Assembly: GCA_039818205.1 (NCBI GenBank)
Contig: JBCBUK010000001.1
Location: forward strand, 448,001-512,000
Reading direction: 5' to 3'
Length of the DNA stretch: 64,000 nucleotides
Origin: Verrucomicrobiota bacterium
Lineage (GTDB): Bacteria; Verrucomicrobiota; Verrucomicrobiia; Opitutales; Cerasicoccaceae
The position numbers and the translations under genes were made by a program. The notes beneath the pieces are model-generated. The model ran no database searches, was not told where the DNA came from, and saw nothing but the letters and a program-made list of their open reading frames with translations. Positions 1-64,000 of this stretch are shown here, piece by piece (the stretch's first letter is position 1; every line of letters starts with the position of its first letter).

Positions 1-1
1 A

Positions 2-457
2 CAAGCGGGCCTGTTCCAACATAGCGTCCGCAATCCATGGCGCCTAGCCGAGACCCTTGATCAACTCGCCGGCCTGGTGGGTGAAGAACGCATGGGCTCA
101 CCGCGGCCCATCAATACTCATCGGCCAGACAGCTTTACTCTCTCGTCGTTGCCAACGGAGTTTAGCGAAGTCGATGAAGCGACATTCGTATTACCAAGAA
201 TTGGCCCAAACCTCCGCCGCTGCCGCCCTGCCCCCAAGGCACAGGTCCAACTCCATGCCCGGGGCCCGGCGGCGATTCGATCGAGCATTGTCACCGGCGA
301 AATCCAGGCACGCAAGGGGCCCTTCTGCATCAATGGCGACTGGTGGACAGCGATGCCCTGGCAACTCGAAGAATGGGACGTTGAAGTGGCCGATAAAGGA
401 CTGTTTCGCATTGCAAGAAAGGGTCGAGCCTGGCTGGTCATCGGCGCGTATGATTAA
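2..457 (+). CDS. imuB: ImuB-like (inactive Y-family polymerase) C-terminal part; 5'-truncated by window edge
   Basis: Frame open from base 2 (QAGLFQ..LAETLDQLAGLVGEERMGSP..THRPD..GPFCINGDWW..EWDVE..GAYD), typical of the ImuB C-terminus; ends 6 bp before dnaE2. Confidence 0.8.
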   Translation, partial: QAGLFQHSVRNPWRLAETLDQLAGLVGEERMGSPRPINTHRPDSFTLSSLPTEFSEVDEATFVLPRIGPNLRRCRPAPKAQVQLHARGPAAIRSSIVTGEIQARKGPFCINGDWWTAMPWQLEEWDVEVADKGLFRIARKGRAWLVIGAYD

Positions 458-463
458 GCAGCC

Positions 464-3400
464 ATGACATACGTTGAGTTACACGGGCGCAGTGCTTTTC
501 ATTTTCTGCGCGGGGCGGTACAGCCCAAGGTTTTGGCAGCCGCCATGGCAGATGCTGACATAGCGGCTGGCGCTTGCGTAGATGCCAATGGTGTTTATGG
601 CTCGCCCGCTTTCGAGTTCGCCTGTGCTGACTTAGGAATCGCTGGCATTGTCGGCTCAGAGTTAACAATTGCCCGAGAGGCTCACCATACCTGGATGGCA
701 GGACCTTTTCTGGGTCGGCTCCCCCTTTTGGTTGAAAGCTGCGCTGGCTACCAAAACCTTTGTCAGCTGATCACCCAGATGCATCTGCGTTGGTCCAAGT
801 CGAAGCGAACCAATGATCCCAATGATGAGTTTTCCGCCCCATCATTGGCGCTCCAGGAGATCGATGCGTATAAGGATGGCTTAATCGCTTTGACGGGCGA
901 CGCCGATGGCCCGCTTGGCGTGGCATGGCGAGCGGGTGGCACTTCGGCCGTTAAACAAGCCATGTTGGAATTGCTCAAAGTCTTTCCTCGAAACCAAATC
1001 TACGTGGAAATCCAACGTCACCGTCGACGCGATGAAGATGTCTACAATCGAATGCTCTGCGAGCTTGCCGAGCAACATCGCTTGAAGGTCCTGGCCACGA
1101 ATGGCCCTGCTTATGCAACACCAACTGGGCGGCAAGCATTGGACGTCTTTACCTGTCTTCGCTATCACACCACCATTGAGCAAGCGGGTCGCTTGTTGGA
1201 GTCCAACGCAGAGCGACATGTAAAGGGCGACTCTGAGATGCGCATACTCTTTGCCGACTTACCACAAGCCATTGATGAATCAGGACGATTGGCTGAGCGT
1301 TTGCAGTTTCGTCTTCGCGACCTAGGCTACGCGTTTCCCCTATTCCCTGTCCCAGCTGGAGAATCATTGGACAGCTTTCTGAAAAAGATGGCACTTTTTG
1401 GTGCGCAAAGTCGTTACGGATGCATCACGCGCCGCATTCGCCAGCAGATGGAGCACGAACTTGCCATCATCAAGAAATTGGGCTTTGCCGGCTACTTCCT
1501 GATCGTTTGGGACATCGTTAACTACTGTCGGGAGAATGGCATCTTGGCGCAAGGTCGCGGCAGCGCCGCCAACAGTGTCATTTGCTATGCCTTAGGCATT
1601 ACCGCAGTGGACCCCATCCAAAGAGAACTACTATTCGAACGCTTCCTGAGCGAAGAACGTCAAGGCTGGCCAGATATCGACATTGATCTTCCTAGCGGTG
1701 ACCTGCGCGAATCCGTGATTCAAGAGGTGTATCGGCGCTATGGCCAGCATGGTGCCGCGATGACGGCTAACGTGATCTGCTATCGTGGGCGTTCTGCAAT
1801 GCGAGAAATTGGCAAAGTATTAAGCCTTCCTCAAGACGTTGTTGATCGCTTCAACACGCTTTTTGCGCGTGGCGACTACAAACATACCTTGGGTGCCAAA
1901 GAACAACTGCGACAAGCTGGTATCGAAATCAATCATCCCCGTCACCAATCAGCCCTACGCGTTTACAACGAAATCATTGGGCTGCCGCGCCACTTAGGGC
2001 AACACAGTGGCGGCATGATCATCTGCAACAACCGTTTAAACCAAGTCGTTCCTTTAGAAAATGCCTCGATGCCTGGGCGCGTGGTGGCACAATGGGACAA
2101 GGATGCATGCGAGGACCTTGGGATCATCAAAATTGATCTACTAGGCCTGGGTATGATGGCGGTACTACAGGACTGCATTGAGCTCACGCATCAACGTGGC
2201 CACGGCATAGACCTTGCGCAGATTCCGCAGGATGATGCACCCACCTATGACTTACTTTGCCGTGCAGAAACTATGGGTGTTTTCCAAGTTGAGAGTCGCG
2301 CTCAGATGGCAACCTTGCCTCGGATGAAGCCGCGCAAATTCTATGACCTTGCCGTTGAGGTCGCGATCATTCGCCCTGGGCCCATTGCTGGTGAACTCGC
2401 TAATCCATATCTAAACCGACGTAATGGCTTGGAGCCGATTATTTATATCGATGAGCGTTTGGAACCCGTCTTAAAACGAACGCTCGGCATTCCACTGTTT
2501 CAAGAACAGGTGTTGAAAATGGCTATGGTGATGGCCGACTATACCCCTGGCGAATCCGAAGAGCTGCGGCGGGCCCTAGGCTTCACCCGCAATCAAGAAC
2601 GCATCGACCAGGCCAAAGCAACTTTTCGCGCAAAGCTCGAAGCGCGAAACCTGGAGCCTGAGAAAGTTGATTGGCTGGTGGACACCATTAGCAGCTTCGC
2701 CTTATATGGTTTTCCAGAAAGCCATGCGATCAGTTTTGCCCTGCTGGCGTATGCTTCAGCCTGGTTGAAAGTGCATCGGCCCGAGGAGTTCTATTGCTCG
2801 TTACTCAACAACCAGCCCATGGGCTTCTATTCACCAGCTTCCTTGGTTCAAGAGGCCAGACGCTTTGGGCTACGGTTTCTCCCTCCTGATGTCATGCACT
2901 CAGGCTGGAAATGCCTAATTGATGAATCAAGCCTCAGCGAGAACGGGAAAGCATCCATTCGATTGGGCCTGAACTTGGTTAAGGGGGTCAGCGCATCGGG
3001 AGTTGACCACCTCTTGAGCGAACGCAACCAACATACCTTCTCGTCGTTGGAGTCATTCCGATTAAGAAATCGATTCAACGTTGATGAGCTTCGCGCGCTG
3101 GCGGCCGCAGGCGCACTCAATGCCTTAGCTGGCTCACGCCGCCAAGCAATGTGGCGAATTGAAAGCCCTTTGGAAGACGATCTCTTTGGTCGATTCGAGG
3201 CGGCGCAAATGGATCAACGTGCCGTCGATACCAGTCCGCTGGAAGAAATGACTCAATGGGAAAGGATCTGTTATGACTTCGAAACGGTTGGCCTAACGGT
3301 CGGAGAACATCCAATGCAGAAACTGCGACCACGCATACGCACACGCTCAAAGATTTGGCGAGCGGCCGACTTACCTGATGCCAGAAACAACCAACGCCTC

Positions 3401-3670
3401 TCGGTTGCCGGAGCCGTCATTTGCCGACAACGGCCGGGCACGGCCAAAGGGGTCGTCTTCATTTCCTTGGAGGACGAAACGGGTATATCGAACTGCATCG
3501 TATGGCCAGGCATCTTTGAAAAACTCCGCTTAATGATTTCCGCCGAGCCTTACTTAATAATCACGGGGAAAATACAAAAGAGCCAAGGCACCATCCACAT
3601 CATCACTAGCAATATTCAACCAGTACCAATCGATGATGCTCCCGCGGGGGCGAGTCACGATTTTCATTAA
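464..3670 (+). CDS. dnaE2: Error-prone DNA polymerase III alpha (DnaE2/ImuC)
   Basis: YVELH PHP start, GRGSAANS, catalytic PDIDID, PRHLGQHSGG, YGFPESHA, NNQPMGFY, RQRPGTAKG, C-terminal SHDFH (DnaE2 SRDFH-type tail). Confidence 0.96.
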   Translation: MTYVELHGRSAFHFLRGAVQPKVLAAAMADADIAAGACVDANGVYGSPAFEFACADLGIAGIVGSELTIAREAHHTWMAGPFLGRLPLLVESCAGYQNLCQLITQMHLRWSKSKRTNDPNDEFSAPSLALQEIDAYKDGLIALTGDADGPLGVAWRAGGTSAVKQAMLELLKVFPRNQIYVEIQRHRRRDEDVYNRMLCELAEQHRLKVLATNGPAYATPTGRQALDVFTCLRYHTTIEQAGRLLESNAERHVKGDSEMRILFADLPQAIDESGRLAERLQFRLRDLGYAFPLFPVPAGESLDSFLKKMALFGAQSRYGCITRRIRQQMEHELAIIKKLGFAGYFLIVWDIVNYCRENGILAQGRGSAANSVICYALGITAVDPIQRELLFERFLSEERQGWPDIDIDLPSGDLRESVIQEVYRRYGQHGAAMTANVICYRGRSAMREIGKVLSLPQDVVDRFNTLFARGDYKHTLGAKEQLRQAGIEINHPRHQSALRVYNEIIGLPRHLGQHSGGMIICNNRLNQVVPLENASMPGRVVAQWDKDACEDLGIIKIDLLGLGMMAVLQDCIELTHQRGHGIDLAQIPQDDAPTYDLLCRAETMGVFQVESRAQMATLPRMKPRKFYDLAVEVAIIRPGPIAGELANPYLNRRNGLEPIIYIDERLEPVLKRTLGIPLFQEQVLKMAMVMADYTPGESEELRRALGFTRNQERIDQAKATFRAKLEARNLEPEKVDWLVDTISSFALYGFPESHAISFALLAYASAWLKVHRPEEFYCSLLNNQPMGFYSPASLVQEARRFGLRFLPPDVMHSGWKCLIDESSLSENGKASIRLGLNLVKGVSASGVDHLLSERNQHTFSSLESFRLRNRFNVDELRALAAAGALNALAGSRRQAMWRIESPLEDDLFGRFEAAQMDQRAVDTSPLEEMTQWERICYDFETVGLTVGEHPMQKLRPRIRTRSKIWRAADLPDARNNQRLSVAGAVICRQRPGTAKGVVFISLEDETGISNCIVWPGIFEKLRLMISAEPYLIITGKIQKSQGTIHIITSNIQPVPIDDAPAGASHDFH

Positions 3671-4250
3671 TCGTACAATTAGGAATCATCCTCGCCAGGC
3701 AAACCCATCCTTAGTGCTTAGCAACTGTAGTCAGTATGTGCATCTTCAACCATAGCTGATTTCAACAAGCAGAAACCAATGGCGACGTTTCATTACACCA
3801 TACAACTAGACTTTACACGAACAATACAAGTCATCACCTGACATGCTATATCAAGCGCGGGCCACCTTTAAAAATATTACCATAAAATACATGAACCTCA
3901 GGTAAGATCTCAGCGATCCCTGTTTTTCTTTTGTTACTCTAAACTGATAATTAGACGTCTCTTTTCGATATAGAAAAGAAGATATGACAAACGCATATCA
4001 GGTTGCTCTATCGTTTATTGAGTCAACTTTATGCCTAAAATAAAGCTAACGGCCTTCACTTTTTTCTTGAGTTAACGAGCATTTGCTTTTTCCTGCGATC
4101 ACACCCCTCTCATACTGTCTCCTAGTTACACCTCTCCCAATTCAAGCACATTTGAATCAAGTGTCTTGGGTGGCGGTATGCGTACTCTATATCGTATAAA
4201 GGACATTCGCCTTGTCCTTAACGTCAACCCCCTACGCATAATCATATCCC

Positions 4251-6692
4251 ATGAGTAAAATGCTGTCTCTACGAATGCGAGCACCGGGCATCGCCTGCGC
4301 TCTTTTTGTCCTAGCTTCGGCTGGGCTGGGCTTTTCCGATGCCCAAGCTCAGGCCGATACTGTCTCCTGTAGTTCCCTCCCAACTACAATCCCCCCACTC
4401 ACATCATACACGGTAGAATTACCCTATACCGCCAGCCAATCCCGCGACGTGGTCGTCGAGCTCTGGGGAGCCACCTGGCTCAACACAGTGAAGCAAACCG
4501 TTCAAGCTGGCAGTGGAACTGCAACGATAACAATCCCCCTATCGATTGCTCCTGCAGAAGGTTCGAACTACCTCTGGAAGGCTAGCATCCGCCCCGTCGG
4601 TGCCGACTGGACTCAAAATATTGTCCTTTGCGATGTCCCCAATGTCACCGTCGCCAACTTGACTGACGCGGTCGATTGCAGCTTGCTGCCAACCAACCTG
4701 GAACCGCAAACCTCCTATACGGTATCTGTGCCATATACCGCAAGTGGGCCACGTGACGTGATCGTTGAATTCTGGGGCGACACCTGGCTCAACGCCGTAA
4801 AGCAAACCGTTCAAGCAGGCACCGGCACGGCTGCCATCACCATCCCTCTATCGGCCGCTCCTCCCGAGGGAACCAACTACCTCTGGAAGGCGAGTATTCG
4901 CCCGGTTGGCACAGATTGGACTCAAAACACCAATGCCTGCAGCACTGAGAACGTAATTATTGCATCACCAACACCTACCGAGGATCTTGTCAGTTGCTCC
5001 GAGCTTCCCGGCAATCTCGAGCCACAGACCAGCTACACTTTTTCGGTGCCCTACACCGCCAGCCAATCCCGTGACATCGTCGTCGAACTTTGGGGTAACA
5101 CCTGGTTGGCCAATGGAACGACCACCGTTCAAGCTGGCGAAGGAACGGCAAGCGTTACCGTCAACTTGTCCCAGGCACCTGCCGCAGGATCGAACTATGA
5201 ATTAAAAACTGCAATCCGCCCAGTTGGCACTAACTGGACACAGAACCTCAACGTCTGTAACCGTGCGGATATCGTGGTGGCACCAAGCACACCAACCACG
5301 GACACCGTCAGCTGCGCAAGCCTGCCCAGCAGTCTCCAGTCACAAACGTCTTACACGGTATCGGTGCCCTATACTGCCAGCCAGTCTCGCGACATTGTCA
5401 TTGAGTTTTGGAACGACAATTGGCTCGGAGCTCAAACCACCACTGTCTCGGCAGGCGAAGGAACGGCATCGGTTACCGTAAATCTCGCGGACGCTCCAGG
5501 CAACGGAACCAACTACCTGTGGAAAGCCAGCATCCGCCCTCTCGGCACGGACTGGACCCAAAACCTAAACGCTTGCAGCCTGCCTAACGTAGCCGTCAGC
5601 GGAGCCAGTAACCTGCCTCTAGGTGCCTATATTGAGCAAGGCGGAATCGTGATCATCGATCCCGAGAACGGCGATCTGGGATCAAGCTGGGTCGCACGCC
5701 CCACGAACTTCCCGGGCGACCCCAGTATGGCTGGCAGCCTTGGAAATGGCTGGCTCGAGTGGACCGGCGCCCAGTTCTTCGGCAACACCAAAACCGAAAG
5801 TGAAGTCACCGGTATCTTGACTTACACGTTCGTCATCGAAACCGAAGGCGAGTATCATTTCCGCTGGCGGACCAAGCAGTATAATGTTGGAACCTTTGAC
5901 GCAGGAAATGATAGCTATGTCAGCTTCAATTCGGGAACACCAGTTGCCGGCTTCCAGGACTTTAGCCTATTCACTAAAGCTTGGGTGCAAAGCAAAGCTA
6001 GCTGGTCCTGGCGGACAACATTTGAGCCGCACCATGGCGAGCACTATGCGGACAACCTGATTCGCCGTTACTATACTCCAGGCGTCCACACAATTCAGAT
6101 CGCCGCGCGCTCACCAGGCCACTCGATTGACCGCATCGCGATCTTCCGCACATCGATTCCGTTCAACGCAAGCAACTTCGAGAATGCTCCTGAATCCGAC
6201 CGCGTCGGCTCTAGCGTGGCTCTGGCAAGTTTCGGCGCACCACAAACGGTTGCTATCAATCCAAGCGATGACGCCTACCTACAAGGCAGCTCGGCATTCA
6301 ACAACAACCAACTACGAGTCGCAGCAAGCAGCCCAACCGCTTACCTCAAATTCAATGTCACTGGCGTGAGTGGTAACGTAACCGGATCGAAACTAGTCTT
6401 GAACGTGTCGGACGACGCCGGCAGCGGAACGATTCGGGTTCACGAAGGAACGAGCAACAACTGGAGCGAGTCCAATCTGACAAGCGTTAACGCGCCAGCA
6501 AACGGAGCCGAACTCGGAAGCGTTACTGGATCCTTCAGCGTCGGCAGCACGATCGAAATTGACCTAGGCAATGCCCTTTCAAACGGCGTTACCTCGCTGA
6601 TCGTATCCATGGATGGCGGCGGCAACAACGTTTGGCTTTCGTCAAAGGAAGGAACGGTCGATCCAGTATTGGAAGTGACTTACCAGCCCTAG
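4251..6692 (+). CDS. Secreted multi-module putative carbohydrate-binding protein (4 tandem ~103-aa beta-sandwich repeats + CBM-like domain + DNRLRE/CBM96-like C-terminal domain)
   Basis: Signal peptide ending AQA; four repeats; C-terminal DDAYL..AYLKF..NNWSESNLT; no recognisable catalytic domain. Confidence 0.75.
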   Translation: MSKMLSLRMRAPGIACALFVLASAGLGFSDAQAQADTVSCSSLPTTIPPLTSYTVELPYTASQSRDVVVELWGATWLNTVKQTVQAGSGTATITIPLSIAPAEGSNYLWKASIRPVGADWTQNIVLCDVPNVTVANLTDAVDCSLLPTNLEPQTSYTVSVPYTASGPRDVIVEFWGDTWLNAVKQTVQAGTGTAAITIPLSAAPPEGTNYLWKASIRPVGTDWTQNTNACSTENVIIASPTPTEDLVSCSELPGNLEPQTSYTFSVPYTASQSRDIVVELWGNTWLANGTTTVQAGEGTASVTVNLSQAPAAGSNYELKTAIRPVGTNWTQNLNVCNRADIVVAPSTPTTDTVSCASLPSSLQSQTSYTVSVPYTASQSRDIVIEFWNDNWLGAQTTTVSAGEGTASVTVNLADAPGNGTNYLWKASIRPLGTDWTQNLNACSLPNVAVSGASNLPLGAYIEQGGIVIIDPENGDLGSSWVARPTNFPGDPSMAGSLGNGWLEWTGAQFFGNTKTESEVTGILTYTFVIETEGEYHFRWRTKQYNVGTFDAGNDSYVSFNSGTPVAGFQDFSLFTKAWVQSKASWSWRTTFEPHHGEHYADNLIRRYYTPGVHTIQIAARSPGHSIDRIAIFRTSIPFNASNFENAPESDRVGSSVALASFGAPQTVAINPSDDAYLQGSSAFNNNQLRVAASSPTAYLKFNVTGVSGNVTGSKLVLNVSDDAGSGTIRVHEGTSNNWSESNLTSVNAPANGAELGSVTGSFSVGSTIEIDLGNALSNGVTSLIVSMDGGGNNVWLSSKEGTVDPVLEVTYQP
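4356..5598 (+). repeat. Four intragenic coding repeats (~309-318 bp period)
   Basis: Units start at 4356, 4665, 4983, 5301; consensus DxVxCxxLP..TSYTVxVPYTASQSRDxVxE(L/F)W..WL..TVxAGxGTA..P..GxNYxWKASIRPxGxDWTQN..C. Confidence 0.95.
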
Positions 6693-6718
6693 ACAACTAC
6701 ACCCAACGAAAATCAATG

Positions 6719-6751
6719 CAGGCGCTCCGGAAATCCCGGGCGCCTGTTTTT
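6719..6751 (+). terminator. Rho-independent terminator
   Basis: CAGGCGC..CCGG-loop-CGG GCGCCTG hairpin followed by TTTTT, 26 bp after the stop at 6692. Confidence 0.8.
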
Positions 6752-6861
6752 GTTGCCTAATGATCACCTGAAGTTCGGGGCGTTCGGCCTGCCAGTTCGC
6801 ATTTTCGCGTAAAACAGTCACCAAGTTTTGCTTCCGCTCTAACATTGACTATATCTGCCCT

Positions 6862-7125
6862 ATGGGTCGAAAACGACAACCATCAAACGATAACCAGCAG
6901 CGAGATATCATCGGAATGGCCTGGTCGGACCGCATTTCCTTTGAAGAAATTGAAAAGGACACCGGGTTAACTGAAGCTGAAGTAATCAGGCTAATGCGCC
7001 GCTCACTCAAACGGCGCAGTTTTCAAGTATGGCGCGCTCGTGTATCGGGTCGCTTGACCAAACACCGTCGGCTGCTCAAGCAGTTTCTCCGAACTCGGAG
7101 CAATCCAGACTACCCTGAGAGGTAG
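6862..7125 (+). CDS. TIGR03643 (DUF2805) family small protein
   Basis: IIGMAWSDRISFEEI..GLTEAEVIRLMRRSLKRRSFQVWRARVSGRLTKH matches the family pattern. Confidence 0.85.
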   Translation: MGRKRQPSNDNQQRDIIGMAWSDRISFEEIEKDTGLTEAEVIRLMRRSLKRRSFQVWRARVSGRLTKHRRLLKQFLRTRSNPDYPER

Positions 7126-7153
7126 CACTGCAAGTGCCCCAATAAGCGATTAA

Positions 7154-7206
7154 TTGAAAAGCGCAGTCAGGCCGAAGGCTTACTCCGGGACCCGACTGCG
7201 CTTCAA
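7154..7206 (-). terminator. Terminator hairpin between convergent genes
   Basis: AAGCGCAGTC (7159-7168) pairs with GACTGCGCTT (7194-7203); T-run follows on the minus strand. Confidence 0.6.
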
Positions 7207-7233
7207 TGTTGGGTTGGGTGAAAACTGATTGAG

Positions 7234-9156
7234 CTAGGAGTCGCCTAAGGCCCAACTGACAACGGCATCGAACAGTGTGATTCCATCCTCAGTGATCTTA
7301 GTTGTACCTTCATTGCCAAAGACACCAAAGAATGCCCTTCTCGCCGTCGCGACACCTCCGGCCTCGGAAACAACCAGAACGTCGAGCCCGCCAGGTAACT
7401 CAACGAGAAGCGTCGCATCTGCGGGCGTTGACGCGTAGTGGTGCTGTTCGTTCGCAGTGAGAACCGTTACATCACCGAACAAACCGCCGACAGCTGGATG
7501 CGCCTCGACGACACTAACCGTCAATGATTGCTGAAAACTATTCGCATTCCCTGCGACACCGTCCTCGAGGCCGAACTCGTCGGAAAGCGCTTGCTCGACC
7601 ACGATCACGGGAACATCGGTAGCCGCGAGGCTACTGCCAACGGCGCTCATATTTCCGCCAAAGACCGTCGACGAAATAAAGATGAGATCCGTATCAGCAA
7701 GTTCGGGCTGGATTGTCGCCAGCGGCGTATCGTGGTGGAAGAGAACCACGTCCATACCAAACTGACTCGCTAGTCTCGTGCGGATCCACTTATCACCATC
7801 ACCGATCTGATCCTCACTGGTAAAGACATTGGTAAACAGGAGCGCTTTACGGGCATTGGCCGCCTCGGTGAAGAACGACCAACTGGCAACCGCCGTTCCA
7901 TATTCAAACTCAACGGTCACATTACTTCCGGGCGCAAATGATTGCGAATCAGATGAGATCACGGTCTCGTCGCCATCAACCGTCTCGGTGGTGGAAACAA
8001 CTACATCGTTTATCCGCATAACATAGCTACCCGATGGATTCCTCAACCGGACTGAAACGGTTGAACTCGTCGCCACGCCCGTATCACCAGAACCCGGAGT
8101 AACCTTCGTAATATAAGGGCGAGTTGCGACGGTAAGCTCCTGATACACTGGGTTCTCCACGGCTCCCGTCGCTGCCTCGACGATGAAAAACCGACGAGCC
8201 CCCGTGGAAATCGTGCGGGTTTGGGGATTAGATTGATCGAGCGAATCCGTGAAGATCTCATTCAGATCATCATTCTCTTTCAACGTGCCGCCGCCCTGCC
8301 ACGATAGCGTATACTGGTTGCCCGTCGTCCCGATTGAGAGGTCAGGAATCGAAACAATGGGTGCATTGATCAATTGAGGTTGGCCATCCTTGACTTGATA
8401 CAATTCCAAGACCGTATCGCCGTCCCACTTCGAAATCAGGACTCTCATAGAATAGAGCCCGCCAACCGCAGCGTCGACTGTTACGGTTCTTTCAGCAACA
8501 GGACCATTCGTTCCAAACGTAATCGCAGGTGAACGGAAGATATCGCGAGCATCGTTTGGGTGGAACGCGATTTCCATACCATCTTCATGACGAATGCCTA
8601 TGATGTTCTCGCCAGCGTCTAGTTCAATGAAGCCAAGAAACTCAGCCGATACATTCTTACCGTTGGTGTAGAGATTACCACCAGCCACGCTTGCGCCCGG
8701 AAGTCCCGGAAATGCCTTATCGGGATTTCCATTGCTCGAATCGAAGTTTCCTTCGCTTCCTCGCGAACCATCGGCGAGCGAATGGAAATTGAGCGGGCCA
8801 TCGACTACGAAGGACCCATCTGGGTTCAAGGGGATATCTCCCAGCCAGATACTGCCAACATCGGGATTGTCCGTATTGACCGCCGTATTTTCATATGGCA
8901 GGTCGGTTAGCGGATCGTTAATCAGATCTAAAAGGTGTGCATTAGCAGTTGAGATGGTAGGCAGGATATTCGTATCTTGCCGGGCTTGTCGGAGGCTTCC
9001 GAGAAAACCAGGGGTTGAAACGTCAGCAGAATCAAGCGGGTAACTCCAATCGGCAGGTAAATCAAATGTTTCCTGTGCGTATGAGGTGATGGCCAGTGAT
9101 GGCAGAATAACCAGAGCGGTTAGTCGGGATAGTAAGGGGGTGTGTAGATTTTTCAT
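7234..9156 (-). CDS. Secreted modular protein (PA14-like + Ig-like + GATase-like-fold domains), function unknown
   Basis: Signal peptide (..AITSYA); PA14-like segment EFLGFIEL..GIRHEDG..GLYSMRV; Ig-like PYITKVTPGSGDTGV; C-terminal alpha/beta domain ending LFDAVVSWAL. Confidence 0.6.
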   Translation of the reverse strand: MKNLHTPLLSRLTALVILPSLAITSYAQETFDLPADWSYPLDSADVSTPGFLGSLRQARQDTNILPTISTANAHLLDLINDPLTDLPYENTAVNTDNPDVGSIWLGDIPLNPDGSFVVDGPLNFHSLADGSRGSEGNFDSSNGNPDKAFPGLPGASVAGGNLYTNGKNVSAEFLGFIELDAGENIIGIRHEDGMEIAFHPNDARDIFRSPAITFGTNGPVAERTVTVDAAVGGLYSMRVLISKWDGDTVLELYQVKDGQPQLINAPIVSIPDLSIGTTGNQYTLSWQGGGTLKENDDLNEIFTDSLDQSNPQTRTISTGARRFFIVEAATGAVENPVYQELTVATRPYITKVTPGSGDTGVATSSTVSVRLRNPSGSYVMRINDVVVSTTETVDGDETVISSDSQSFAPGSNVTVEFEYGTAVASWSFFTEAANARKALLFTNVFTSEDQIGDGDKWIRTRLASQFGMDVVLFHHDTPLATIQPELADTDLIFISSTVFGGNMSAVGSSLAATDVPVIVVEQALSDEFGLEDGVAGNANSFQQSLTVSVVEAHPAVGGLFGDVTVLTANEQHHYASTPADATLLVELPGGLDVLVVSEAGGVATARRAFFGVFGNEGTTKITEDGITLFDAVVSWALGDS

Positions 9157-9792
9157 CTATGGTAACTATTTCCTTGGTCGTAGATAGATTAGGCGAAAAT
9201 AAATCAAATCAACTGATTAATGCCGTATTTATAATATTACCAATCAACCAAGCAGTTCACGGGAGTACCCGCCCAGCGAAAGTATTCGCAGGAAAACGAG
9301 AAACCCCGAAAGGACGGAAACAGAGTTCCCGCACAATTGTGACAACTACAGACAAGCGCCGGGGCAGGCGCTCAATTTACAAGGCATTCGATTAATTAGG
9401 GATTCAAAAACAACGGGCGTTAGACACCTTCAGGTTGTAGGCTGCACCAGTGGAGGTCAAGCCGGATTCCCTACCTTGTTGTTAGAGTGGCGCCCCAAGA
9501 TGCCACGACCCGTTTCGGATCAATCTCGCACATTTCCAAGGCCAGAAAAACGGAGATCGCTGCTACAGATACCGCTATATCCAAAAGATAGCCAAAGAGA
9601 CCGCTCTTTTCGATTTCCAGAGCGTTGAAATCTGTAATGCTCCTCCTTACTCGAAATACTTACTCTGTTGAGCCAAAATTGACTGAACCCCGATGATCAA
9701 ACAATTCTTTCCGTACTCGTCCCGTTGATCGAATTCAGAGTTTTCAATGGTCAAACGTCTTTGCCGGGAGACAGATATTAGGAATAAGCCAA

Positions 9793-11109
9793 ATGCTCAG
9801 AACGCTTCCCATCACCCTATTTGCCTGTTTGCTTTGGAGTTTTTCTATCGCAAGTGGGCAATCGCCCGCACAAGAAATCCGCAGTGAACAACCTGCCACA
9901 GATCACCCCGACTTGCCCAATGTCCTGTTTCTCGGCGATGAGGTGATGTTTGCCTATATGGATGACTTGCAGGGTCTGATCAACGGCACGATCAATGCGA
10001 CCTTCATCAGCATGCCACAGGGACAAAAACCCGATTGGACCTCATTCTTTCGTGACCAAGTAAACCACCAAAAGTGGGACGTGATCCACTTCAACTACGG
10101 GCGAGAAGCCATGCTCCATGTCGATCCAGACGGTGAACCAGTAGCGAATCCCGCGAATGGAACCCCGGTCGTCTCAAAGACGGAGATCTGGACCGTCTAC
10201 GACGACCTTCACAAGCACCTGGCCAAAACGGATGCGTTTTTAGTTGGAAGCACGACCACGCCCATTCGCGGCAGGATGCCTGGCTATGATCGCGGGGTTG
10301 ATTGGATTTATCGCAGCCGCTTCCAGCAAATGCTGGGGCCCAACGGAGTAAAAATCAACGACCTGGCCGACTACACGACCACTCGCCTTGACGAAATGGT
10401 GCGCGAAAATAGCTACCTACCAACAACCATTGGGGCACAACTGATGGCCGAGCAAGTCGCCAATAGTGTTCTCGAGGCACTCAACGAGGGCAGCGACCCC
10501 AACCGTCCTCGAGTTCTGATTGTTGGCGATTCGATTGTGGGAGGCTACTATGGAGCGACACGAGATTTGTTTGCCGGAGAAGCGTCTGTCTACGCGGGCG
10601 GAACCACCTACAACAATCCGTCTCCGAACTGGAAGAGGATTGTCGACGAATACATTGAGAAAGGTGGTAAACGCGGCTGGGATGTCATCCAGTTCAACTG
10701 GGGTCTGCATGCAATCAAGTACGTCGACGAGAACAACAAAAACAGCGACCCGAGTGAACCGGGTGCTCGAATTCAATTCACGGTCGATGACTACCTCGAG
10801 AACCTTGAAGAGTTTGTCGACGAGCTTGAGCGAACAGACGCAGAACTCATATTTGCGACCACGACTCCCGTCCCGGAAACGGCACCCGGCTCGATCCGCT
10901 ATCTCGACCTCAGCAAATACAATGATCCAGCGACCAAGCTGATGGCCAGCCGAGGCATCAAGGTTAACGATCTCTATTCATTTGCTGCGCCAAGACTCAA
11001 AGAAATCCAGCACCCAAATAATGTGCATTTCAGTGCGTATGGTTCAGCCGAGCTTGCGAAGCAAAACTACCGAATCATCAACGAGGCAATCGCGAAAAAC
11101 GCAGAATAG
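9793..11109 (+). CDS. Secreted tandem SGNH/GDSL hydrolase (putative carbohydrate esterase)
   Basis: Signal peptide; two homologous domains with WDVI(H/Q)FN and TTTP; second has VGDS..NWGLH..NNVHF. Confidence 0.85.
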   Translation: MLRTLPITLFACLLWSFSIASGQSPAQEIRSEQPATDHPDLPNVLFLGDEVMFAYMDDLQGLINGTINATFISMPQGQKPDWTSFFRDQVNHQKWDVIHFNYGREAMLHVDPDGEPVANPANGTPVVSKTEIWTVYDDLHKHLAKTDAFLVGSTTTPIRGRMPGYDRGVDWIYRSRFQQMLGPNGVKINDLADYTTTRLDEMVRENSYLPTTIGAQLMAEQVANSVLEALNEGSDPNRPRVLIVGDSIVGGYYGATRDLFAGEASVYAGGTTYNNPSPNWKRIVDEYIEKGGKRGWDVIQFNWGLHAIKYVDENNKNSDPSEPGARIQFTVDDYLENLEEFVDELERTDAELIFATTTPVPETAPGSIRYLDLSKYNDPATKLMASRGIKVNDLYSFAAPRLKEIQHPNNVHFSAYGSAELAKQNYRIINEAIAKNAE

Positions 11110-11162
11110 GCCGCAAACGGGAGCCGAACTGATTCCGAAAAACGGCACTGGTGACAAACAAA

Positions 11163-12857
11163 CTAGAATGCGCTTGAGGTGACTAATGGCATTGGCCGCC
11201 CCATTTCGTATAGCTCGGCGATCTCAGCTTCGTCCAACACTCGGCTGTAGAAGATCATCTCGTCCATTGCTCCATCAAAATTGCGAACCGCTTTACTTTT
11301 GTTCTCACGCGGCAGGCCCCAATTTCCAAGTTCTCCGGAACCAATGATCAGCTTCGTATTGGAAGGTCCCGCCTGCTTACTCTCTGCCACCAACTCGCCG
11401 TTGATATAGTGACGGATTTGGGTCGTCTTTCCATCGAAGGTGCTCGCGAGGTGGATCCATTGGCCATAAACCGATGGCTGAATCACCGGCGGGGTCAAAA
11501 ACACATACTGGCCCCATTTCGCGTTTTCGTCGGGCTTACGGCAGATGCCCATTTGCAAACGCCCTTGATTCGTAATCTGCCAGTGTGGATTCCCCGGTTC
11601 GAACGAATCGGTCATGAACAAGCCGTTATAGACGTTCTTCAGGCTTTCGATTTTGACCCAAGTCGCAAAGGTCAGACTCTCATACTCGCCAGGAATATTG
11701 AAGCGAACCCGATCGCTTGGATTGTTAAATCGCAAAGCCGACTTTTCGGGCCATCGTCCGTATTCCCATTGGCTTCCGACAATGGCGCCATGGCTATTCT
11801 CATCCGTAATCTCAACGGCGTTCTCTAGGCGGCGAACCCATGGCTCGGTTTGGTAGAATGGAAAATAGCTTACTAAACCCGGACTTTCAGCGACGTGCTT
11901 GGAGTAATCTTTCCAAGCATAAAAACGCTCAGACTCAAGGCGATGCGTTTGCTCAACCAAACGTTTAAGGTCCCAGTAGCCATCAACGTTCAAATCGATA
12001 TCATTCGCATCAGAGTCAGCGGACAGGCTTGCGGCGTCACCCGTAATCAAGGTTTTTAGCGGCTTTCCAGCATCCTCGCCCGGTCCGTAGACTTCGACTT
12101 CCCCCGAAAAGACGTGTAGCTCCGACGGTGTTCCCGGCTCAATCGTCAGACCAAATTCGGTTCCAAGATCCACGAAGCGGTGGTCGGGTGTCGAGATCAC
12201 GAATCCACGAGCATGCGGCGAAACTTGAACGGACATTTTTCCGAAGTGGCAGAAGACTTCGTCGGGCGAGTTAATTTCAAGATCCGCCTTCCCTTCCAGA
12301 ATCATGCTCGCGCCACTGTAGAATTCCAGTTGGGCGACACCCGCTTCCATCCGAAAGTTGCCAACCGGGATGGAATCTCCTGGCTCGTAGACGGTATTTC
12401 CATTCCCCCAATCCACCTGATAGGCTTGGATGAGTACAGCGATTCCCTCGTCAGTTGACTCAATGACCTCGGGTTCTCCGGAGCCCGATTGCGCAACGGT
12501 CGACCCGGATGGATTGACGTTCCATAGAAAGATCGAACCCAGTAAGAATCCGATAACCAGAGCCGCTGCCCATTTTACCGCCGACTTCGCGTAGTGGTGC
12601 CAAGCCCTTGGTGGCTCAGTAGCGGCATCGTCCACGCCAAAAACCGGCCAAATGTGCTTGGGTTCCACGACGTTCTCGGACTCCGACGCATAGTGCATCA
12701 AACTCGAGTGGAGCTCCGAGCGCTCCAAATAGATAAGGCGCGCCTCTTCACTCTCCAAGAGACGCTCTTCGAGTGCCTGCTTATCCTCGAACCCAATCGT
12801 TCCATCGATAAAGGCGTCGCAGAACAGACAGAACTCTTTTTTCTCTTTCTCGTTCAT
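11163..12857 (-). CDS. FecR-domain anti-sigma factor with C-terminal LamG/concanavalin-like domain (copy 1)
   Basis: N-terminal LEERL..ARLIYL..LH, one TM helix, GVAQLEFYSGA, VDLGTEFG, ELHVFSGEVEV, LamG WIHLAST..YINGEL..FDGAMDE; overlaps sigma stop by 4 bp. Confidence 0.88.
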   Translation of the reverse strand: MNEKEKKEFCLFCDAFIDGTIGFEDKQALEERLLESEEARLIYLERSELHSSLMHYASESENVVEPKHIWPVFGVDDAATEPPRAWHHYAKSAVKWAAALVIGFLLGSIFLWNVNPSGSTVAQSGSGEPEVIESTDEGIAVLIQAYQVDWGNGNTVYEPGDSIPVGNFRMEAGVAQLEFYSGASMILEGKADLEINSPDEVFCHFGKMSVQVSPHARGFVISTPDHRFVDLGTEFGLTIEPGTPSELHVFSGEVEVYGPGEDAGKPLKTLITGDAASLSADSDANDIDLNVDGYWDLKRLVEQTHRLESERFYAWKDYSKHVAESPGLVSYFPFYQTEPWVRRLENAVEITDENSHGAIVGSQWEYGRWPEKSALRFNNPSDRVRFNIPGEYESLTFATWVKIESLKNVYNGLFMTDSFEPGNPHWQITNQGRLQMGICRKPDENAKWGQYVFLTPPVIQPSVYGQWIHLASTFDGKTTQIRHYINGELVAESKQAGPSNTKLIIGSGELGNWGLPRENKSKAVRNFDGAMDEMIFYSRVLDEAEIAELYEMGRPMPLVTSSAF

Positions 12858-13423
12858 ATCAAATTATTCTTCTTATTGCGGAAAATTTCCTGGTTAACGC
12901 ATTCGTGCAACGACTGCCGAATACGGGTTAATGCCTTGTACGTCGCGACGATTGATCGATTGGAAACCCGGGCAGCTTCTTCGCTGCTGCCACCATTCTC
13001 ATAACGGGTCAGGATCGTTTTTCGGTCGCGCTCATTTAACTTTTTTAAACACGATGCCAAGGCCTCATGGCGGACATCAGAACCCTGACGGGCGATCAAC
13101 GCGGTCTGCGAAACAACCTCCATAACCTTCTCGTCAAAAACGACTTTGGAGCGGGCAAACTTTAGCCGAGCCTTTCGCACCTTCCAGTAGGCAATTCGGT
13201 TTGCCCAGGGTAGAAAATCCGTCCCGATCTCAAACTCATCGAACTTTTCGTAAATGGTCAGGCAGGTATCCTGAAGAATATCATCCGCATCGAAGCGATT
13301 TGGAACGAGACTGAAAATATACGCGTACATCGCCCGTTGGTGCTTCAATAGCAAACTGATGAGCACCTTCTGACGAGAATCCGTCTCACTGTGATCAAAC
13401 TGCTTCAACGGCTCTGGCGGCAT
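12854..13423 (-). CDS. ECF sigma-70 factor, Rhodopirellula/Verrucomicrobium type (copy 1)
   Basis: HQRAMYAYI..DADDILQDT..FEIGTDFLPWA..IAY; region 4 CLKKL..YKALTRIRQSLHECV. Confidence 0.92.
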   Translation of the reverse strand: MPPEPLKQFDHSETDSRQKVLISLLLKHQRAMYAYIFSLVPNRFDADDILQDTCLTIYEKFDEFEIGTDFLPWANRIAYWKVRKARLKFARSKVVFDEKVMEVVSQTALIARQGSDVRHEALASCLKKLNERDRKTILTRYENGGSSEEAARVSNRSIVATYKALTRIRQSLHECVNQEIFRNKKNNLI

Positions 13424-13455
13424 ATCGAAAGATAAATTCCCATTATACCAATATT

Positions 13456-13533
13456 ATACCAGAAAAGAGCTCGATTGAGACAATTTTTCGAAACCTGAGA
13501 TTTATTTGTCCTAATAGACATCAGCAGCGTTAT
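13456..13533. promoter_or_regulatory. Back-to-back promoter-like motifs TGTCY-N16-YGNTAT
   Basis: Minus 13482-13456 TGTCT-N16-TGGTAT (part of TGGTATAAT, repeated at 13442-13450); plus 13507-13533 TGTCC-N16-CGTTAT. Confidence 0.6.
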
Positions 13534-13792
13534 TGATAGGTATGTCGTCAATGCCCCCGCAAGTTCGAGTACGGAACGATCGCCGATGCGCGAATCGAGG
13601 GTTGGCTTTGGGTCGAATTTCGCTTCGAGCCAACGCTCATGCGGATCGTTTGCTAAGCAGCGGCACTACAAACCCTAAACCTCATTCATCAGGAAGTTTC
13701 TGGCTTCCTGCGAACGCGGAGGCTCGATGCAACAACACCTGCATTGTCCGTTGCTCGAAAAAGACCCGCATGACCGAATTGGCTAAATCTAG

Positions 13793-16700
13793 ATGAAATT
13801 TGTCCTCACACTTTCTCTGATTCTTACTGGCTTACTAATCGCCCTGCTCGTTGCTCCGATCAATAGCGATGGCAGCAATACCTTCCTATTGTTTCTCGGG
13901 CGCTTTCATCCGTTGATTCTTCACCTACCGATCGGTGCGCTAATTGCGCTTTTTGTGATTGAGCTCATCAATTGGATTCGCCCGAATCACGGATTGGATC
14001 GAGCCTGTGAAATTCTCTTATGGATTTGCACGTTGACCGCGGTTCCATCCGTTATCGCGGGCTACATGCTGGCTTCAAGTGGCGGTTACAGCGAAAGCCT
14101 CCTCAGCCGACATATGTGGCTTGGGTGGGGCACGACCCTGCTATGTGCTTGGTTGTTGGTTGTTCGCTACTGGAAGCGATCCAAGCCCGCTGCGATCTGG
14201 CTTTATCGTCCCCTACTCTTTTTAAACGTCATCTTGCTCTCCCTGGCTGGCCACTACGGCGGATCACTCACGCATGGCTCCGATTACCTGACAAAGTATA
14301 TGCCAGTCGACATGAAACAGGCACTCGGCATCGAACCCACTGCTTCGGAAAAGCTGATGGCGGAAATCCAGAATGCCGAACCTGAATCCGTCGATGAAGA
14401 TGCCCTCTTCTTTGTTAACCATGTGCAGCCAGTAATGTCCCAGTATTGCTACAGCTGCCACGGGCCCGATAAGCAAAAGGGAAATATACGGTTAGACGAA
14501 TTGGATTTTGACATGGTCAACGGGCCCGACGCGGAAAGCTGGCATACCGCACTTGATCAAATCAATGCAGGAGAAATGCCGCCCAAGGGCAAAGCTCAGC
14601 CCACCGATGAGGAGCGCCGTTTAGTTGTCGATTGGATGACCGATTCGCTCGAAGATGCGGCGAAAGCACGCCGCCGTGTTGCGCAACACACCATGCGCCG
14701 GCTTACGCGGCACCAGTATGCTAACTCTCTTAACGAGCTGCTCGGACTCTCTATCGATTTCCACGATGTATTGCCCGAAGACGGGAAGTCAGAAATGGGT
14801 TTCTCCAACGATGCTGAAACCCTTCAAACGTCGGCTCTACATATCGAGTATTTTCAAAAGATTGCTCGCGAGGCCTTGGACAAAGCGATCGTTGAGGGCG
14901 ACAAGCCCGAGGTAAAGCGCTATAAGGCTACCATTGGCTTGGAATCCGGCGTCGGAAAACCTGGGGGAAGCTTTGGCGGATTCCAAGCCGTTACGGTGAA
15001 CCCTGATCATTTCGAGGTTCATGTCCTCGATGAGGACAGCCAAGTTAAACAAGGGAAAGCGGCAAAGGATATTCAAAATAGCATCGGCTTCTGTATGCGT
15101 GGGTCGGCAACGGATCGATTCACGATCACACCAGAAGGTATGAATCTTTACTCGGCGCTCCCACACAAAGAATTCGCGCCTCGTTCCTGGCAGGGGCCTT
15201 CGCCAAACCTAAAGATGCTTATAAAGCATGTCTACCCAGGTGATGGGCCGTTCATGCTCCGTGTTGAGGCTTCACAAGGAGCGTTCACGCCGGCAGCCAA
15301 AGAAGGGTTTGTGAGTCTCCGCGATAAGGCGCCCGCCAAGACTACCGATGATAGTATCGTGATCCAGGCTGCCGACCACGAAGAGACCAAGAATATGGAG
15401 CTCCGGGATGATGGTTTCCTGGTCCCCGTCGATATCACTTCTGATTCCGAAGCTATCTACAACGTCGAGATTCCAGAGAGCGGGTTCTATCAAATTGATT
15501 TGGAACATCCATATGTCGAACAAGCGGCGATGCCGTCTTTTGACATTCGCTTGGCTTGGCGATACCGCAAACAAGAGCGGCTGCAAATCGATGAGTCATT
15601 GGCCAATGACGAAGCGATCGTACACCCCGTCTCATTGGCATATCTCGACAAGAAAAAGTATCATCTAAAAGTCGGTGGTTCGTTCTTTGTGGGCTTTCGG
15701 AAAATCACCTTCACGCCGCTACCTAAAGAAGATCCAGCCTACCAAGACCTGAAAAAAGAAGCCGAGGTAAATGCAAAAAAATACGAAGGTTTACGCCCGG
15801 CATTGAAAGTCTTCGCCGGAACCCGGACAGACGATGGCATGGACTACAAAACCTTCGGAGGGGTCCGAACCGTAGAGGCTCCAACTGGTGAGCCTCAAAT
15901 CTACGAATTTCAAGGAAACTTTGAAAATCTGCCGGTTCCTGCGCCGGGATCAAATTCGAGTGGCCACCTTGCAGATACGATGATCATTGGCCTGTGGAAC
16001 GATTACCTGGTAAAAAAGAGCAGCGAGTCAGGGCCTCCCCTCATGATTCACTCGCTCGAACTCGAGGCTCCGTACTATGAACAGTGGCCTCCGAAAACAC
16101 ACACGCAGATCTTCTTTGAATCCGCGAATCAAAAGAACGAGGAGGCCTACACCAAAGAAGTCATCCAGCGTTTTATGGAGCGAGCGTTTCGCCGGGACGT
16201 TACCGAAAAAGAAGTCGGGTTCTACGTCGACTTCTGGCGTCAAACTCGAAACGAATTCGACCACTACCAGGACAGCGTGAAAGAAGTACTCGTTGCGGTG
16301 CTTTGCTCACCGAACTTCCTCTACATTGTTGATCCAGAAGCAGACGAAGCGGCACCTGCTGAAGAGTCCAGTGAAGACTTTCTTGCTTCTCGGCTGTCCT
16401 ATTTCCTATGGAACTCGCCACCAGACGATGAGCTAAGAGAACTTGCTGCAACCGGCAATTTGCAAACATCTTTGAATAACCAGGTCGATCGTATGCTGAG
16501 AGACCCTCGAGTCCTCGAAATGATTCGGGCCTTCTCCTACGAATGGCTCCGGATCGATCGCCTCAAGCAGATGGACACCAACGTTGGCAAGTATCCTGAC
16601 TTTACCCGCTTCGTGAAACAGGACATGGCGGAGGAAACCTACCAGCTGATTCATCAAGTGCTGCAGGACGACATGAGCATCATGCAGCTAATCGATTCCG

Positions 16701-17368
16701 ACTTTGCGATGCTCAATCAAAACCTGGCAGAGTTCTATGGGGTCCCCGGAGTCAAAGGAAGCCACTTCCAGAAAGTCACGTTGCCCGAAGGTTCCAACCG
16801 CGGAGGCCTACTAACCCAAGGAGCCTTTCTCAATGGACACTCCGACGGCATGAGCAGCCACCCGATCAAGCGGGCTGTATGGCTGAAAGAGAAAATTTTG
16901 GGAGAGAAACCACCGCCGCCTCCACCGAACGTTCCAGAACTGGATCCCGATACACCAGGCTTCGAGAAACTAACACTAAAGGAGCAACTGGAACTACATC
17001 GTGACAAAGCATCCTGCGTCGACTGCCACCTCAAGATCGACCCCTACGGCGTTGTCTTCGAGAACTTTGATGCGACTGGCCGCTTCATTTCTAAAATTAA
17101 AGACCGACCGGTCGACGCCGCCTCAGTCTTGCCCGATGGAACTGAGGTCGAGGGCATCGAAGGGATCAAACAATACATCCTAGAACACCGCCGAGACTCG
17201 TTCACCAAAGCGCTTGTTGAGCACCTCTACGCCTATGCATTAGGGCGCAATGTTAGTTTTGCCGACGAAGAAGAAATTGATACAATCGTCTCAGCGGTTC
17301 GCAGCGACGACTATAAATTCAAATCGGTGATCAAGCACATTGTCACCAGCGATTCATTTACCCAATAA
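13793..17368 (+). CDS. DUF2231 membrane domain + planctomycete cytochrome c + DUF1587/1595/1592/1588/1585 protein
   Basis: GRFHPLILHLPIG and GHYGGSLTHG in N-terminal TM region; CYSCH and CVDCH heme motifs; RRLTRHQYANSL; LASRLSYFLWNSPPD; HPIKRAVW; YAYALGR. Confidence 0.9.
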   Translation: MKFVLTLSLILTGLLIALLVAPINSDGSNTFLLFLGRFHPLILHLPIGALIALFVIELINWIRPNHGLDRACEILLWICTLTAVPSVIAGYMLASSGGYSESLLSRHMWLGWGTTLLCAWLLVVRYWKRSKPAAIWLYRPLLFLNVILLSLAGHYGGSLTHGSDYLTKYMPVDMKQALGIEPTASEKLMAEIQNAEPESVDEDALFFVNHVQPVMSQYCYSCHGPDKQKGNIRLDELDFDMVNGPDAESWHTALDQINAGEMPPKGKAQPTDEERRLVVDWMTDSLEDAAKARRRVAQHTMRRLTRHQYANSLNELLGLSIDFHDVLPEDGKSEMGFSNDAETLQTSALHIEYFQKIAREALDKAIVEGDKPEVKRYKATIGLESGVGKPGGSFGGFQAVTVNPDHFEVHVLDEDSQVKQGKAAKDIQNSIGFCMRGSATDRFTITPEGMNLYSALPHKEFAPRSWQGPSPNLKMLIKHVYPGDGPFMLRVEASQGAFTPAAKEGFVSLRDKAPAKTTDDSIVIQAADHEETKNMELRDDGFLVPVDITSDSEAIYNVEIPESGFYQIDLEHPYVEQAAMPSFDIRLAWRYRKQERLQIDESLANDEAIVHPVSLAYLDKKKYHLKVGGSFFVGFRKITFTPLPKEDPAYQDLKKEAEVNAKKYEGLRPALKVFAGTRTDDGMDYKTFGGVRTVEAPTGEPQIYEFQGNFENLPVPAPGSNSSGHLADTMIIGLWNDYLVKKSSESGPPLMIHSLELEAPYYEQWPPKTHTQIFFESANQKNEEAYTKEVIQRFMERAFRRDVTEKEVGFYVDFWRQTRNEFDHYQDSVKEVLVAVLCSPNFLYIVDPEADEAAPAEESSEDFLASRLSYFLWNSPPDDELRELAATGNLQTSLNNQVDRMLRDPRVLEMIRAFSYEWLRIDRLKQMDTNVGKYPDFTRFVKQDMAEETYQLIHQVLQDDMSIMQLIDSDFAMLNQNLAEFYGVPGVKGSHFQKVTLPEGSNRGGLLTQGAFLNGHSDGMSSHPIKRAVWLKEKILGEKPPPPPPNVPELDPDTPGFEKLTLKEQLELHRDKASCVDCHLKIDPYGVVFENFDATGRFISKIKDRPVDAASVLPDGTEVEGIEGIKQYILEHRRDSFTKALVEHLYAYALGRNVSFADEEEIDTIVSAVRSDDYKFKSVIKHIVTSDSFTQ

Positions 17369-17389
17369 ACCAGGAAGGACCACCCGCAT

Positions 17390-18739
17390 ATGAGCAACAA
17401 ACCATGGCATCTGGACCGACGTACTTTTCTCAAGGGGCTAGGCGTTAGCTGCTTACTCCCTTACATGGAGTGCATGGGTTTTAAGAAGGAACCCAACATC
17501 AGTACACCGGGCGCTCCGAAACGGCTGTGCTTCGTCTATCTTCCCAACGGCGTTTCAATGCCACCCCCGGATAGCGCTGATCACGAAAAGTGGCACTGGT
17601 TCCCATTGGGCCAGGGAGCGGACTACACGTTCACCAACTCGCTGGCACCGCTGGAACCTCACCGAGACAAGATTGCCATCCTCGGCGGGCTCAGTCACCC
17701 ACGAAGTCGGAAGGTGCTTGGGCACATTGCGGGTGACACCTGGCTCACTGGCGGTGACCTCCGTGGTGCCTACAACAACAGCGTTTCGGTCGACCAGATT
17801 GCTGCCGATAGCCTCAGCCGCTACACCCGTTATCCATCATTGACCCTTTCGACCGACGGCGGCGTTGGCTATAAATCCCGCTCAACCACTCTCTCCTACG
17901 ACCGCACTGGCCGGGCAATTCCCGCAGAGCACCGCCAACGAGAGATTTTTGAACGCTACTTCTCACCCGGCGGTGGCGCAACCACCGAGGAGCGCCGCCG
18001 TAGTCTCCAACAGGGCAAGAAAATCGTCGACCTCGTCCTGGAGGACAGCAAACGACTCCAACGTCGTCTTGGCTACAACGACAAAGAAAAGCTGGATGAG
18101 TATCTGACCTCGCTTCATAGCGTTGAGGCCCAGGTTAGCCGAAACGAACGCTGGCTCGACATCCCGCTAAAGCCTTTTGATTCCGACGAAGTGGATCTAA
18201 CTCCTGTGGCCGACGTCGACCCGCAATCCTACCTGCGCTCGATGATGGATCTCATGATCCTCGGGTTCCAAATAGACCTGACACGCGTGATGACCTTTAT
18301 GATGGCACGTGAAGATGGCATGGGTTTCGGCGACAACTTCCCGAAGCTGGCCCTCGGCATCAACAATGGTCACCACAAGATCTCCCACGATAAGACCGAG
18401 AAACGTTGGGAACAATGGGGCCGCTACGACCGCTGGTTAACCGAACAGTTTGCGTATTTTGTGGACCGCATGCAGAACACCAGCGACGAGTTTGGTCCGC
18501 TGATCGACAATACGGTGATTCTTTACGGCAGTGCCTGCAGCAGTACGCACAACGCACGCAATTACCCACTCGTACTTGCTGGCGGTGGCAACCTTGGCGT
18601 CAAACATGGTGAGTATACGGTTTTTGATGAAAGCCATATCCCAATGTCCAACCTGTTCGTTAGCATGCTAAATGCCGTTGGGATCGAGACCGAGCGGTTC
18701 TCCGACAGCACGGGACGCTTGCCCTCGGTTTTCGCCTAA
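17390..18739 (+). CDS. DUF1552 (HXXSHH) domain protein, Tat-type signal
   Basis: DRRTFLKG, PNGV, SVDQIAA, DLTRVMT, HHKISH, HNARNYP; canonical partner of DUF1592 proteins. Confidence 0.9.
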   Translation: MSNKPWHLDRRTFLKGLGVSCLLPYMECMGFKKEPNISTPGAPKRLCFVYLPNGVSMPPPDSADHEKWHWFPLGQGADYTFTNSLAPLEPHRDKIAILGGLSHPRSRKVLGHIAGDTWLTGGDLRGAYNNSVSVDQIAADSLSRYTRYPSLTLSTDGGVGYKSRSTTLSYDRTGRAIPAEHRQREIFERYFSPGGGATTEERRRSLQQGKKIVDLVLEDSKRLQRRLGYNDKEKLDEYLTSLHSVEAQVSRNERWLDIPLKPFDSDEVDLTPVADVDPQSYLRSMMDLMILGFQIDLTRVMTFMMAREDGMGFGDNFPKLALGINNGHHKISHDKTEKRWEQWGRYDRWLTEQFAYFVDRMQNTSDEFGPLIDNTVILYGSACSSTHNARNYPLVLAGGGNLGVKHGEYTVFDESHIPMSNLFVSMLNAVGIETERFSDSTGRLPSVFA

Positions 18740-18808
18740 AGCGAATGCGTTTAACAGGACTCCGAACAACGAAGCAAATCCGCAAATATTAACCATTATT
18801 CCGCAAAT

Positions 18809-18817
18809 TGCTATAAT
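18809..18817 (+). promoter_or_regulatory. Extended -10 promoter element for ABC operon
   Basis: TGCTATAAT about 60 bp upstream of the ATG at 18877. Confidence 0.5.
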
Positions 18818-18876
18818 TAGATAGGAGGCAAAAACACTTCTCGCATTCTATAAAAAAAGTGGCACAAGTATCCCTT

Positions 18877-19875
18877 ATGAAAACCTCTCTCGTACTTTCT
18901 ATCCTTGGTTTTAGCCTACTAGCATTATCGGGCTGCGGAGACAAATCCGGCAGTGCTGAGACCCCAAAACAACCCCGTATCGCCGTTGTGCCGAAAGCCG
19001 GTGATGTCGAGTTCTGGAAAATGGTCCAGGGCGGCGTAATGAAAGCAGCAAGCGAGGAGCCAGAGTATGAGATCATTTGGCAACCGCCAGCAATCGCCAA
19101 TGACCGTTCTGAGCAGATCAAAACAATTCAAAACCTGACGATTAAAGACGTTGACGCACTTGCGGTCGCACCAATCGATGCAATCGATATGGTGAAATCA
19201 GTTTCCAACGCAAAGAAGAAAGGTATCAAAACAATTGTTTGGGACTCCGGCTTGGAAGATGACACCGTTTATGAATCGTTCGTGGCTACCGATAATTATA
19301 ATGGCGGTGCGGAGTGCGCGAAAGCGTTAGCCAAATTCCTTGATGGCAAAGGCAATGTCGGATTGCTGCGCTATGTGGAAGGCTCAGCCAGCACCGAAAA
19401 CCGCGAGCAAGGTTTTCTCGATACCATTAAAACCTTTCCTGACATCGTCATCATATCCGACTCACAACGTGGCGGCGACGAAGCAAAATCACAGGAGGTT
19501 GGTTCACGCCTCTTGCAAAAAGATGGCGATGAACTCCATGCGATTTTCTGCAGCAACCAAACAACGACAGAAGGTATGCTGCGGGCTATGGAGAAGTCTC
19601 CGCTTCAGGGCCAGATCGTGATCGTGGGATTCGACTTCAACCCCTACATCGCCGAATCTCTGCGTAACGGCAACCTGTCTGCGACCGCAGCGCAGGATCC
19701 ATTCAATATGGGTTACCTTTCCGTTAAGACTTCTATCGATCTACTTGAAGGTAAAACGCCCGACAAGCTTGTCGACACCGGCGTTTACATCGTCACCAAG
19801 GAAAACATCGACGACACCGATATGCAGAACGTCCTTTTCCCAGACTATCAGTCTTGGCTGAAGGACGAAGGCTAA
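18877..19875 (+). CDS. Monosaccharide ABC transporter substrate-binding lipoprotein (RbsB-like)
   Basis: Lipobox LSGC; IAVVPK..FW; WDSG; VATDNYNGG; STENREQGF; VGFD; QDPFNMGY. ATG 18877 preferred over GTG 18859. Confidence 0.92.
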   Translation: MKTSLVLSILGFSLLALSGCGDKSGSAETPKQPRIAVVPKAGDVEFWKMVQGGVMKAASEEPEYEIIWQPPAIANDRSEQIKTIQNLTIKDVDALAVAPIDAIDMVKSVSNAKKKGIKTIVWDSGLEDDTVYESFVATDNYNGGAECAKALAKFLDGKGNVGLLRYVEGSASTENREQGFLDTIKTFPDIVIISDSQRGGDEAKSQEVGSRLLQKDGDELHAIFCSNQTTTEGMLRAMEKSPLQGQIVIVGFDFNPYIAESLRNGNLSATAAQDPFNMGYLSVKTSIDLLEGKTPDKLVDTGVYIVTKENIDDTDMQNVLFPDYQSWLKDEG

Positions 19876-19879
19876 GGAG

Positions 19880-21391
19880 ATGAGTGAAGCGATTCTCCAT
19901 CTCAAGGGCGTCCACAAACGATTCGGTCCGGTTCACGCTTTAAAAGGCGTTGAACTCGAAATTTTCAGTGGCGAAGTCCATGCGCTGATTGGCGAAAATG
20001 GCGCTGGTAAAAGCACCATGATGAAAATTCTCAGTGGCGCTCAGTTGGCCAGCGAGGGAAACATCACCCTCAATGGAAGTGCTTACCGGCCAACCTGCCC
20101 GAGTGACGGGCGTAAGGCAGGCGTAGCCATGATTTACCAAGAGCTGACGCTCGCGCCGCACCTAAGTATCGAAGACAATATCATGCTGGGCGTTGAAGAA
20201 AGCCGGTTTGGCTGGAATCAGAAGAAGACGCAGAAGATCAGCGAGGCACTGACCCTCCTCGGCCACGCGGAACTTGATCCAGCCACGCCAGTCGGCTCGT
20301 TGAAGATTGGCACCCAGCAGCTCATTGAAATAGCCCGCGCCATCGTTAGCGAAGCACAGATCATTATCATGGATGAGCCGACCAGTTCGCTCTCAGCGGA
20401 AGACACGCGAATATTGTTCGAGGTCATCGCCAAGTTGCGCGCCAAAGGAATCGCCATCATATACATCAGCCATTTTCTGGAAGAGGTTCAGGAGATTTCG
20501 GATCGATACACCATCCTTCGCGATGGGGAAACCTGTGGAACTGGATTAATGGGCAGCGTTACGGTCCCAGAGATCATCAAGATGATGGTCGGCCGGGATC
20601 TCGACGAAATGTATCCGACCACTGAACACGAGATTGGCGAGGTGGTGCTCGAGTGTCAGAACCTGCGCGGTATCCCGTTCCCTATTGATGCGTCCCTCAA
20701 GCTTCGACGAGGGGAGATCCTGGGCATATTCGGATTGGTTGGTGCGGGCCGCTCCGAGATGCTGCGTTGCATCTTCGGTTTGGATCCTATGCAAGTCGGT
20801 AAGGTTATCATCCAACAATCGAAAACTTATGGTCGTCACCAGCTTCGCCCACGCGTCGCGTTGAACGCCGGAATCGATTTGCTGAGCGAAGACCGAAAAC
20901 AGGAGGGGCTAGCGCAAAAAATGAGCATTGCGGTAAACACCACTCTATCATCGCTCAGCAAAGAGTCTCGGTTTGGCTTCATCGATCTGAAACAAGAAAA
21001 GGATACAGCAGATACCTGGGCAAAGCAGCTTGCGGTGAAGTGCCACTCAACAACGGATGCGATCAGCAACCTTTCGGGTGGCAACCAGCAAAAAGTCGCA
21101 ATCGCGCGCTTGATGCAGCACGACTCGCAAATCCTTTTCTTTGATGAACCAACCCGTGGGATAGACGTCGGGAGCAAAGCCGAAATTTATAAGCTAATCC
21201 AAAAACTAGCCGCTGATGGAAAATCGATTATCATCGTCAGCTCTTACCTTCCCGAACTACAAGGAGTCTGCGACACTCTAACGGTGATGTATCGCGGCGT
21301 GCTGAGCGAAAGTCGAATGGTCAACGAGTGGTCGAAACACGATATAATGGCCTACGCGACAACTGGTTCGACGACGCCTACTGAAAACTAA
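19880..21391 (+). CDS. Monosaccharide ABC transporter ATP-binding protein (RbsA-like)
   Basis: GENGAGKST, MDEPT, YISH, EDRK, LSGGNQQKV, DEPTRGIDVGSK. Confidence 0.95.
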   Translation: MSEAILHLKGVHKRFGPVHALKGVELEIFSGEVHALIGENGAGKSTMMKILSGAQLASEGNITLNGSAYRPTCPSDGRKAGVAMIYQELTLAPHLSIEDNIMLGVEESRFGWNQKKTQKISEALTLLGHAELDPATPVGSLKIGTQQLIEIARAIVSEAQIIIMDEPTSSLSAEDTRILFEVIAKLRAKGIAIIYISHFLEEVQEISDRYTILRDGETCGTGLMGSVTVPEIIKMMVGRDLDEMYPTTEHEIGEVVLECQNLRGIPFPIDASLKLRRGEILGIFGLVGAGRSEMLRCIFGLDPMQVGKVIIQQSKTYGRHQLRPRVALNAGIDLLSEDRKQEGLAQKMSIAVNTTLSSLSKESRFGFIDLKQEKDTADTWAKQLAVKCHSTTDAISNLSGGNQQKVAIARLMQHDSQILFFDEPTRGIDVGSKAEIYKLIQKLAADGKSIIIVSSYLPELQGVCDTLTVMYRGVLSESRMVNEWSKHDIMAYATTGSTTPTEN

Positions 21392-21400
21392 TTGCAACTC

Positions 21401-22411
21401 ATGCAACTGAAAGCGAAACAACTACTCTCAAATTTTCTGCCATTTCTTGGGCTTATATTCGTCCTGATCGTGAGCATCATCGCGATCTTGATCAAAGACC
21501 CAAGCGGTGAAGACCTCGGCAACTTTTTGAGTTTTGATAACGTCAAGACCGTCTTAATCCAAGCGGTCGTTGTGGGCATTGCTGCTCTCGGGATGACACT
21601 CGTCATCATCAGTGGTGGTATTGACCTCAGCGTTGGTTCCCAGGTTGCATTAGCCACAGTCGTCTTCGCCTTTGTCATCAATGGGTTTGATGTCAGCCCG
21701 CCCGCAGGAGCCGAGATTTCCGTGATGGGCATCCTGCTCGCCATTATAGGAACAGTACTCGTATGCGCGGCCTGCGGATGGTTCAACGGGTTTTTATCGT
21801 CGGTGTTCAAAATTGTGCCCTTCATCGTCACACTTGGGACTATGCAGATCTTTCGCGGTGTTGCCAAATGGATCGCTGGTGGTGAAGCCGTTCGGACGCC
21901 TCGCAATGACGCGCAAAATTTCATGGACTACGATGGCGCATTGGGCATCGGCATCGGTTTCTATCTGCTGATTGCGTCGGTGATCGTGGTTTCATTACTG
22001 CTCAAGCGAACCGTCCTGGGGCGCCATATTTACGCGATAGGATCAAGCGAGAACACCGCTCGCCTATGCGGTATCAACGTCGAGAATCGGAAGGTATTGA
22101 TCTACGTCCTCTGTGGCGTCTTCACCGGCCTTGCCGGAGTCATGCAATACGCCTTCCTCGGCAGTGGAAATCCAACGATCGCGATCGGCCTAGAATTGAA
22201 CATCATCGCAGCGGTCGTCATTGGCGGCGGATCACTCAGTGGCGGTGAAGGCTCCGCGATTGGAACTTTTACTGGCGCATTGATCATGTCTGTTCTCGGA
22301 AGTACTTGCACCATGTTGGGTGCAGAGACTTACGTGCAGGAAATCATCATTGGCTCGATTGTTATCATCGCTGTGGGCATCGACCGCCTCAAACACCTGC
22401 GCACCAGCTAG
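21401..22411 (+). CDS. Monosaccharide ABC transporter permease (RbsC-like)
   Basis: GMTLVIISGGIDLSVGS, PFIVTLG, GRHIYAIGSS, ELNIIAAVVIGGGSLSGGEG. Confidence 0.95.
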   Translation: MQLKAKQLLSNFLPFLGLIFVLIVSIIAILIKDPSGEDLGNFLSFDNVKTVLIQAVVVGIAALGMTLVIISGGIDLSVGSQVALATVVFAFVINGFDVSPPAGAEISVMGILLAIIGTVLVCAACGWFNGFLSSVFKIVPFIVTLGTMQIFRGVAKWIAGGEAVRTPRNDAQNFMDYDGALGIGIGFYLLIASVIVVSLLLKRTVLGRHIYAIGSSENTARLCGINVENRKVLIYVLCGVFTGLAGVMQYAFLGSGNPTIAIGLELNIIAAVVIGGGSLSGGEGSAIGTFTGALIMSVLGSTCTMLGAETYVQEIIIGSIVIIAVGIDRLKHLRTS

Positions 22412-22435
22412 CGCTCGCGAGAGCCATCCATATCC

Positions 22436-23857
22436 CTACTCGGCATCTTTGCTCGGACTCGATTCGGACTCACCAGCGACACCGTGGTCGGAGGAAAGAT
22501 CTAGGTTCAGATGCGGACTCGCCCGAACCAATAAATCCGCAGCATCGGGCGATACTTTCGTTTGCCACAGATACAGTTGCTTCAAATCAGGTAAGGTCGC
22601 AAGCAGGCCCACACTGGCATCGGAAATGTCCGGGTTCCCGTAGAGATTTAGATATTCAAGTGTCGGTAATCTGAGAGCCCACAAAACGACTTCATCGTTC
22701 GAACCCGTTCCGGAAAGGTTCAAACGACGAAGCCGGCTAAGCCGACTCAACGGCTCCAATGGTAAATCTGAAAGGTCCGTTCGACTAAGATCCAGGTCAA
22801 TGACATGATCACCCAATTCGCCAATGAGCTCGATATCTCTGGCATCGATTGTTGGGCGCGCTAAGCCGACTTCGATACGTACATCCATTGATTCCTGGGA
22901 GATGAATCGGGCGACGAATCCAGCGCTCTCTAATTCCCGCAAGAGACCGTCAATCACTTCGTGGCTTAACCCTGGCTCTGTCCCAAGTATCTCGATCGCC
23001 TCCGTCTCGGCAACCGCTTCTACGACGGCGACGGGCGACGATTCCATGGCGCTCGACGGCAAGTCAAACCGCGCCCCCAACGCCAGCCACTCCTCAATGG
23101 CGGCAACTTCCGCTGGCGACAACCGTTTCTTACCTTCGGGTGGCATCACGTCTTCGTCTGTCTCGTCCAACAAGATTCGCCCAAGCAATGGGCTTTCCAA
23201 TGGCAAATCGACCACTAACGCTGGCCCTTCGCTGCCTCCGGCCAACATAAACTCTGGCGTATCGAGGCGTAGTTTACCTTTCGATTTATCCGGACCGTGG
23301 CAAGTCACACAATGTTGCTCGAGAATCGGCACAATGTGGGCCTCAAACGCGTTCTCGGTGGGCTTTACCTCCACAATTTCGGGTTCCGGTTCCGTCGTCT
23401 CGAAGAGGTCGGTCCACCCTTCCGTCAAAAAGCCTTTACCATGGGTCATCGAACCTCCGTCGTGGCTGGCAACCGTCAAGAGAACCACAGTTATGATAAC
23501 CAAAGAATAATAGCCCAGCGTCAGCGATCGGCTTTCCCGCTTCGTTGAAAGCCACTTCAGGCTCCAGCAAACAACCGCGAGGCCAGCGACAATTGTCCCG
23601 AGCCACCGATGTCGCTCAAGGAGATCCCCCGAATATTCGCCGCCACTAGCCAGGAACCAACCAAATATCGCGGCGAATACGGCACTCAAAGCCGCAAGAA
23701 ACCAAATAATTGAAGTCGCTGGCTGCAGGGACTTTCCAAATCGAAATGGACGACAGAGCTCGAATAAGGCCGCCAGAAGGATCAAGGCGATTGGAAAGTG
23801 AAGAACGATGGGGTGGAAGCGTCCTAAAAGAGACATCCAGAGGGAGGGGTCATTCAT
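22436..23857 (-). CDS. DUF2231 membrane domain + planctomycete cytochrome c + leucine-rich-repeat protein
   Basis: GRFHPIVLHFPI, RHRWLG, SHDGGSMTHG; CVTCH; MPPEGK; LRRs (LDLSRT, LNLSGT, LNLYGN, LYLWQT). Confidence 0.88.
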   Translation of the reverse strand: MNDPSLWMSLLGRFHPIVLHFPIALILLAALFELCRPFRFGKSLQPATSIIWFLAALSAVFAAIFGWFLASGGEYSGDLLERHRWLGTIVAGLAVVCWSLKWLSTKRESRSLTLGYYSLVIITVVLLTVASHDGGSMTHGKGFLTEGWTDLFETTEPEPEIVEVKPTENAFEAHIVPILEQHCVTCHGPDKSKGKLRLDTPEFMLAGGSEGPALVVDLPLESPLLGRILLDETDEDVMPPEGKKRLSPAEVAAIEEWLALGARFDLPSSAMESSPVAVVEAVAETEAIEILGTEPGLSHEVIDGLLRELESAGFVARFISQESMDVRIEVGLARPTIDARDIELIGELGDHVIDLDLSRTDLSDLPLEPLSRLSRLRRLNLSGTGSNDEVVLWALRLPTLEYLNLYGNPDISDASVGLLATLPDLKQLYLWQTKVSPDAADLLVRASPHLNLDLSSDHGVAGESESSPSKDAE

Positions 23858-23867
23858 TGCATCATAT

Positions 23868-23927
23868 ATAGCGCAAATCCGAAATTTTTAGACAAATTAA
23901 TGTCCAAAAAAGTCCGGCTAACGCTAT
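23868..23927. promoter_or_regulatory. Back-to-back promoter-like motifs TGTCY-N16-CGCTAT
   Basis: Minus 23894-23868 TGTCT-N16-CGCTAT; plus 23901-23927 TGTCC-N16-CGCTAT(AAT). Confidence 0.65.
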
Positions 23928-23978
23928 AATAGCTATAACACGCCGTAATCCCAACCCCAAGAAAGCCTAATTCACCGC

Positions 23979-24536
23979 ATGCGGACTCCCGATCAATCGG
24001 CAAGAGAGCCATCCAGCAACAAGGAATTGCTGCGTCTACTGTTGAAACATCAACGGGCAATCTACTCCTATATCTACACTCTGGTTCCAAATGCGAGCAA
24101 TGCGGATGATCTCCTTCAGGAGACCTGCTTGACGATTTACGAGAAATTTGACGACTTCGAACCGGGCACTGATTTCCTCTTGTGGGCAAATCGCATCGCC
24201 TATTGGAAGATCCGCCAGGCACGGCAAAAGTTTTCACGCTCCAAGGTCGTTTTCGATGAAACCTTGATGGAAGCGGTATCCAATACCGCTATCGAGATGC
24301 AACGGGAGACCGGCGATCGCCATGAGATGCTTTCTCGGTGCCTCTCTAAGCTGAATGACCGGGACCGACGCATGGTACTGACCCGCTACGAACCCGAGGG
24401 CACCATAGAGGAAGCTGCTCAGGTCTCCGGGCGAAGCGTGACGGCGACCTACAAAGCGCTGAGCCGCATCCGCCAGCTTTTGTATGACTGCATTACCTAT
24501 AATCTGGAAAACAACGCAACCAAGGCCATCTCATGA
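23979..24536 (+). CDS. ECF sigma-70 factor (copy 2, paralog of 12854-13423)
   Basis: LLLKHQRAIY..ADDLLQETCLTIYEKFD..GTDFLLWANRIAYWK..RSKVVFDE..ATYKALSRIRQ. Confidence 0.92.
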   Translation: MRTPDQSAREPSSNKELLRLLLKHQRAIYSYIYTLVPNASNADDLLQETCLTIYEKFDDFEPGTDFLLWANRIAYWKIRQARQKFSRSKVVFDETLMEAVSNTAIEMQRETGDRHEMLSRCLSKLNDRDRRMVLTRYEPEGTIEEAAQVSGRSVTATYKALSRIRQLLYDCITYNLENNATKAIS

Positions 24537-26200
24537 GCCCATCGGAAGAGCTTGAAGTCAGTCAACTGTGCGAGGCACTGCTCGATGATTCGATATCGGC
24601 CGGCGATCGCTCACGGCTCGAATCCATACTTCAGCGGGACAAAGAAGCCCGCAAAGTTTACGTTCGCTATAGCTCCCTCCGCTCCAGCCTGCGGCACTAC
24701 GCCTCCGAGACACTTTCGGCCACCGACGAGCCAGAAGCCAACCACTCGCAAAAGCTTATTCGGGTCACAACAACACAACTCAAATGGGCCGCTTCAATAG
24801 CAATAGCTTTCTTGCTCGGCTTTATCGCTCACCACCAGTTTTCGCGACCACCCGAACCAGCCATCGTCGCGGAATCGACGGAGGAGTCCACCTACGAGGG
24901 CATGGCGGTACTAATCAATAAGCACGATGTCGTGTGGTCAGACGGCCAGCCAAACTATAAGAGTGGTGACCCGATTCCAGCCGGGCATTTCAAAATTGAT
25001 TCGGGAGTTGCGCAACTCGAGTTTTATAGCGGAGCGACGGTCGTTCTCGAAGGAGATGCTGATCTGGAGATCATTGCGGACGACAAAGCGTATTGTCACG
25101 TCGGCCGTGCCTCGGTTTCGGTTTCGCCCAACGCAAAAGGGTTCTCCATCGAGACCAAAGACGCCGTATTTATCGATCGAGGCGCCGAATTTGGCATTGC
25201 GGCGATTCCTGGAAAACCATCAGAGATCCACGTATTCGCGGGCGAGATCGAAGTGCTCAATACAGAGCAGTCCTCAGGAGATGTTCCGCTTTACACCCTT
25301 GTCGAAGGCGATGCTGCTCAGTTCGAATCGTTCGCCATGATCGGCGAGACAATGCTGGCCCCAAATCAATTTTGGACTGTTCAGATGCTCGTTAACCAAA
25401 GTATGCGAAACGACACGGATCGCTTCATCGATTGGTTCCGGATGAGCGATCAAATCGCGCAAAGCGACGATGTCGTCAGCTATTTTCCGTTTTACCAAAC
25501 CACGCCATGGATGCGCCAACTCGAGAACTTTGCTTTGCTTAATCCTGAGGTAGACAATGGTGGAATCGTCGGTGGGCAGTGGGTAAAGGGACGGTGGCCC
25601 GAAAAGGCAGCGCTTGAATTCCGGAACGCAAGCGACCGGGTTCGCGTTTCGATTCCCGGTGAGTTCGATGAGATCACCTTTGCTGCCTGGATCAAAGTCA
25701 AGAGCCTGAAGAATCAATTTAACGGACTATTGATGACTGATAGTTTCAAGACTGGCAACCCGCACTGGCAACTCAATCAAGAGGGCCAGTTGATCCTGGG
25801 ACTTCGCTCCGCCGACACCAAAGAAGAGTTTTTCCAAGCCCTACTCTTTTCCGATCCCATTTTTACGCCGGACCTCTATGGCGAGTGGCTACACGTGGTT
25901 TCCTCGTTCGATACGGAGACTTCACGAATTAAACATTATCTCAATGGTCAGCTGATTAAAGACTCCGGACCATCCAAACCATTCGACACTAAAATAGTTT
26001 TCGGGTCAGGCGAGATTGGGAACTGGGGCCTGCCCTACGGCCAGTCCATTCACCAGGTTCGCAATTTCGATGGCGCCATTGATGAGATGCTAGTGGTTTC
26101 ACGCGTAATGTCAGATGGTGAGATCTCGGAGCTCTACGAACGCGGACGCCCCAATCCCAACTCAACCTCCTATCGTGTGGTTGCGAACAAAGACCAATAA
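24533..26200 (+). CDS. FecR-LamG anti-sigma factor (copy 2)
   Basis: Same architecture and motifs as copy 1 (GVAQLEFYSGA, SYFPFYQT, GRWPEK, GNPHWQ, GNWGLP); ATGA overlap with sigma. Confidence 0.88.
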   Translation: MSPSEELEVSQLCEALLDDSISAGDRSRLESILQRDKEARKVYVRYSSLRSSLRHYASETLSATDEPEANHSQKLIRVTTTQLKWAASIAIAFLLGFIAHHQFSRPPEPAIVAESTEESTYEGMAVLINKHDVVWSDGQPNYKSGDPIPAGHFKIDSGVAQLEFYSGATVVLEGDADLEIIADDKAYCHVGRASVSVSPNAKGFSIETKDAVFIDRGAEFGIAAIPGKPSEIHVFAGEIEVLNTEQSSGDVPLYTLVEGDAAQFESFAMIGETMLAPNQFWTVQMLVNQSMRNDTDRFIDWFRMSDQIAQSDDVVSYFPFYQTTPWMRQLENFALLNPEVDNGGIVGGQWVKGRWPEKAALEFRNASDRVRVSIPGEFDEITFAAWIKVKSLKNQFNGLLMTDSFKTGNPHWQLNQEGQLILGLRSADTKEEFFQALLFSDPIFTPDLYGEWLHVVSSFDTETSRIKHYLNGQLIKDSGPSKPFDTKIVFGSGEIGNWGLPYGQSIHQVRNFDGAIDEMLVVSRVMSDGEISELYERGRPNPNSTSYRVVANKDQ

Positions 26201-26203
26201 TCC

Positions 26204-29200
26204 GTGAAGACCTTGCTTCTATCTTGGTTCATTGGCGCTTCCGCCGTTGCAGCCTCTGAGATCAAATTCAATCGGGACATCCTGCCGGTTCTTTCGGAGA
26301 ATTGTTTCTTCTGTCACGGCCCCGACAAAGCGAATCAAGCCGCCGACCTCCGACTCGACCTACGGGACGCTGCAATTGAATCAAGAGCGATAGTTCCAGG
26401 AAATTCAGCCGATAGCCTGGCGATTCAGCGCATACTATCGACGGATCCTGATGACATCATGCCCCCCGCAGACAGCCACCGTACGCTGTCCGAACGTGAA
26501 AAGGAGTTATTGGTTCAATGGATCGACGAAGGTGCACCCTATCAGAAGCACTGGTCGTTCATTCCCGTTGACCACGAAGCAGAAGTCCCAACTGCCGAAT
26601 CGTCTGCGATCGACAACCCGATTGACCGAATCGTCTTTACCGGACTGGAAAGCCTTGATCTCAAGCCGCAACCAGAAGCCCAAAAGACCTTTCTTCTACG
26701 ACGAGTGTATTTCGACTTGATCGGCCTTCCGCCAACTCCAGCGGAAGTTACGGCGTTTCTCAATGATGACTCGGAGAACGCCTATGAACGCGTGGTCGAC
26801 GAGTTGCTCTCTCGACGCGAGTACGGTGAGCGCATGGCGGTCCATTGGTTGGACCTTGCCCGCTACGCAGACAGCTATGGCTACCAGGTGGACCGCGACC
26901 GTCCGGTTTGGGCTTGGCGCGATTGGGTCATTGAATCGTTCAATAACAATCTACCCTATGATGACTTTGTAACCTACCAACTCGCAGGAGATCTGCTCCC
27001 AAATCCGACGCAGGAACAACGCCTTGCCACGGCGTTCAATCGCCTCCACCAACAGAAGGCCGAGGGTGGTTCCGTCGAAGAGGAGTTTCGGGTCGAGTAC
27101 ATCTGCGACCGAGTAAACACATTTGGAACCGCATTCCTCGGACTAACCCTTGAGTGCTCTCGCTGCCACGACCACAAATACGACCCAATTAGTCAGAAAG
27201 AGTATTTTCAGCTGTTTGCGTTCTTTGACGATATCGACGAATCTGGCCTCTATCCATATTTTGGTAAATCGGTTCCGACGCCCGCGCTCAAGCTATCGTC
27301 GCCCGACCAAAAAGCAAAGATTCAGGCACTCGAAGATCAGACTGACCAGCTGATCCGCCAACTCATCGTTGAACGAAAGAGTTCGAGCGAAGATGAACTC
27401 CAAACTTGGTTCGAATCAAATCCAGATCTAGCAGTTCGCCTGGCAAAAGCCGAGGCCATGGACCTAAAACCGGAGACAGAGGAACGCGGGCGGCTATTCG
27501 ATGGCGATGCAGAAACAGCTACGGCGATCGGCGCTGTCAGCCGGCATGATCCATTCTCAGTATCGTTTTCAGCTTGGACGCCCAAACACCATGAACGCGC
27601 AGTCATCTGTCACTATTCGGGAGCCTGGACCGATGGCGGGAGCCGGGGCTGGGAATTACTATCGCTAAATGGTCAGCTTCGCTTTTCGCTCATACACTTC
27701 TGGCCGGGAAATGCTATCAGCATCGAAACCAATAAGCCATTTCCGTTGGATCAGTGGACTCAGATTTCCCTCACCTATGATGGTAGCAGTCAGGCAAAAG
27801 GACTGAAGATCTATGTGGATGGAAAACTGGCTGAGTCGACAATAGTCCGAGACAAGCTAGACCGTTTCATACAGTTTCCCGACTTCCCGGAGAATAAACG
27901 CCCGGCGGGGATTCGATGGGGTGCACGAGAGCGGGACCGTGGGTTCAAAGGTGGCCGTGTTGATCAGGCAGTCTATTACCCGCAAGAGCTTCACTCAATC
28001 GAAGTCACCGCAATTAACGATGACTCATTCCTTGCGCGGTTACAGGACAAAGCCTTCGGCAGTCTAGACTCCCATGAGCGAGCGTTCATCCGCGAAGCTC
28101 ATTTGGCGCAGCAACACTCTGCGGATCAGTCGACAATGGAGACCCTCACCGCGGCCCGCCAAGCCCACGCTAAGGCCATAGAATCCATTCCTGAGATCAT
28201 GACCATGGTCGAGTTGCCCGAGCCCAAGCAGGCATACCTGCTAGAGCGCGGAGCCTACGATGCCCGAGGAGAGGCGGTAATTCCGCAAACCCCCAAGGCA
28301 CTTTCACTGCTACCCGATGACTTCCCAACAAATCGCCTCGGCCTGGCAATGTGGCTCACGGATCCGGACCACCCGTTGTTTGCGCGAGTCGCAGTAAATC
28401 GCTTTTGGATGCTGTGCTTTGGACGCGGGTTGGTCGGCACAGCGGAAGACTTTGGCCTTCAAGGCGAGCAACCGCAATACCAGGAGCTCCTCGATCACCT
28501 TGCGAGCGATTTCATCGCTAACGAATGGGACGTGAAAGCACTGATGCGGAAGATAGTCACTTCACAAACTTATCGCCAACAAAGTATTGCCGACCAAAGC
28601 ATCATGCGCGACGACCCATCCAATCGCTTGCTCGCGCGCGGCCCCAGCCACAGACTACCAGCTGAGATGATCCGCGATGGTATTCTCGCGGCTAGCGGGT
28701 TGCTTGTCGAGAAAAACGGTGGCTCATCCGTAAGGCCTTACGACCTGTCAGAAGCATTTATCAATATTAATGTTCCAAAGAACAATGGTGTCTACCAGCG
28801 TAGTTTATACACCTATTGGAAGCTACGCGCTCCATCGCCAGTCATGATGGCTTTTGACGCCGTAAAGCGGGATGTTTGCAGCGCCAAACGGCAAACATCA
28901 AACACACCGTTACAGTCCCTTGTTTTATTAAACGGACCCCAGTTTGTTGAGGCAGCCCGAGTCGCTGGATCCAATGCCTGGCAGGAAGAGAATGGGAAAC
29001 TCGCCGACATCATCCGCAACCTCAGCTTACGGTTCATCGGACGGGAGCCTGATTCGGTTGAAATCGAAATCTTGTCCGAACTGTTTCAAGAGCAAAAAGA
29101 GCTCTTCGAAGCAAATCCCGAGTCGGCAGATGCGCTATTGGCGGTCGGCCATCAGGCGAAACAAGATAACATAGAACCGGCTGATCACGCAGCTGTGACT

Positions 29201-29251
29201 GTGCTCGCCCAAACCCTCATCAATTTTGACGAATACGTCATGAAACGTTGA
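26204..29251 (+). CDS. Planctomycete cytochrome c + DUF1549 + LamG + DUF1553 protein
   Basis: FNRDILPVLSENCFFCHGPD; WLDLARYADS; CSRCHDHKYDP; RVAVNRFW; PAEMIRD; TPLQSLVLLN; internal LamG-like insert. Confidence 0.92.
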   Translation: MKTLLLSWFIGASAVAASEIKFNRDILPVLSENCFFCHGPDKANQAADLRLDLRDAAIESRAIVPGNSADSLAIQRILSTDPDDIMPPADSHRTLSEREKELLVQWIDEGAPYQKHWSFIPVDHEAEVPTAESSAIDNPIDRIVFTGLESLDLKPQPEAQKTFLLRRVYFDLIGLPPTPAEVTAFLNDDSENAYERVVDELLSRREYGERMAVHWLDLARYADSYGYQVDRDRPVWAWRDWVIESFNNNLPYDDFVTYQLAGDLLPNPTQEQRLATAFNRLHQQKAEGGSVEEEFRVEYICDRVNTFGTAFLGLTLECSRCHDHKYDPISQKEYFQLFAFFDDIDESGLYPYFGKSVPTPALKLSSPDQKAKIQALEDQTDQLIRQLIVERKSSSEDELQTWFESNPDLAVRLAKAEAMDLKPETEERGRLFDGDAETATAIGAVSRHDPFSVSFSAWTPKHHERAVICHYSGAWTDGGSRGWELLSLNGQLRFSLIHFWPGNAISIETNKPFPLDQWTQISLTYDGSSQAKGLKIYVDGKLAESTIVRDKLDRFIQFPDFPENKRPAGIRWGARERDRGFKGGRVDQAVYYPQELHSIEVTAINDDSFLARLQDKAFGSLDSHERAFIREAHLAQQHSADQSTMETLTAARQAHAKAIESIPEIMTMVELPEPKQAYLLERGAYDARGEAVIPQTPKALSLLPDDFPTNRLGLAMWLTDPDHPLFARVAVNRFWMLCFGRGLVGTAEDFGLQGEQPQYQELLDHLASDFIANEWDVKALMRKIVTSQTYRQQSIADQSIMRDDPSNRLLARGPSHRLPAEMIRDGILAASGLLVEKNGGSSVRPYDLSEAFININVPKNNGVYQRSLYTYWKLRAPSPVMMAFDAVKRDVCSAKRQTSNTPLQSLVLLNGPQFVEAARVAGSNAWQEENGKLADIIRNLSLRFIGREPDSVEIEILSELFQEQKELFEANPESADALLAVGHQAKQDNIEPADHAAVTVLAQTLINFDEYVMKR

Positions 29252-29266
29252 ACCCCTTTTTGGACA

Positions 29267-30727
29267 ATGAACAACGAATACTCCAAGTTATGCACGGGTC
29301 ACGCGAACCCTTTCCAGGTCAGCCGCCGACAGTTCCTCAACAACTTTGGCCTCGGGCTCGGCGGAATCGCCCTTTCACAGCTTCTATCCGCAAGTCCCCT
29401 CTCGGCGGCCCGCACTCCGGCATTTCTGTCATCACCTCACTATGCGCCCAAAGCAAAGCGCATCATCTTTCTGTTTCAAGCAGGAGGGCCATCGCAACTC
29501 GACCTATTTGATCACAAGCCACTACTTAACGAGCAACACGGCGAGCAACTACCCGACAGCGTGCGTCAGGGGCAGCGTCTAACGGGAATGTCCGGCAATC
29601 AGTCTTCTATCCCACTGGCAGGTAGCCCATACGAATTCAAGAAATCTGGTGAATCGGGCCAGGAAATCAGCGAACTCCTCCCCTACACTGCCCGAATTGC
29701 CGATGAACTTTGTATTGTAAAGTCTCTCTATACCGATGCCATCAATCACGGCCCAGCAACGGTGTTCATGCAAACTGGCAGCCAACTCGATGGCCGTCCC
29801 AGCATTGGCTCCTGGATCGACTATGGCCTAGGACGAGACAATGAAAACCTTCCCTCTTTCGTCGTCCTCACAACCAAAAACAAAGGCGGACAACCGTTGA
29901 AAACTGGGTTGTGGGGCAGCGGATTTTTGCCGAGCAAGCACCAAGGTATTCGATTTCGCTCTGGAAAGGACCCTGTGCTGTATTTGAATAACCCGAACGG
30001 CGTCTCCAATAAGTCACGCCGGATGATGTTGGATCGATTGAAAGAGCTCCACGAACATCAATTTGTTGGCACACCAGATGAGGAGATCCAAAGCCGCATT
30101 AGCCAATACGAAATGGCCTTCCGCATGCAGGCATCGGTTCCCGACGCAACCAATATTTCTGACGAACCCGACTTCATATTTGACGAGTATGGTCCGGACT
30201 CCCGTGAACCGGGAACCTATGCAGCCAACTGTATTCTCGCTCGCCGCCTAGCCGAGCGCGGGGTGAAGTTCATCCAGCTCTACCATAAGGGCTGGGACCA
30301 ACATAGCGGCCTACCTGGAGCGCTGCCGGTTCAATGCCGCGAAACCGACCAAGCATCAGCCGCGCTTGTCGTCGACCTGAAACGTCGCGGCCTTCTGGAC
30401 GATACTTTAGTTGTCTGGGGCGGCGAGTTTGGCCGCACGAACTATTGCCAAGGGAAACTAACGCCAAAGAGCTTTGGCCGGGACCACCACCCTCGCTGCT
30501 TCAGCTTCTGGATGGCCGGCGGGGGAGTTAAACCGGGAACCTCCTACGGAGAAACCTGCCCATTCGGCTACAATATCGTCAAAGACCCGATGCACATTCA
30601 CGACCTCCACGCGACCATGCTACATCTCATGGGGATCGACCATGAACAACTCACCTACCGTTTCCAGGGCCGCCGTTTCCGCTTAACCGACGTTCACGGC
30701 CACATTTTCAAGGACCTACTCGCTTAA
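29267..30727 (+). CDS. DUF1501 domain protein, Tat-type signal
   Basis: SRRQFL, AKRIIFLFQAGGPSQLDLFD, ARRLAERGV, GWDQH, WGGEFGRT, GRDHHP, LTDVHG. Confidence 0.93.
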   Translation: MNNEYSKLCTGHANPFQVSRRQFLNNFGLGLGGIALSQLLSASPLSAARTPAFLSSPHYAPKAKRIIFLFQAGGPSQLDLFDHKPLLNEQHGEQLPDSVRQGQRLTGMSGNQSSIPLAGSPYEFKKSGESGQEISELLPYTARIADELCIVKSLYTDAINHGPATVFMQTGSQLDGRPSIGSWIDYGLGRDNENLPSFVVLTTKNKGGQPLKTGLWGSGFLPSKHQGIRFRSGKDPVLYLNNPNGVSNKSRRMMLDRLKELHEHQFVGTPDEEIQSRISQYEMAFRMQASVPDATNISDEPDFIFDEYGPDSREPGTYAANCILARRLAERGVKFIQLYHKGWDQHSGLPGALPVQCRETDQASAALVVDLKRRGLLDDTLVVWGGEFGRTNYCQGKLTPKSFGRDHHPRCFSFWMAGGGVKPGTSYGETCPFGYNIVKDPMHIHDLHATMLHLMGIDHEQLTYRFQGRRFRLTDVHGHIFKDLLA

Positions 30728-30742
30728 CCAAAAACGCCTTCT

Positions 30743-31858
30743 ATGTTAACCAATCGCAGAAACTTCCTTAAAACGTCATCCGGCGCTATCGCGACAACCG
30801 CACTCCTCAGCATGGGATCCAGCCGACTCCTCGGTCACAATGGTGACCACCCGAGTGGGTCGATTATCGGACACGGCGATCGCAAGTACCGCGTCAATAA
30901 TGCATGGGGAAACCTGAACCCGAATCAGTTCCCAATCATCAACTGTCATGCAATGGTCGAGAGTGAATCCGGGCGCCTCTATACGCTTACGGACGTTAAA
31001 GCCAACAACATCATCGTTTACGAGCCCGATGGCACGTTCGTCGAATCCATGGACCTGGAGTATTCCGGCGGCCATGGAATCGATATCGCCAAAGAGGGCG
31101 ACGAAGAGTTCCTCTACATCGCCGACGGCGGATGGGCGAATCGCTATGGTCGCAAGGTTAGCAACGAAACCGGCCGGATCGCAAAGACTGATCTTAAAGG
31201 GCGACTCGTATTCACCATCGGCCACCCGCAAACAATCGGCGTCTACAAGCCCGGGCAATCGTTCAAGCCATGCGATATCGCCGTGGCCCCGAATGGCGAT
31301 ATCTACGTGGCCGACGGCTATGGCTCACAATGCGTCCTGCACTACGATAAACACGGCCAATACATCAACCACTGGGGTGGAAAAGATGATCCAGTTGAAG
31401 CGCGTCGACTGAATGGCTCGCACGGTGTGTCGGTCGACCTCCGCAAGCCCGATTCACCGATTCTATTGGTTGCATCGCGCGAGGCCAATCGTATCAAGCG
31501 ATTTACGATGGACGGTGATTACATCGATGAATTTTATCTGCCGGGTGCCTTTGCTGGTCAGCTTCTAGTCCAAGGCGATCACGCCTACACCGGTGTCTGT
31601 TGGTCAAAGAAAGACAACGAAGGTGGCCGATTACCGAAATCCGGATTTGTCATCGTCCTCGACAAAGACAATCAAGTCGTTTCCTGCCCGGGTGGTGAAG
31701 CTCCAGTTTACAAAGACGGTGTTCTTCAACCGCTCAATCAAGCGCCGAATGCACCATTCAAACACGTCCATGATCTTTGCGTCGACCGAGAGGAGAACAT
31801 CTACGTGTGCCAGTGGAACGCAGGTGGTGCGTATCCCATCAAGCTGGAGCTTGTATAG
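30743..31858 (+). CDS. Tat-exported NHL-repeat 6-bladed beta-propeller (peptidyl-alpha-hydroxyglycine lyase-like)
   Basis: NRRNFLK; CHAM; GGHG; PNGDIYVADGYG; HVHDLCVD; CQWNA. Confidence 0.85.
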   Translation: MLTNRRNFLKTSSGAIATTALLSMGSSRLLGHNGDHPSGSIIGHGDRKYRVNNAWGNLNPNQFPIINCHAMVESESGRLYTLTDVKANNIIVYEPDGTFVESMDLEYSGGHGIDIAKEGDEEFLYIADGGWANRYGRKVSNETGRIAKTDLKGRLVFTIGHPQTIGVYKPGQSFKPCDIAVAPNGDIYVADGYGSQCVLHYDKHGQYINHWGGKDDPVEARRLNGSHGVSVDLRKPDSPILLVASREANRIKRFTMDGDYIDEFYLPGAFAGQLLVQGDHAYTGVCWSKKDNEGGRLPKSGFVIVLDKDNQVVSCPGGEAPVYKDGVLQPLNQAPNAPFKHVHDLCVDREENIYVCQWNAGGAYPIKLELV

Positions 31859-31869
31859 CCAAGCGGTGT

Positions 31870-32838
31870 TTAGAAATGCCAATGTGCGGGTTTCAAGCCC
31901 GTCGCTTGGCTTTGGATCTGATACACTTGGTTGTCGAGCAGGCAGCCGAGTGTGATCATACTCAGATCCGTTCCACTAAACGCCAGGGAAGAAATGTTCT
32001 TCAGCGAAGCCGGGTTGTTATCCAAGTGCGGACGCCCCATCCGATGCTCTAGATACGCATCTTCGGCAGTCTCGAGATGATCAGAATCAAACTCTTCGAG
32101 CATGATCGTTTGGCTGCCGTCTGGCGCGACCTTAATCACCCGATTGCTTATGATGCTGGTCACCCAAAGGTTGCCCTCGGTGTCTCCTGTTAGGCCGTCC
32201 GGATAGGTGCCGGCTCCAAATGCCGCAATAACTTCCGGGGCACTCGCGTTACCGTCAGCGTCTAAATGGTAGCGGACCAACTGGCGTCCGAAGGTAGCGT
32301 TAACATAGAGCTCAGTGCCTTCGGGATTAACCCAACACTCATTCGTATATCCGATATTATCGGCGACGATTCGCGGGCCTTTCTTGTCGACAAGTACAAT
32401 AAAACCATTGCTTACGTTCGAGCGATACGCGTAGGCCCGTGGCTGGACGCAGGTGCTCACCGTGATCCAGATACGCCCAAGGTAATCGAGATAAACGAAA
32501 TTCGTGGGAGGCAATGCGATACCATCGACCTCCAATAGGAAGGGAGAAATTTCATTATCGCGAGTTAGCCGAAAGACGCCGCCCTGCTCCTGTCCAAGAT
32601 GAGCAATCAAGAAACTACCATCTTTGAGCAATGCGAAACCGTTGGTCTGCAAAACTCCCACCTCTTCGCAGCAGCCACCATAAAACTGCTGCGTGCCGTC
32701 AGGTTTGATGACACTGACACCGCCGCGAAAATCGGAAACAAAGATCTCTCCTCGCTCATTGGCCAAGACACACTCGGGGCGAACCAAATCTTGCCCCAGG
32801 CATCGGATTGGTTCATTAAAGCGATTGAGCTGGCTCAT
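31870..32838 (-). CDS. SMP-30/gluconolactonase family protein
   Basis: RPECV, NGFAL, PTNFV, YTNE, YPDGL; ATG 32838 overlaps the upstream stop (ATGA). Confidence 0.85.
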   Translation of the reverse strand: MSQLNRFNEPIRCLGQDLVRPECVLANERGEIFVSDFRGGVSVIKPDGTQQFYGGCCEEVGVLQTNGFALLKDGSFLIAHLGQEQGGVFRLTRDNEISPFLLEVDGIALPPTNFVYLDYLGRIWITVSTCVQPRAYAYRSNVSNGFIVLVDKKGPRIVADNIGYTNECWVNPEGTELYVNATFGRQLVRYHLDADGNASAPEVIAAFGAGTYPDGLTGDTEGNLWVTSIISNRVIKVAPDGSQTIMLEEFDSDHLETAEDAYLEHRMGRPHLDNNPASLKNISSLAFSGTDLSMITLGCLLDNQVYQIQSQATGLKPAHWHF

Positions 32839-33866
32839 AGGGAAACTACGCATCGTTGCTCGTGAGACCTATAGACGGACTCTTCAATCAGGATATTCTT
32901 CAGATAGTCCGTCGCCTGGTTTTCCAATTCGGTGTTTTCGAGGAAATGACTTACCACATGGCGAGTTAACAGATAAACACAGTCGCCACCAAACCCGTTA
33001 TCCTGCCAGGCATAGTCAACCAGCTGTTCGTCATTCTCTCCAAACTGGCGGAGCCAAATCCGTGCTTCTCCATCGAGACGAATAGTGCCTTGCGTTCCCT
33101 CAAGCCACATCTCACCCATCGTTCGGCGACGATTCGAGGCGGCATGATCCAGGCATCGGTTTCCATCAAACACTCCCTGTGCACCGCTCTCGAACTCAAA
33201 CACGATAAGCCCGCTGTCTTCACCCGCGATCGCCGGATTGCACTTTCGAAGACGCGCACTCACGGAGTTCATTTCACCGAGCAGATAGCGAAAGACATCG
33301 ATCATGTGGATGGCTGTTTCGTGCACGAGAAAACGCGGCATCGTCTGAAAATATGGCTGTCGATCCAAGTATGCCTGGTCCCCTTGTCCATCACCGGGGC
33401 GCAAGCGATAAGAAATATTCAACACCTCACCAATAGCACCTTTCGAATGCATCTCGGCAATTTTTCGATACCATGGCATGAAGCGAAAATTCTCATGAAC
33501 GACAATTTTCTGCCCGGCCTCGTGCGCCACATCGACCAGCCGTTGGGCCTGCTCACGATTCTCCGTAAATGGCTTCTGGCAGATAACGTCCTTACCCATC
33601 TCAAGAGCCTGCGTAACCAGCGCGACGTGGGTGGTCGGTGGCGTGATCACATCCACCAAATCAAACGCCAGCTCACTCAACTGACTCAAATCCGTCGCCC
33701 AATGATCAATATCCAGGGAGGATGCTAACTGCTTGGCCTTTTCGAGGTCTTGGTCGACAACGCAAACGAGCTGAACCGCAAACTCCTGCTCTAATCGCTT
33801 CCACGCTGCGTAATGAAACTGCGCGAAATAACCTGCCCCCACACATACGACTCTCAATTGGTTCAT
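32835..33866 (-). CDS. Gfo/Idh/MocA oxidoreductase (resembles D-apiose dehydrogenase subgroup)
   Basis: GAGYFA Rossmann start, CQKPF, VHENFRF, QPYF, ETAIH. Confidence 0.85.
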   Translation of the reverse strand: MNQLRVVCVGAGYFAQFHYAAWKRLEQEFAVQLVCVVDQDLEKAKQLASSLDIDHWATDLSQLSELAFDLVDVITPPTTHVALVTQALEMGKDVICQKPFTENREQAQRLVDVAHEAGQKIVVHENFRFMPWYRKIAEMHSKGAIGEVLNISYRLRPGDGQGDQAYLDRQPYFQTMPRFLVHETAIHMIDVFRYLLGEMNSVSARLRKCNPAIAGEDSGLIVFEFESGAQGVFDGNRCLDHAASNRRRTMGEMWLEGTQGTIRLDGEARIWLRQFGENDEQLVDYAWQDNGFGGDCVYLLTRHVVSHFLENTELENQATDYLKNILIEESVYRSHEQRCVVSL

Positions 33867-35410
33867 GATGCTTCTCCCCCGCTCGATCCATTACCCATAA
33901 GCCGATTCTTGAGCGATCCAAGCACCTTCTTCGCCCACGGCGTCTGCTGTAGAACCAATATGATAATGGCGATGAAGAAAAGGACCGCAACCGGGCGCTC
34001 AAACATTGGCCAAGGATTGCCTTCTGTTGTGAGCAAGGCACGGCGCAGATTCTCGTCCGCCATTGGGCCAAGGATCAACCCAATCACCAAAGGCGATATT
34101 GGGTAATTCATCGAGATCATCGCGTAGGCCAAAATGCCAATTGGTAGCATCAACATCAGGTTGAAAACGCTAAGTCCTAAAGCGTATGACCCCAAAACGC
34201 AGAGCAATGCAATCACCGGCATGAAGAGTGCAGCTGGGATCTGAAGGAGTTTTACCACTTGTTTCGCCAGAAACAGACCATTGCCAAACATTGCCAAGGA
34301 CGCCAGGACCATAACTGCCGTGACTTCCATCAGAAACTCCGGCTTTTCCACCGCAAGGGTTGGCCCGGGGTTCACGCCGTGGAGCATCAGCGCGCCCAAG
34401 AGCATTGCCGCGGGAGCGCTTCCGGGAATACCAAGCGTTAGCAACGGGATCAAAGCACCGCCAATACAGGCATTGTTAGCCGTCTCGGCCGCAATCAAGC
34501 CTGACTCATTGCCCTCGCCAAATGGCGGTTCCTCGCCCTTCTTTTCATCTTTTGCTTTCGAGGCACCATAGGAAACCCAGCCCGCGATGTCCTCGCCAAT
34601 ACCAGGTACTGATCCGATACCCACACCAATCATTGCGGACCGCAGGATCGTTTTCGCCCGACGAAAGATCGCTTTCACCTCTGGAATAATCCGACCAAAC
34701 TGTCGGGCTTTTGCCAGAGCCTGCTTCTCGGAAAGCACTTTGATAATTTGCGGAATGCCAAACGCACCAATCAGCACCGGAACGATGTCCAAGCCACTAT
34801 CGAGTTCAGGATAGCTGAACGTAAACCGTGGAAAAAACTGCAACGGGTCGCGGCCAACCATTGCCAAAAACAAGCCAATGAATCCCGCGATCCACCCTTT
34901 GATTGCGTTCCCTTGGCTCGTAAGTGTGCCGCTAATCAGGATACCAAAAATGGCCAGTAGAAAGAACTCAAACGATGTAAACTGAAGCGCAATCGACGCG
35001 ATCAAGGGGGCCAGCAAGACCAAGATCAGCAGGCCAAAAATCGTTCCAATCATCGAGGCCGTTGTCGTCAGCCCCAACGCCTTTCCGCCTTCACCACGAC
35101 AAGCCATCGGGTAGCCTTCGACCGCTGACGCAGCTGCCGCGGCCGTGCCCGGAATATTGATCAAGATACTTGGGTATGAGCCACCGTAAATGGCTCCAAC
35201 GTAGAGGCCCAGCAACGCTAACAAGGCCGAACTCACGTCGAGCCCATAGGTAAGGGTCGTCAAAAGAGCGACTCCAAGGGTAGCCGTCAACCCGGGCAAT
35301 GCCCCAAAGAGAATCCCAAGAAAGCTCGCCCCGATCACAATCAGGATATTTACCGGGTTGCTAACGATCTCCCACAGGATCTGAAAGAACAAGCTGAACT
35401 GTTCAATCAT
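33863..35410 (-). CDS. tctA: Tripartite tricarboxylate transporter permease
   Basis: GALPGL, YGGS..SILINIPG, AETANNA, IPLLTLGIPG, GLILGPMADENLRRAL. Confidence 0.95.
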   Translation of the reverse strand: MIEQFSLFFQILWEIVSNPVNILIVIGASFLGILFGALPGLTATLGVALLTTLTYGLDVSSALLALLGLYVGAIYGGSYPSILINIPGTAAAAASAVEGYPMACRGEGGKALGLTTTASMIGTIFGLLILVLLAPLIASIALQFTSFEFFLLAIFGILISGTLTSQGNAIKGWIAGFIGLFLAMVGRDPLQFFPRFTFSYPELDSGLDIVPVLIGAFGIPQIIKVLSEKQALAKARQFGRIIPEVKAIFRRAKTILRSAMIGVGIGSVPGIGEDIAGWVSYGASKAKDEKKGEEPPFGEGNESGLIAAETANNACIGGALIPLLTLGIPGSAPAAMLLGALMLHGVNPGPTLAVEKPEFLMEVTAVMVLASLAMFGNGLFLAKQVVKLLQIPAALFMPVIALLCVLGSYALGLSVFNLMLMLPIGILAYAMISMNYPISPLVIGLILGPMADENLRRALLTTEGNPWPMFERPVAVLFFIAIIILVLQQTPWAKKVLGSLKNRLMGNGSSGGEAS

Positions 35411-35434
35411 TGATTCCCCTCCGCTGCTGCTGGA

Positions 35435-36190
35435 TTAACCATGGCGTATTCCAAAATAGATCCAATCGATGATGAGTAGTATGCTCCCTTCCGCCGGCAT
35501 GGGAACCAACAGGAGAAACTTAAAAATTAGCACGACAATGAACGGTATTAACACCGTCGCCCACAGCAATTGCCTGCGCTGCCGCTGCAGCCCCTGGCCT
35601 TGCAAATAGATCCAGACCTGAGCCCATCCAAAAGCAAGAATTGGTAAAACCAATGTGTCTGCGGCGAGCACGCGACGCGATTCCTCATCGAAAGCACCCA
35701 CAACGTTGATCGCTAACGCCCATAGCGACGCCCCACCGATCAGCCAAAACATTAGTTTACCGACGGCTCCCGCCTCGGGTACAAAAAACCTAAATGATAG
35801 ACAGATGAGGAACAGCCAACTCGCGACCAGAAAGTCGACATTTGGAATCAAGCAAAGAACATAAGCCGCCAGCAACGCGATGATCTGGACCACCGACCAC
35901 TGCGTTTCTGTGAAGCGTTTCACGGTCCAAAAATCTACCTTACCGATTGCCGACCATCCAAGAGCAGCGCCCGCCTTCCCCATCAAGAATAGGCTAAGGA
36001 TCAACAAGACCAATCCAATGAACAAGGGCATCAGGGCCGGAGATACATACCAGGCGTTATCCACGCCACCGTATGCACCCGTCAACGGATACTGGGCGCC
36101 CTGGATGAGTACGTATACCGAAAACAGGCTGAGGATCAGCCCTGAGATAAAGTCTTTTCGTGGAGATTGTTGGTCGGATGATTCAGCCAT
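35435..36190 (-). CDS. tctB: Tripartite tricarboxylate transporter small membrane subunit (long variant)
   Basis: Multi-TM protein between tctA and tctC; SPALMP; C-terminal FKFLLLVPMP. Confidence 0.7.
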   Translation of the reverse strand: MAESSDQQSPRKDFISGLILSLFSVYVLIQGAQYPLTGAYGGVDNAWYVSPALMPLFIGLVLLILSLFLMGKAGAALGWSAIGKVDFWTVKRFTETQWSVVQIIALLAAYVLCLIPNVDFLVASWLFLICLSFRFFVPEAGAVGKLMFWLIGGASLWALAINVVGAFDEESRRVLAADTLVLPILAFGWAQVWIYLQGQGLQRQRRQLLWATVLIPFIVVLIFKFLLLVPMPAEGSILLIIDWIYFGIRHG

Positions 36191-36202
36191 GGCGGCGGCC
36201 TA

Positions 36203-37261
36203 TTAATTCGGCGGATTAATACCGAGGGTATCGGGGTGGCGACGGGTGACTCCCAATTCATGAAGGGTCCAGGCAAACAGCGACTCTAGCTTAGCGAAGC
36301 CCTCTTTCGCTTCCTCACCGGACGCTCCAGATAAAACAAAGTAATTATCCTTAGCCCATCGCTGTAGCCGCTCACTTTGCAGCGCGTCTTTAAATGCACG
36401 GTCAAGCGCGTCTTTGACTGCAGGATCAGCGTCGTCCCTAATTGCGAAACCAATCACTTGAGTTATTGGCAGGTATTGCTTCAAGCTCGGATAAGCTTTG
36501 AGCGCTGACGGCACATCGCCAATGTCCGGGTCGCTAAAATCATCGTCGCCCAACATTGCCAATGGCCGCAATTGGCCACCTTTAATTAGCTGCTGCTGCT
36601 CGGCCAGAGAGGTGATGACGAGGTCCACCTCCTTGGTAACAGCGGCTGTCTGCGCCGGCGCCGATCCCGGATAAGGAACAAAACGCATGTCGATACCCGT
36701 GCCTTTGAGAAATGCCAGTAGATTCAAATGGTGCAACGAACCTGAGCCGCCGGCTGCCGCCTTGATTGTGCCAGGGTTCTCCTTTGCGTAAGCAACGAGT
36801 TCTTCGAGACTGTTAATTTCAGAATCCGCACCTACGGATATGAGGTCCGTCGAACCACCAATGACAAAGGGGTGCCAGACGTCCATCTTTTGGTCCCAAC
36901 CGCCCATAACTGCAGCGGTCACACACGACTCGCTAATGCCGACCAACGTGTAACCGTCGCTCGCGCGCTGTTTAACATAATTCATCCCCAAGGAACCCGC
37001 GATACCACCAGGCTTATTTGCGACATTTACGTCGATCCCCAGAGCTTCGCCCAACTCTACAGCGACCATTCGATTAGCAACGTCGGTCCCGCCACCCGCT
37101 GACCAGACGACAACGTTAGTAATTGGACGACGTGGATAATTATTCGAACTCTCAGGCAAAGAATATGCACCGACCAATACCGCTACCACCAAGATCGCAA
37201 ACACCGCGTAGACGGGAGCTTTGCGAACCTTTGATTGGGGTTTAACTGGCGGTTGATCCAT
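36203..37261 (-). CDS. tctC: Tripartite tricarboxylate transporter substrate-binding protein
   Basis: YPRRPI..WSAGGGTD, NKPG, DGYTL, GSGSLHHL, VPYPGSAP, LRPLA. Confidence 0.92.
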   Translation of the reverse strand: MDQPPVKPQSKVRKAPVYAVFAILVVAVLVGAYSLPESSNNYPRRPITNVVVWSAGGGTDVANRMVAVELGEALGIDVNVANKPGGIAGSLGMNYVKQRASDGYTLVGISESCVTAAVMGGWDQKMDVWHPFVIGGSTDLISVGADSEINSLEELVAYAKENPGTIKAAAGGSGSLHHLNLLAFLKGTGIDMRFVPYPGSAPAQTAAVTKEVDLVITSLAEQQQLIKGGQLRPLAMLGDDDFSDPDIGDVPSALKAYPSLKQYLPITQVIGFAIRDDADPAVKDALDRAFKDALQSERLQRWAKDNYFVLSGASGEEAKEGFAKLESLFAWTLHELGVTRRHPDTLGINPPN

Positions 37262-37265
37262 CTAA

Positions 37266-38393
37266 CTATTGGGTTTCAAGCGATCGGAAAATTTTATCGG
37301 AAATTTGCTCAAGGCCATCCTTGCCGCCAAACTCAATCGGCAACAATTGGTTCGACTGATAAGCAGCCAACACTGCCTGGTTAATCTGCTTCGCTGCATT
37401 AACCATACCTGCGTGTTCATGCTTCTCACCCAACCAGTCGAGCATCATCGCCGCCGACAAAAACATAGCCGTCGGATTCGCTTTGCCCTGCCCCATAATA
37501 TCTGGCGCGCTGCCGTGACAGGGCTGAAAAACTGCTAGTGAATGACCGATATCAGCAGAGGGTGCCATGCCCATCCCGCCCATGAGTCCGGCTCCGAGGT
37601 CGGAAAGAATATCGCCGAACATATTCTCAGTCACCATGACATCAAAGATCCATGGCTGGCGGACCAGCTGCAATGCTGCGGCATCCACATAAATGTGACT
37701 CGCCTTAATATCTGGGTATTCGCGGGCGACTTCGTCGAACACCTGACGGAAGAAATAAAATGACCCCAAGACGTTCGCCTTGTCTACACAGGTTACTTCG
37801 CCCGGGTACCCGAGCAGTTTGCGCCGACGAGCCGTTTGGAACGCAAAATGAAACAAACGCTCCGATCCCTTGCGGGTAATAACCTGGGTATCTTTAGCAA
37901 CCTCGGCTCCGGATTCGCCTTCCATCACGAATCGATTCCGTGATGCAAACAAGCCTTCGGTTGATTCACGGATCAGTACGAAATCAAGTTTCCGTCCGCG
38001 CTCATCCGCCAACGGTAACGGAAGATTTGGAACCGTCTTTACCGGACGGACACCAGCGAATAAGTCGAGCTCCTCGCGAAGTTCGAGCTGTGGTGCAATC
38101 TCTCGCCCGTCCGGATATCGAATCGACGGCATTCCCATGCAGGCCAAGAGAACGGCATCGGCCGCATGAGCTGCTTGGAGCGACGTCTCGGGCAGTGCAA
38201 CGCCCGTCTTCTGATAATGGGCAGCACCGGCTTCCAGAACTGAAAACTCGCACTGAGTGTTGTTCATCTGGCAGGCTTGCTCGATGAGCTTGAGGGCGAC
38301 CGGCGTCACCTCTTCACCTATCCCATCGCCGGGAAACACAGCGATACTAAAGACCTTAGACATGGATGAGCTTCCTTCGGAAAAGGATTTCAT
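37266..38393 (-). CDS. Isocitrate/isopropylmalate/tartrate dehydrogenase family protein (atypical active site)
   Basis: [47 protein letters not shown]. Confidence 0.9.
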
Positions 38394-39073
38394 AACTGAT
38401 TAAATCGATGTTTTTCCAGCAGCGACAGCATCGCTTCTTTACCTTTAACTCGATGAATGCGATGGATCTCAGCTGCTTTCTCAGCGTTTCCCAAACAAAT
38501 CGCATCAACAACAGCGACGTGATCGCGAGTCGAATCGGTAGGCTTGGGTCGGATGTATAAAGTGCAATAACGTGCGCGATGGGCTTGGCCCCAAAACTGC
38601 AAAACCAGGTCGAGTAATCGCTGGTTGCCTGTCAACTCGACCAACGCCAAATGAAAAGATTCATCCGAGGCGGCCCACGCTTCACGATCATCCTCCTTCA
38701 TCGCTTGCTCCATGGCCATCGTCGGCCGCGTTAGGCGTTCGATCTGGGCTGCGCTTAAATCTCGGGCAGCCAATATGCGGGCTGCTTCAGATTCCAAGGC
38801 CGTTAGCACCTGATAGATTTCCGCCATATCATTGATCGATATCGGTTTGATGCGGATGCCATGCCGAGGCTTGATGTCGACCAATCCTTCGCGCTCCAAA
38901 CGAACGCACGCTTCGCGCACCGGAGTTCGGCTGACCCCCAGTCGCTCGCCAAGCTCCTTCTCAAGGATCTGCTCTCCCGCGCTCAATACATTGTTCAAGA
39001 TGTCCTCCCGCAGCGACTGATAGGTCATCTCAGCTAACGGAACTCCCGATGTTTTCTTTATGGAAGCACTCAT
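38390..39073 (-). CDS. GntR (FCD) family transcriptional regulator
   Basis: LGVSRTPVREA..LEREGLV HTH; FCD FH..LV..TGN..H..H. Confidence 0.93.
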   Translation of the reverse strand: MSASIKKTSGVPLAEMTYQSLREDILNNVLSAGEQILEKELGERLGVSRTPVREACVRLEREGLVDIKPRHGIRIKPISINDMAEIYQVLTALESEAARILAARDLSAAQIERLTRPTMAMEQAMKEDDREAWAASDESFHLALVELTGNQRLLDLVLQFWGQAHRARYCTLYIRPKPTDSTRDHVAVVDAICLGNAEKAAEIHRIHRVKGKEAMLSLLEKHRFNQL

Positions 39074-39146
39074 TTAAATGGGGGTAATGGCGAGCGAGGT
39101 CGAATATTGCAAAAATTTTAAACTAACTTATTTCCTTGAAGGCAGA

Positions 39147-39166
39147 ATACATTAGTGCATACATTA
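39147..39166. promoter_or_regulatory. Candidate GntR operator
   Basis: ATACATTA direct repeat (39147, 39159) overlapping TGCATACA (39156-39163) in the AT-rich divergent intergenic region. Confidence 0.4.
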
Positions 39167-39220
39167 ATTTATTCGCCATGTTGGCCAGATAAATCTCGGA
39201 TTTCAACCCTTTTTCGCAAA

Positions 39221-40522
39221 ATGCAGCCTCACTTCAGCAGGACGCCTATTCTAGGTTGTATTGCCGACGACTTTACCGGTGCTTCTGACCTTGCCGGCTT
39301 TATCCTAAAGAGTGGATTGCGGGTCGTGCAGGTAAATGGTGTTCCCCGTCCAGGGCAGCATTTGAGCGGGGACTACGACGCAGTGGTTATCGCACTGAAG
39401 TCTCGGACTTGCCCAATTGAAGAAGCAATTCAAGACAGCGTTAGCTCACTCAACTGGCTGAAAGGTCTTGGCTGTCAGAAATTCTATTTTAAGTATTGCT
39501 CGACCTTCGATTCCACTTCGCGAGGGAACATAGGACCGGTTGCAGAAGCGTTGATGGAGCAGCTCAATTGTCCGCAAACAATATTCTGTCCGGCGCTTCC
39601 CGTCAACGGGCGAACAGTCTACCAAGGACATCTTTTTGTTTTCGATCAGCTGCTTTCCGATAGTCCCCTGCGAAACCATCCCCTAACTCCCATGCGGGAC
39701 AGCTCGTTAATACGCCTGCTTCAAGCCCAGCTTACAGCTCCGAATCGAGAACGGGTAGCTCTGCTCGACCATGCTTCGCTGACCAATGCGCCTGTTGACG
39801 CCGATGAATACCTTAATCGTTTTGTTGTTACAGATTGTATTGACGACGCAGATCTTGAGCAGATCGCAAAGTCATTTGGATTGAAAAGCGATTGGCCCCT
39901 ACTCACCGGTGGCTCCGGACTTGGCGAATACCTTGGTCGAGAATATTTGGATGCGAATCTAATCGAGCCGAGTGCAAATGCTGGCAACATCCAACCGAAT
40001 CCCGGGCGGACCTTATTTCTAGCAGGAAGCTGCTCAGAGGCAACGCGCCAGCAAGTTGCCCGTGCCCAAGAAGCCATGCCGAGCTATGAGCTCGACGTAG
40101 CGGCACTTGCAAAAGGCCAGATTAACGCTGAAGACATTTTTAGCTGGGTCCAAGATTCTCAGAGCGAAGCCTGCCTGGTCTACAGCTCGGCAACGCCCGA
40201 TGCAGTCGCAACGAATCAAGAGCAATTTGGAGTTGGATCAATCAGCGAACTCATCGAAGAGTGTTTCACACAAGTCGCCACCCTAGCCAGACGGGCAGGA
40301 ATACTGAACCTTGTCGTCGCTGGCGGAGAGACCTCTGGAGCCATCGTTCGAGGTCTTGGCTTGTCGGAGCTCACCGTTGGCCCGAGCATCTGCCCAGGTG
40401 TACCGCTCCTCCAAGCCCCCAAAGACGACCGACTATTAGTTGCCTTAAAGTCGGGAAATTTTGGCAACCAAGACTTCTTTCTTTCAGCCCTAAACCTGAT
40501 TCGATCTCACGTAGTTTCATGA
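39221..40522 (+). CDS. otnK: 3-oxo-tetronate kinase (DUF1537 family)
   Basis: LGCIADDFTGASD, ALKSRT, FKYCSTFDST, GNIGPV, HPLTPM, GSCS, AGGETSG, LKSGNFG; ATG 39221 preferred over GTG 39155. Confidence 0.9.
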   Translation: MQPHFSRTPILGCIADDFTGASDLAGFILKSGLRVVQVNGVPRPGQHLSGDYDAVVIALKSRTCPIEEAIQDSVSSLNWLKGLGCQKFYFKYCSTFDSTSRGNIGPVAEALMEQLNCPQTIFCPALPVNGRTVYQGHLFVFDQLLSDSPLRNHPLTPMRDSSLIRLLQAQLTAPNRERVALLDHASLTNAPVDADEYLNRFVVTDCIDDADLEQIAKSFGLKSDWPLLTGGSGLGEYLGREYLDANLIEPSANAGNIQPNPGRTLFLAGSCSEATRQQVARAQEAMPSYELDVAALAKGQINAEDIFSWVQDSQSEACLVYSSATPDAVATNQEQFGVGSISELIEECFTQVATLARRAGILNLVVAGGETSGAIVRGLGLSELTVGPSICPGVPLLQAPKDDRLLVALKSGNFGNQDFFLSALNLIRSHVVS

Positions 40523-41154
40523 CCGCAGAATCAGAAGCCCGCCAACAGCTCGTAACGATCGGTAAATCACTGTTCGATCGCGGACTGACGCCCGGTGCCT
40601 CGGCCAACATCAGTATCCGCATTGCCGAAGGCTTTTTGATGACACCAACCGGATCATGCTTGGGCTTCCTCGAAGCCGATCGCCTATCGTTACTTGATCC
40701 ATCCGGCAACTGGATGAGCGGGGACAAACCATCGAAGGAATTCATTCTTCATCAAGCGATTTACGACCAGAGACCCGATGATCACGCGGTCGTCCACCTT
40801 CACAGTACTTGGAGCACTGCGCTTTCCTGTTTGGCAAACCTCAACCCAGAAGATGTCATTCCGCCGCTAACTCCCTACCTCATAATGCGGCTGGGGCGAA
40901 TCGTCCTTGTCCCCTATTTTGCTCCCGGCTCCCAGGAGCTCGCTGCTGCCGTTCGGGAAAAGGCCGGCGAGCACGCCGGAATATTGATGGCCAACCACGG
41001 GCCCATTGTTGCCGGAAAAGACCTGACTACCGCAATGTACAATATCGAGGAATTTGAAGAAAGTGCCAAATTGATGCTGCTACTCAAGGACAGAAAAACG
41101 CGACAGCTGTCCGATCAAGAATACCAGGAACTGTTGACCCGATACGCAAAATAA
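40519..41154 (+). CDS. otnC: 3-oxo-tetronate 4-phosphate decarboxylase (class II aldolase fold)
   Basis: SLFDRGLTPGASANIS, TPTG, GDKPSKE, VHLHST, PPLTPY, ANHGP, EEFEE; ATGA overlap with otnK. Confidence 0.88.
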   Translation: MTAESEARQQLVTIGKSLFDRGLTPGASANISIRIAEGFLMTPTGSCLGFLEADRLSLLDPSGNWMSGDKPSKEFILHQAIYDQRPDDHAVVHLHSTWSTALSCLANLNPEDVIPPLTPYLIMRLGRIVLVPYFAPGSQELAAAVREKAGEHAGILMANHGPIVAGKDLTTAMYNIEEFEESAKLMLLLKDRKTRQLSDQEYQELLTRYAK

Positions 41155-41164
41155 AAGGAATACC

Positions 41165-41452
41165 ATGTACGTGATAACCGTAGAATTTATGATTAAGCCC
41201 GATCGGCTTGATGCATTTATCGATGCGATCCAAGAGAATGCGACGACTTCGCTGCAGATAGAAGATGGTTGCCATGGCTTTGATGTGTGCCAAAGCGAAG
41301 CTGACCCCAATCGAATATTCTTGTACGAATTGTATACCGAAAAAGAAGCCTTTGAGGCCCACTTGGAATCCGAACACTTTCGTGAGTTTAATGACCTCTC
41401 CTCTGAATGGGTTGAGAGCAAGAAAGTTGATTCCTGGGTGTGGAATGCCTAA
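41165..41452 (+). CDS. ABM-family protein, LsrG/putative quinol monooxygenase-like
   Basis: FIDAIQENATTS..EDGCHGFDV..IFLYELY..AFEAHLESEHF; SD AAGGA; 10 bp after otnC. Confidence 0.85.
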   Translation: MYVITVEFMIKPDRLDAFIDAIQENATTSLQIEDGCHGFDVCQSEADPNRIFLYELYTEKEAFEAHLESEHFREFNDLSSEWVESKKVDSWVWNA

Positions 41453-41556
41453 CCCTTGGCAAGATCTTGCAAGTAAACCCAACGATTAGCCTTTCGATTT
41501 GAAAGACTCCTTTCTGAACAAAACTGGAGGAAGCGGAATGCGCGTATCAGCACCCC

Positions 41557-42426
41557 CTAGTTCTGTGGTGTAAGGTCCTTGATAAATATATTTTTGTACA
41601 TCGCAGACCCACCGGGTTGCCATCTTCCTCCGGGATGAACCTGCAATGCGATTGATCCGCTACCGCCCGTTATTTTTTGGACTTTCTCGCTATCCCAAGC
41701 ACTCGGCTTGTCCCAGTCCTGTTGAATCTCATCCCGAAGCTGGCGGCCGCGATACAGGCTACCATCGAACTCCATTACTTTAACGCCGTTTATCCAGGTA
41801 GTAATAAATGGTTCCGGACCGACACAGACAACTTTCAAGGTATTCCACTCGCCATGCTTCCAAGCTTGGTTCCAGCCCTCGGCATCAATCGCGTAGAGTA
41901 AGCCATCAACCTCAACAGCGTCATAGATGTCGCGAGCAATGACATCGTTCGCTTCACTCACGTTTGGCTCCCCATAAAGGCGAATGGGTCTCGAAATATA
42001 GGCACCCGTTCCCTGCCCGAAAGGAAAACCAATAGAGCCATCTTCTAGGTAGTCGTTGAGAACCTGAATGCCGCGTCCGTCGTCGGTACAACGAAGGAAA
42101 ATCCCGGAATCGCATCCCCAGTCGCTTTTAATATCAATCAGCAATTCAAAGTCTCGAAACTTCTTTTCTGAAAGGAGGAGACCACCTTTTCGCTCTGGCC
42201 CTGTTTGGAAGCAGTGGAGCGCACCACCCTTTACGAAGAAATTTTCTTCGGTTGCATAGTATTTATTATCCGCTGGCACCTCCATAATCTTCCAGCCATC
42301 CAATGAGTCTCCATTGAACAGGCTTTGATGCTCGGCGGTCGATGAGCAACAACTAGGCTTGGCAAACACACTACAGATTGCACCTACGCCTAAACAAAGC
42401 GAAAAGCAGATGGTCGGGATTTTCAT
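41557..42426 (-). CDS. DUF1080 (3-keto-disaccharide hydrolase family) secreted protein
   Basis: Signal peptide from ATG 42426; SLFNGDSLDGW, DFEL, DSGIFLR, GEWN, WINGVKV, GSIALQVH, YKNIFIK. Confidence 0.9.
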   Translation of the reverse strand: MKIPTICFSLCLGVGAICSVFAKPSCCSSTAEHQSLFNGDSLDGWKIMEVPADNKYYATEENFFVKGGALHCFQTGPERKGGLLLSEKKFRDFELLIDIKSDWGCDSGIFLRCTDDGRGIQVLNDYLEDGSIGFPFGQGTGAYISRPIRLYGEPNVSEANDVIARDIYDAVEVDGLLYAIDAEGWNQAWKHGEWNTLKVVCVGPEPFITTWINGVKVMEFDGSLYRGRQLRDEIQQDWDKPSAWDSEKVQKITGGSGSIALQVHPGGRWQPGGSAMYKNIFIKDLTPQN

Positions 42427-42446
42427 TATCGTTGCTTGTTGAATGT

Positions 42447-43835
42447 TTAAGCCTTCCAGAGCTCGTCGCCATACTCCCACCCCTTACGAGTATCCCCGCG
42501 CAGGTAGGCATTTAACTCAGGCCGATTGGTGATTCCTTTCTTTGGATCCCATTCGATACGGCCACCAACCTTCGTCGCAAGCACACCGATCAACATCATC
42601 TCCGTGAACGGCCCGGCAAAATCAAAGTTAGCGCCCGGTTCAGGTCCATCTCCCTTAATGGCGTTCACCCACTCGCGAAATGGACCCCCCTTAAGACGAG
42701 GATACTTTTGTTCGGGATAGCCTGCGGCTTTAAACTCCCTCATCGCCTCTTTGTCGGCCAGCCGCGGGTTGTTTGAGCGCGCATCCGTGAAGACATCTTG
42801 TTTCTCACCAAAGTAATAGGTTCCGGTATCCGGGAGCTTCTCTCCCCAGGTCCATTTTTCCGGAGCATTCGGTAACATCTCAGCCGCACCGTTGTGCCAG
42901 TAGAACTTGCAAGGTATTTTGCTTCCTCGCTCTTTAAACTCCCACCGAACAACATTGCCGTCCGGGACAATCCAATCGTTTCCGCCGGAGACTGTTTCCG
43001 CCTCAACCACAACCGGCTCATACAAATCAAGAACCCAAACCGGCGCATCTGCCACGTGCGGCATCCAATCCCCGATCAATCCATTGCCAAATGTATTAAA
43101 CCCGCGCCAGCTTTTTGGATGGTAGAGCTTATTGAAAGGCGTATCGGCGGAGACCGGTCCAAGCCAAAGATCCCAATTCAGCTGTTCCGGAACAACATCG
43201 GTCACCGGAGGAAATTCAATGGGCTTGTGAAAGTAACTATTATCCTCCCCGATAGGCCTCCACTTTGGTCCAACGCGCCACGAATGGACTTCGTTTATCT
43301 GACCAAAAACATCTGCCTCGTACCACTCGCGCATCTGCCGGATGCCATCAAAGGTATGCCCTTGGACTGCCATGTTCGTGACGACCTTGTAGTAGTCCTT
43401 GGCTTTCTTCAAGGTCTGCGCCTGCCAAATGTTGTGCGTGAGCGGTTTCTGAGTACAAACATGCTTACCCAATTGCATCGCATGCATCGTCGCAACGAAG
43501 TGCGTATGGTCGGGGGTATTGATGCATACTGCGTCAATTTCCTTGTCCATCTTGTCCAACATCTGCCGGAAATCGTCAAACTGTGCCGCCTCCGCGACCT
43601 CCGGGTGCTTCTCTTGGTGCTGAAGAAAACGGCGTGAATCAACATCGGCGAGCGCCACAATGTTTTCTCCCTTACAACCGCCATAAGCCATTGCCGCGAT
43701 GTTTCCAGCGCCGATCATGGCAATGTTGATTTTACTGTTAGCCGATGGTCCAGGCTTCCCAATACTAAAGCGCGGAAGCGTGAATGCGCCAGCGGTTGCT
43801 ACCGCTGATGTCTTGATGAAGTTACGACGATTCAT
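42447..43835 (-). CDS. Tat-exported Gfo/Idh/MocA dehydrogenase
   Basis: [45 protein letters not shown]. Confidence 0.92.
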
Positions 43836-44087
43836 TTACTCTTGAGGTATCTTTGGTTTTCACGACGCCATCCGACTCAAACGGCATTAAGGCATGTATC
43901 TTTTGGCAATTCTAGTGAGCAACCTCATTACCAAAAGCCTTTTTTGTGACGATTATTGTCAATAAACCAAAGTCTAGAAACCCAGCACTCCAGAGCAAAC
44001 TATCTATCTATAGCCCAACCAATCCTCCGCTCCGTGCAGCGGACAATAATGCCCCTCAAATAATGACCGGTTGATGGCGCCGTGAAA

Positions 44088-45146
44088 TCAACCAATGGAA
44101 CCGTCCCAACGCAATCGCACGTGGTAGGACGCCGGGGTATTCCCAGGCAAATCAGCCGGTCCCAAGATATGCTCATTGCTGGGTGCGACCCCAACCGGAG
44201 CCGGTTGAACAGCCAACAACAAGTAACGACTCCCGTCGGTATCGATAAAAATCTGCGGTCGCTCCAGACGCTCAAACTGAATATGGGCGCCATCGTCCAT
44301 CTCGACCTCACGATCAATTACGAAGTGGGGGTCGCTTGGCTTCCAATTGATGCCATCCGTAGATTGAAACAAGAGTAAGCCCATTTCTCCAGTGGGCGAA
44401 ATCCTCGCGTCCATCGTCTTCATCAAGCAAAAGATGATGTCGTCTTCGACCCATATAGCAGGGTCTTCATATGGAAAGAGTTCACCGGGCAAATCAAACA
44501 AGCAATCTGGATGGAGTTGGAAAGGTCCAGTCGGAGACTCAGCAAAAGCAACGCCATGCCTAACGGCTCCTCCACGTGTTTCCGTGCCTTCGGCGACCCC
44601 CTTAAACATTAAAAGGAAGCGCCCATCGGGCATCTGGGTTGCAACTGGATTTGCATGCATCAGCCCGTCCCACTGTCCGGATCTTGGAATCAGCAAGGGT
44701 TCATCTGAACGCTTCCATGGTCCCGCCGGGTGATCGGCCACCGCAACTCCGATCCGTTGATTATTGCGATGGCTCCAGTAATCGCCGTTTCCATGGTTGC
44801 CAGTGTAGTACATGTAATAGCGATCGCCGAACTGCTTAACCAGAACGTTGTGCGCATTGTCCGCGTCCCAAAAAGCCCCTGTTCGTTTTCCCAACACCAG
44901 CTCCTTGAACTCAAATGGCTTATCCAACGAAGTCGACTCCGCACGAATAATTTCGGATTGATTAATCCAACCATCGTGACCGGAGGACTCGGGCCAGCGA
45001 CAGAGAAACAGGTGATAGCGCCCCTCAGGGTCGCGGACCATTGAAGCGCACCAAACAAACCAACCCTGCATCTTGAAGAAATGCCTTTCGTTCGCGGGTT
45101 GGAATCGGTTCTTTGTTTTGGGATCAGACATTACAAGATCTTTCAT
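44088..45146 (-). CDS. Five-bladed beta-propeller glycoside hydrolase (GH43/GH117-like), no signal peptide
   Basis: WCAS, YHLF..RW, HN, YYMYYTG, NQRIGVAVA..PAGPW, ANP, EDP, QSTDGINW, LERPQI. Confidence 0.8.
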   Translation of the reverse strand: MKDLVMSDPKTKNRFQPANERHFFKMQGWFVWCASMVRDPEGRYHLFLCRWPESSGHDGWINQSEIIRAESTSLDKPFEFKELVLGKRTGAFWDADNAHNVLVKQFGDRYYMYYTGNHGNGDYWSHRNNQRIGVAVADHPAGPWKRSDEPLLIPRSGQWDGLMHANPVATQMPDGRFLLMFKGVAEGTETRGGAVRHGVAFAESPTGPFQLHPDCLFDLPGELFPYEDPAIWVEDDIIFCLMKTMDARISPTGEMGLLLFQSTDGINWKPSDPHFVIDREVEMDDGAHIQFERLERPQIFIDTDGSRYLLLAVQPAPVGVAPSNEHILGPADLPGNTPASYHVRLRWDGSIG

Positions 45147-45150
45147 ATCG

Positions 45151-47148
45151 CTACCGAGTGGTTTGCGTATCAATCCGCACAGTGCCAATTGTCGCTTTCG
45201 GAGCCTTTCCAGCAGATAGCTTCAAGCTTATCTCATTGTCGCCGGCTATTAAAGCGCTAGCGGGAAGGGGCAATCGAATCGGTGCAAGCAGGTCGACGCT
45301 ACCTTCGGCGATGCCGAGATCGAACTCCTGAGAAAACCCATTCACGTCGGCCGTCAATACAGTGCCTTTCGTAAACCCTTTTGGAGCTGAGACGGACACA
45401 ACCAATGTGGCCTCTTCATTAATCCGTTTGCTTGGCAAATCAATACGATAGGTAGCGGGTTCGCTCCCCAAAGGTTTAATCGTTTGACTGGCGTAGAAAC
45501 GCTCAACCACACGAGTGCCTTTCAGCTCGGCTGAGGGAAGTTTCACTTTCACAATTGCGGTTTCTTCCGGCGCCAGAACTAATTCCGTTGGGTCGATCAC
45601 TTCCTTGGCCTCCGTATCAATCCGCCACTTGCCAGTAATTTCCTTAGCGGTGTAATCCTCAGGATACTCTCCGTCCCAACGCATCCGGGCAATCGTTGCA
45701 TCCCCCTTGGCGACATCGAAGCCAAGGTCCAAGTTCAACTGAAGTTCCTCATCGGGTGCATTGTGTAACAGCACAAGCAGCTCATCGTCATTACGTGCCG
45801 CGATTAGGAACAAGCCGAGCTCATTTTGGGCATCAATACCGACCCAGCTTGCTGGAACACGGGTGCCTTCAAAATTCCGATAGAACTTGTAGAAATCTAG
45901 CAGGAGCGTTGGTTGCAGACTCATGTCATCGGGATAACCAGGGCGAGTATACAGTGCCTGACCACGCTGTTGTGCATATCCGGGATCACTGACCGGCAAG
46001 ATAAATGGAACCGTGAGTTGAATCTCAGGCCGGTCCATAAACGCCATCCACAGACGAGTGATCGTGGTTCCGAAAAGGTAATAGGAGTAATCGTTGAACC
46101 AAGGACCCTTTTGCGGAGTGATTCCCTGTCGGCCAAACTCCGTAATAATCAGCGGCAACGACGGGCCACCCCAAGTCGCTTGGTGATGAGCATACACCAA
46201 ATCCATAAACGACTCGATTTTACCGAAGTCCCAAACATATTGGTTTCCGTTAAGAAACGCTTTATACATGCTTGGCTCGGGCTGCTGCTGTTCCGGGCGA
46301 TGATTTCGTGTAATCCCAGCCGAACTAGCCCATCCCTCTTTACTATATACGTGCAAATCATAAGCGCCGGCAACGTCGCCAACTTCCTCGATGAAAATTC
46401 TCTCCCAACCGGAATCTTGCCAACGTCGCCAATCACTCCTCGGATGCGGCCACGCCGAGCTTGGTCCGGACAAGAGAACGTCAGGATGTTTATTCTCGAA
46501 AAGCTCAGCTAACTGCCGAGCAAACATTGCATGATCGTAGGCCGGGTCAGGTGTCTTACCCCAAGCGGCATCGGGCTCATTTAAAGGAGTAAAATATCGT
46601 GGCGGATTTGCTCCACCAGCTTTGATTGTCGACACCCATTCATCGATTAGATCGACATTCAATTCGATGTCGTCAGGGTGCACCCCCTTCCGATCCTTGG
46701 TTAACATCGTTGAGTCGACTTCCGCGCCGTTATCGCCGTGAGTCACCTGATTTGAACCGGGATAGTTTCCACCTGAGAGCGAATGAAGAACCCCGGGATA
46801 ACGCTCGTCCGCGTTCCGGTAAATGCGAACATAGTTGTCGAACTGCTTCTGCAATTTCGGAGCCCAACCGGCTCGCTGTGTATCTCCACCATTGTGCCCG
46901 AGGTATGGACCCGTGCCTCGGCCCGGCGAAATATTCAGCTCTTTCATCCAAGCAGCCTGCTCGTCGCTAAACATGCCGGGGATGTGGTACGTTCGGAAGT
47001 ACCGCTCGCGAGCAACATCGTCGATTTTATGAGGACCGGCTTTGAGTTCTAGAACAAGTTCGGGCTCAATCTTCAGGGTCACTGGTTCAGCAACCGCATT
47101 AGCGATTGAAAGAGAAGCAATGATCGTCGCCAACAATGTAGGTTTCAT
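45151..47148 (-). CDS. Clan GH-A glycoside hydrolase, GH86 beta-porphyranase/agarase-like
   Basis: Signal peptide; RERYF..PGR; acid/base LNEP; nucleophile IITEFG; RP..TVPFIL; FYKFYRNFEGTRV; C-terminal beta-sandwich domains. Confidence 0.72.
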   Translation of the reverse strand: MKPTLLATIIASLSIANAVAEPVTLKIEPELVLELKAGPHKIDDVARERYFRTYHIPGMFSDEQAAWMKELNISPGRGTGPYLGHNGGDTQRAGWAPKLQKQFDNYVRIYRNADERYPGVLHSLSGGNYPGSNQVTHGDNGAEVDSTMLTKDRKGVHPDDIELNVDLIDEWVSTIKAGGANPPRYFTPLNEPDAAWGKTPDPAYDHAMFARQLAELFENKHPDVLLSGPSSAWPHPRSDWRRWQDSGWERIFIEEVGDVAGAYDLHVYSKEGWASSAGITRNHRPEQQQPEPSMYKAFLNGNQYVWDFGKIESFMDLVYAHHQATWGGPSLPLIITEFGRQGITPQKGPWFNDYSYYLFGTTITRLWMAFMDRPEIQLTVPFILPVSDPGYAQQRGQALYTRPGYPDDMSLQPTLLLDFYKFYRNFEGTRVPASWVGIDAQNELGLFLIAARNDDELLVLLHNAPDEELQLNLDLGFDVAKGDATIARMRWDGEYPEDYTAKEITGKWRIDTEAKEVIDPTELVLAPEETAIVKVKLPSAELKGTRVVERFYASQTIKPLGSEPATYRIDLPSKRINEEATLVVSVSAPKGFTKGTVLTADVNGFSQEFDLGIAEGSVDLLAPIRLPLPASALIAGDNEISLKLSAGKAPKATIGTVRIDTQTTR

Positions 47149-47300
47149 CGTGTATAGGTATTCTATTAACATGATAGCACTTTGCGATCAAAACGCTAGG
47201 TCATTGACGACGCAAAATGTTCATATTTGCGCCAGATTGATCGAAAATACTAAAGAAAATTTGGTTCTTTGGTTCTATTTATACAGTATTAAAGCAAGGC

Positions 47301-48977
47301 TCATTGACCAAACTCTCCAAAGGGATGAGGTAGGTCTGCGAGATAATCCGCCAGCTGGTGCTGCATGGATTGAAGGTCATCATGGTAAGCCGGATCGCTC
47401 GCGAGATTCTTTTGTTCGAAGGGATCTGCCTTCAGGTCATAGAGTTGGTCCTGGTCAAAGTAGTAAGGAAACTCGCGGTCGCTATCCATAATGATGCCCT
47501 TGCTGACATTGTGGGGTGTATTCGTTCTCCCATCCCACCCCGTTCGGCGCCGACGCTTCTGCTCCATCGCCTGGACATTGTCTTGCGCCATCAGTTCAGC
47601 AATGTCAGCTGGTGGACGAGCAGCGATGTATTTATACCGATCAGTCACGACGCCTCGAGTATGCATAACTTCGAGGTACAGAGAGCTACGGCACACCGCT
47701 GATTCCCCAGTAAGCATTGGAAGCATCGTGACGCCATCCATACCGACATCGCCGACATCTTTGCATTGGGCGATGTCTAGTATCGTCGTAACCAGGTCAA
47801 CATTCGAACTCAGTCCTGAGCCCCGCGAACCCGCCTCAATATGACCGGGCCAACGGATGACAAATGGAACTCGAGCCGACTCACCAATCGTATTTTTGCC
47901 ACGACTTTGATGGTCCGACGTGAAAATGAAAACCGTGTTATCGCGCAGCCCCTCATCGTCGAGTTTCTTTAGTACTGCTCCAAGACTGTCATCAATATAG
48001 GTCCCCATAGTATTCACCATCGGGATACCGGCCTCCTGACACCGGCGAACCACATCCGCGCGGGAAGGCATACAGTCTGACACCTGCTCCAGAAATCCTC
48101 CGGGCGTCCCACGCGCATCACGCTCAAACCAATAGGAAGCGTTGGGGTTACGTGCCTGCGAATCGTAATACTGGCGGTGTGGAAGCGGAAGCGAAACGTA
48201 GAGGAAAAATGGTTTCTCGTCACTTTCCATCGCAAAGTCGATAAAGTCGATCGCTCCTTGGGTTACCCACTCTAGATTCTCTTGCCGCAGCTCGGGTGGC
48301 GTTCTCAAAGCGCCAACGTTTCCGATCTGAATGCTGGCGGCAAAATCAAAGCCCTGCTGAACTTTCATTGCCTCACATTCAAGTTGCTGTGCCTCCATAA
48401 TAAGCTCGTTGACCCCAGAATCAGACAGTTTCATGTCCCGCATCTCCTTCGTGTAGGCACCCGCATTGTGACCGTTGTGCCATTTCCCAACGATGCCAGT
48501 CGTATAGCCATTCGCCTGAAGCACTTTGGCGAGACTGTTCTCGTCTTTGGAGAGGTTCGTGCTCCAGTCGACACTGGCCGGAGTTCCAGCAGGATGCTTC
48601 TTCTGAAAGTCCTTGCTGCGACTCGCGTAGCGCCCAGTTAGGATTGAATATCTACTCGGCGAGCAGATAGGCGATGTAATGTAAAAACGCTCCAATACCA
48701 TCCCTTCTTTCGCCAGCTGTTGAAGGTGCGGCATCAGCATCTTGGGATTAGAGAAATAATCCCGCTGCGGGCGGTCATACTGGGGCAAATCGTCATCATA
48801 GTAGCCCTTCTGTTTCATCCCAGTATGACTCGGAAAACGATCAAGGTCGTAAAGGCCCTCCGGCACTTCGTCGAAATCAAGATCATCGGTAAAATACAGG
48901 ACAATGTTTGGTCGATCGTCTGCGCAAAGCAGAGCCGTCGTCACAAATACCAATACAAAACAGAAACAGTTTCTCAT
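47301..48977 (-). CDS. Sulfatase (S1, Cys-type)
   Basis: Signal peptide; [36 protein letters not shown]. Confidence 0.93.
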
Positions 48978-48984
48978 AAAATTA

Positions 48985-50715
48985 TCACGTATCCGTTTGA
49001 GTTTTCTTCAGCAATAGTTTGGCGAGCAAGACACTCGTTAGAACAAGTCCAATCCCCATAATTGAGAGTGTCTTTATCTCATCGGGTGAGAACAATATCA
49101 GCACGAACATCATCCCCCCCAAAAGGCCGAGACTCCAAACAAGAATTTGCAGGGGTAAACGCGTAGAACTTGGGACACCTGGGCCCGCCATTTGTTTCGC
49201 TTGGGTCGTCGCCTCTTGCAAACGATCCCAGCCCGATGCGACTCCCCTCGCCCGCAGCTCGGCAACGACCAGTATCGCTAAAGGGACTAAAACACCAACG
49301 AGCAAGTCGCTCTCGCGCGGATTCGCAGCAACAAACCGCGATAGACCGGCTAAGGCCTCGACGTTGCTGAACCAACCGCCTTCACCAAAACCAAATTTGT
49401 AGAGTGACCCGGCAACAATACCGCCACCCAAAGTCCACCATACAACCTCTTGACCAACTCGTTTCGAAAACAGTGCCCAAAGAGTCGGCAGAAGAATTGA
49501 CGACCCAACAAGACTGCCGATCAAAATTATGATATCTCGATAGCTACCGAGCCGCGGCAGAATCAACGCCCCCGCCAGCATATAGATACCGATTACAATT
49601 GTGAAAATCCGCCCTGCCCGAACGGTTTGCGATTCGGAGGCATTCGGTTTGATGCGTTTTCGATACACATCGTCCGTTAACACACCGGCAAACATATTGA
49701 GCACGCTCGAAAGCGAGCTCGCGGTTGCCGAAAACATCGCCGCAACCATCAATCCGACAATGCCGGCAGGAAGTACCGCTTCGCAGGCCAAGATGTAAGC
49801 TTCCTGCGGGTCTGCTTCACCATTAATCGAGCGATAAATTAGCGGCGGTGCCATCCACACAAACGGCGTTACCAAATAGAGCCATCCAAAAAGATACATT
49901 GCCTTCCGCGAATCACGCTTCGTTGGAACACAAAGATGCCGCTGAATAAAATGCCACTCTGCCCCCAGCTGGAAACAGTTAATGAGCATCCACCCGACGA
50001 GAAATATCCACGAAAAACCTGGGGCTGTCGGTTTAAAAAATCCCTCGGGTGAGTTGGCAACGACGTTAGACCAACCGCCACCGAGATCTAGAATCAATGG
50101 TAGAACAAAAATCACGCAAACGCTCAGCACAATGAACTGAAGCATATCCGTCATCAACACCGCCCAAAGCCCGCCGATCATAGTGTACGTAATGACAATT
50201 AGGGCGATAATAATGCAGGCTAAATCGACCGACAGATTGCCCGTCGCAGGGTCTCGCAGGAGATGGCCTTCCTCCAATGGAATCAGCGGGCAAAGCATAA
50301 CGGACAACGCATAAAGCGATAGACCGTGAACACAGAGAAAGACACCACGATATAAAGTGTAGAAATTGAACGGTCCTTTTCCAAACCGAAGCTGCACAAA
50401 CTCGGCTCCAGTTGAGAGCTGGGTGTCGTGCCAACGTCCCGCAAAAAATCGCCCCGCAAAGAAAGCTCCGATACCATAGACCGAGCAGATAATTGCACCG
50501 ACCAATCCGAACTCATACGTAATCCCACCCCATACCACAAAGGTGCCAGCCGAAAACATGGTCATATAGGCGGACACGCCAGACAGCCACCAAGGAGAAG
50601 ATCGTCCAGCAACGAACATGTCGGAAGCCGTGGTATTTGAGCGCGCAAATAACCCACTCACAGCCACCAACCCTACGAAGTAGAGCAGAATAACAAACCA
50701 ATCAATTCCGGTCAT
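48985..50715 (-). CDS. Sodium:solute symporter (sugar/oligosaccharide)
   Basis: [36 protein letters not shown]; many TM helices. Confidence 0.93.
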
Positions 50716-50982
50716 TGAACAACGATGTATATTTCGGGTATCGCATACGGGATAGAGCGGCCAATTTAGCAGGTTTCGTCATTGCGACCTAGTGCTCATA
50801 ACGCAATAATGGTGCACTTTTACGCCACACGCCACTGTTGGCGCATTGTTGCACATAACATACGCTTGCGACAGTATGCATTCACACCAAATTGGCCTAT
50901 CATTCGGCCAAAAATATGGGCAGTCGCCCGATTCCCCGCGCTCGGGGCCTGTAACAATCAAGATTCCGCACACTCCCCAACG

Positions 50983-52122
50983 ATGACAAGCCCTGGCAAC
51001 ATTACCCGCGTCGCAATCCTTATTGATTCATCATCCTCATGGTCACGCTCGCTGATCGAGGGCATACTCGTCTACACAAAAGAAAATGAGCCATGGCACA
51101 TGCACCTCGAGGCACAACCGAGTGGTGATTCCCTCCTGCTGCCCAAAGGATGGAATGGGGACGGTATCATTGCGCGAGTTTCCAGCCCGGAAGTTGCCGA
51201 ACAGCTGGAGGCCCTTGGTCGACCCGTCGTCAATATCTCTTCGATCAAGCTCGAGGGTGTAAACTACCCGCGTGTGATCACCTCTCCGATCTCGGAGGCA
51301 AAACTCGCCTTCGACACTTTCAACACCCGTGGGTTTAGAAACTTCGCCTATGTTGGCGATTTGAGTAAGGGCTACGTTCAAACCGAATACCAAGCCTATC
51401 GATCGCACCTGCAGGAAAACGGAAAACAACTGCACACCTTTGATCTGAGCACAGACCGCTCACTGGGCGATTGGCTGATCGCCCTGCCCAAACCCGTTGG
51501 CCTCTACTGCTGGGGCGCCTACCTCGGGCACGAGATTATCGATACCTGCAAACTCGTCGAAGTGAACGTGCCAAACGATGTGGCTGTCCTTGGGGCGAAC
51601 TATGATCGACTCATGAGCGAGGCGTCCTATCCGGCACAAGCAGGTATTTTGATGGACTCACTCCAGATCGGCCGAACAGCGGCACGAATTCTCGATGAAA
51701 TGATGCAGGGCAAGGAACCGGAGAAATTGGAATGGCACCTGGAACCACTCGGCATAGTGGAGAAGCTCTCGATCGATGCCATGGCGGTTGCCGACCAACG
51801 CATGGCCAACGTAATGCGGTTCCTCAACGAGAACGCCCTCGGACCAATAACTGTTGATGATGTTCTGGCAAAAAACCCAATGGCAAGGCGGACTCTTGAA
51901 AGAAAGTTTCGCCAAACCTTTGGCTGCTCAATCGTCGAACACATTCGACAGATCCGAGTAAACCACGCACGAAAGCTACTCGCCAGCAGCGACCTCCCGA
52001 TCACCGAGATTGCCGACCGTTGCGGCCTATCCTCCTACAACTATCTCAATCGAATCTTCAAGGGCGCAACGGGACTCTCACCAAGCCAATATCGAGCTCA
52101 ATCGCAGCTTCAAGAGGTTTAG
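50983..52122 (+). CDS. XylR-type regulator (sugar-binding + AraC HTH)
   Basis: GDGIIAR, RGFRNFAY, WL.ALPKPVG, VPNDVAVLG, RRTLERKF, IADRCG..SY..F..SPSQYR; ATG 50983 preferred. Confidence 0.9.
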   Translation: MTSPGNITRVAILIDSSSSWSRSLIEGILVYTKENEPWHMHLEAQPSGDSLLLPKGWNGDGIIARVSSPEVAEQLEALGRPVVNISSIKLEGVNYPRVITSPISEAKLAFDTFNTRGFRNFAYVGDLSKGYVQTEYQAYRSHLQENGKQLHTFDLSTDRSLGDWLIALPKPVGLYCWGAYLGHEIIDTCKLVEVNVPNDVAVLGANYDRLMSEASYPAQAGILMDSLQIGRTAARILDEMMQGKEPEKLEWHLEPLGIVEKLSIDAMAVADQRMANVMRFLNENALGPITVDDVLAKNPMARRTLERKFRQTFGCSIVEHIRQIRVNHARKLLASSDLPITEIADRCGLSSYNYLNRIFKGATGLSPSQYRAQSQLQEV

Positions 52123-52160
52123 CTCTCGCCCTCGCTTCGATCACTTCACTTCGCAGGCGC

Positions 52161-53666
52161 TTATCCTTCGCGACCCGGAGCCGTTGGCCGGCCGGATTCC
52201 ACGATATCCATATACTCGTCGAACATCTTCTTCGCCAACTCCTTGTATTCTGGGTTGTCCAGAAGGTTCTTTTTCTCCTTCGGATCAGCATCTAAGTTAT
52301 ACAAGGCTTTGGGCTCAAACTGAGTTCGCTTGAAGTTGCTTTGGATAATCAGCTTCCATGGAGAACGACGCAGCATCAACTCCTGCTTCGCGCCAGCCTG
52401 GTTGATAAAATAATCGCGTTGCGCGAACGCGTCGTCACCCAGAAACAGTGGCATTAGATTATTGGAATCCAACGCTTGGCCTGCGGGGATCTTCGTCCCA
52501 ACCAACGCAGCAAACGTTGCCACCATATCCTGATTGACAGCGAGCTCATCCGTGGTTCCGGGCTTAATTTCATTTGGCCAAACCACGAAGAATGGAACTC
52601 GGTGGCCGCCTTCCAACGGCGAGTTCTTATGGCCGCTCCAGCCACCACTTGGATCATAGCCGTGCTTGCGCGCCTGACCATCACTCAATCCCCCATTATC
52701 AGAAGTCAGGATTAACAGCGTGTTATCAAATTCACCGGTTTCCTTTAGCGCATCTACGATTCGCTTTATCTGGAGGTCAAATTCAACCACCATATCAAGA
52801 TGCTTTGTCGGCGTTGTCCCTTTTACTGGTTGACCATCGAATTCAGCTGGCGGCCGGTGTGGAAGGTGCACCATCGGCGAACAGTAATAGATGAAAAATG
52901 GTTCATCCTTTGCCGCGCTGGTTCTAATAAAATCAACGACCTTCTGTGAAAGTATGTCTCCAAGCTGGCGTGAATCCCAATTCGAATCGCCCATTCCGCT
53001 CCCTTTACTGGTGAGATCTTCCGGGAACTTGGCCGACTTCTCATCAATAAAGATGATCTCTGAATCTTCGGCCCAAGGATACCATTTTTCATTCTCATAG
53101 AGAACATAGTGCGGCCCTTGGATTCCACACGGCGTCGTGAAATCATAGTCGAATCCGCAGTCTTTCGGGCCGCCCGCCACAAATTCAGTTACGTCGACTT
53201 TGCCCGTGAGATCACCGTTCTTCTTCCCGCGGTAAATCTCGTCGCTGCCCGGAATCCTAAAGTCACCGCCCAAGTGCCACTTGCCGAAGAAACCCGTATT
53301 GTAACCTGCGTCTCGAACTACCGTTCCCAGGGTCGCTTCACCCGGTTTGAAAGCAGAGGGAGCAAAAGTGCTCCAGACTCCCGTTGGCGCATAAGAGCGA
53401 TAATTATTATTGCCACTCATCACCGCATAGCGGGTCGGCGCGCACAGTGATGTCGCGGAATGACCATCGGTGAACCAAAGTGATTGGGAAGCCAATGCGT
53501 CAATGTTGGGCGTATTAAACAGTGCCTTTTTCTTTTGAATATTTTCAGCGTGGAAACTGATGTCTCCCAGTCCGAGATCGTCGGCCATGATAAAGACAAT
53601 ATTGGGGCGCTCCGCCAAACAGGCTGTCGCCAAGAGACTAATCGCTAAGGTTACAAACCGCTTCAT
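52161..53666 (-). CDS. Arylsulfatase (S1, Cys-type)
   Basis: Signal peptide from ATG 53666; [34 protein letters not shown]. Confidence 0.93.
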
Positions 53667-53685
53667 AAATACTTCTAGTCGCAAA

Positions 53686-55518
53686 TTAAAGATTGAGTTC
53701 ACCATCATGAGCACCGGGTGCAAAGTTGCTGCGATAGACTGTCGTTCCATTTGCCTTTGGGCCCCAGCCAACTTCAACACGACCATCCCCGAGGACAACA
53801 TCGACCAACTTATCCTTCATCGCCATCGCTACTGCTTCATACTCCTTATTGAAGGCCAGGTTGTTAACTTCCTGCGGGTCACTTGGCATATGGTAGAGAG
53901 CTGGATCGAGCTCCTCATAGGTTGCATTGCGCGCCCATTCCAAATTCTTGCCTCGCTTCTTATCGGGCCGAGTCTGCATCGAAAATACGAAGTCCTTCGT
54001 CCGAATGTAGGCCCGCGGCCCCGTGACTGCGTGGCTCTCACCAATCACATAGTCGCGAGCAGGAAGTTCTCCCGCTGCAGTCTTTTCCATATCGCGACCA
54101 TCGAGATACGTAAAGGTTGCGTCTTCCAAGTCGGCACCACCGGCAGCGAGGATCGTCGGTGCAATATCGACGAACTCCGTGAAGTCTCTGACGACTTTAC
54201 CTGAAGGGAAGGCACTCTTGTCCGAAGACACCACAATAATCGGATTGTGGCTATCGATATCCCAAGGCGTGAACTTGGATACCGCCCCATGATCATTTAA
54301 TTTCCAACCATGATCGCCACAGACGTATACAACCATCCACGGCTGCTTCTGCGATTCGCTATACGCGATGAATGAATCAACCGCCTCGCCCACCAAAGCG
54401 TCTCCATAGGCGCAAAACGCAAAGTAGTCCTGAATCATAGCCTGCTTCTCAGCGTCGGTTAAACTATCGCTGTACCCAGCCATTACCTGGCGTTTCAGCT
54501 GAGCGGGCATCGTTTCCAATTCAGCCTTATCTAACTGCGGAACCTTATAGGTGTGCTTCTGGAAGCGAGCACGGTAGTCCGCCGGTGGAAGGACCGGCGT
54601 GTGAGGAAAATCGTAGCCTAAGTGCAAAAACAACGGCTTTGAGGGATCGACGCCCTCGAAAGTTGCCGAGCCAAATTTGAAGGTCTCGTTCGGGTGATCA
54701 AGGTATTCGTTGAGCGCAATGTTATAGTAGCCATCACGTGTCTTCCCTGCTGGCTGAGGGCTTACCCCAGCGATGATCATGCCCTTATCGAGGTGCTTAC
54801 CCTTCTTTTCGTTGTAGTGCCGGAGTAAGTCATACTGTTCGATAACACGTTCCGCGGATCCAGCAAACTCTGGCATCTTCTTCTCCAGCTCCAGCGACGA
54901 ATACTCGAACTCTCCTTCGGGTGTGACGAAGTATTCCAGATTCTTGATCGGCTGATCCAACTTCTGCCCATTGATTTCGTAGAACCAGTCCTTACCCCAG
55001 TCAGTCAAACCGTCGCGATGCATTGGTTTGAAATATATATCTTCCTGATAAATCTTGTGTGGGCGAACTTTACCATCTTTTACCGTCCGGAGGCGAACGC
55101 CAAGCTTGCCAATGTGAGTTGTCTGGTAACCCAACTTAGCCATCTGCTCCGGTAAGGTCGGCTCGCAGTGCTCAGCATTGTTGTTATGGTATTCAAACTC
55201 ATAAATGCCCGATCGAAACGGGTAACGACCATAGTGCATCGACGCGCGCGATGGCGCACATCCCATTGCTTGGCAGTAGGTATTGATGAAGGTCGTCCCC
55301 ATATCTGCCAAACGGTCGGTCTCTGGTGACTCCACATAGCCAAGAGCGCTCATGTCTCGGCCATGGAGCATCTGGTTGAAAGCGCGTATCGAGTCGTAGC
55401 GCTGATCGTCGGTAATAATCCAAAGGATGTTCGGCTGAGTTGTGGCGAATGTTGATCCACCGGCAAGCCAGGAGGCAATACCGCAAGCAGCAAGAGTAAG
55501 TTTATTCAGGAGTTTCAT
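53686..55518 (-). CDS. Sulfatase (S1, Cys-type)
   Basis: Signal peptide; [30 protein letters not shown]. Confidence 0.92.
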
Positions 55519-56969
55519 TTAAAATTGCCCTTAACGATTGGCTGATAGCCAGCTTCGATTGCCTCTTTTGGAACCACCTCCAAGAAGAATTGATCGCGCT
55601 TCTTGTGGTAGTTTTTATAACCTAGCATTCGGCACGGCAGATTATTCTGATTCCATGCGGTCCACTTTGCCTTAAGTTGTCCGGCGAGTTCGGAGTGGCT
55701 GCCTAGCACATCATCGCTTTCGGATATGTCATCGGGAAGATAAAACATCTGAGGCTTCGAGCTGTCTTTGTCTTTCAAGTACTTGTAGCCATTCGACGAG
55801 AGTACGGACCAAACACTGCCGTTGCCTCCTCGCCAAAACAACGCGTCGTGGGGCGCGCCATCGACCGCTCCAGTAACGTAGGGAACAAGATCAATCCCCT
55901 CCATGGCCGGTCCCGTAGAAGCATTGGCACCCGCCACCGCAACCGCTGTGCGCCCAATATCCAAGGCGATCACCGGATACTCGTAAACCTGTCCGGCAGG
56001 GAACTTGGCCGGCCACGAGGCGATAAACGGAACATGGACGCCACCATCGTAAAGGTTGCCCTTGCCTCCGCGGAACGGCTCGTTGTCCGACGCATTACCA
56101 CCATTTGGATTCTTCGCCGAGTTCTGCGGCCCACCATTGTCACTCAAGAAAAAGATCAGCGTATTGTCGCGAATGCCATGCTTCTCCAGCTCACTCACCA
56201 CCTCGCCAATGCCACGATCCATCACGTCGACCATGGCGGCGTAAACGCGACGTTTTTCGTCCGAAATGTGTGAATACCTTTCAATATCTTCCTTCGGTGC
56301 CTGCAAGGGAGCATGAGGCGCATTGTAAGCTAAGAAGAGGAAAAATGGCTGATCCTTGTTCTGAGCAACAAACGCCGCGGCATCGCGGCTAAGCGCGGTG
56401 GTCAGATAGCCTTCAAAATCCGCAGGGCGTTTGTTTCGAACCAAGCCTTGCAAATACGCTTCCTTAACCGGTTGGGTCATATCGATCCGAAAATAATCAT
56501 GCCCTCCCCCGAGAAATCCATAGAAGTAATCAAATCCGCGGTTGTTCGGGTGATAGTCTTCCGCGGCGCCCAAGTGCCATTTACCAACGCAGCCGGTCAC
56601 ATAGCCAGCTTTCTGTAGACGTGCGGGAAACAAGATCTCATTGGGATCGATGCCCATCAACGGATTTGCTGGGTCGTACGCCGGGTTCGTTTCAAATCCA
56701 AAGCGGTGCTGATACCGGCCTGCTAGCAGCGCCGCACGGCTAGGACCGCAAAACGGATGAGTCGCATACCCCTGTTTGAAGATAACTCCGGATGCCGCCA
56801 GCTCGTCCAGATTTGGTGTCAGAATGTCTTTGGAACCCGTAAATCCGGTATCCGCAAAGCCCATGTCATCGGCCATGATCACGATAATATTCGGCTTCGA
56901 ATTCTGCCCAGACAGGCACAACTGAAAGCCAAGCAACAGAGTAACAATCGTTAGAACACGCTTACGCAT
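55515..56969 (-). CDS. Sulfatase (S1, Cys-type)
   Basis: Signal peptide from ATG 56969; [32 protein letters not shown]. Confidence 0.93.
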
Positions 56970-57133
56970 ACAACAGACAAAATTTGGTTTTACGACCAAC
57001 GCCGGGGTAACATCTCGGCGAGATTTAAAACCAATATCTACAAACCAATACCGTTCGGCAATTTATCTATAGATATACCGCCGCCTGTACGAAACGGTTC
57101 CCGAGAGTCTTTGGCCAGGGGGCACTCCTCGGA

Positions 57134-58216
57134 TTATTCGTCTGCTATCTCGGCTTCTTCTTCAGGAGGCCACTCAACTTTGAGCAGGATCTTATCTACG
57201 AGGCGCTTCGCCGTCGTGAGCTGATCGGTGTCGTAATATAACTCACCAGGCGGAACCGAGCTACTTCCGCTATGACTGGTTAAATCCATAAGGTAATATT
57301 GGCGGTCATCACTCGGATAAATCAACGCTTCATAGATTACCGAGGGTTGCCCAATCCCCGGGCGCGTATACCCGTCATTAGACTCGATCTGTCCCGCGTG
57401 AAAGAAGTCATTGTCATCATTCGGCGCGTTGACCTCCACGTAGACGACAAACGGGATCGCATCCATCTTAAGGTGGCCATCCAAGGAAAAGTCGCGCGTT
57501 GGTGTTGCCGAACTCACGGCGTCCAGATCCTCCTCGGGTTCCTGACCAATTATGTCTTGGTAGCGCTCATACCAAATCGGCAGAACTTCATTCCGGTTCC
57601 GTTGGTGACCGCCAAATTCCTGATCGTTGGACATCGCTGAGTCCTCAGTCACATATAGCGTTTCCAGGACTGTGCCATCCTCCGACTCAGCCCAGATCGC
57701 GAGCTGGGGGTGTCCATCGCCCCATAGGTCAGTCTCATCAACATCTGGGCCAAAGGAATCGCCCCAGTCAAACTCCAGTCGTAGACTCGCCCCCTGGTCG
57801 TTTATCCGTTTGACCTTTAAGCCATCGTCAATCGGCATATACGCAGTGTCCCGATTGGGACGAAAAATATCCCGTGCATGCTGGGACTCGTGGCTCGCGC
57901 TAATCAAGAGCGGAATCGGCCACCAGTTCCACAACGAGGCCGCAACGGCATACAGCCAAAAAATCAGCACGCTGCCTAACAGTGTGATGGGTGAGCCTTG
58001 CTTGCCCTTAGAACGATTGCGCGGCTTCTTGATCAACCCCCAGAAATACTTTCCCCGAGACGATAAATGCAGCGTGATAAAGATAACCAGCGCGAAGCCG
58101 GATACGATATGCAACCGCGTGACAACCAAATCGAAAGGCTGAAAGAAACGAAGCATTCCGGAAATGGCCAATGTTGCAAAGAAGAACAACAAGGAGACGT
58201 TAACGAAATGCTTCAT
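57134..58216 (-). CDS. Membrane protein: His-bearing TM domain (DUF4405-like) + DUF2271-like soluble domain
   Basis: TM helices with RLHIVSG..TLHL; QLAIWAE..ETLYVT..LPIW..DAVSSATP; GQPS. Confidence 0.65.
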   Translation of the reverse strand: MKHFVNVSLLFFFATLAISGMLRFFQPFDLVVTRLHIVSGFALVIFITLHLSSRGKYFWGLIKKPRNRSKGKQGSPITLLGSVLIFWLYAVAASLWNWWPIPLLISASHESQHARDIFRPNRDTAYMPIDDGLKVKRINDQGASLRLEFDWGDSFGPDVDETDLWGDGHPQLAIWAESEDGTVLETLYVTEDSAMSNDQEFGGHQRNRNEVLPIWYERYQDIIGQEPEEDLDAVSSATPTRDFSLDGHLKMDAIPFVVYVEVNAPNDDNDFFHAGQIESNDGYTRPGIGQPSVIYEALIYPSDDRQYYLMDLTSHSGSSSVPPGELYYDTDQLTTAKRLVDKILLKVEWPPEEEAEIADE

Positions 58217-58271
58217 ACCTTATCTATAGAACGTTGAGGTACGCTCTGGCTAGTATAGAAATACGACCAAA

Positions 58272-61200
58272 CTATTCATTGTAGGCGCGCACCTCGTAAA
58301 TGCGGGCGGCCTTATCTCCGTTGGTCTGATTGACAACAACTCGGAACTTCGAAGTTTCAACCTCAGAGAATCGGTGAATGCGGCGGCGCTGATAATTATC
58401 TTCAGTTTTACCCAACGACACCCATCCATCACCGTCTTCGTAGAAAATCTCATAGTCGCGAACCGATTCGGGAACCATGCGGTCGGTATCTTTGAACTCC
58501 CAGGTTTGGTGCTTCGCCTGATTCACGTTGGTATCAAAGGTCAGATAGATAGAATTCAATTTTTCGGGCGAGCCGAAGTCGACCTCTAACCACTGCGGCA
58601 TTGGAAGCGTTGCGTCTGATTTCCACATGTTCGTCGCACCATCGACAATACGCGATACGCCACTAATCACGTTACTCGGACTGTAAGCCGGATTGGGGTT
58701 GATCGGAACGCCCAGGTGGAATGCGTAGTATTCCCCTTGAACTGGATTCCATCGTTCCTGCGCGGCGTCATAGTAGGCTCGTCCGGCGGATATCGGCCCA
58801 TTCTCCATCATCACCCACGAAATCCCATCATGGGCATCCATCGAAATTTTGAGAAACTTTGAACTCACTGGTTGATTGAATTCGAAAGTAACCCAAGTGC
58901 GGCCGTTTGCTGGAACCAGTGCGTCTGCAGAGGCCAGGTCATCGATCCACTCGAAATTCCCATACTCAGCCGCAAGTTGGAGATCCAAGGTCACTTCTGT
59001 CTCGTCGCTATTGGTGGACTCAAGCAGGACTGAAACCGAATCAATTTGTGAAAGCTCGCCAGCCCCAAACATCATTGCGCGTCGTGTGTTGAGCGGATGC
59101 GACTTGTCCATTGCCACGACATCCTCCTTGGAGAATCCTTCCTGAACATCACTGCTTGACGCGGAAATCTTAGCTTTGAGAGCCAGGTCATTTGGATCCT
59201 CATTCTTCAACTTGATAATGTATTGGTCATCCTTAAGCAGCTCCTGCTGCAGCTCGGTAATGTGCTTTTCATAAATACCACGCGGATTGGTATCATACTT
59301 CGCACACATTGCAGCAGCGGTGCCAACGGCCTGCCCCATGACACCCGTTGTTCCTTGCACCCGAACGGTGCCAAGTGCTACCCGCGAACACGACACATCG
59401 CGACCGGCAAACATCAAGTTGCTTATGTTCTTAGAATACAACATGCGGAACGGAATGCTGTACATTGGCGTGTGAGTATTGAAATCGAAGGGTCCTTCGG
59501 TCGAAAAGATTCCGTCCGGATGGTGAATATCCAAGCCCCAGCCACCAGTCGCAATTCGATCAGGGAAAATCGTTGCTTCCAAGACTTCGTCCTGAGTCAA
59601 GATATGGTCGCCAACCAGGCGACGAGTCTCCCGCTTTGCATTGGTCACGGGCAAAGCAATGATCTTGCGATTACGAGCAACGTTATCGGCCTTATTGGAA
59701 TCCGTTTTGATCCAATTCATGTAGCTTAGGCTTACGCGAATGAGCCCATCGCGGGCACTCTCCGGATCCCAAAGATCATCAACGTCTCCCCGATTCTCGT
59801 GCCACCAGGTTCCCGACTTGTAGGTATTCTCGTAGCCCTTGCGCGCTTCGAGGTTCTTGGTATTATAGCTCAGGTCCCACAACCACTCTGGCGAATCCAT
59901 GTCGTAGGGCTCTCCAGTATCTTTGGTGTTGTATCCCAGCACAGACCCCTGGAACAGAGACCCACTCATGGTGATATCGTCCGCTTTGTCGGGTGCGTTG
60001 CTTTCGCCAAAAGTGTCCTTAGCTTCCCGGCCAAACATATACTCCGCACCAGCATAGTAGCCGAGCCAGCCATCGCCTGTGCAATCGATAAAGATCTTAC
60101 CCGTGTAGCGTGTCAGCTTCGCGGTGATCATATCAAATGCGCGCACGCCAACGATCGTGTTCCCGTCCATCTCTGCGTCGTATACGTGGGTGTTCAGGAA
60201 CAGGGTTAGGTTCTCTTCTTTCTCAGCAATCTTTTGAGAAGCCGTGCTCCACTTGGATAGAAAATTAAACGACTGGTATCGGCCGATCTCTTCGTTCAAC
60301 CCACTTTCGCGAGCGTTCTTCTGACCGAAGTCCGCTGGCCCAAGAACCGGCACACCCAGCTCAGCGCTATTGTTTCCACCGAGCATCGGACGGTCCTGAA
60401 TCAGCGCCGTTTTGGCTCCGTTCCGAGCCGCCGCAATCGCTGCATTGGTACCGGCAACACCACCACCGACAACCACGACATCAAAGTCTCCCATAAAAGC
60501 GATATCGGTTTCTTTACCGGTCAGACGATCACGTTCCGCTTTGTATGAAGCGAGTTCGGTCGGTGGCTCATAGGACAGGTCCCGAGTCAACAGTAAGGCG
60601 TCACAGCGACCATAGTAACCCGTTAGATCCTTGATCGCGATTGCGAGCTCACCCTTCTCGAGATTAAAGGTCCCACCATCTTGCCATACCCAGTCATCCG
60701 TTTCATCGGTTCCAAATACTGTGTTCGATTTGTCGCCCCCGATGACAACCTCAAACTTTCCTGGAGTATGCTCGGGAAGCCAGTTGCGGCTCCTTACCCA
60801 AAGGCGATAGTCACCGGCCTGATCGATGTCGACCGAAGTTGTAGCATCCTCAACCGGATAGCCAATTCCCGCTGCGAGCAGGAAGGGCGAACCCATCTGC
60901 GGAACAAACTGGGTGTCCATCCACCAGCCTCCGTAGTCTTGAAAATCCTCTGCATCGATCCACAAGTATCCATCAACGACTTCCTTGGGAGTTCGCTTGC
61001 TGCTCTTGTTATAAAACGAAGTAAACCGACTCTGGGCCCGCTCGATTTCAAATCGACCGGACTCATGCGAATCGTAAATTGCCTCAGCTGACCGCGGAGC
61101 GCCAGCAACAATGACTTCATCCAGCGTCCCACTCAGCGGCATCCGACGATTCAGCGAACCAAGGTAGAGCGGCGACTTGCTATTGGAAATTGATTTTGGA

Positions 61201-61766
61201 GACGACAACTCTCTCTCGTTGTCCAGCTCACCGTTGACATAAACCCGCATCGTTTGCCCATCGAAGGTACCCACGATGTGTTCCCATCGACCATTCGGCC
61301 AGGTCTTGTGTTTTGTGCTTAGCTTTTGCTCCTTACCATCGACCCAGATCGAGAAGGTGACTGATTTGCTGCGGTCAAAATAGAGTGCATAGGCACCCTG
61401 CTTGCGAATAATCACTGGAGTTTGCGCATAGCGCGGATTCCAGACCTTGACCCAAGTTTCAAGGGTTAACCCATCGCTCACATCAAGACTGTCATCATCC
61501 TCAACTTTGACCCATCCCTGCCAGTTAATCTGCAGAGAGGCGTTGTGAACGCCATTAATCCAGCGAACCTCGCTCGCCTGACCGGTATTGTCGTTGCCCG
61601 AACTATCGGAAACTTGCAACTCAGCTCCATCGTCTAGTCGCCAATGCGCGCGAAGATCTTCAATCTCCTCGTTCGGAGTTTCTGCCAAGGCCGGGACAAT
61701 ACCCAACAAAATTAGGCAGCTTTGGAATAGGAATTTTGTCATACGAGATTTCGACATGAGGTTCAT
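58272..61766 (-). CDS. Secreted multidomain FAD-dependent oxidoreductase (LamG + CBM-like + FAD_oxidored + F5/8-like)
   Basis: Signal peptide; LamG; VVVGGGVAG..AAARNG..DRPMLGGN; DCTGDG; KRETRRLVGD; IPFRMLYS; RIYEVRAY. Confidence 0.88.
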   Translation of the reverse strand: MNLMSKSRMTKFLFQSCLILLGIVPALAETPNEEIEDLRAHWRLDDGAELQVSDSSGNDNTGQASEVRWINGVHNASLQINWQGWVKVEDDDSLDVSDGLTLETWVKVWNPRYAQTPVIIRKQGAYALYFDRSKSVTFSIWVDGKEQKLSTKHKTWPNGRWEHIVGTFDGQTMRVYVNGELDNERELSSPKSISNSKSPLYLGSLNRRMPLSGTLDEVIVAGAPRSAEAIYDSHESGRFEIERAQSRFTSFYNKSSKRTPKEVVDGYLWIDAEDFQDYGGWWMDTQFVPQMGSPFLLAAGIGYPVEDATTSVDIDQAGDYRLWVRSRNWLPEHTPGKFEVVIGGDKSNTVFGTDETDDWVWQDGGTFNLEKGELAIAIKDLTGYYGRCDALLLTRDLSYEPPTELASYKAERDRLTGKETDIAFMGDFDVVVVGGGVAGTNAAIAAARNGAKTALIQDRPMLGGNNSAELGVPVLGPADFGQKNARESGLNEEIGRYQSFNFLSKWSTASQKIAEKEENLTLFLNTHVYDAEMDGNTIVGVRAFDMITAKLTRYTGKIFIDCTGDGWLGYYAGAEYMFGREAKDTFGESNAPDKADDITMSGSLFQGSVLGYNTKDTGEPYDMDSPEWLWDLSYNTKNLEARKGYENTYKSGTWWHENRGDVDDLWDPESARDGLIRVSLSYMNWIKTDSNKADNVARNRKIIALPVTNAKRETRRLVGDHILTQDEVLEATIFPDRIATGGWGLDIHHPDGIFSTEGPFDFNTHTPMYSIPFRMLYSKNISNLMFAGRDVSCSRVALGTVRVQGTTGVMGQAVGTAAAMCAKYDTNPRGIYEKHITELQQELLKDDQYIIKLKNEDPNDLALKAKISASSSDVQEGFSKEDVVAMDKSHPLNTRRAMMFGAGELSQIDSVSVLLESTNSDETEVTLDLQLAAEYGNFEWIDDLASADALVPANGRTWVTFEFNQPVSSKFLKISMDAHDGISWVMMENGPISAGRAYYDAAQERWNPVQGEYYAFHLGVPINPNPAYSPSNVISGVSRIVDGATNMWKSDATLPMPQWLEVDFGSPEKLNSIYLTFDTNVNQAKHQTWEFKDTDRMVPESVRDYEIFYEDGDGWVSLGKTEDNYQRRRIHRFSEVETSKFRVVVNQTNGDKAARIYEVRAYNE

Positions 61767-61804
61767 ATAGATAAATGACTAAATTTAGTTGAGAGGCTCT
61801 TGCG

Positions 61805-63211
61805 CTATTTCTTAGCTTTCCGCGCCGCAGCTAGCTCTCTTGCTCTTTGATTCAATGGCTCCGGCAACGAATCAACAAAGGCACCATACTTCTTCATCAA
61901 CCGGTCAACCAATTCGGGCTGTTGCTTCGCGTGATCCGTGGACTCTCCGATATCATCGGCTAGATTGTAGAGCCAATGCATATCTTGCCAAACGAGAAGC
62001 TTCCAATCGCCGTCGACCACCGCTCCAGAGTCGTCGTGATACCAGTAGAGCGTCTCATGAGGAGCACCCGTTTGCTCTCCAGACAAATAGGGCATCAGGT
62101 CGACACCATCAAGCTGGGTCGTGTCAGGGACGGCTCCATCCGCCGCGGCGAGAAATGTTGGATAGAAATCAAGTGTGCTCACCGCCTCGTCGTAAACCTG
62201 ACCGCCCTCGATCTGGTCTGGCCAACGCATAATAAACGGAACCCGGTTGCCGCCTTCAAAGTTGGATCCCTTATGGCCGCGTAGTGGGCCATTGCTTCCA
62301 AGGAGCTCCCGTGGCCAATCTTCTGGCCACAAGACGTTGTAAGCAAAGGTTGCTCCATTGTCGCTGGCGAAGGCAACGATCGTATCTTCAGCAAGTCCAA
62401 GGCGGTCCAAGGCCTCAAGCACCTTGCCGATATTCTCATCCATAGATATCAGCATAGCGCCGTAAAGTTTGGTTGCTTCAGTCTCGAGGTGGGCAACCTC
62501 AGGCTGGTGGCTAATTTTTGCCTGCATCGGACTATGAGGGGCATTGAATGCCAGGTAGAAGAAGAATGGATCGTCCTTGTGCTCCTCAATAAACTCAACT
62601 GCCTGCCTACCGAGGCGATCGGTTAGATATTCATCCCCCTCGCGCTCTGGGCCCCAAAGTATTCGCTTATGGCCACCTCGTGCATTTGGTTCATCGACGC
62701 CGTTGTAGGTGCCATCCTCGTTCGGGAAATACTCACCACCAAACGCCATGATCGACTGATACTCGTCAAAGGTGGTATTCGGATAGCAAGGCATGTTCGA
62801 CTTCCCAACCATACCCGTAACGTAGCCATTGGCGCTCAAAGCCTGATTCACCAGCAATTGTCCCTTGGGAATGCGATTATCAGTCAAAGTCTCTGTCTTA
62901 CCGTTCCTCAGGTCACTCCATGTATCTGGGTTCCACTGAACACCAAGTTTCTGCTGATACATCCCAGTCAATAGACCAAACCGACTGGGGCCACACGCGG
63001 ATGCAGTCACGTATCCCTGGGTGAATCGAACGCCTTCCTCTGCCAATCGGTCGATGTTTGGCGTCGGGACCAAATTGTCATATCCGTAACAACCAGCGTC
63101 ACCATACCCCATATCATCAGCGTAGATCAGGATGATATTGGGCTTTCGAGCCGATGCCACGGACAACAGAATAACTGAAAAGGCGATTAGAAAGAATCTC
63201 ATAGGTTTCAA
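61805..63211 (-). CDS. Sulfatase (S1, Cys-type)
   Basis: Signal peptide; [32 protein letters not shown]. Start TTG 63211 or ATG 63202. Confidence 0.93.
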
Positions 63212-63684
63212 ATGCGGTAAGAAATAACGGGTAACTATAGTCTATTTCAACGGGCAATCATATCCTTTGTTGCTATAAAAAGATATAAACCAATTGGACT
63301 AGATAACCTTATTTCGAAGCGAACGAGCTGACCTTTTCGTCTCCGCAACCCGTGACACTCCATGCTTCAAGTAGAATATTTCGATTAGGCTATTCCAATA
63401 CTGCAATAAACTGACGGGCTTTCTAAACGACCCGACTCGAATGAATGGAAACAATATAACACCAAGAATCTCTACCGAATAGTTCCAAATGCGTATAACA
63501 GATATACATTCACGCCACTCCCAAATCATACCCAGCATCGAGCATAACAAAACCGACCATTTCTCGAATCATCGAGGACACAAGTGAATCAACAAGATTT
63601 CCACAGCTTATCCATTAACCAAAAATAACACAAACAGGACCTGGATAACTAATTCATCAGATCACCAAACGGGCTTACACCACC

Positions 63685-63999
63685 TCATGGTCGCACACTA
63701 GGCGGATGCCCAAAATGCGCCTTATACGCACGACTGAAATCATTGAAATGATGATATCCAAGGAGGAAAGCGACTTCCTTTACCTGCATCCCCCGTTCAT
63801 TCAACATGCGCGCAGCATGATCCATGCGCAGACAATGAAAGAAATCTGCCGGACTTCGATTAGTGGCTGCCTTGAACAATCGATACAGCGATGACTGGGA
63901 AACATCCAGATAGTCACACAAACGAGCAATCGGCTCCTTACTATCTAGGTGCGTCTTCATCCATTGTTGCGCCTGCTGAAACCGCTTCTCACTCTGGTC
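63685..63999 (-). CDS. AraC-family regulator, C-terminal HTH (5'-truncated by window edge)
   Basis: Frame open to window end; SLYRLF..SP..RM..A..VKEVAFLLGY..FSRAYK.HFG.PPS. Confidence 0.9.
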   Translation of the reverse strand, partial: DQSEKRFQQAQQWMKTHLDSKEPIARLCDYLDVSQSSLYRLFKAATNRSPADFFHCLRMDHAARMLNERGMQVKEVAFLLGYHHFNDFSRAYKAHFGHPPSVRP

Positions 64000-64000
64000 A

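What the first reader, a model, noticed from the sequence alone, without database searches (positions are those of the whole stretch)
31870..41452. Candidate undescribed catabolic pathway for a carboxy-branched acid sugar feeding OtnK/OtnC
Seen: a divergent locus around a GntR gene with TctABC, an apiose-dehydrogenase-like Gfo/Idh/MocA protein, a lactonase, an IPMDH-family enzyme, otnK, otnC and an LsrG-like gene. Established: OtnK/OtnC convert 3-oxo-tetronate to DHAP + CO2 and are normally fed by LtnD or DenD plus OtnI, none of which is in this window; IPMDH-family enzymes oxidatively decarboxylate 2-hydroxy-3-carboxy acids. Inference: one route uses every enzyme and transporter gene. A C3-carboxy-branched aldose (a 3-C-carboxy-tetrose related to apiose, or aceric acid-like) is imported by Tct, oxidised at C1, its lactone opened to a hydroxymethyl-tartrate-type diacid, decarboxylated to an oxo-tetronate, then phosphorylated and decarboxylated to DHAP. 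Alternative: the IPMDH-like protein is a non-decarboxylating tetronate dehydrogenase.
Basis: partly seen in the sequence, partly recalled or inferred. Interest (0 to 1): 0.8.

Follow-up and report, generated by a model that had tools for sequence, protein, structure and literature searches.

The report
New entry route into tetronate catabolism
A ten-gene cluster found in several bacterial phyla joins the last two enzymes of threonate breakdown to a sugar dehydrogenase, a lactonase and an altered isopropylmalate-dehydrogenase-like enzyme, and it likely digests a still unidentified acidic five-carbon sugar by a route not found in the literature searched.

Summary
All ten genes are present in two divergent, tightly packed operons. 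OtnK and OtnC pass curated cut-offs, and the 99.97%-complete genome has no LtnD, DenD or OtnI above cut-off. The module recurs in Pseudomonadota, Verrucomicrobiota and one Bacteroidota record, with interchangeable parts: three lactonase classes, an ABM or a VOC protein, several transporter types, and gene fusions. A conserved 16-bp palindrome, a likely GntR operator, lies between the operons. The IPMDH-like enzyme forms its own clade: it keeps the Arg/Lys/Asp core but has Phe for the conserved active-site Tyr (80 of 80). A tartrate-dehydrogenase-clade enzyme in a parallel cluster shows the same change. The dehydrogenase has three invariant Arg residues that its apiose-dehydrogenase-like nearest structure lacks. 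Best reading (0.38): acid sugar, then lactone, then a hydroxymethyl-tartrate-type diacid, which is oxidised and loses CO2; the ABM protein then steers the product to 3-oxo-tetronate, and on to DHAP. The substrate is unproven. A non-decarboxylating tetronate route (0.25) and a pentarate route (0.15) remain open. The scan noted this cluster before in another genome (e1-9537165).

The parts
31870..32853 (-). SGL (SMP-30/gluconolactonase) family protein, likely the lactonase
   Evidence: Pfam SGL 63.7 bits. Never shares a locus with the AHL-lactonase-like MBL: 46 loci SGL only, 17 MBL only, 0 both, of 186. A cyclase-family protein takes the slot in Verrucomicrobiota and Bacteroidota clusters.
32835..33866 (-). 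Gfo/Idh/MocA dehydrogenase, ApsD-like, likely the C1 (aldose) dehydrogenase for an acidic sugar
   Evidence: R237 and R247 are invariant in 19 of 19 and R169 in at least 90%; all three are invariant in 102 of 102 fusion proteins. 5UHW has Gly, Tyr and Glu at these positions.
33863..35410 (-). TctA, large membrane subunit of a tripartite tricarboxylate transporter
   Evidence: Pfam TctA 435.9 bits
35435..36190 (-). TctB-like small membrane subunit
   Evidence: Pfam TctB 26.9 bits, under the cut-off of 29.1; assigned by position between tctC and tctA
36203..37261 (-). TctC solute-binding protein, ligand unknown
   Evidence: Pfam TctC 96.6 bits; only distant PDB relatives; 74% identical to the TctC of a variant cluster in G086
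37266..38393 (-). IPMDH-family dehydrogenase of a distinct Tyr-to-Phe clade (IPMDH*)
   Evidence: Under the cut-offs for LeuB, TDH, HICDH and IDH. R106, R142, K205, D237, D261 and D265 in 80 of 80, R116 in 79 of 80; F149, Q290 and Q102 in 80 of 80. The clade has SH-aLRT support 98. A separate LeuB exists on C2.
38390..39073 (-). GntR/FCD regulator
   Evidence: Pfam GntR + FCD; orthologue in 24 of 80 IPMDH* loci
39152..39167 (.). 16-bp AT-rich palindrome between the divergent operons, likely the GntR operator
   Evidence: Top-scoring site in the genome (24.3 vs 17.3 for the next). Sites found in 27 of 50 non-training loci that carry this GntR, against 3 of 46 loci without it.
39221..40522 (+). 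OtnK, 3-oxo-tetronate kinase (the longer GTG start at 39155 overlaps the palindrome)
   Evidence: NF043035 495.6 bits, cut-off 350; ATG at 39221
40519..41154 (+). [quoted passage not shown]
   Evidence: NF043034 295.5 bits, cut-off 250
41165..41452 (+). ABM-domain (LsrG-like) protein, predicted ketol isomerase or enediol tautomerase
   Evidence: Pfam ABM 77.8 bits. E55, H66 and H71 invariant in 18 of 18 and aligned to LsrG E54/H65/H70. Present in 20 of 23 loci with IPMDH* + OtnK. A VOC protein takes its place in G086, G125 and G268.

Best explanation
The locus is a GntR-containing catabolic module that likely imports an acidic five-carbon sugar through TctABC, is predicted to oxidise it at C1 (Gfo) and open the lactone (SGL) to a diacid, most likely the branched hydroxymethyl-tartrate, and would then oxidise and decarboxylate that diacid (IPMDH*), with the ABM protein likely steering the product to 3-oxo-tetronate, which OtnK and OtnC are predicted to convert to DHAP and CO2. 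Shown: gene content, operon structure, conservation, the palindrome, the residue changes, and the absence of LtnD, DenD and OtnI above cut-off. Inferred from established chemistry: C1 oxidation with a lactone; 2-hydroxyl oxidation by an IPMDH-fold enzyme; the OtnK and OtnC steps. Inferred and untested: the diacid's identity; CO2 loss at the IPMDH* step; and that without the Tyr the C2=C3 enediol (or the beta-keto acid) leaves the enzyme and is resolved by ABM (or by VOC in the variant clusters) instead of being protonated to 2-oxo-tetronate and re-reduced. A second version in rhizobia starts from a neutral sugar (sugar ABC transporter, extended SDR, lactonase or HAD hydrolase, aldehyde dehydrogenase, and a GMC oxidoreductase in one genome) and would reach the same diacid by an extra oxidation; D-apiose is the obvious candidate there. 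A minimal version (ACS-family MFS + GntR + IPMDH* + ABM, Herbaspirillum) would import the diacid directly.
For: (1) Conservation. Of 80 IPMDH* genome loci, 29 carry the Gfo, 22 the SGL, 22 the ABM, 12 OtnK and 13 OtnC. Of 80 metagenome loci seeded on the Gfo, 32 carry IPMDH* (24 of the 34 that are 8 kb or longer). At least 11 of 186 loci hold all six enzyme slots. (2) Lactone step: SGL and MBL are mutually exclusive; a cyclase is fused to the same Gfo subfamily in over 100 proteins and also to IPMDH*, to the kinase and to an extended SDR. (3) Anionic substrate: Gfo-type clusters carry TTT, TRAP or ACS-MFS transporters where one is seen (SSF in L006), and the Gfo has three subfamily-invariant Arg. 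(4) Diacid: the full Arg triad is kept. In the B. jicamae ABC variant C1 is already served by SDR plus lactonase, yet aldehyde dehydrogenases are present; the R. phaseoli and A. tumefaciens plasmids pair the same SDR with HAD and ALDH. (5) Tartrate-like chemistry: Chondrinema uses a TDH-clade enzyme (468.3 vs cut-off 470.4) with its own Tyr-to-Phe change beside the same Gfo subfamily. (6) Probably not plain L-threonate: 29 of 67 genomes searched also hold a LtnD above cut-off. (7) C4 end product: DerI is above cut-off in only 3 of 52 genomes, none of them with the complete module. (8) OtnI-family genes are missing in 6 of 14 genomes with otnK or otnC in the locus, against 1 of 36 others (p 0.001, kin not independent).
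Against: I know of no natural 3-C-carboxy-tetrose (own knowledge; searches gave none). The lost Tyr also contacts the leaving carboxylate in IPMDH (recalled), so its loss equally fits a non-decarboxylating enzyme. The Arg triad also binds the C1 carboxylate, so keeping it is not decisive. Identity to 5UHW is only 27%. The ABM orthologue is missing at E 1e-20 from 31 of 67 IPMDH*/Gfo genomes and is kept in several genomes that have OtnI. The convergent Tyr loss rests on one sequence, and the tree warned of long branches there. OtnK and OtnC accept C5/C6 3-oxo acids in vitro (PMC12994016), so chain length is not fixed. Rhizobial copies lie beside DerI, TIM and transketolase genes, which points to tetrose-phosphate metabolism. 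The Bradyrhizobium subclade of IPMDH* sits in an unrelated neighbourhood.
Confidence: 0.38

Rival explanations
1. Non-orthologous tetronate (or linear aldonate) pathway: Gfo and lactonase turn a tetrose or other aldose into its aldonate; IPMDH* is a non-decarboxylating (2R)-hydroxyacid dehydrogenase replacing LtnD/DenD; ABM replaces OtnI; OtnK and OtnC finish.
For: It uses every gene with known natural substrates. L-threonate is L-tartrate with C4 reduced (PMC12994016). The LsrG reaction moves a carbonyl between neighbouring carbons (PMC8016206), like OtnI. The Tyr is lost. OtnI is depleted in genomes with the clustered module. DerI and TIM lie beside the rhizobial variant.
Against: It is redundant with canonical ltnD in 29 of 67 genomes. 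Anion transporters go with an aldose dehydrogenase that has three extra invariant Arg. The ALDH in the ABC variant would duplicate SDR plus lactonase. ABM is kept where OtnI exists.
Confidence: 0.25
2. Penturonate/pentarate route: a linear five-carbon uronic acid is oxidised to a pentarate; IPMDH* oxidises C2 without decarboxylating; ABM shifts the carbonyl to C3; the 3-oxo diacid loses CO2 to give 3-oxo-tetronate.
For: It explains the anion transporters, the Gfo Arg residues, the ALDH in the neutral-sugar variant, the lost Tyr, and an ABM kept alongside OtnI.
Against: A pentarate has no beta-carboxylate for the conserved Arg triad. The nearest characterised relative of the Gfo works on a C3-branched tetrose (function recalled). 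If the kinase in the VOC clusters is a 2-oxo-tetronate kinase (untested), this route does not give its substrate.
Confidence: 0.15
3. ApnO-independent D-apiose route: Gfo and lactonase make D-apionate; IPMDH* oxidises C2; the 2-oxo-apionate either loses formaldehyde to give an oxo-tetronate or is rearranged by ABM to 3-oxo-isoapionate, which ends as erythrulose phosphate.
For: Apiose is a common plant and seagrass sugar (own knowledge). The Gfo is ApsD-like, and JGI names several fusions 'D-apiose dehydrogenase'. A weak apiosidase-like protein (E 0.002) lies in two loci. DerI and TIM flank the rhizobial variant.
Against: The kinase scores 495.6 on OtnK but 87 on OiaK. DerI is missing from all complete-module genomes searched. 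The window's module has no aldehyde dehydrogenase. The three invariant Arg are not needed for neutral apiose.
Confidence: 0.1
4. The two operons are chance neighbours with unrelated functions.
For: Many IPMDH* loci lack otnK/otnC within 10 kb (68 of 80 lack OtnK), and the module is patchy (0 of 40 relatives).
Against: The same gene set recurs in many orders across phyla; the palindrome is shared; fusions link upstream and downstream parts; otnK is present elsewhere in most of these genomes (41 of 50 over cut-off).
Confidence: 0.02

Closest known systems
Four-step L-threonate/D-erythronate pathway (LtnD or DenD, OtnI, OtnK, OtnC; Zhang et al. 2016, seen only as described in PMC12994016 and PMC12540250)
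   Same: OtnK and OtnC are above curated cut-offs; DHAP + CO2 is the predicted end.
   Different: No LtnD, DenD or OtnI in the genome; upstream are a Gfo dehydrogenase, a lactonase, IPMDH* and an ABM protein.
OtnI bypasses Ltn3D (SDR; PMC12994016) and ApnO (KARI fold; PMC13753588)
   Same: They supply 3-oxo-tetronate without OtnI.
   Different: Different folds; neither paper's main text contains 'isopropylmalate' or 'LsrG'.
Oxidative D-apiose pathway (ApsD, ApnL, ApnO, Oia enzymes; Carter et al. 2018, recalled and as summarised in PMC13753588)
   Same: An ApsD-like C1 dehydrogenase followed by a lactonase.
   Different: 27% identity, three extra invariant Arg, an SGL/MBL/cyclase lactonase, OtnK rather than OiaK, and no DerI in complete-module genomes.
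Tartrate dehydrogenase/decarboxylase TtuC and other beta-decarboxylating dehydrogenases (LeuB, HICDH, IDH)
   Same: Fold (Z 46-47 to IPMDH and TDH); Arg triad, Lys and three Asp kept.
   Different: Below all curated cut-offs; a separate clade; Tyr to Phe, Glu to Gln, and an invariant Gln at the side-chain pocket.
LsrG, phospho-AI-2 isomerase
   Same: ABM fold; Glu and two His aligned with LsrG.
   Different: 49.5 vs 135 bits; no lsr neighbours in the loci examined; substrate untested.

Membership tests
Four-step tetronate pathway | OtnK and OtnC | tested here: met
   495.6/350 and 295.5/250 bits
Four-step tetronate pathway | LtnD or DenD entry dehydrogenase | tested here: not met
   Best 176.8/350 and 62.6/325 bits in a 99.97% complete genome
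Four-step tetronate pathway | OtnI isomerase | tested here: not met
   Best 42/325 bits
Four-step tetronate pathway | Growth on L-threonate or D-erythronate via DHAP | not testable with these tools
   Needs growth tests and knockouts
LeuB (3-isopropylmalate dehydrogenase) | Curated model score and a biosynthetic role | tested here: not met
   TIGR00169 268.6 vs 353.2; a separate, higher-scoring Iso_dh gene with the Tyr exists on C2
Beta-decarboxylating dehydrogenases (IPMDH/TDH/IDH) | Fold, Arg triad, catalytic Lys, three metal-binding Asp | tested here: met
Beta-decarboxylating dehydrogenases (IPMDH/TDH/IDH) | Active-site Tyr (T. thermophilus Y139; role recalled) | tested here: not met
   Phe in 80 of 80 loci and 120 of 120 top homologues; Tyr in own LeuB, in TtuC and in most lower-ranked representatives
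Beta-decarboxylating dehydrogenases (IPMDH/TDH/IDH) | Releases CO2 from a 2-hydroxy-3-carboxy acid | not testable with these tools
   Needs an enzyme assay
Tartrate dehydrogenase (TtuC) | Curated score and clade | tested here: not met
   TIGR02089 250.1 vs 470.4; outside the TtuC branch (quick tree)
D-apiose dehydrogenase ApsD | Nearest structure and sequence relative | tested here: met
   5UHW is top by sequence and by fold; its identity as ApsD is recalled
D-apiose dehydrogenase ApsD | Orthologue-level identity and the same pocket residues | tested here: inconclusive
   27% identity; R169, R237 and R247 differ from 5UHW; pocket geometry not examined
Oxidative apiose pathway | ApnO in the genome | tested here: inconclusive
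   PF16896 gave no match, but none in the control genomes either
LsrG | Curated score | tested here: not met
   49.5 vs 135 bits
LsrG | Glu54/His65/His70 (proposed active site, recalled) | tested here: met
   E55, H66 and H71 invariant in 18 of 18; these residues are common in ABM proteins, so this is weak evidence
Tripartite tricarboxylate transporter | TctA, TctB and TctC in one operon | tested here: met
   TctA and TctC above cut-off; TctB just under

The most novel reading that the evidence does not exclude
An unrecognised carboxy-branched five-carbon sugar (3-C-carboxy-tetrose, or its diacid hydroxymethyl-tartrate) is common enough in seas and soils to have a dedicated pathway in roughly 3% of Pseudomonadota species. 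It is broken down by a Tyr-less beta-decarboxylating dehydrogenase, recruited twice, that releases an enediol, and small ABM or VOC tautomerases decide which oxo-tetronate results. Rhizobia reach the same diacid from D-apiose, giving a further apiose pathway.
Probability: 0.28. Interest if true: 0.82.

Novelty: new variant of a known kind. Interest (0 to 1): 0.62.

Why it matters
A large enzyme clade is widely labelled '3-isopropylmalate dehydrogenase' although it lacks the family's Tyr and sits in sugar-acid catabolic clusters. It occurs in 12 of 400 sampled Pseudomonadota species. Working it out would add an entry route to the tetronate pathway, give functions to ABM ('quinol monooxygenase'), VOC and cyclase ('kynurenine formamidase') proteins, and may reveal an overlooked sugar acid in marine and root carbon flow. 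The GntR and TctC proteins and the operator make the substrate directly screenable.

Tried and rejected
Solved solute-binding proteins gave no close relative and no ligand for TctC, for the TRAP DctP or for the rhizobial ABC protein. No RNA run was listed for the locus; that is no evidence on expression. The R. phaseoli Ch24-10 exudate RNA-seq supplement (PMC8581550) lists only chromosomal leucine-pathway and HAD genes under my search terms, and whether that strain has the module is unknown. A link to the bean-exudate teu operon could not be tested. The ApnO search was uninformative. Promoter and terminator scans of the intergenic region found nothing. Aceric acid was rejected on chemical grounds: no terminal CH2OH and no downstream genes. 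Erythrulose-phosphate end products are disfavoured for the main variant, though a generic RpiB (32% identity to DerI in this genome) might substitute. Whether the second kinase type in the VOC clusters is 2-OtnK could not be tested, as no reference sequence was available; those three genomes have no OtnC above cut-off and a single class II FBA each. The weaker operator-like sites elsewhere in the genome (score 17.3 or less) were not examined, so extra regulon members remain possible. No complex prediction was run. The LsrG mechanism paper was not held. The careful tree did not finish; the quick tree is used.


Full report
OBSERVATION. All ten genes lie where described. They form a minus-strand operon gntR-ipm*-tctC-tctB-tctA-gfo-sgl and a plus-strand operon otnK-otnC-abm, with gaps of -19 to +24 bp inside the operons and 147 bp between the starts. 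OtnK and OtnC pass their curated cut-offs; the IPMDH-like, Gfo and ABM proteins pass none of the specific models. The genome (4.85 Mb, 99.97% complete) has no OtnI, DenD or LtnD above cut-off, a second Iso_dh gene with the usual Tyr, and single copies of otnK, otnC, abm and sgl. The module was not found in 40 relatives, five of them in the same genus, and the Gfo subfamily was found in 3 of 400 other genomes of the phylum. The nearest IPMDH* in the tree is from a Pseudomonadota MAG. Transfer is therefore likely (inference).

CONSERVATION. The best 80 of 557 genome loci for IPMDH* (about 2,500 stored stretches estimated) carry the Gfo in 29, GntR in 24, SGL in 22, ABM in 22, OtnC in 13 and OtnK in 12; a 13th kinase hit is OiaK-like. 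Many of these loci are short. A Bradyrhizobium-type subclade of about 23 loci has an unrelated neighbourhood. Seeding on the Gfo in metagenomes gave IPMDH* in 32 of 80 loci, and in 24 of the 34 loci of 8 kb or more. In an even sample of 400 Pseudomonadota genomes 14 matched; 12 have the Phe motif and 2 the Tyr, and of the 12, six have the Gfo and four OtnK within 10 kb. Over 186 loci, at least 11 hold all six enzyme slots, and 20 of the 23 with IPMDH* plus OtnK also have ABM.

INTERCHANGEABLE PARTS. SGL and an AHL-lactonase-like metallo-beta-lactamase never share a locus (46, 17 and 0 of 186). A cyclase-family protein takes the slot in three Verrucomicrobiota genomes and in Chondrinema litorale. 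Of the 120 longest-form cyclase relatives listed (of 163), 106 match the Gfo; others are fused to IPMDH* (with Phe), to a DUF1537 kinase or to an extended SDR (Atlas cluster of 98 members). Three hydrolase classes in one slot argue for a lactone. In G086, G125 and G268 a methylmalonyl-CoA-epimerase-like VOC protein and a different DUF1537 kinase replace ABM and OtnK, and there is no otnC; the TctC of G086 is 74% identical to the window's. Transporters of Gfo-type clusters are TTT, TRAP or ACS-MFS. Rhizobial plasmids carry a version with a sugar ABC transporter, extended SDR, GntR, IPMDH*, ABM, HAD hydrolase and aldehyde dehydrogenase, with otnK-otnC in one of the three inspected. B. jicamae has the same SDR next to an AidB-like lactonase, plus HAD, two ALDHs and a GMC oxidoreductase. 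Herbaspirillum has only MFS, GntR, IPMDH* and ABM.

REGULATION. A 16-bp palindrome at 39152-39167 is the best site in the genome (24.3 vs 17.3; 13 sites score 13 or more) under a matrix built from 11 sites in other loci. Sites occur in 34 of 57 loci with this GntR (27 of 50 after removing the 7 training loci) and in 3 of 46 without it, and they include the ABC variant. Caveats: the core used to find the training sites came from the window's own site, and 27 of the 46 control loci are Bradyrhizobium-type. GntR binding is inferred.

ENZYME SIGNATURES. IPMDH* has the IPMDH fold (pLDDT 92; Z 47.1 to 5J33 and 46.1 to TDH 3FLK). It keeps R106, R116, R142, K205, D237, D261 and D265, but has F149 for the Tyr, Q290 for the Glu and an invariant Q102 (80 of 80; R116 79 of 80). 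F149 holds in 120 of 120 top homologues; among 114 of 150 broader representatives the Tyr dominates the lower ranks. The Phe clade (49 rows) has SH-aLRT 98 in a quick tree of 52 rows (44 of the 80 loci plus 8 references). The Chondrinema enzyme groups with TtuC (99) yet also has Phe; long branches were flagged. The review passage I read (PMC8468904) gives the mechanism as Lys-activated oxidation, metal-assisted decarboxylation and enol tautomerisation; the Tyr's role as proton donor and carboxylate contact is recalled. The Gfo's nearest structure is 5UHW; R169, R237 and R247 are invariant in 102 of 102 fusion domains and differ in 5UHW. ABM keeps the Glu and two His of LsrG; LsrG is an isomerase of phospho-DPD (PMC8016206, PMC12274486).

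GENOME-LEVEL TESTS. I gave 50 of the 80 loci, chosen for module genes plus seven others. OtnI-family hits were missing in 7 of 50 genomes: 6 of the 14 with otnK or otnC in the locus and 1 of the other 36 (p 0.001, but these are mostly MAGs and kin are not independent). OtnK was above cut-off in 41 of 50. LtnD was above cut-off in 29 of 67, the ABM orthologue was found in 36 of 67, and DerI was above cut-off in 3 of 52. Against a simple picture: ABM is kept in genomes with OtnI and missing from many with IPMDH*, and DerI, TIM and transketolase genes flank the rhizobial version.

MECHANISM. The three versions are most simply joined by one diacid: imported directly (Herbaspirillum), made from an acid sugar (Gfo plus lactonase, as in the window), or made from a neutral sugar with an extra ALDH step (rhizobia). 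To end at 3-oxo-tetronate after losing CO2 it must have five carbons: branched hydroxymethyl-tartrate or linear pentarate. The intact Arg triad, the ApsD-like Gfo and the TDH-clade substitute favour the branched acid. Its decarboxylation gives a C2=C3 enediol that can become either oxo-tetronate, which gives ABM and VOC a job and makes loss of the Tyr useful. All of this is inference: 0.38 for the branched diacid, 0.25 for tetronate or linear aldonate, 0.15 for pentarate, 0.10 for apionate, 0.02 for chance, and the rest for other substrates.

KNOWN WORK. It works like the tetronate pathway but is not a member of the four-step route. Papers seen: PMC12994016 (parts 1-2 of 8, plus passages), PMC13753588 (part 1 of 9, plus passages), PMC12540250 (parts 1-2 of 5), passages of PMC8468904, PMC8016206, PMC12274486 and PMC8581550 (with supplement term searches). 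Zhang 2016, Carter 2018, Guo 2024 and Marques 2011 were not read and are cited at second hand or recalled; their supplements may show these neighbourhoods. Searches found no description of this module, but the library lacks most subscription journals.

VERDICT. A real, widespread and apparently undescribed upstream module for OtnK/OtnC, with a distinctive enzyme clade and a testable operator. The substrate is open. New variant of a known kind; interest 0.62.

Noticed in passing
L001:17576-18703 and L196:10526-11605: A family-less, secreted-looking protein of about 360 aa (54% identical between the two; Pfam apiosidase-like only at E 0.002) lies beside the module in two distant loci. It has over 6,000 homologues, those named all called hypothetical, and is absent from this genome.
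   Followed up: partly
L197:7442-16570 and L198:1651-15972: The same Gfo subfamily in a different cluster (Aminobacter and Antarctobacter plasmids), with a 222-aa hypothetical, an extended SDR, an AP_endonuc_2 TIM barrel, ThDP enzymes and a cupin, and no IPMDH*.
   Followed up: partly
P0253-P0360: Gfo-cyclase fusions, mostly from Planctomycetota where named, labelled 'kynurenine formamidase' or 'D-apiose dehydrogenase'; probably dehydrogenase-lactonase fusions of this pathway.
   Followed up: partly
L020-L053 (Bradyrhizobium-type loci): A subclade of the Phe-type IPMDH* sits between a zinc alcohol dehydrogenase and an enoyl-CoA hydratase near peptide ABC genes, without the GntR or the palindrome; it may have another substrate.
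   Followed up: no
L111:15616-16224 and L114:15616-15843: Weak OtnK profile hits (47 and 85 bits) just after the ALDH gene suggest decayed otnK remnants on bean-rhizobia plasmids; 10 of 15 plasmid hits list Phaseolus as source.
   Followed up: no
L111:789-6166: A divergent operon of transketolase, FBPase, aldolase, TIM and DerI (above cut-off) lies beside the ABC-type variant.
   Followed up: partly
L006:5594-5869, L003 and L234: otnC is truncated or missing in some otherwise complete clusters, which would fit spontaneous decarboxylation of the phosphorylated beta-keto acid.
   Followed up: no
window 41557-43835 (-): A second Gfo (BT_2158-like glycoside 3-dehydrogenase model, below cut-off) paired with a 3-keto-disaccharide hydrolase converges on the ABM gene; not part of the module.
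   Followed up: no
window 44088-63211: GH43-like protein, five sulfatases, an SSF transporter and an AraC/XylR regulator: a sulfated-glycan region next to the module.
   Followed up: no
window 13793-18739 and 24533-31858: Planctomycete-type DUF1592/DUF1552 and DUF1549/DUF1553/DUF1501 gene pairs, with a FecR-like gene (my reading of the sequence) and an NHL-repeat protein.
   Followed up: no
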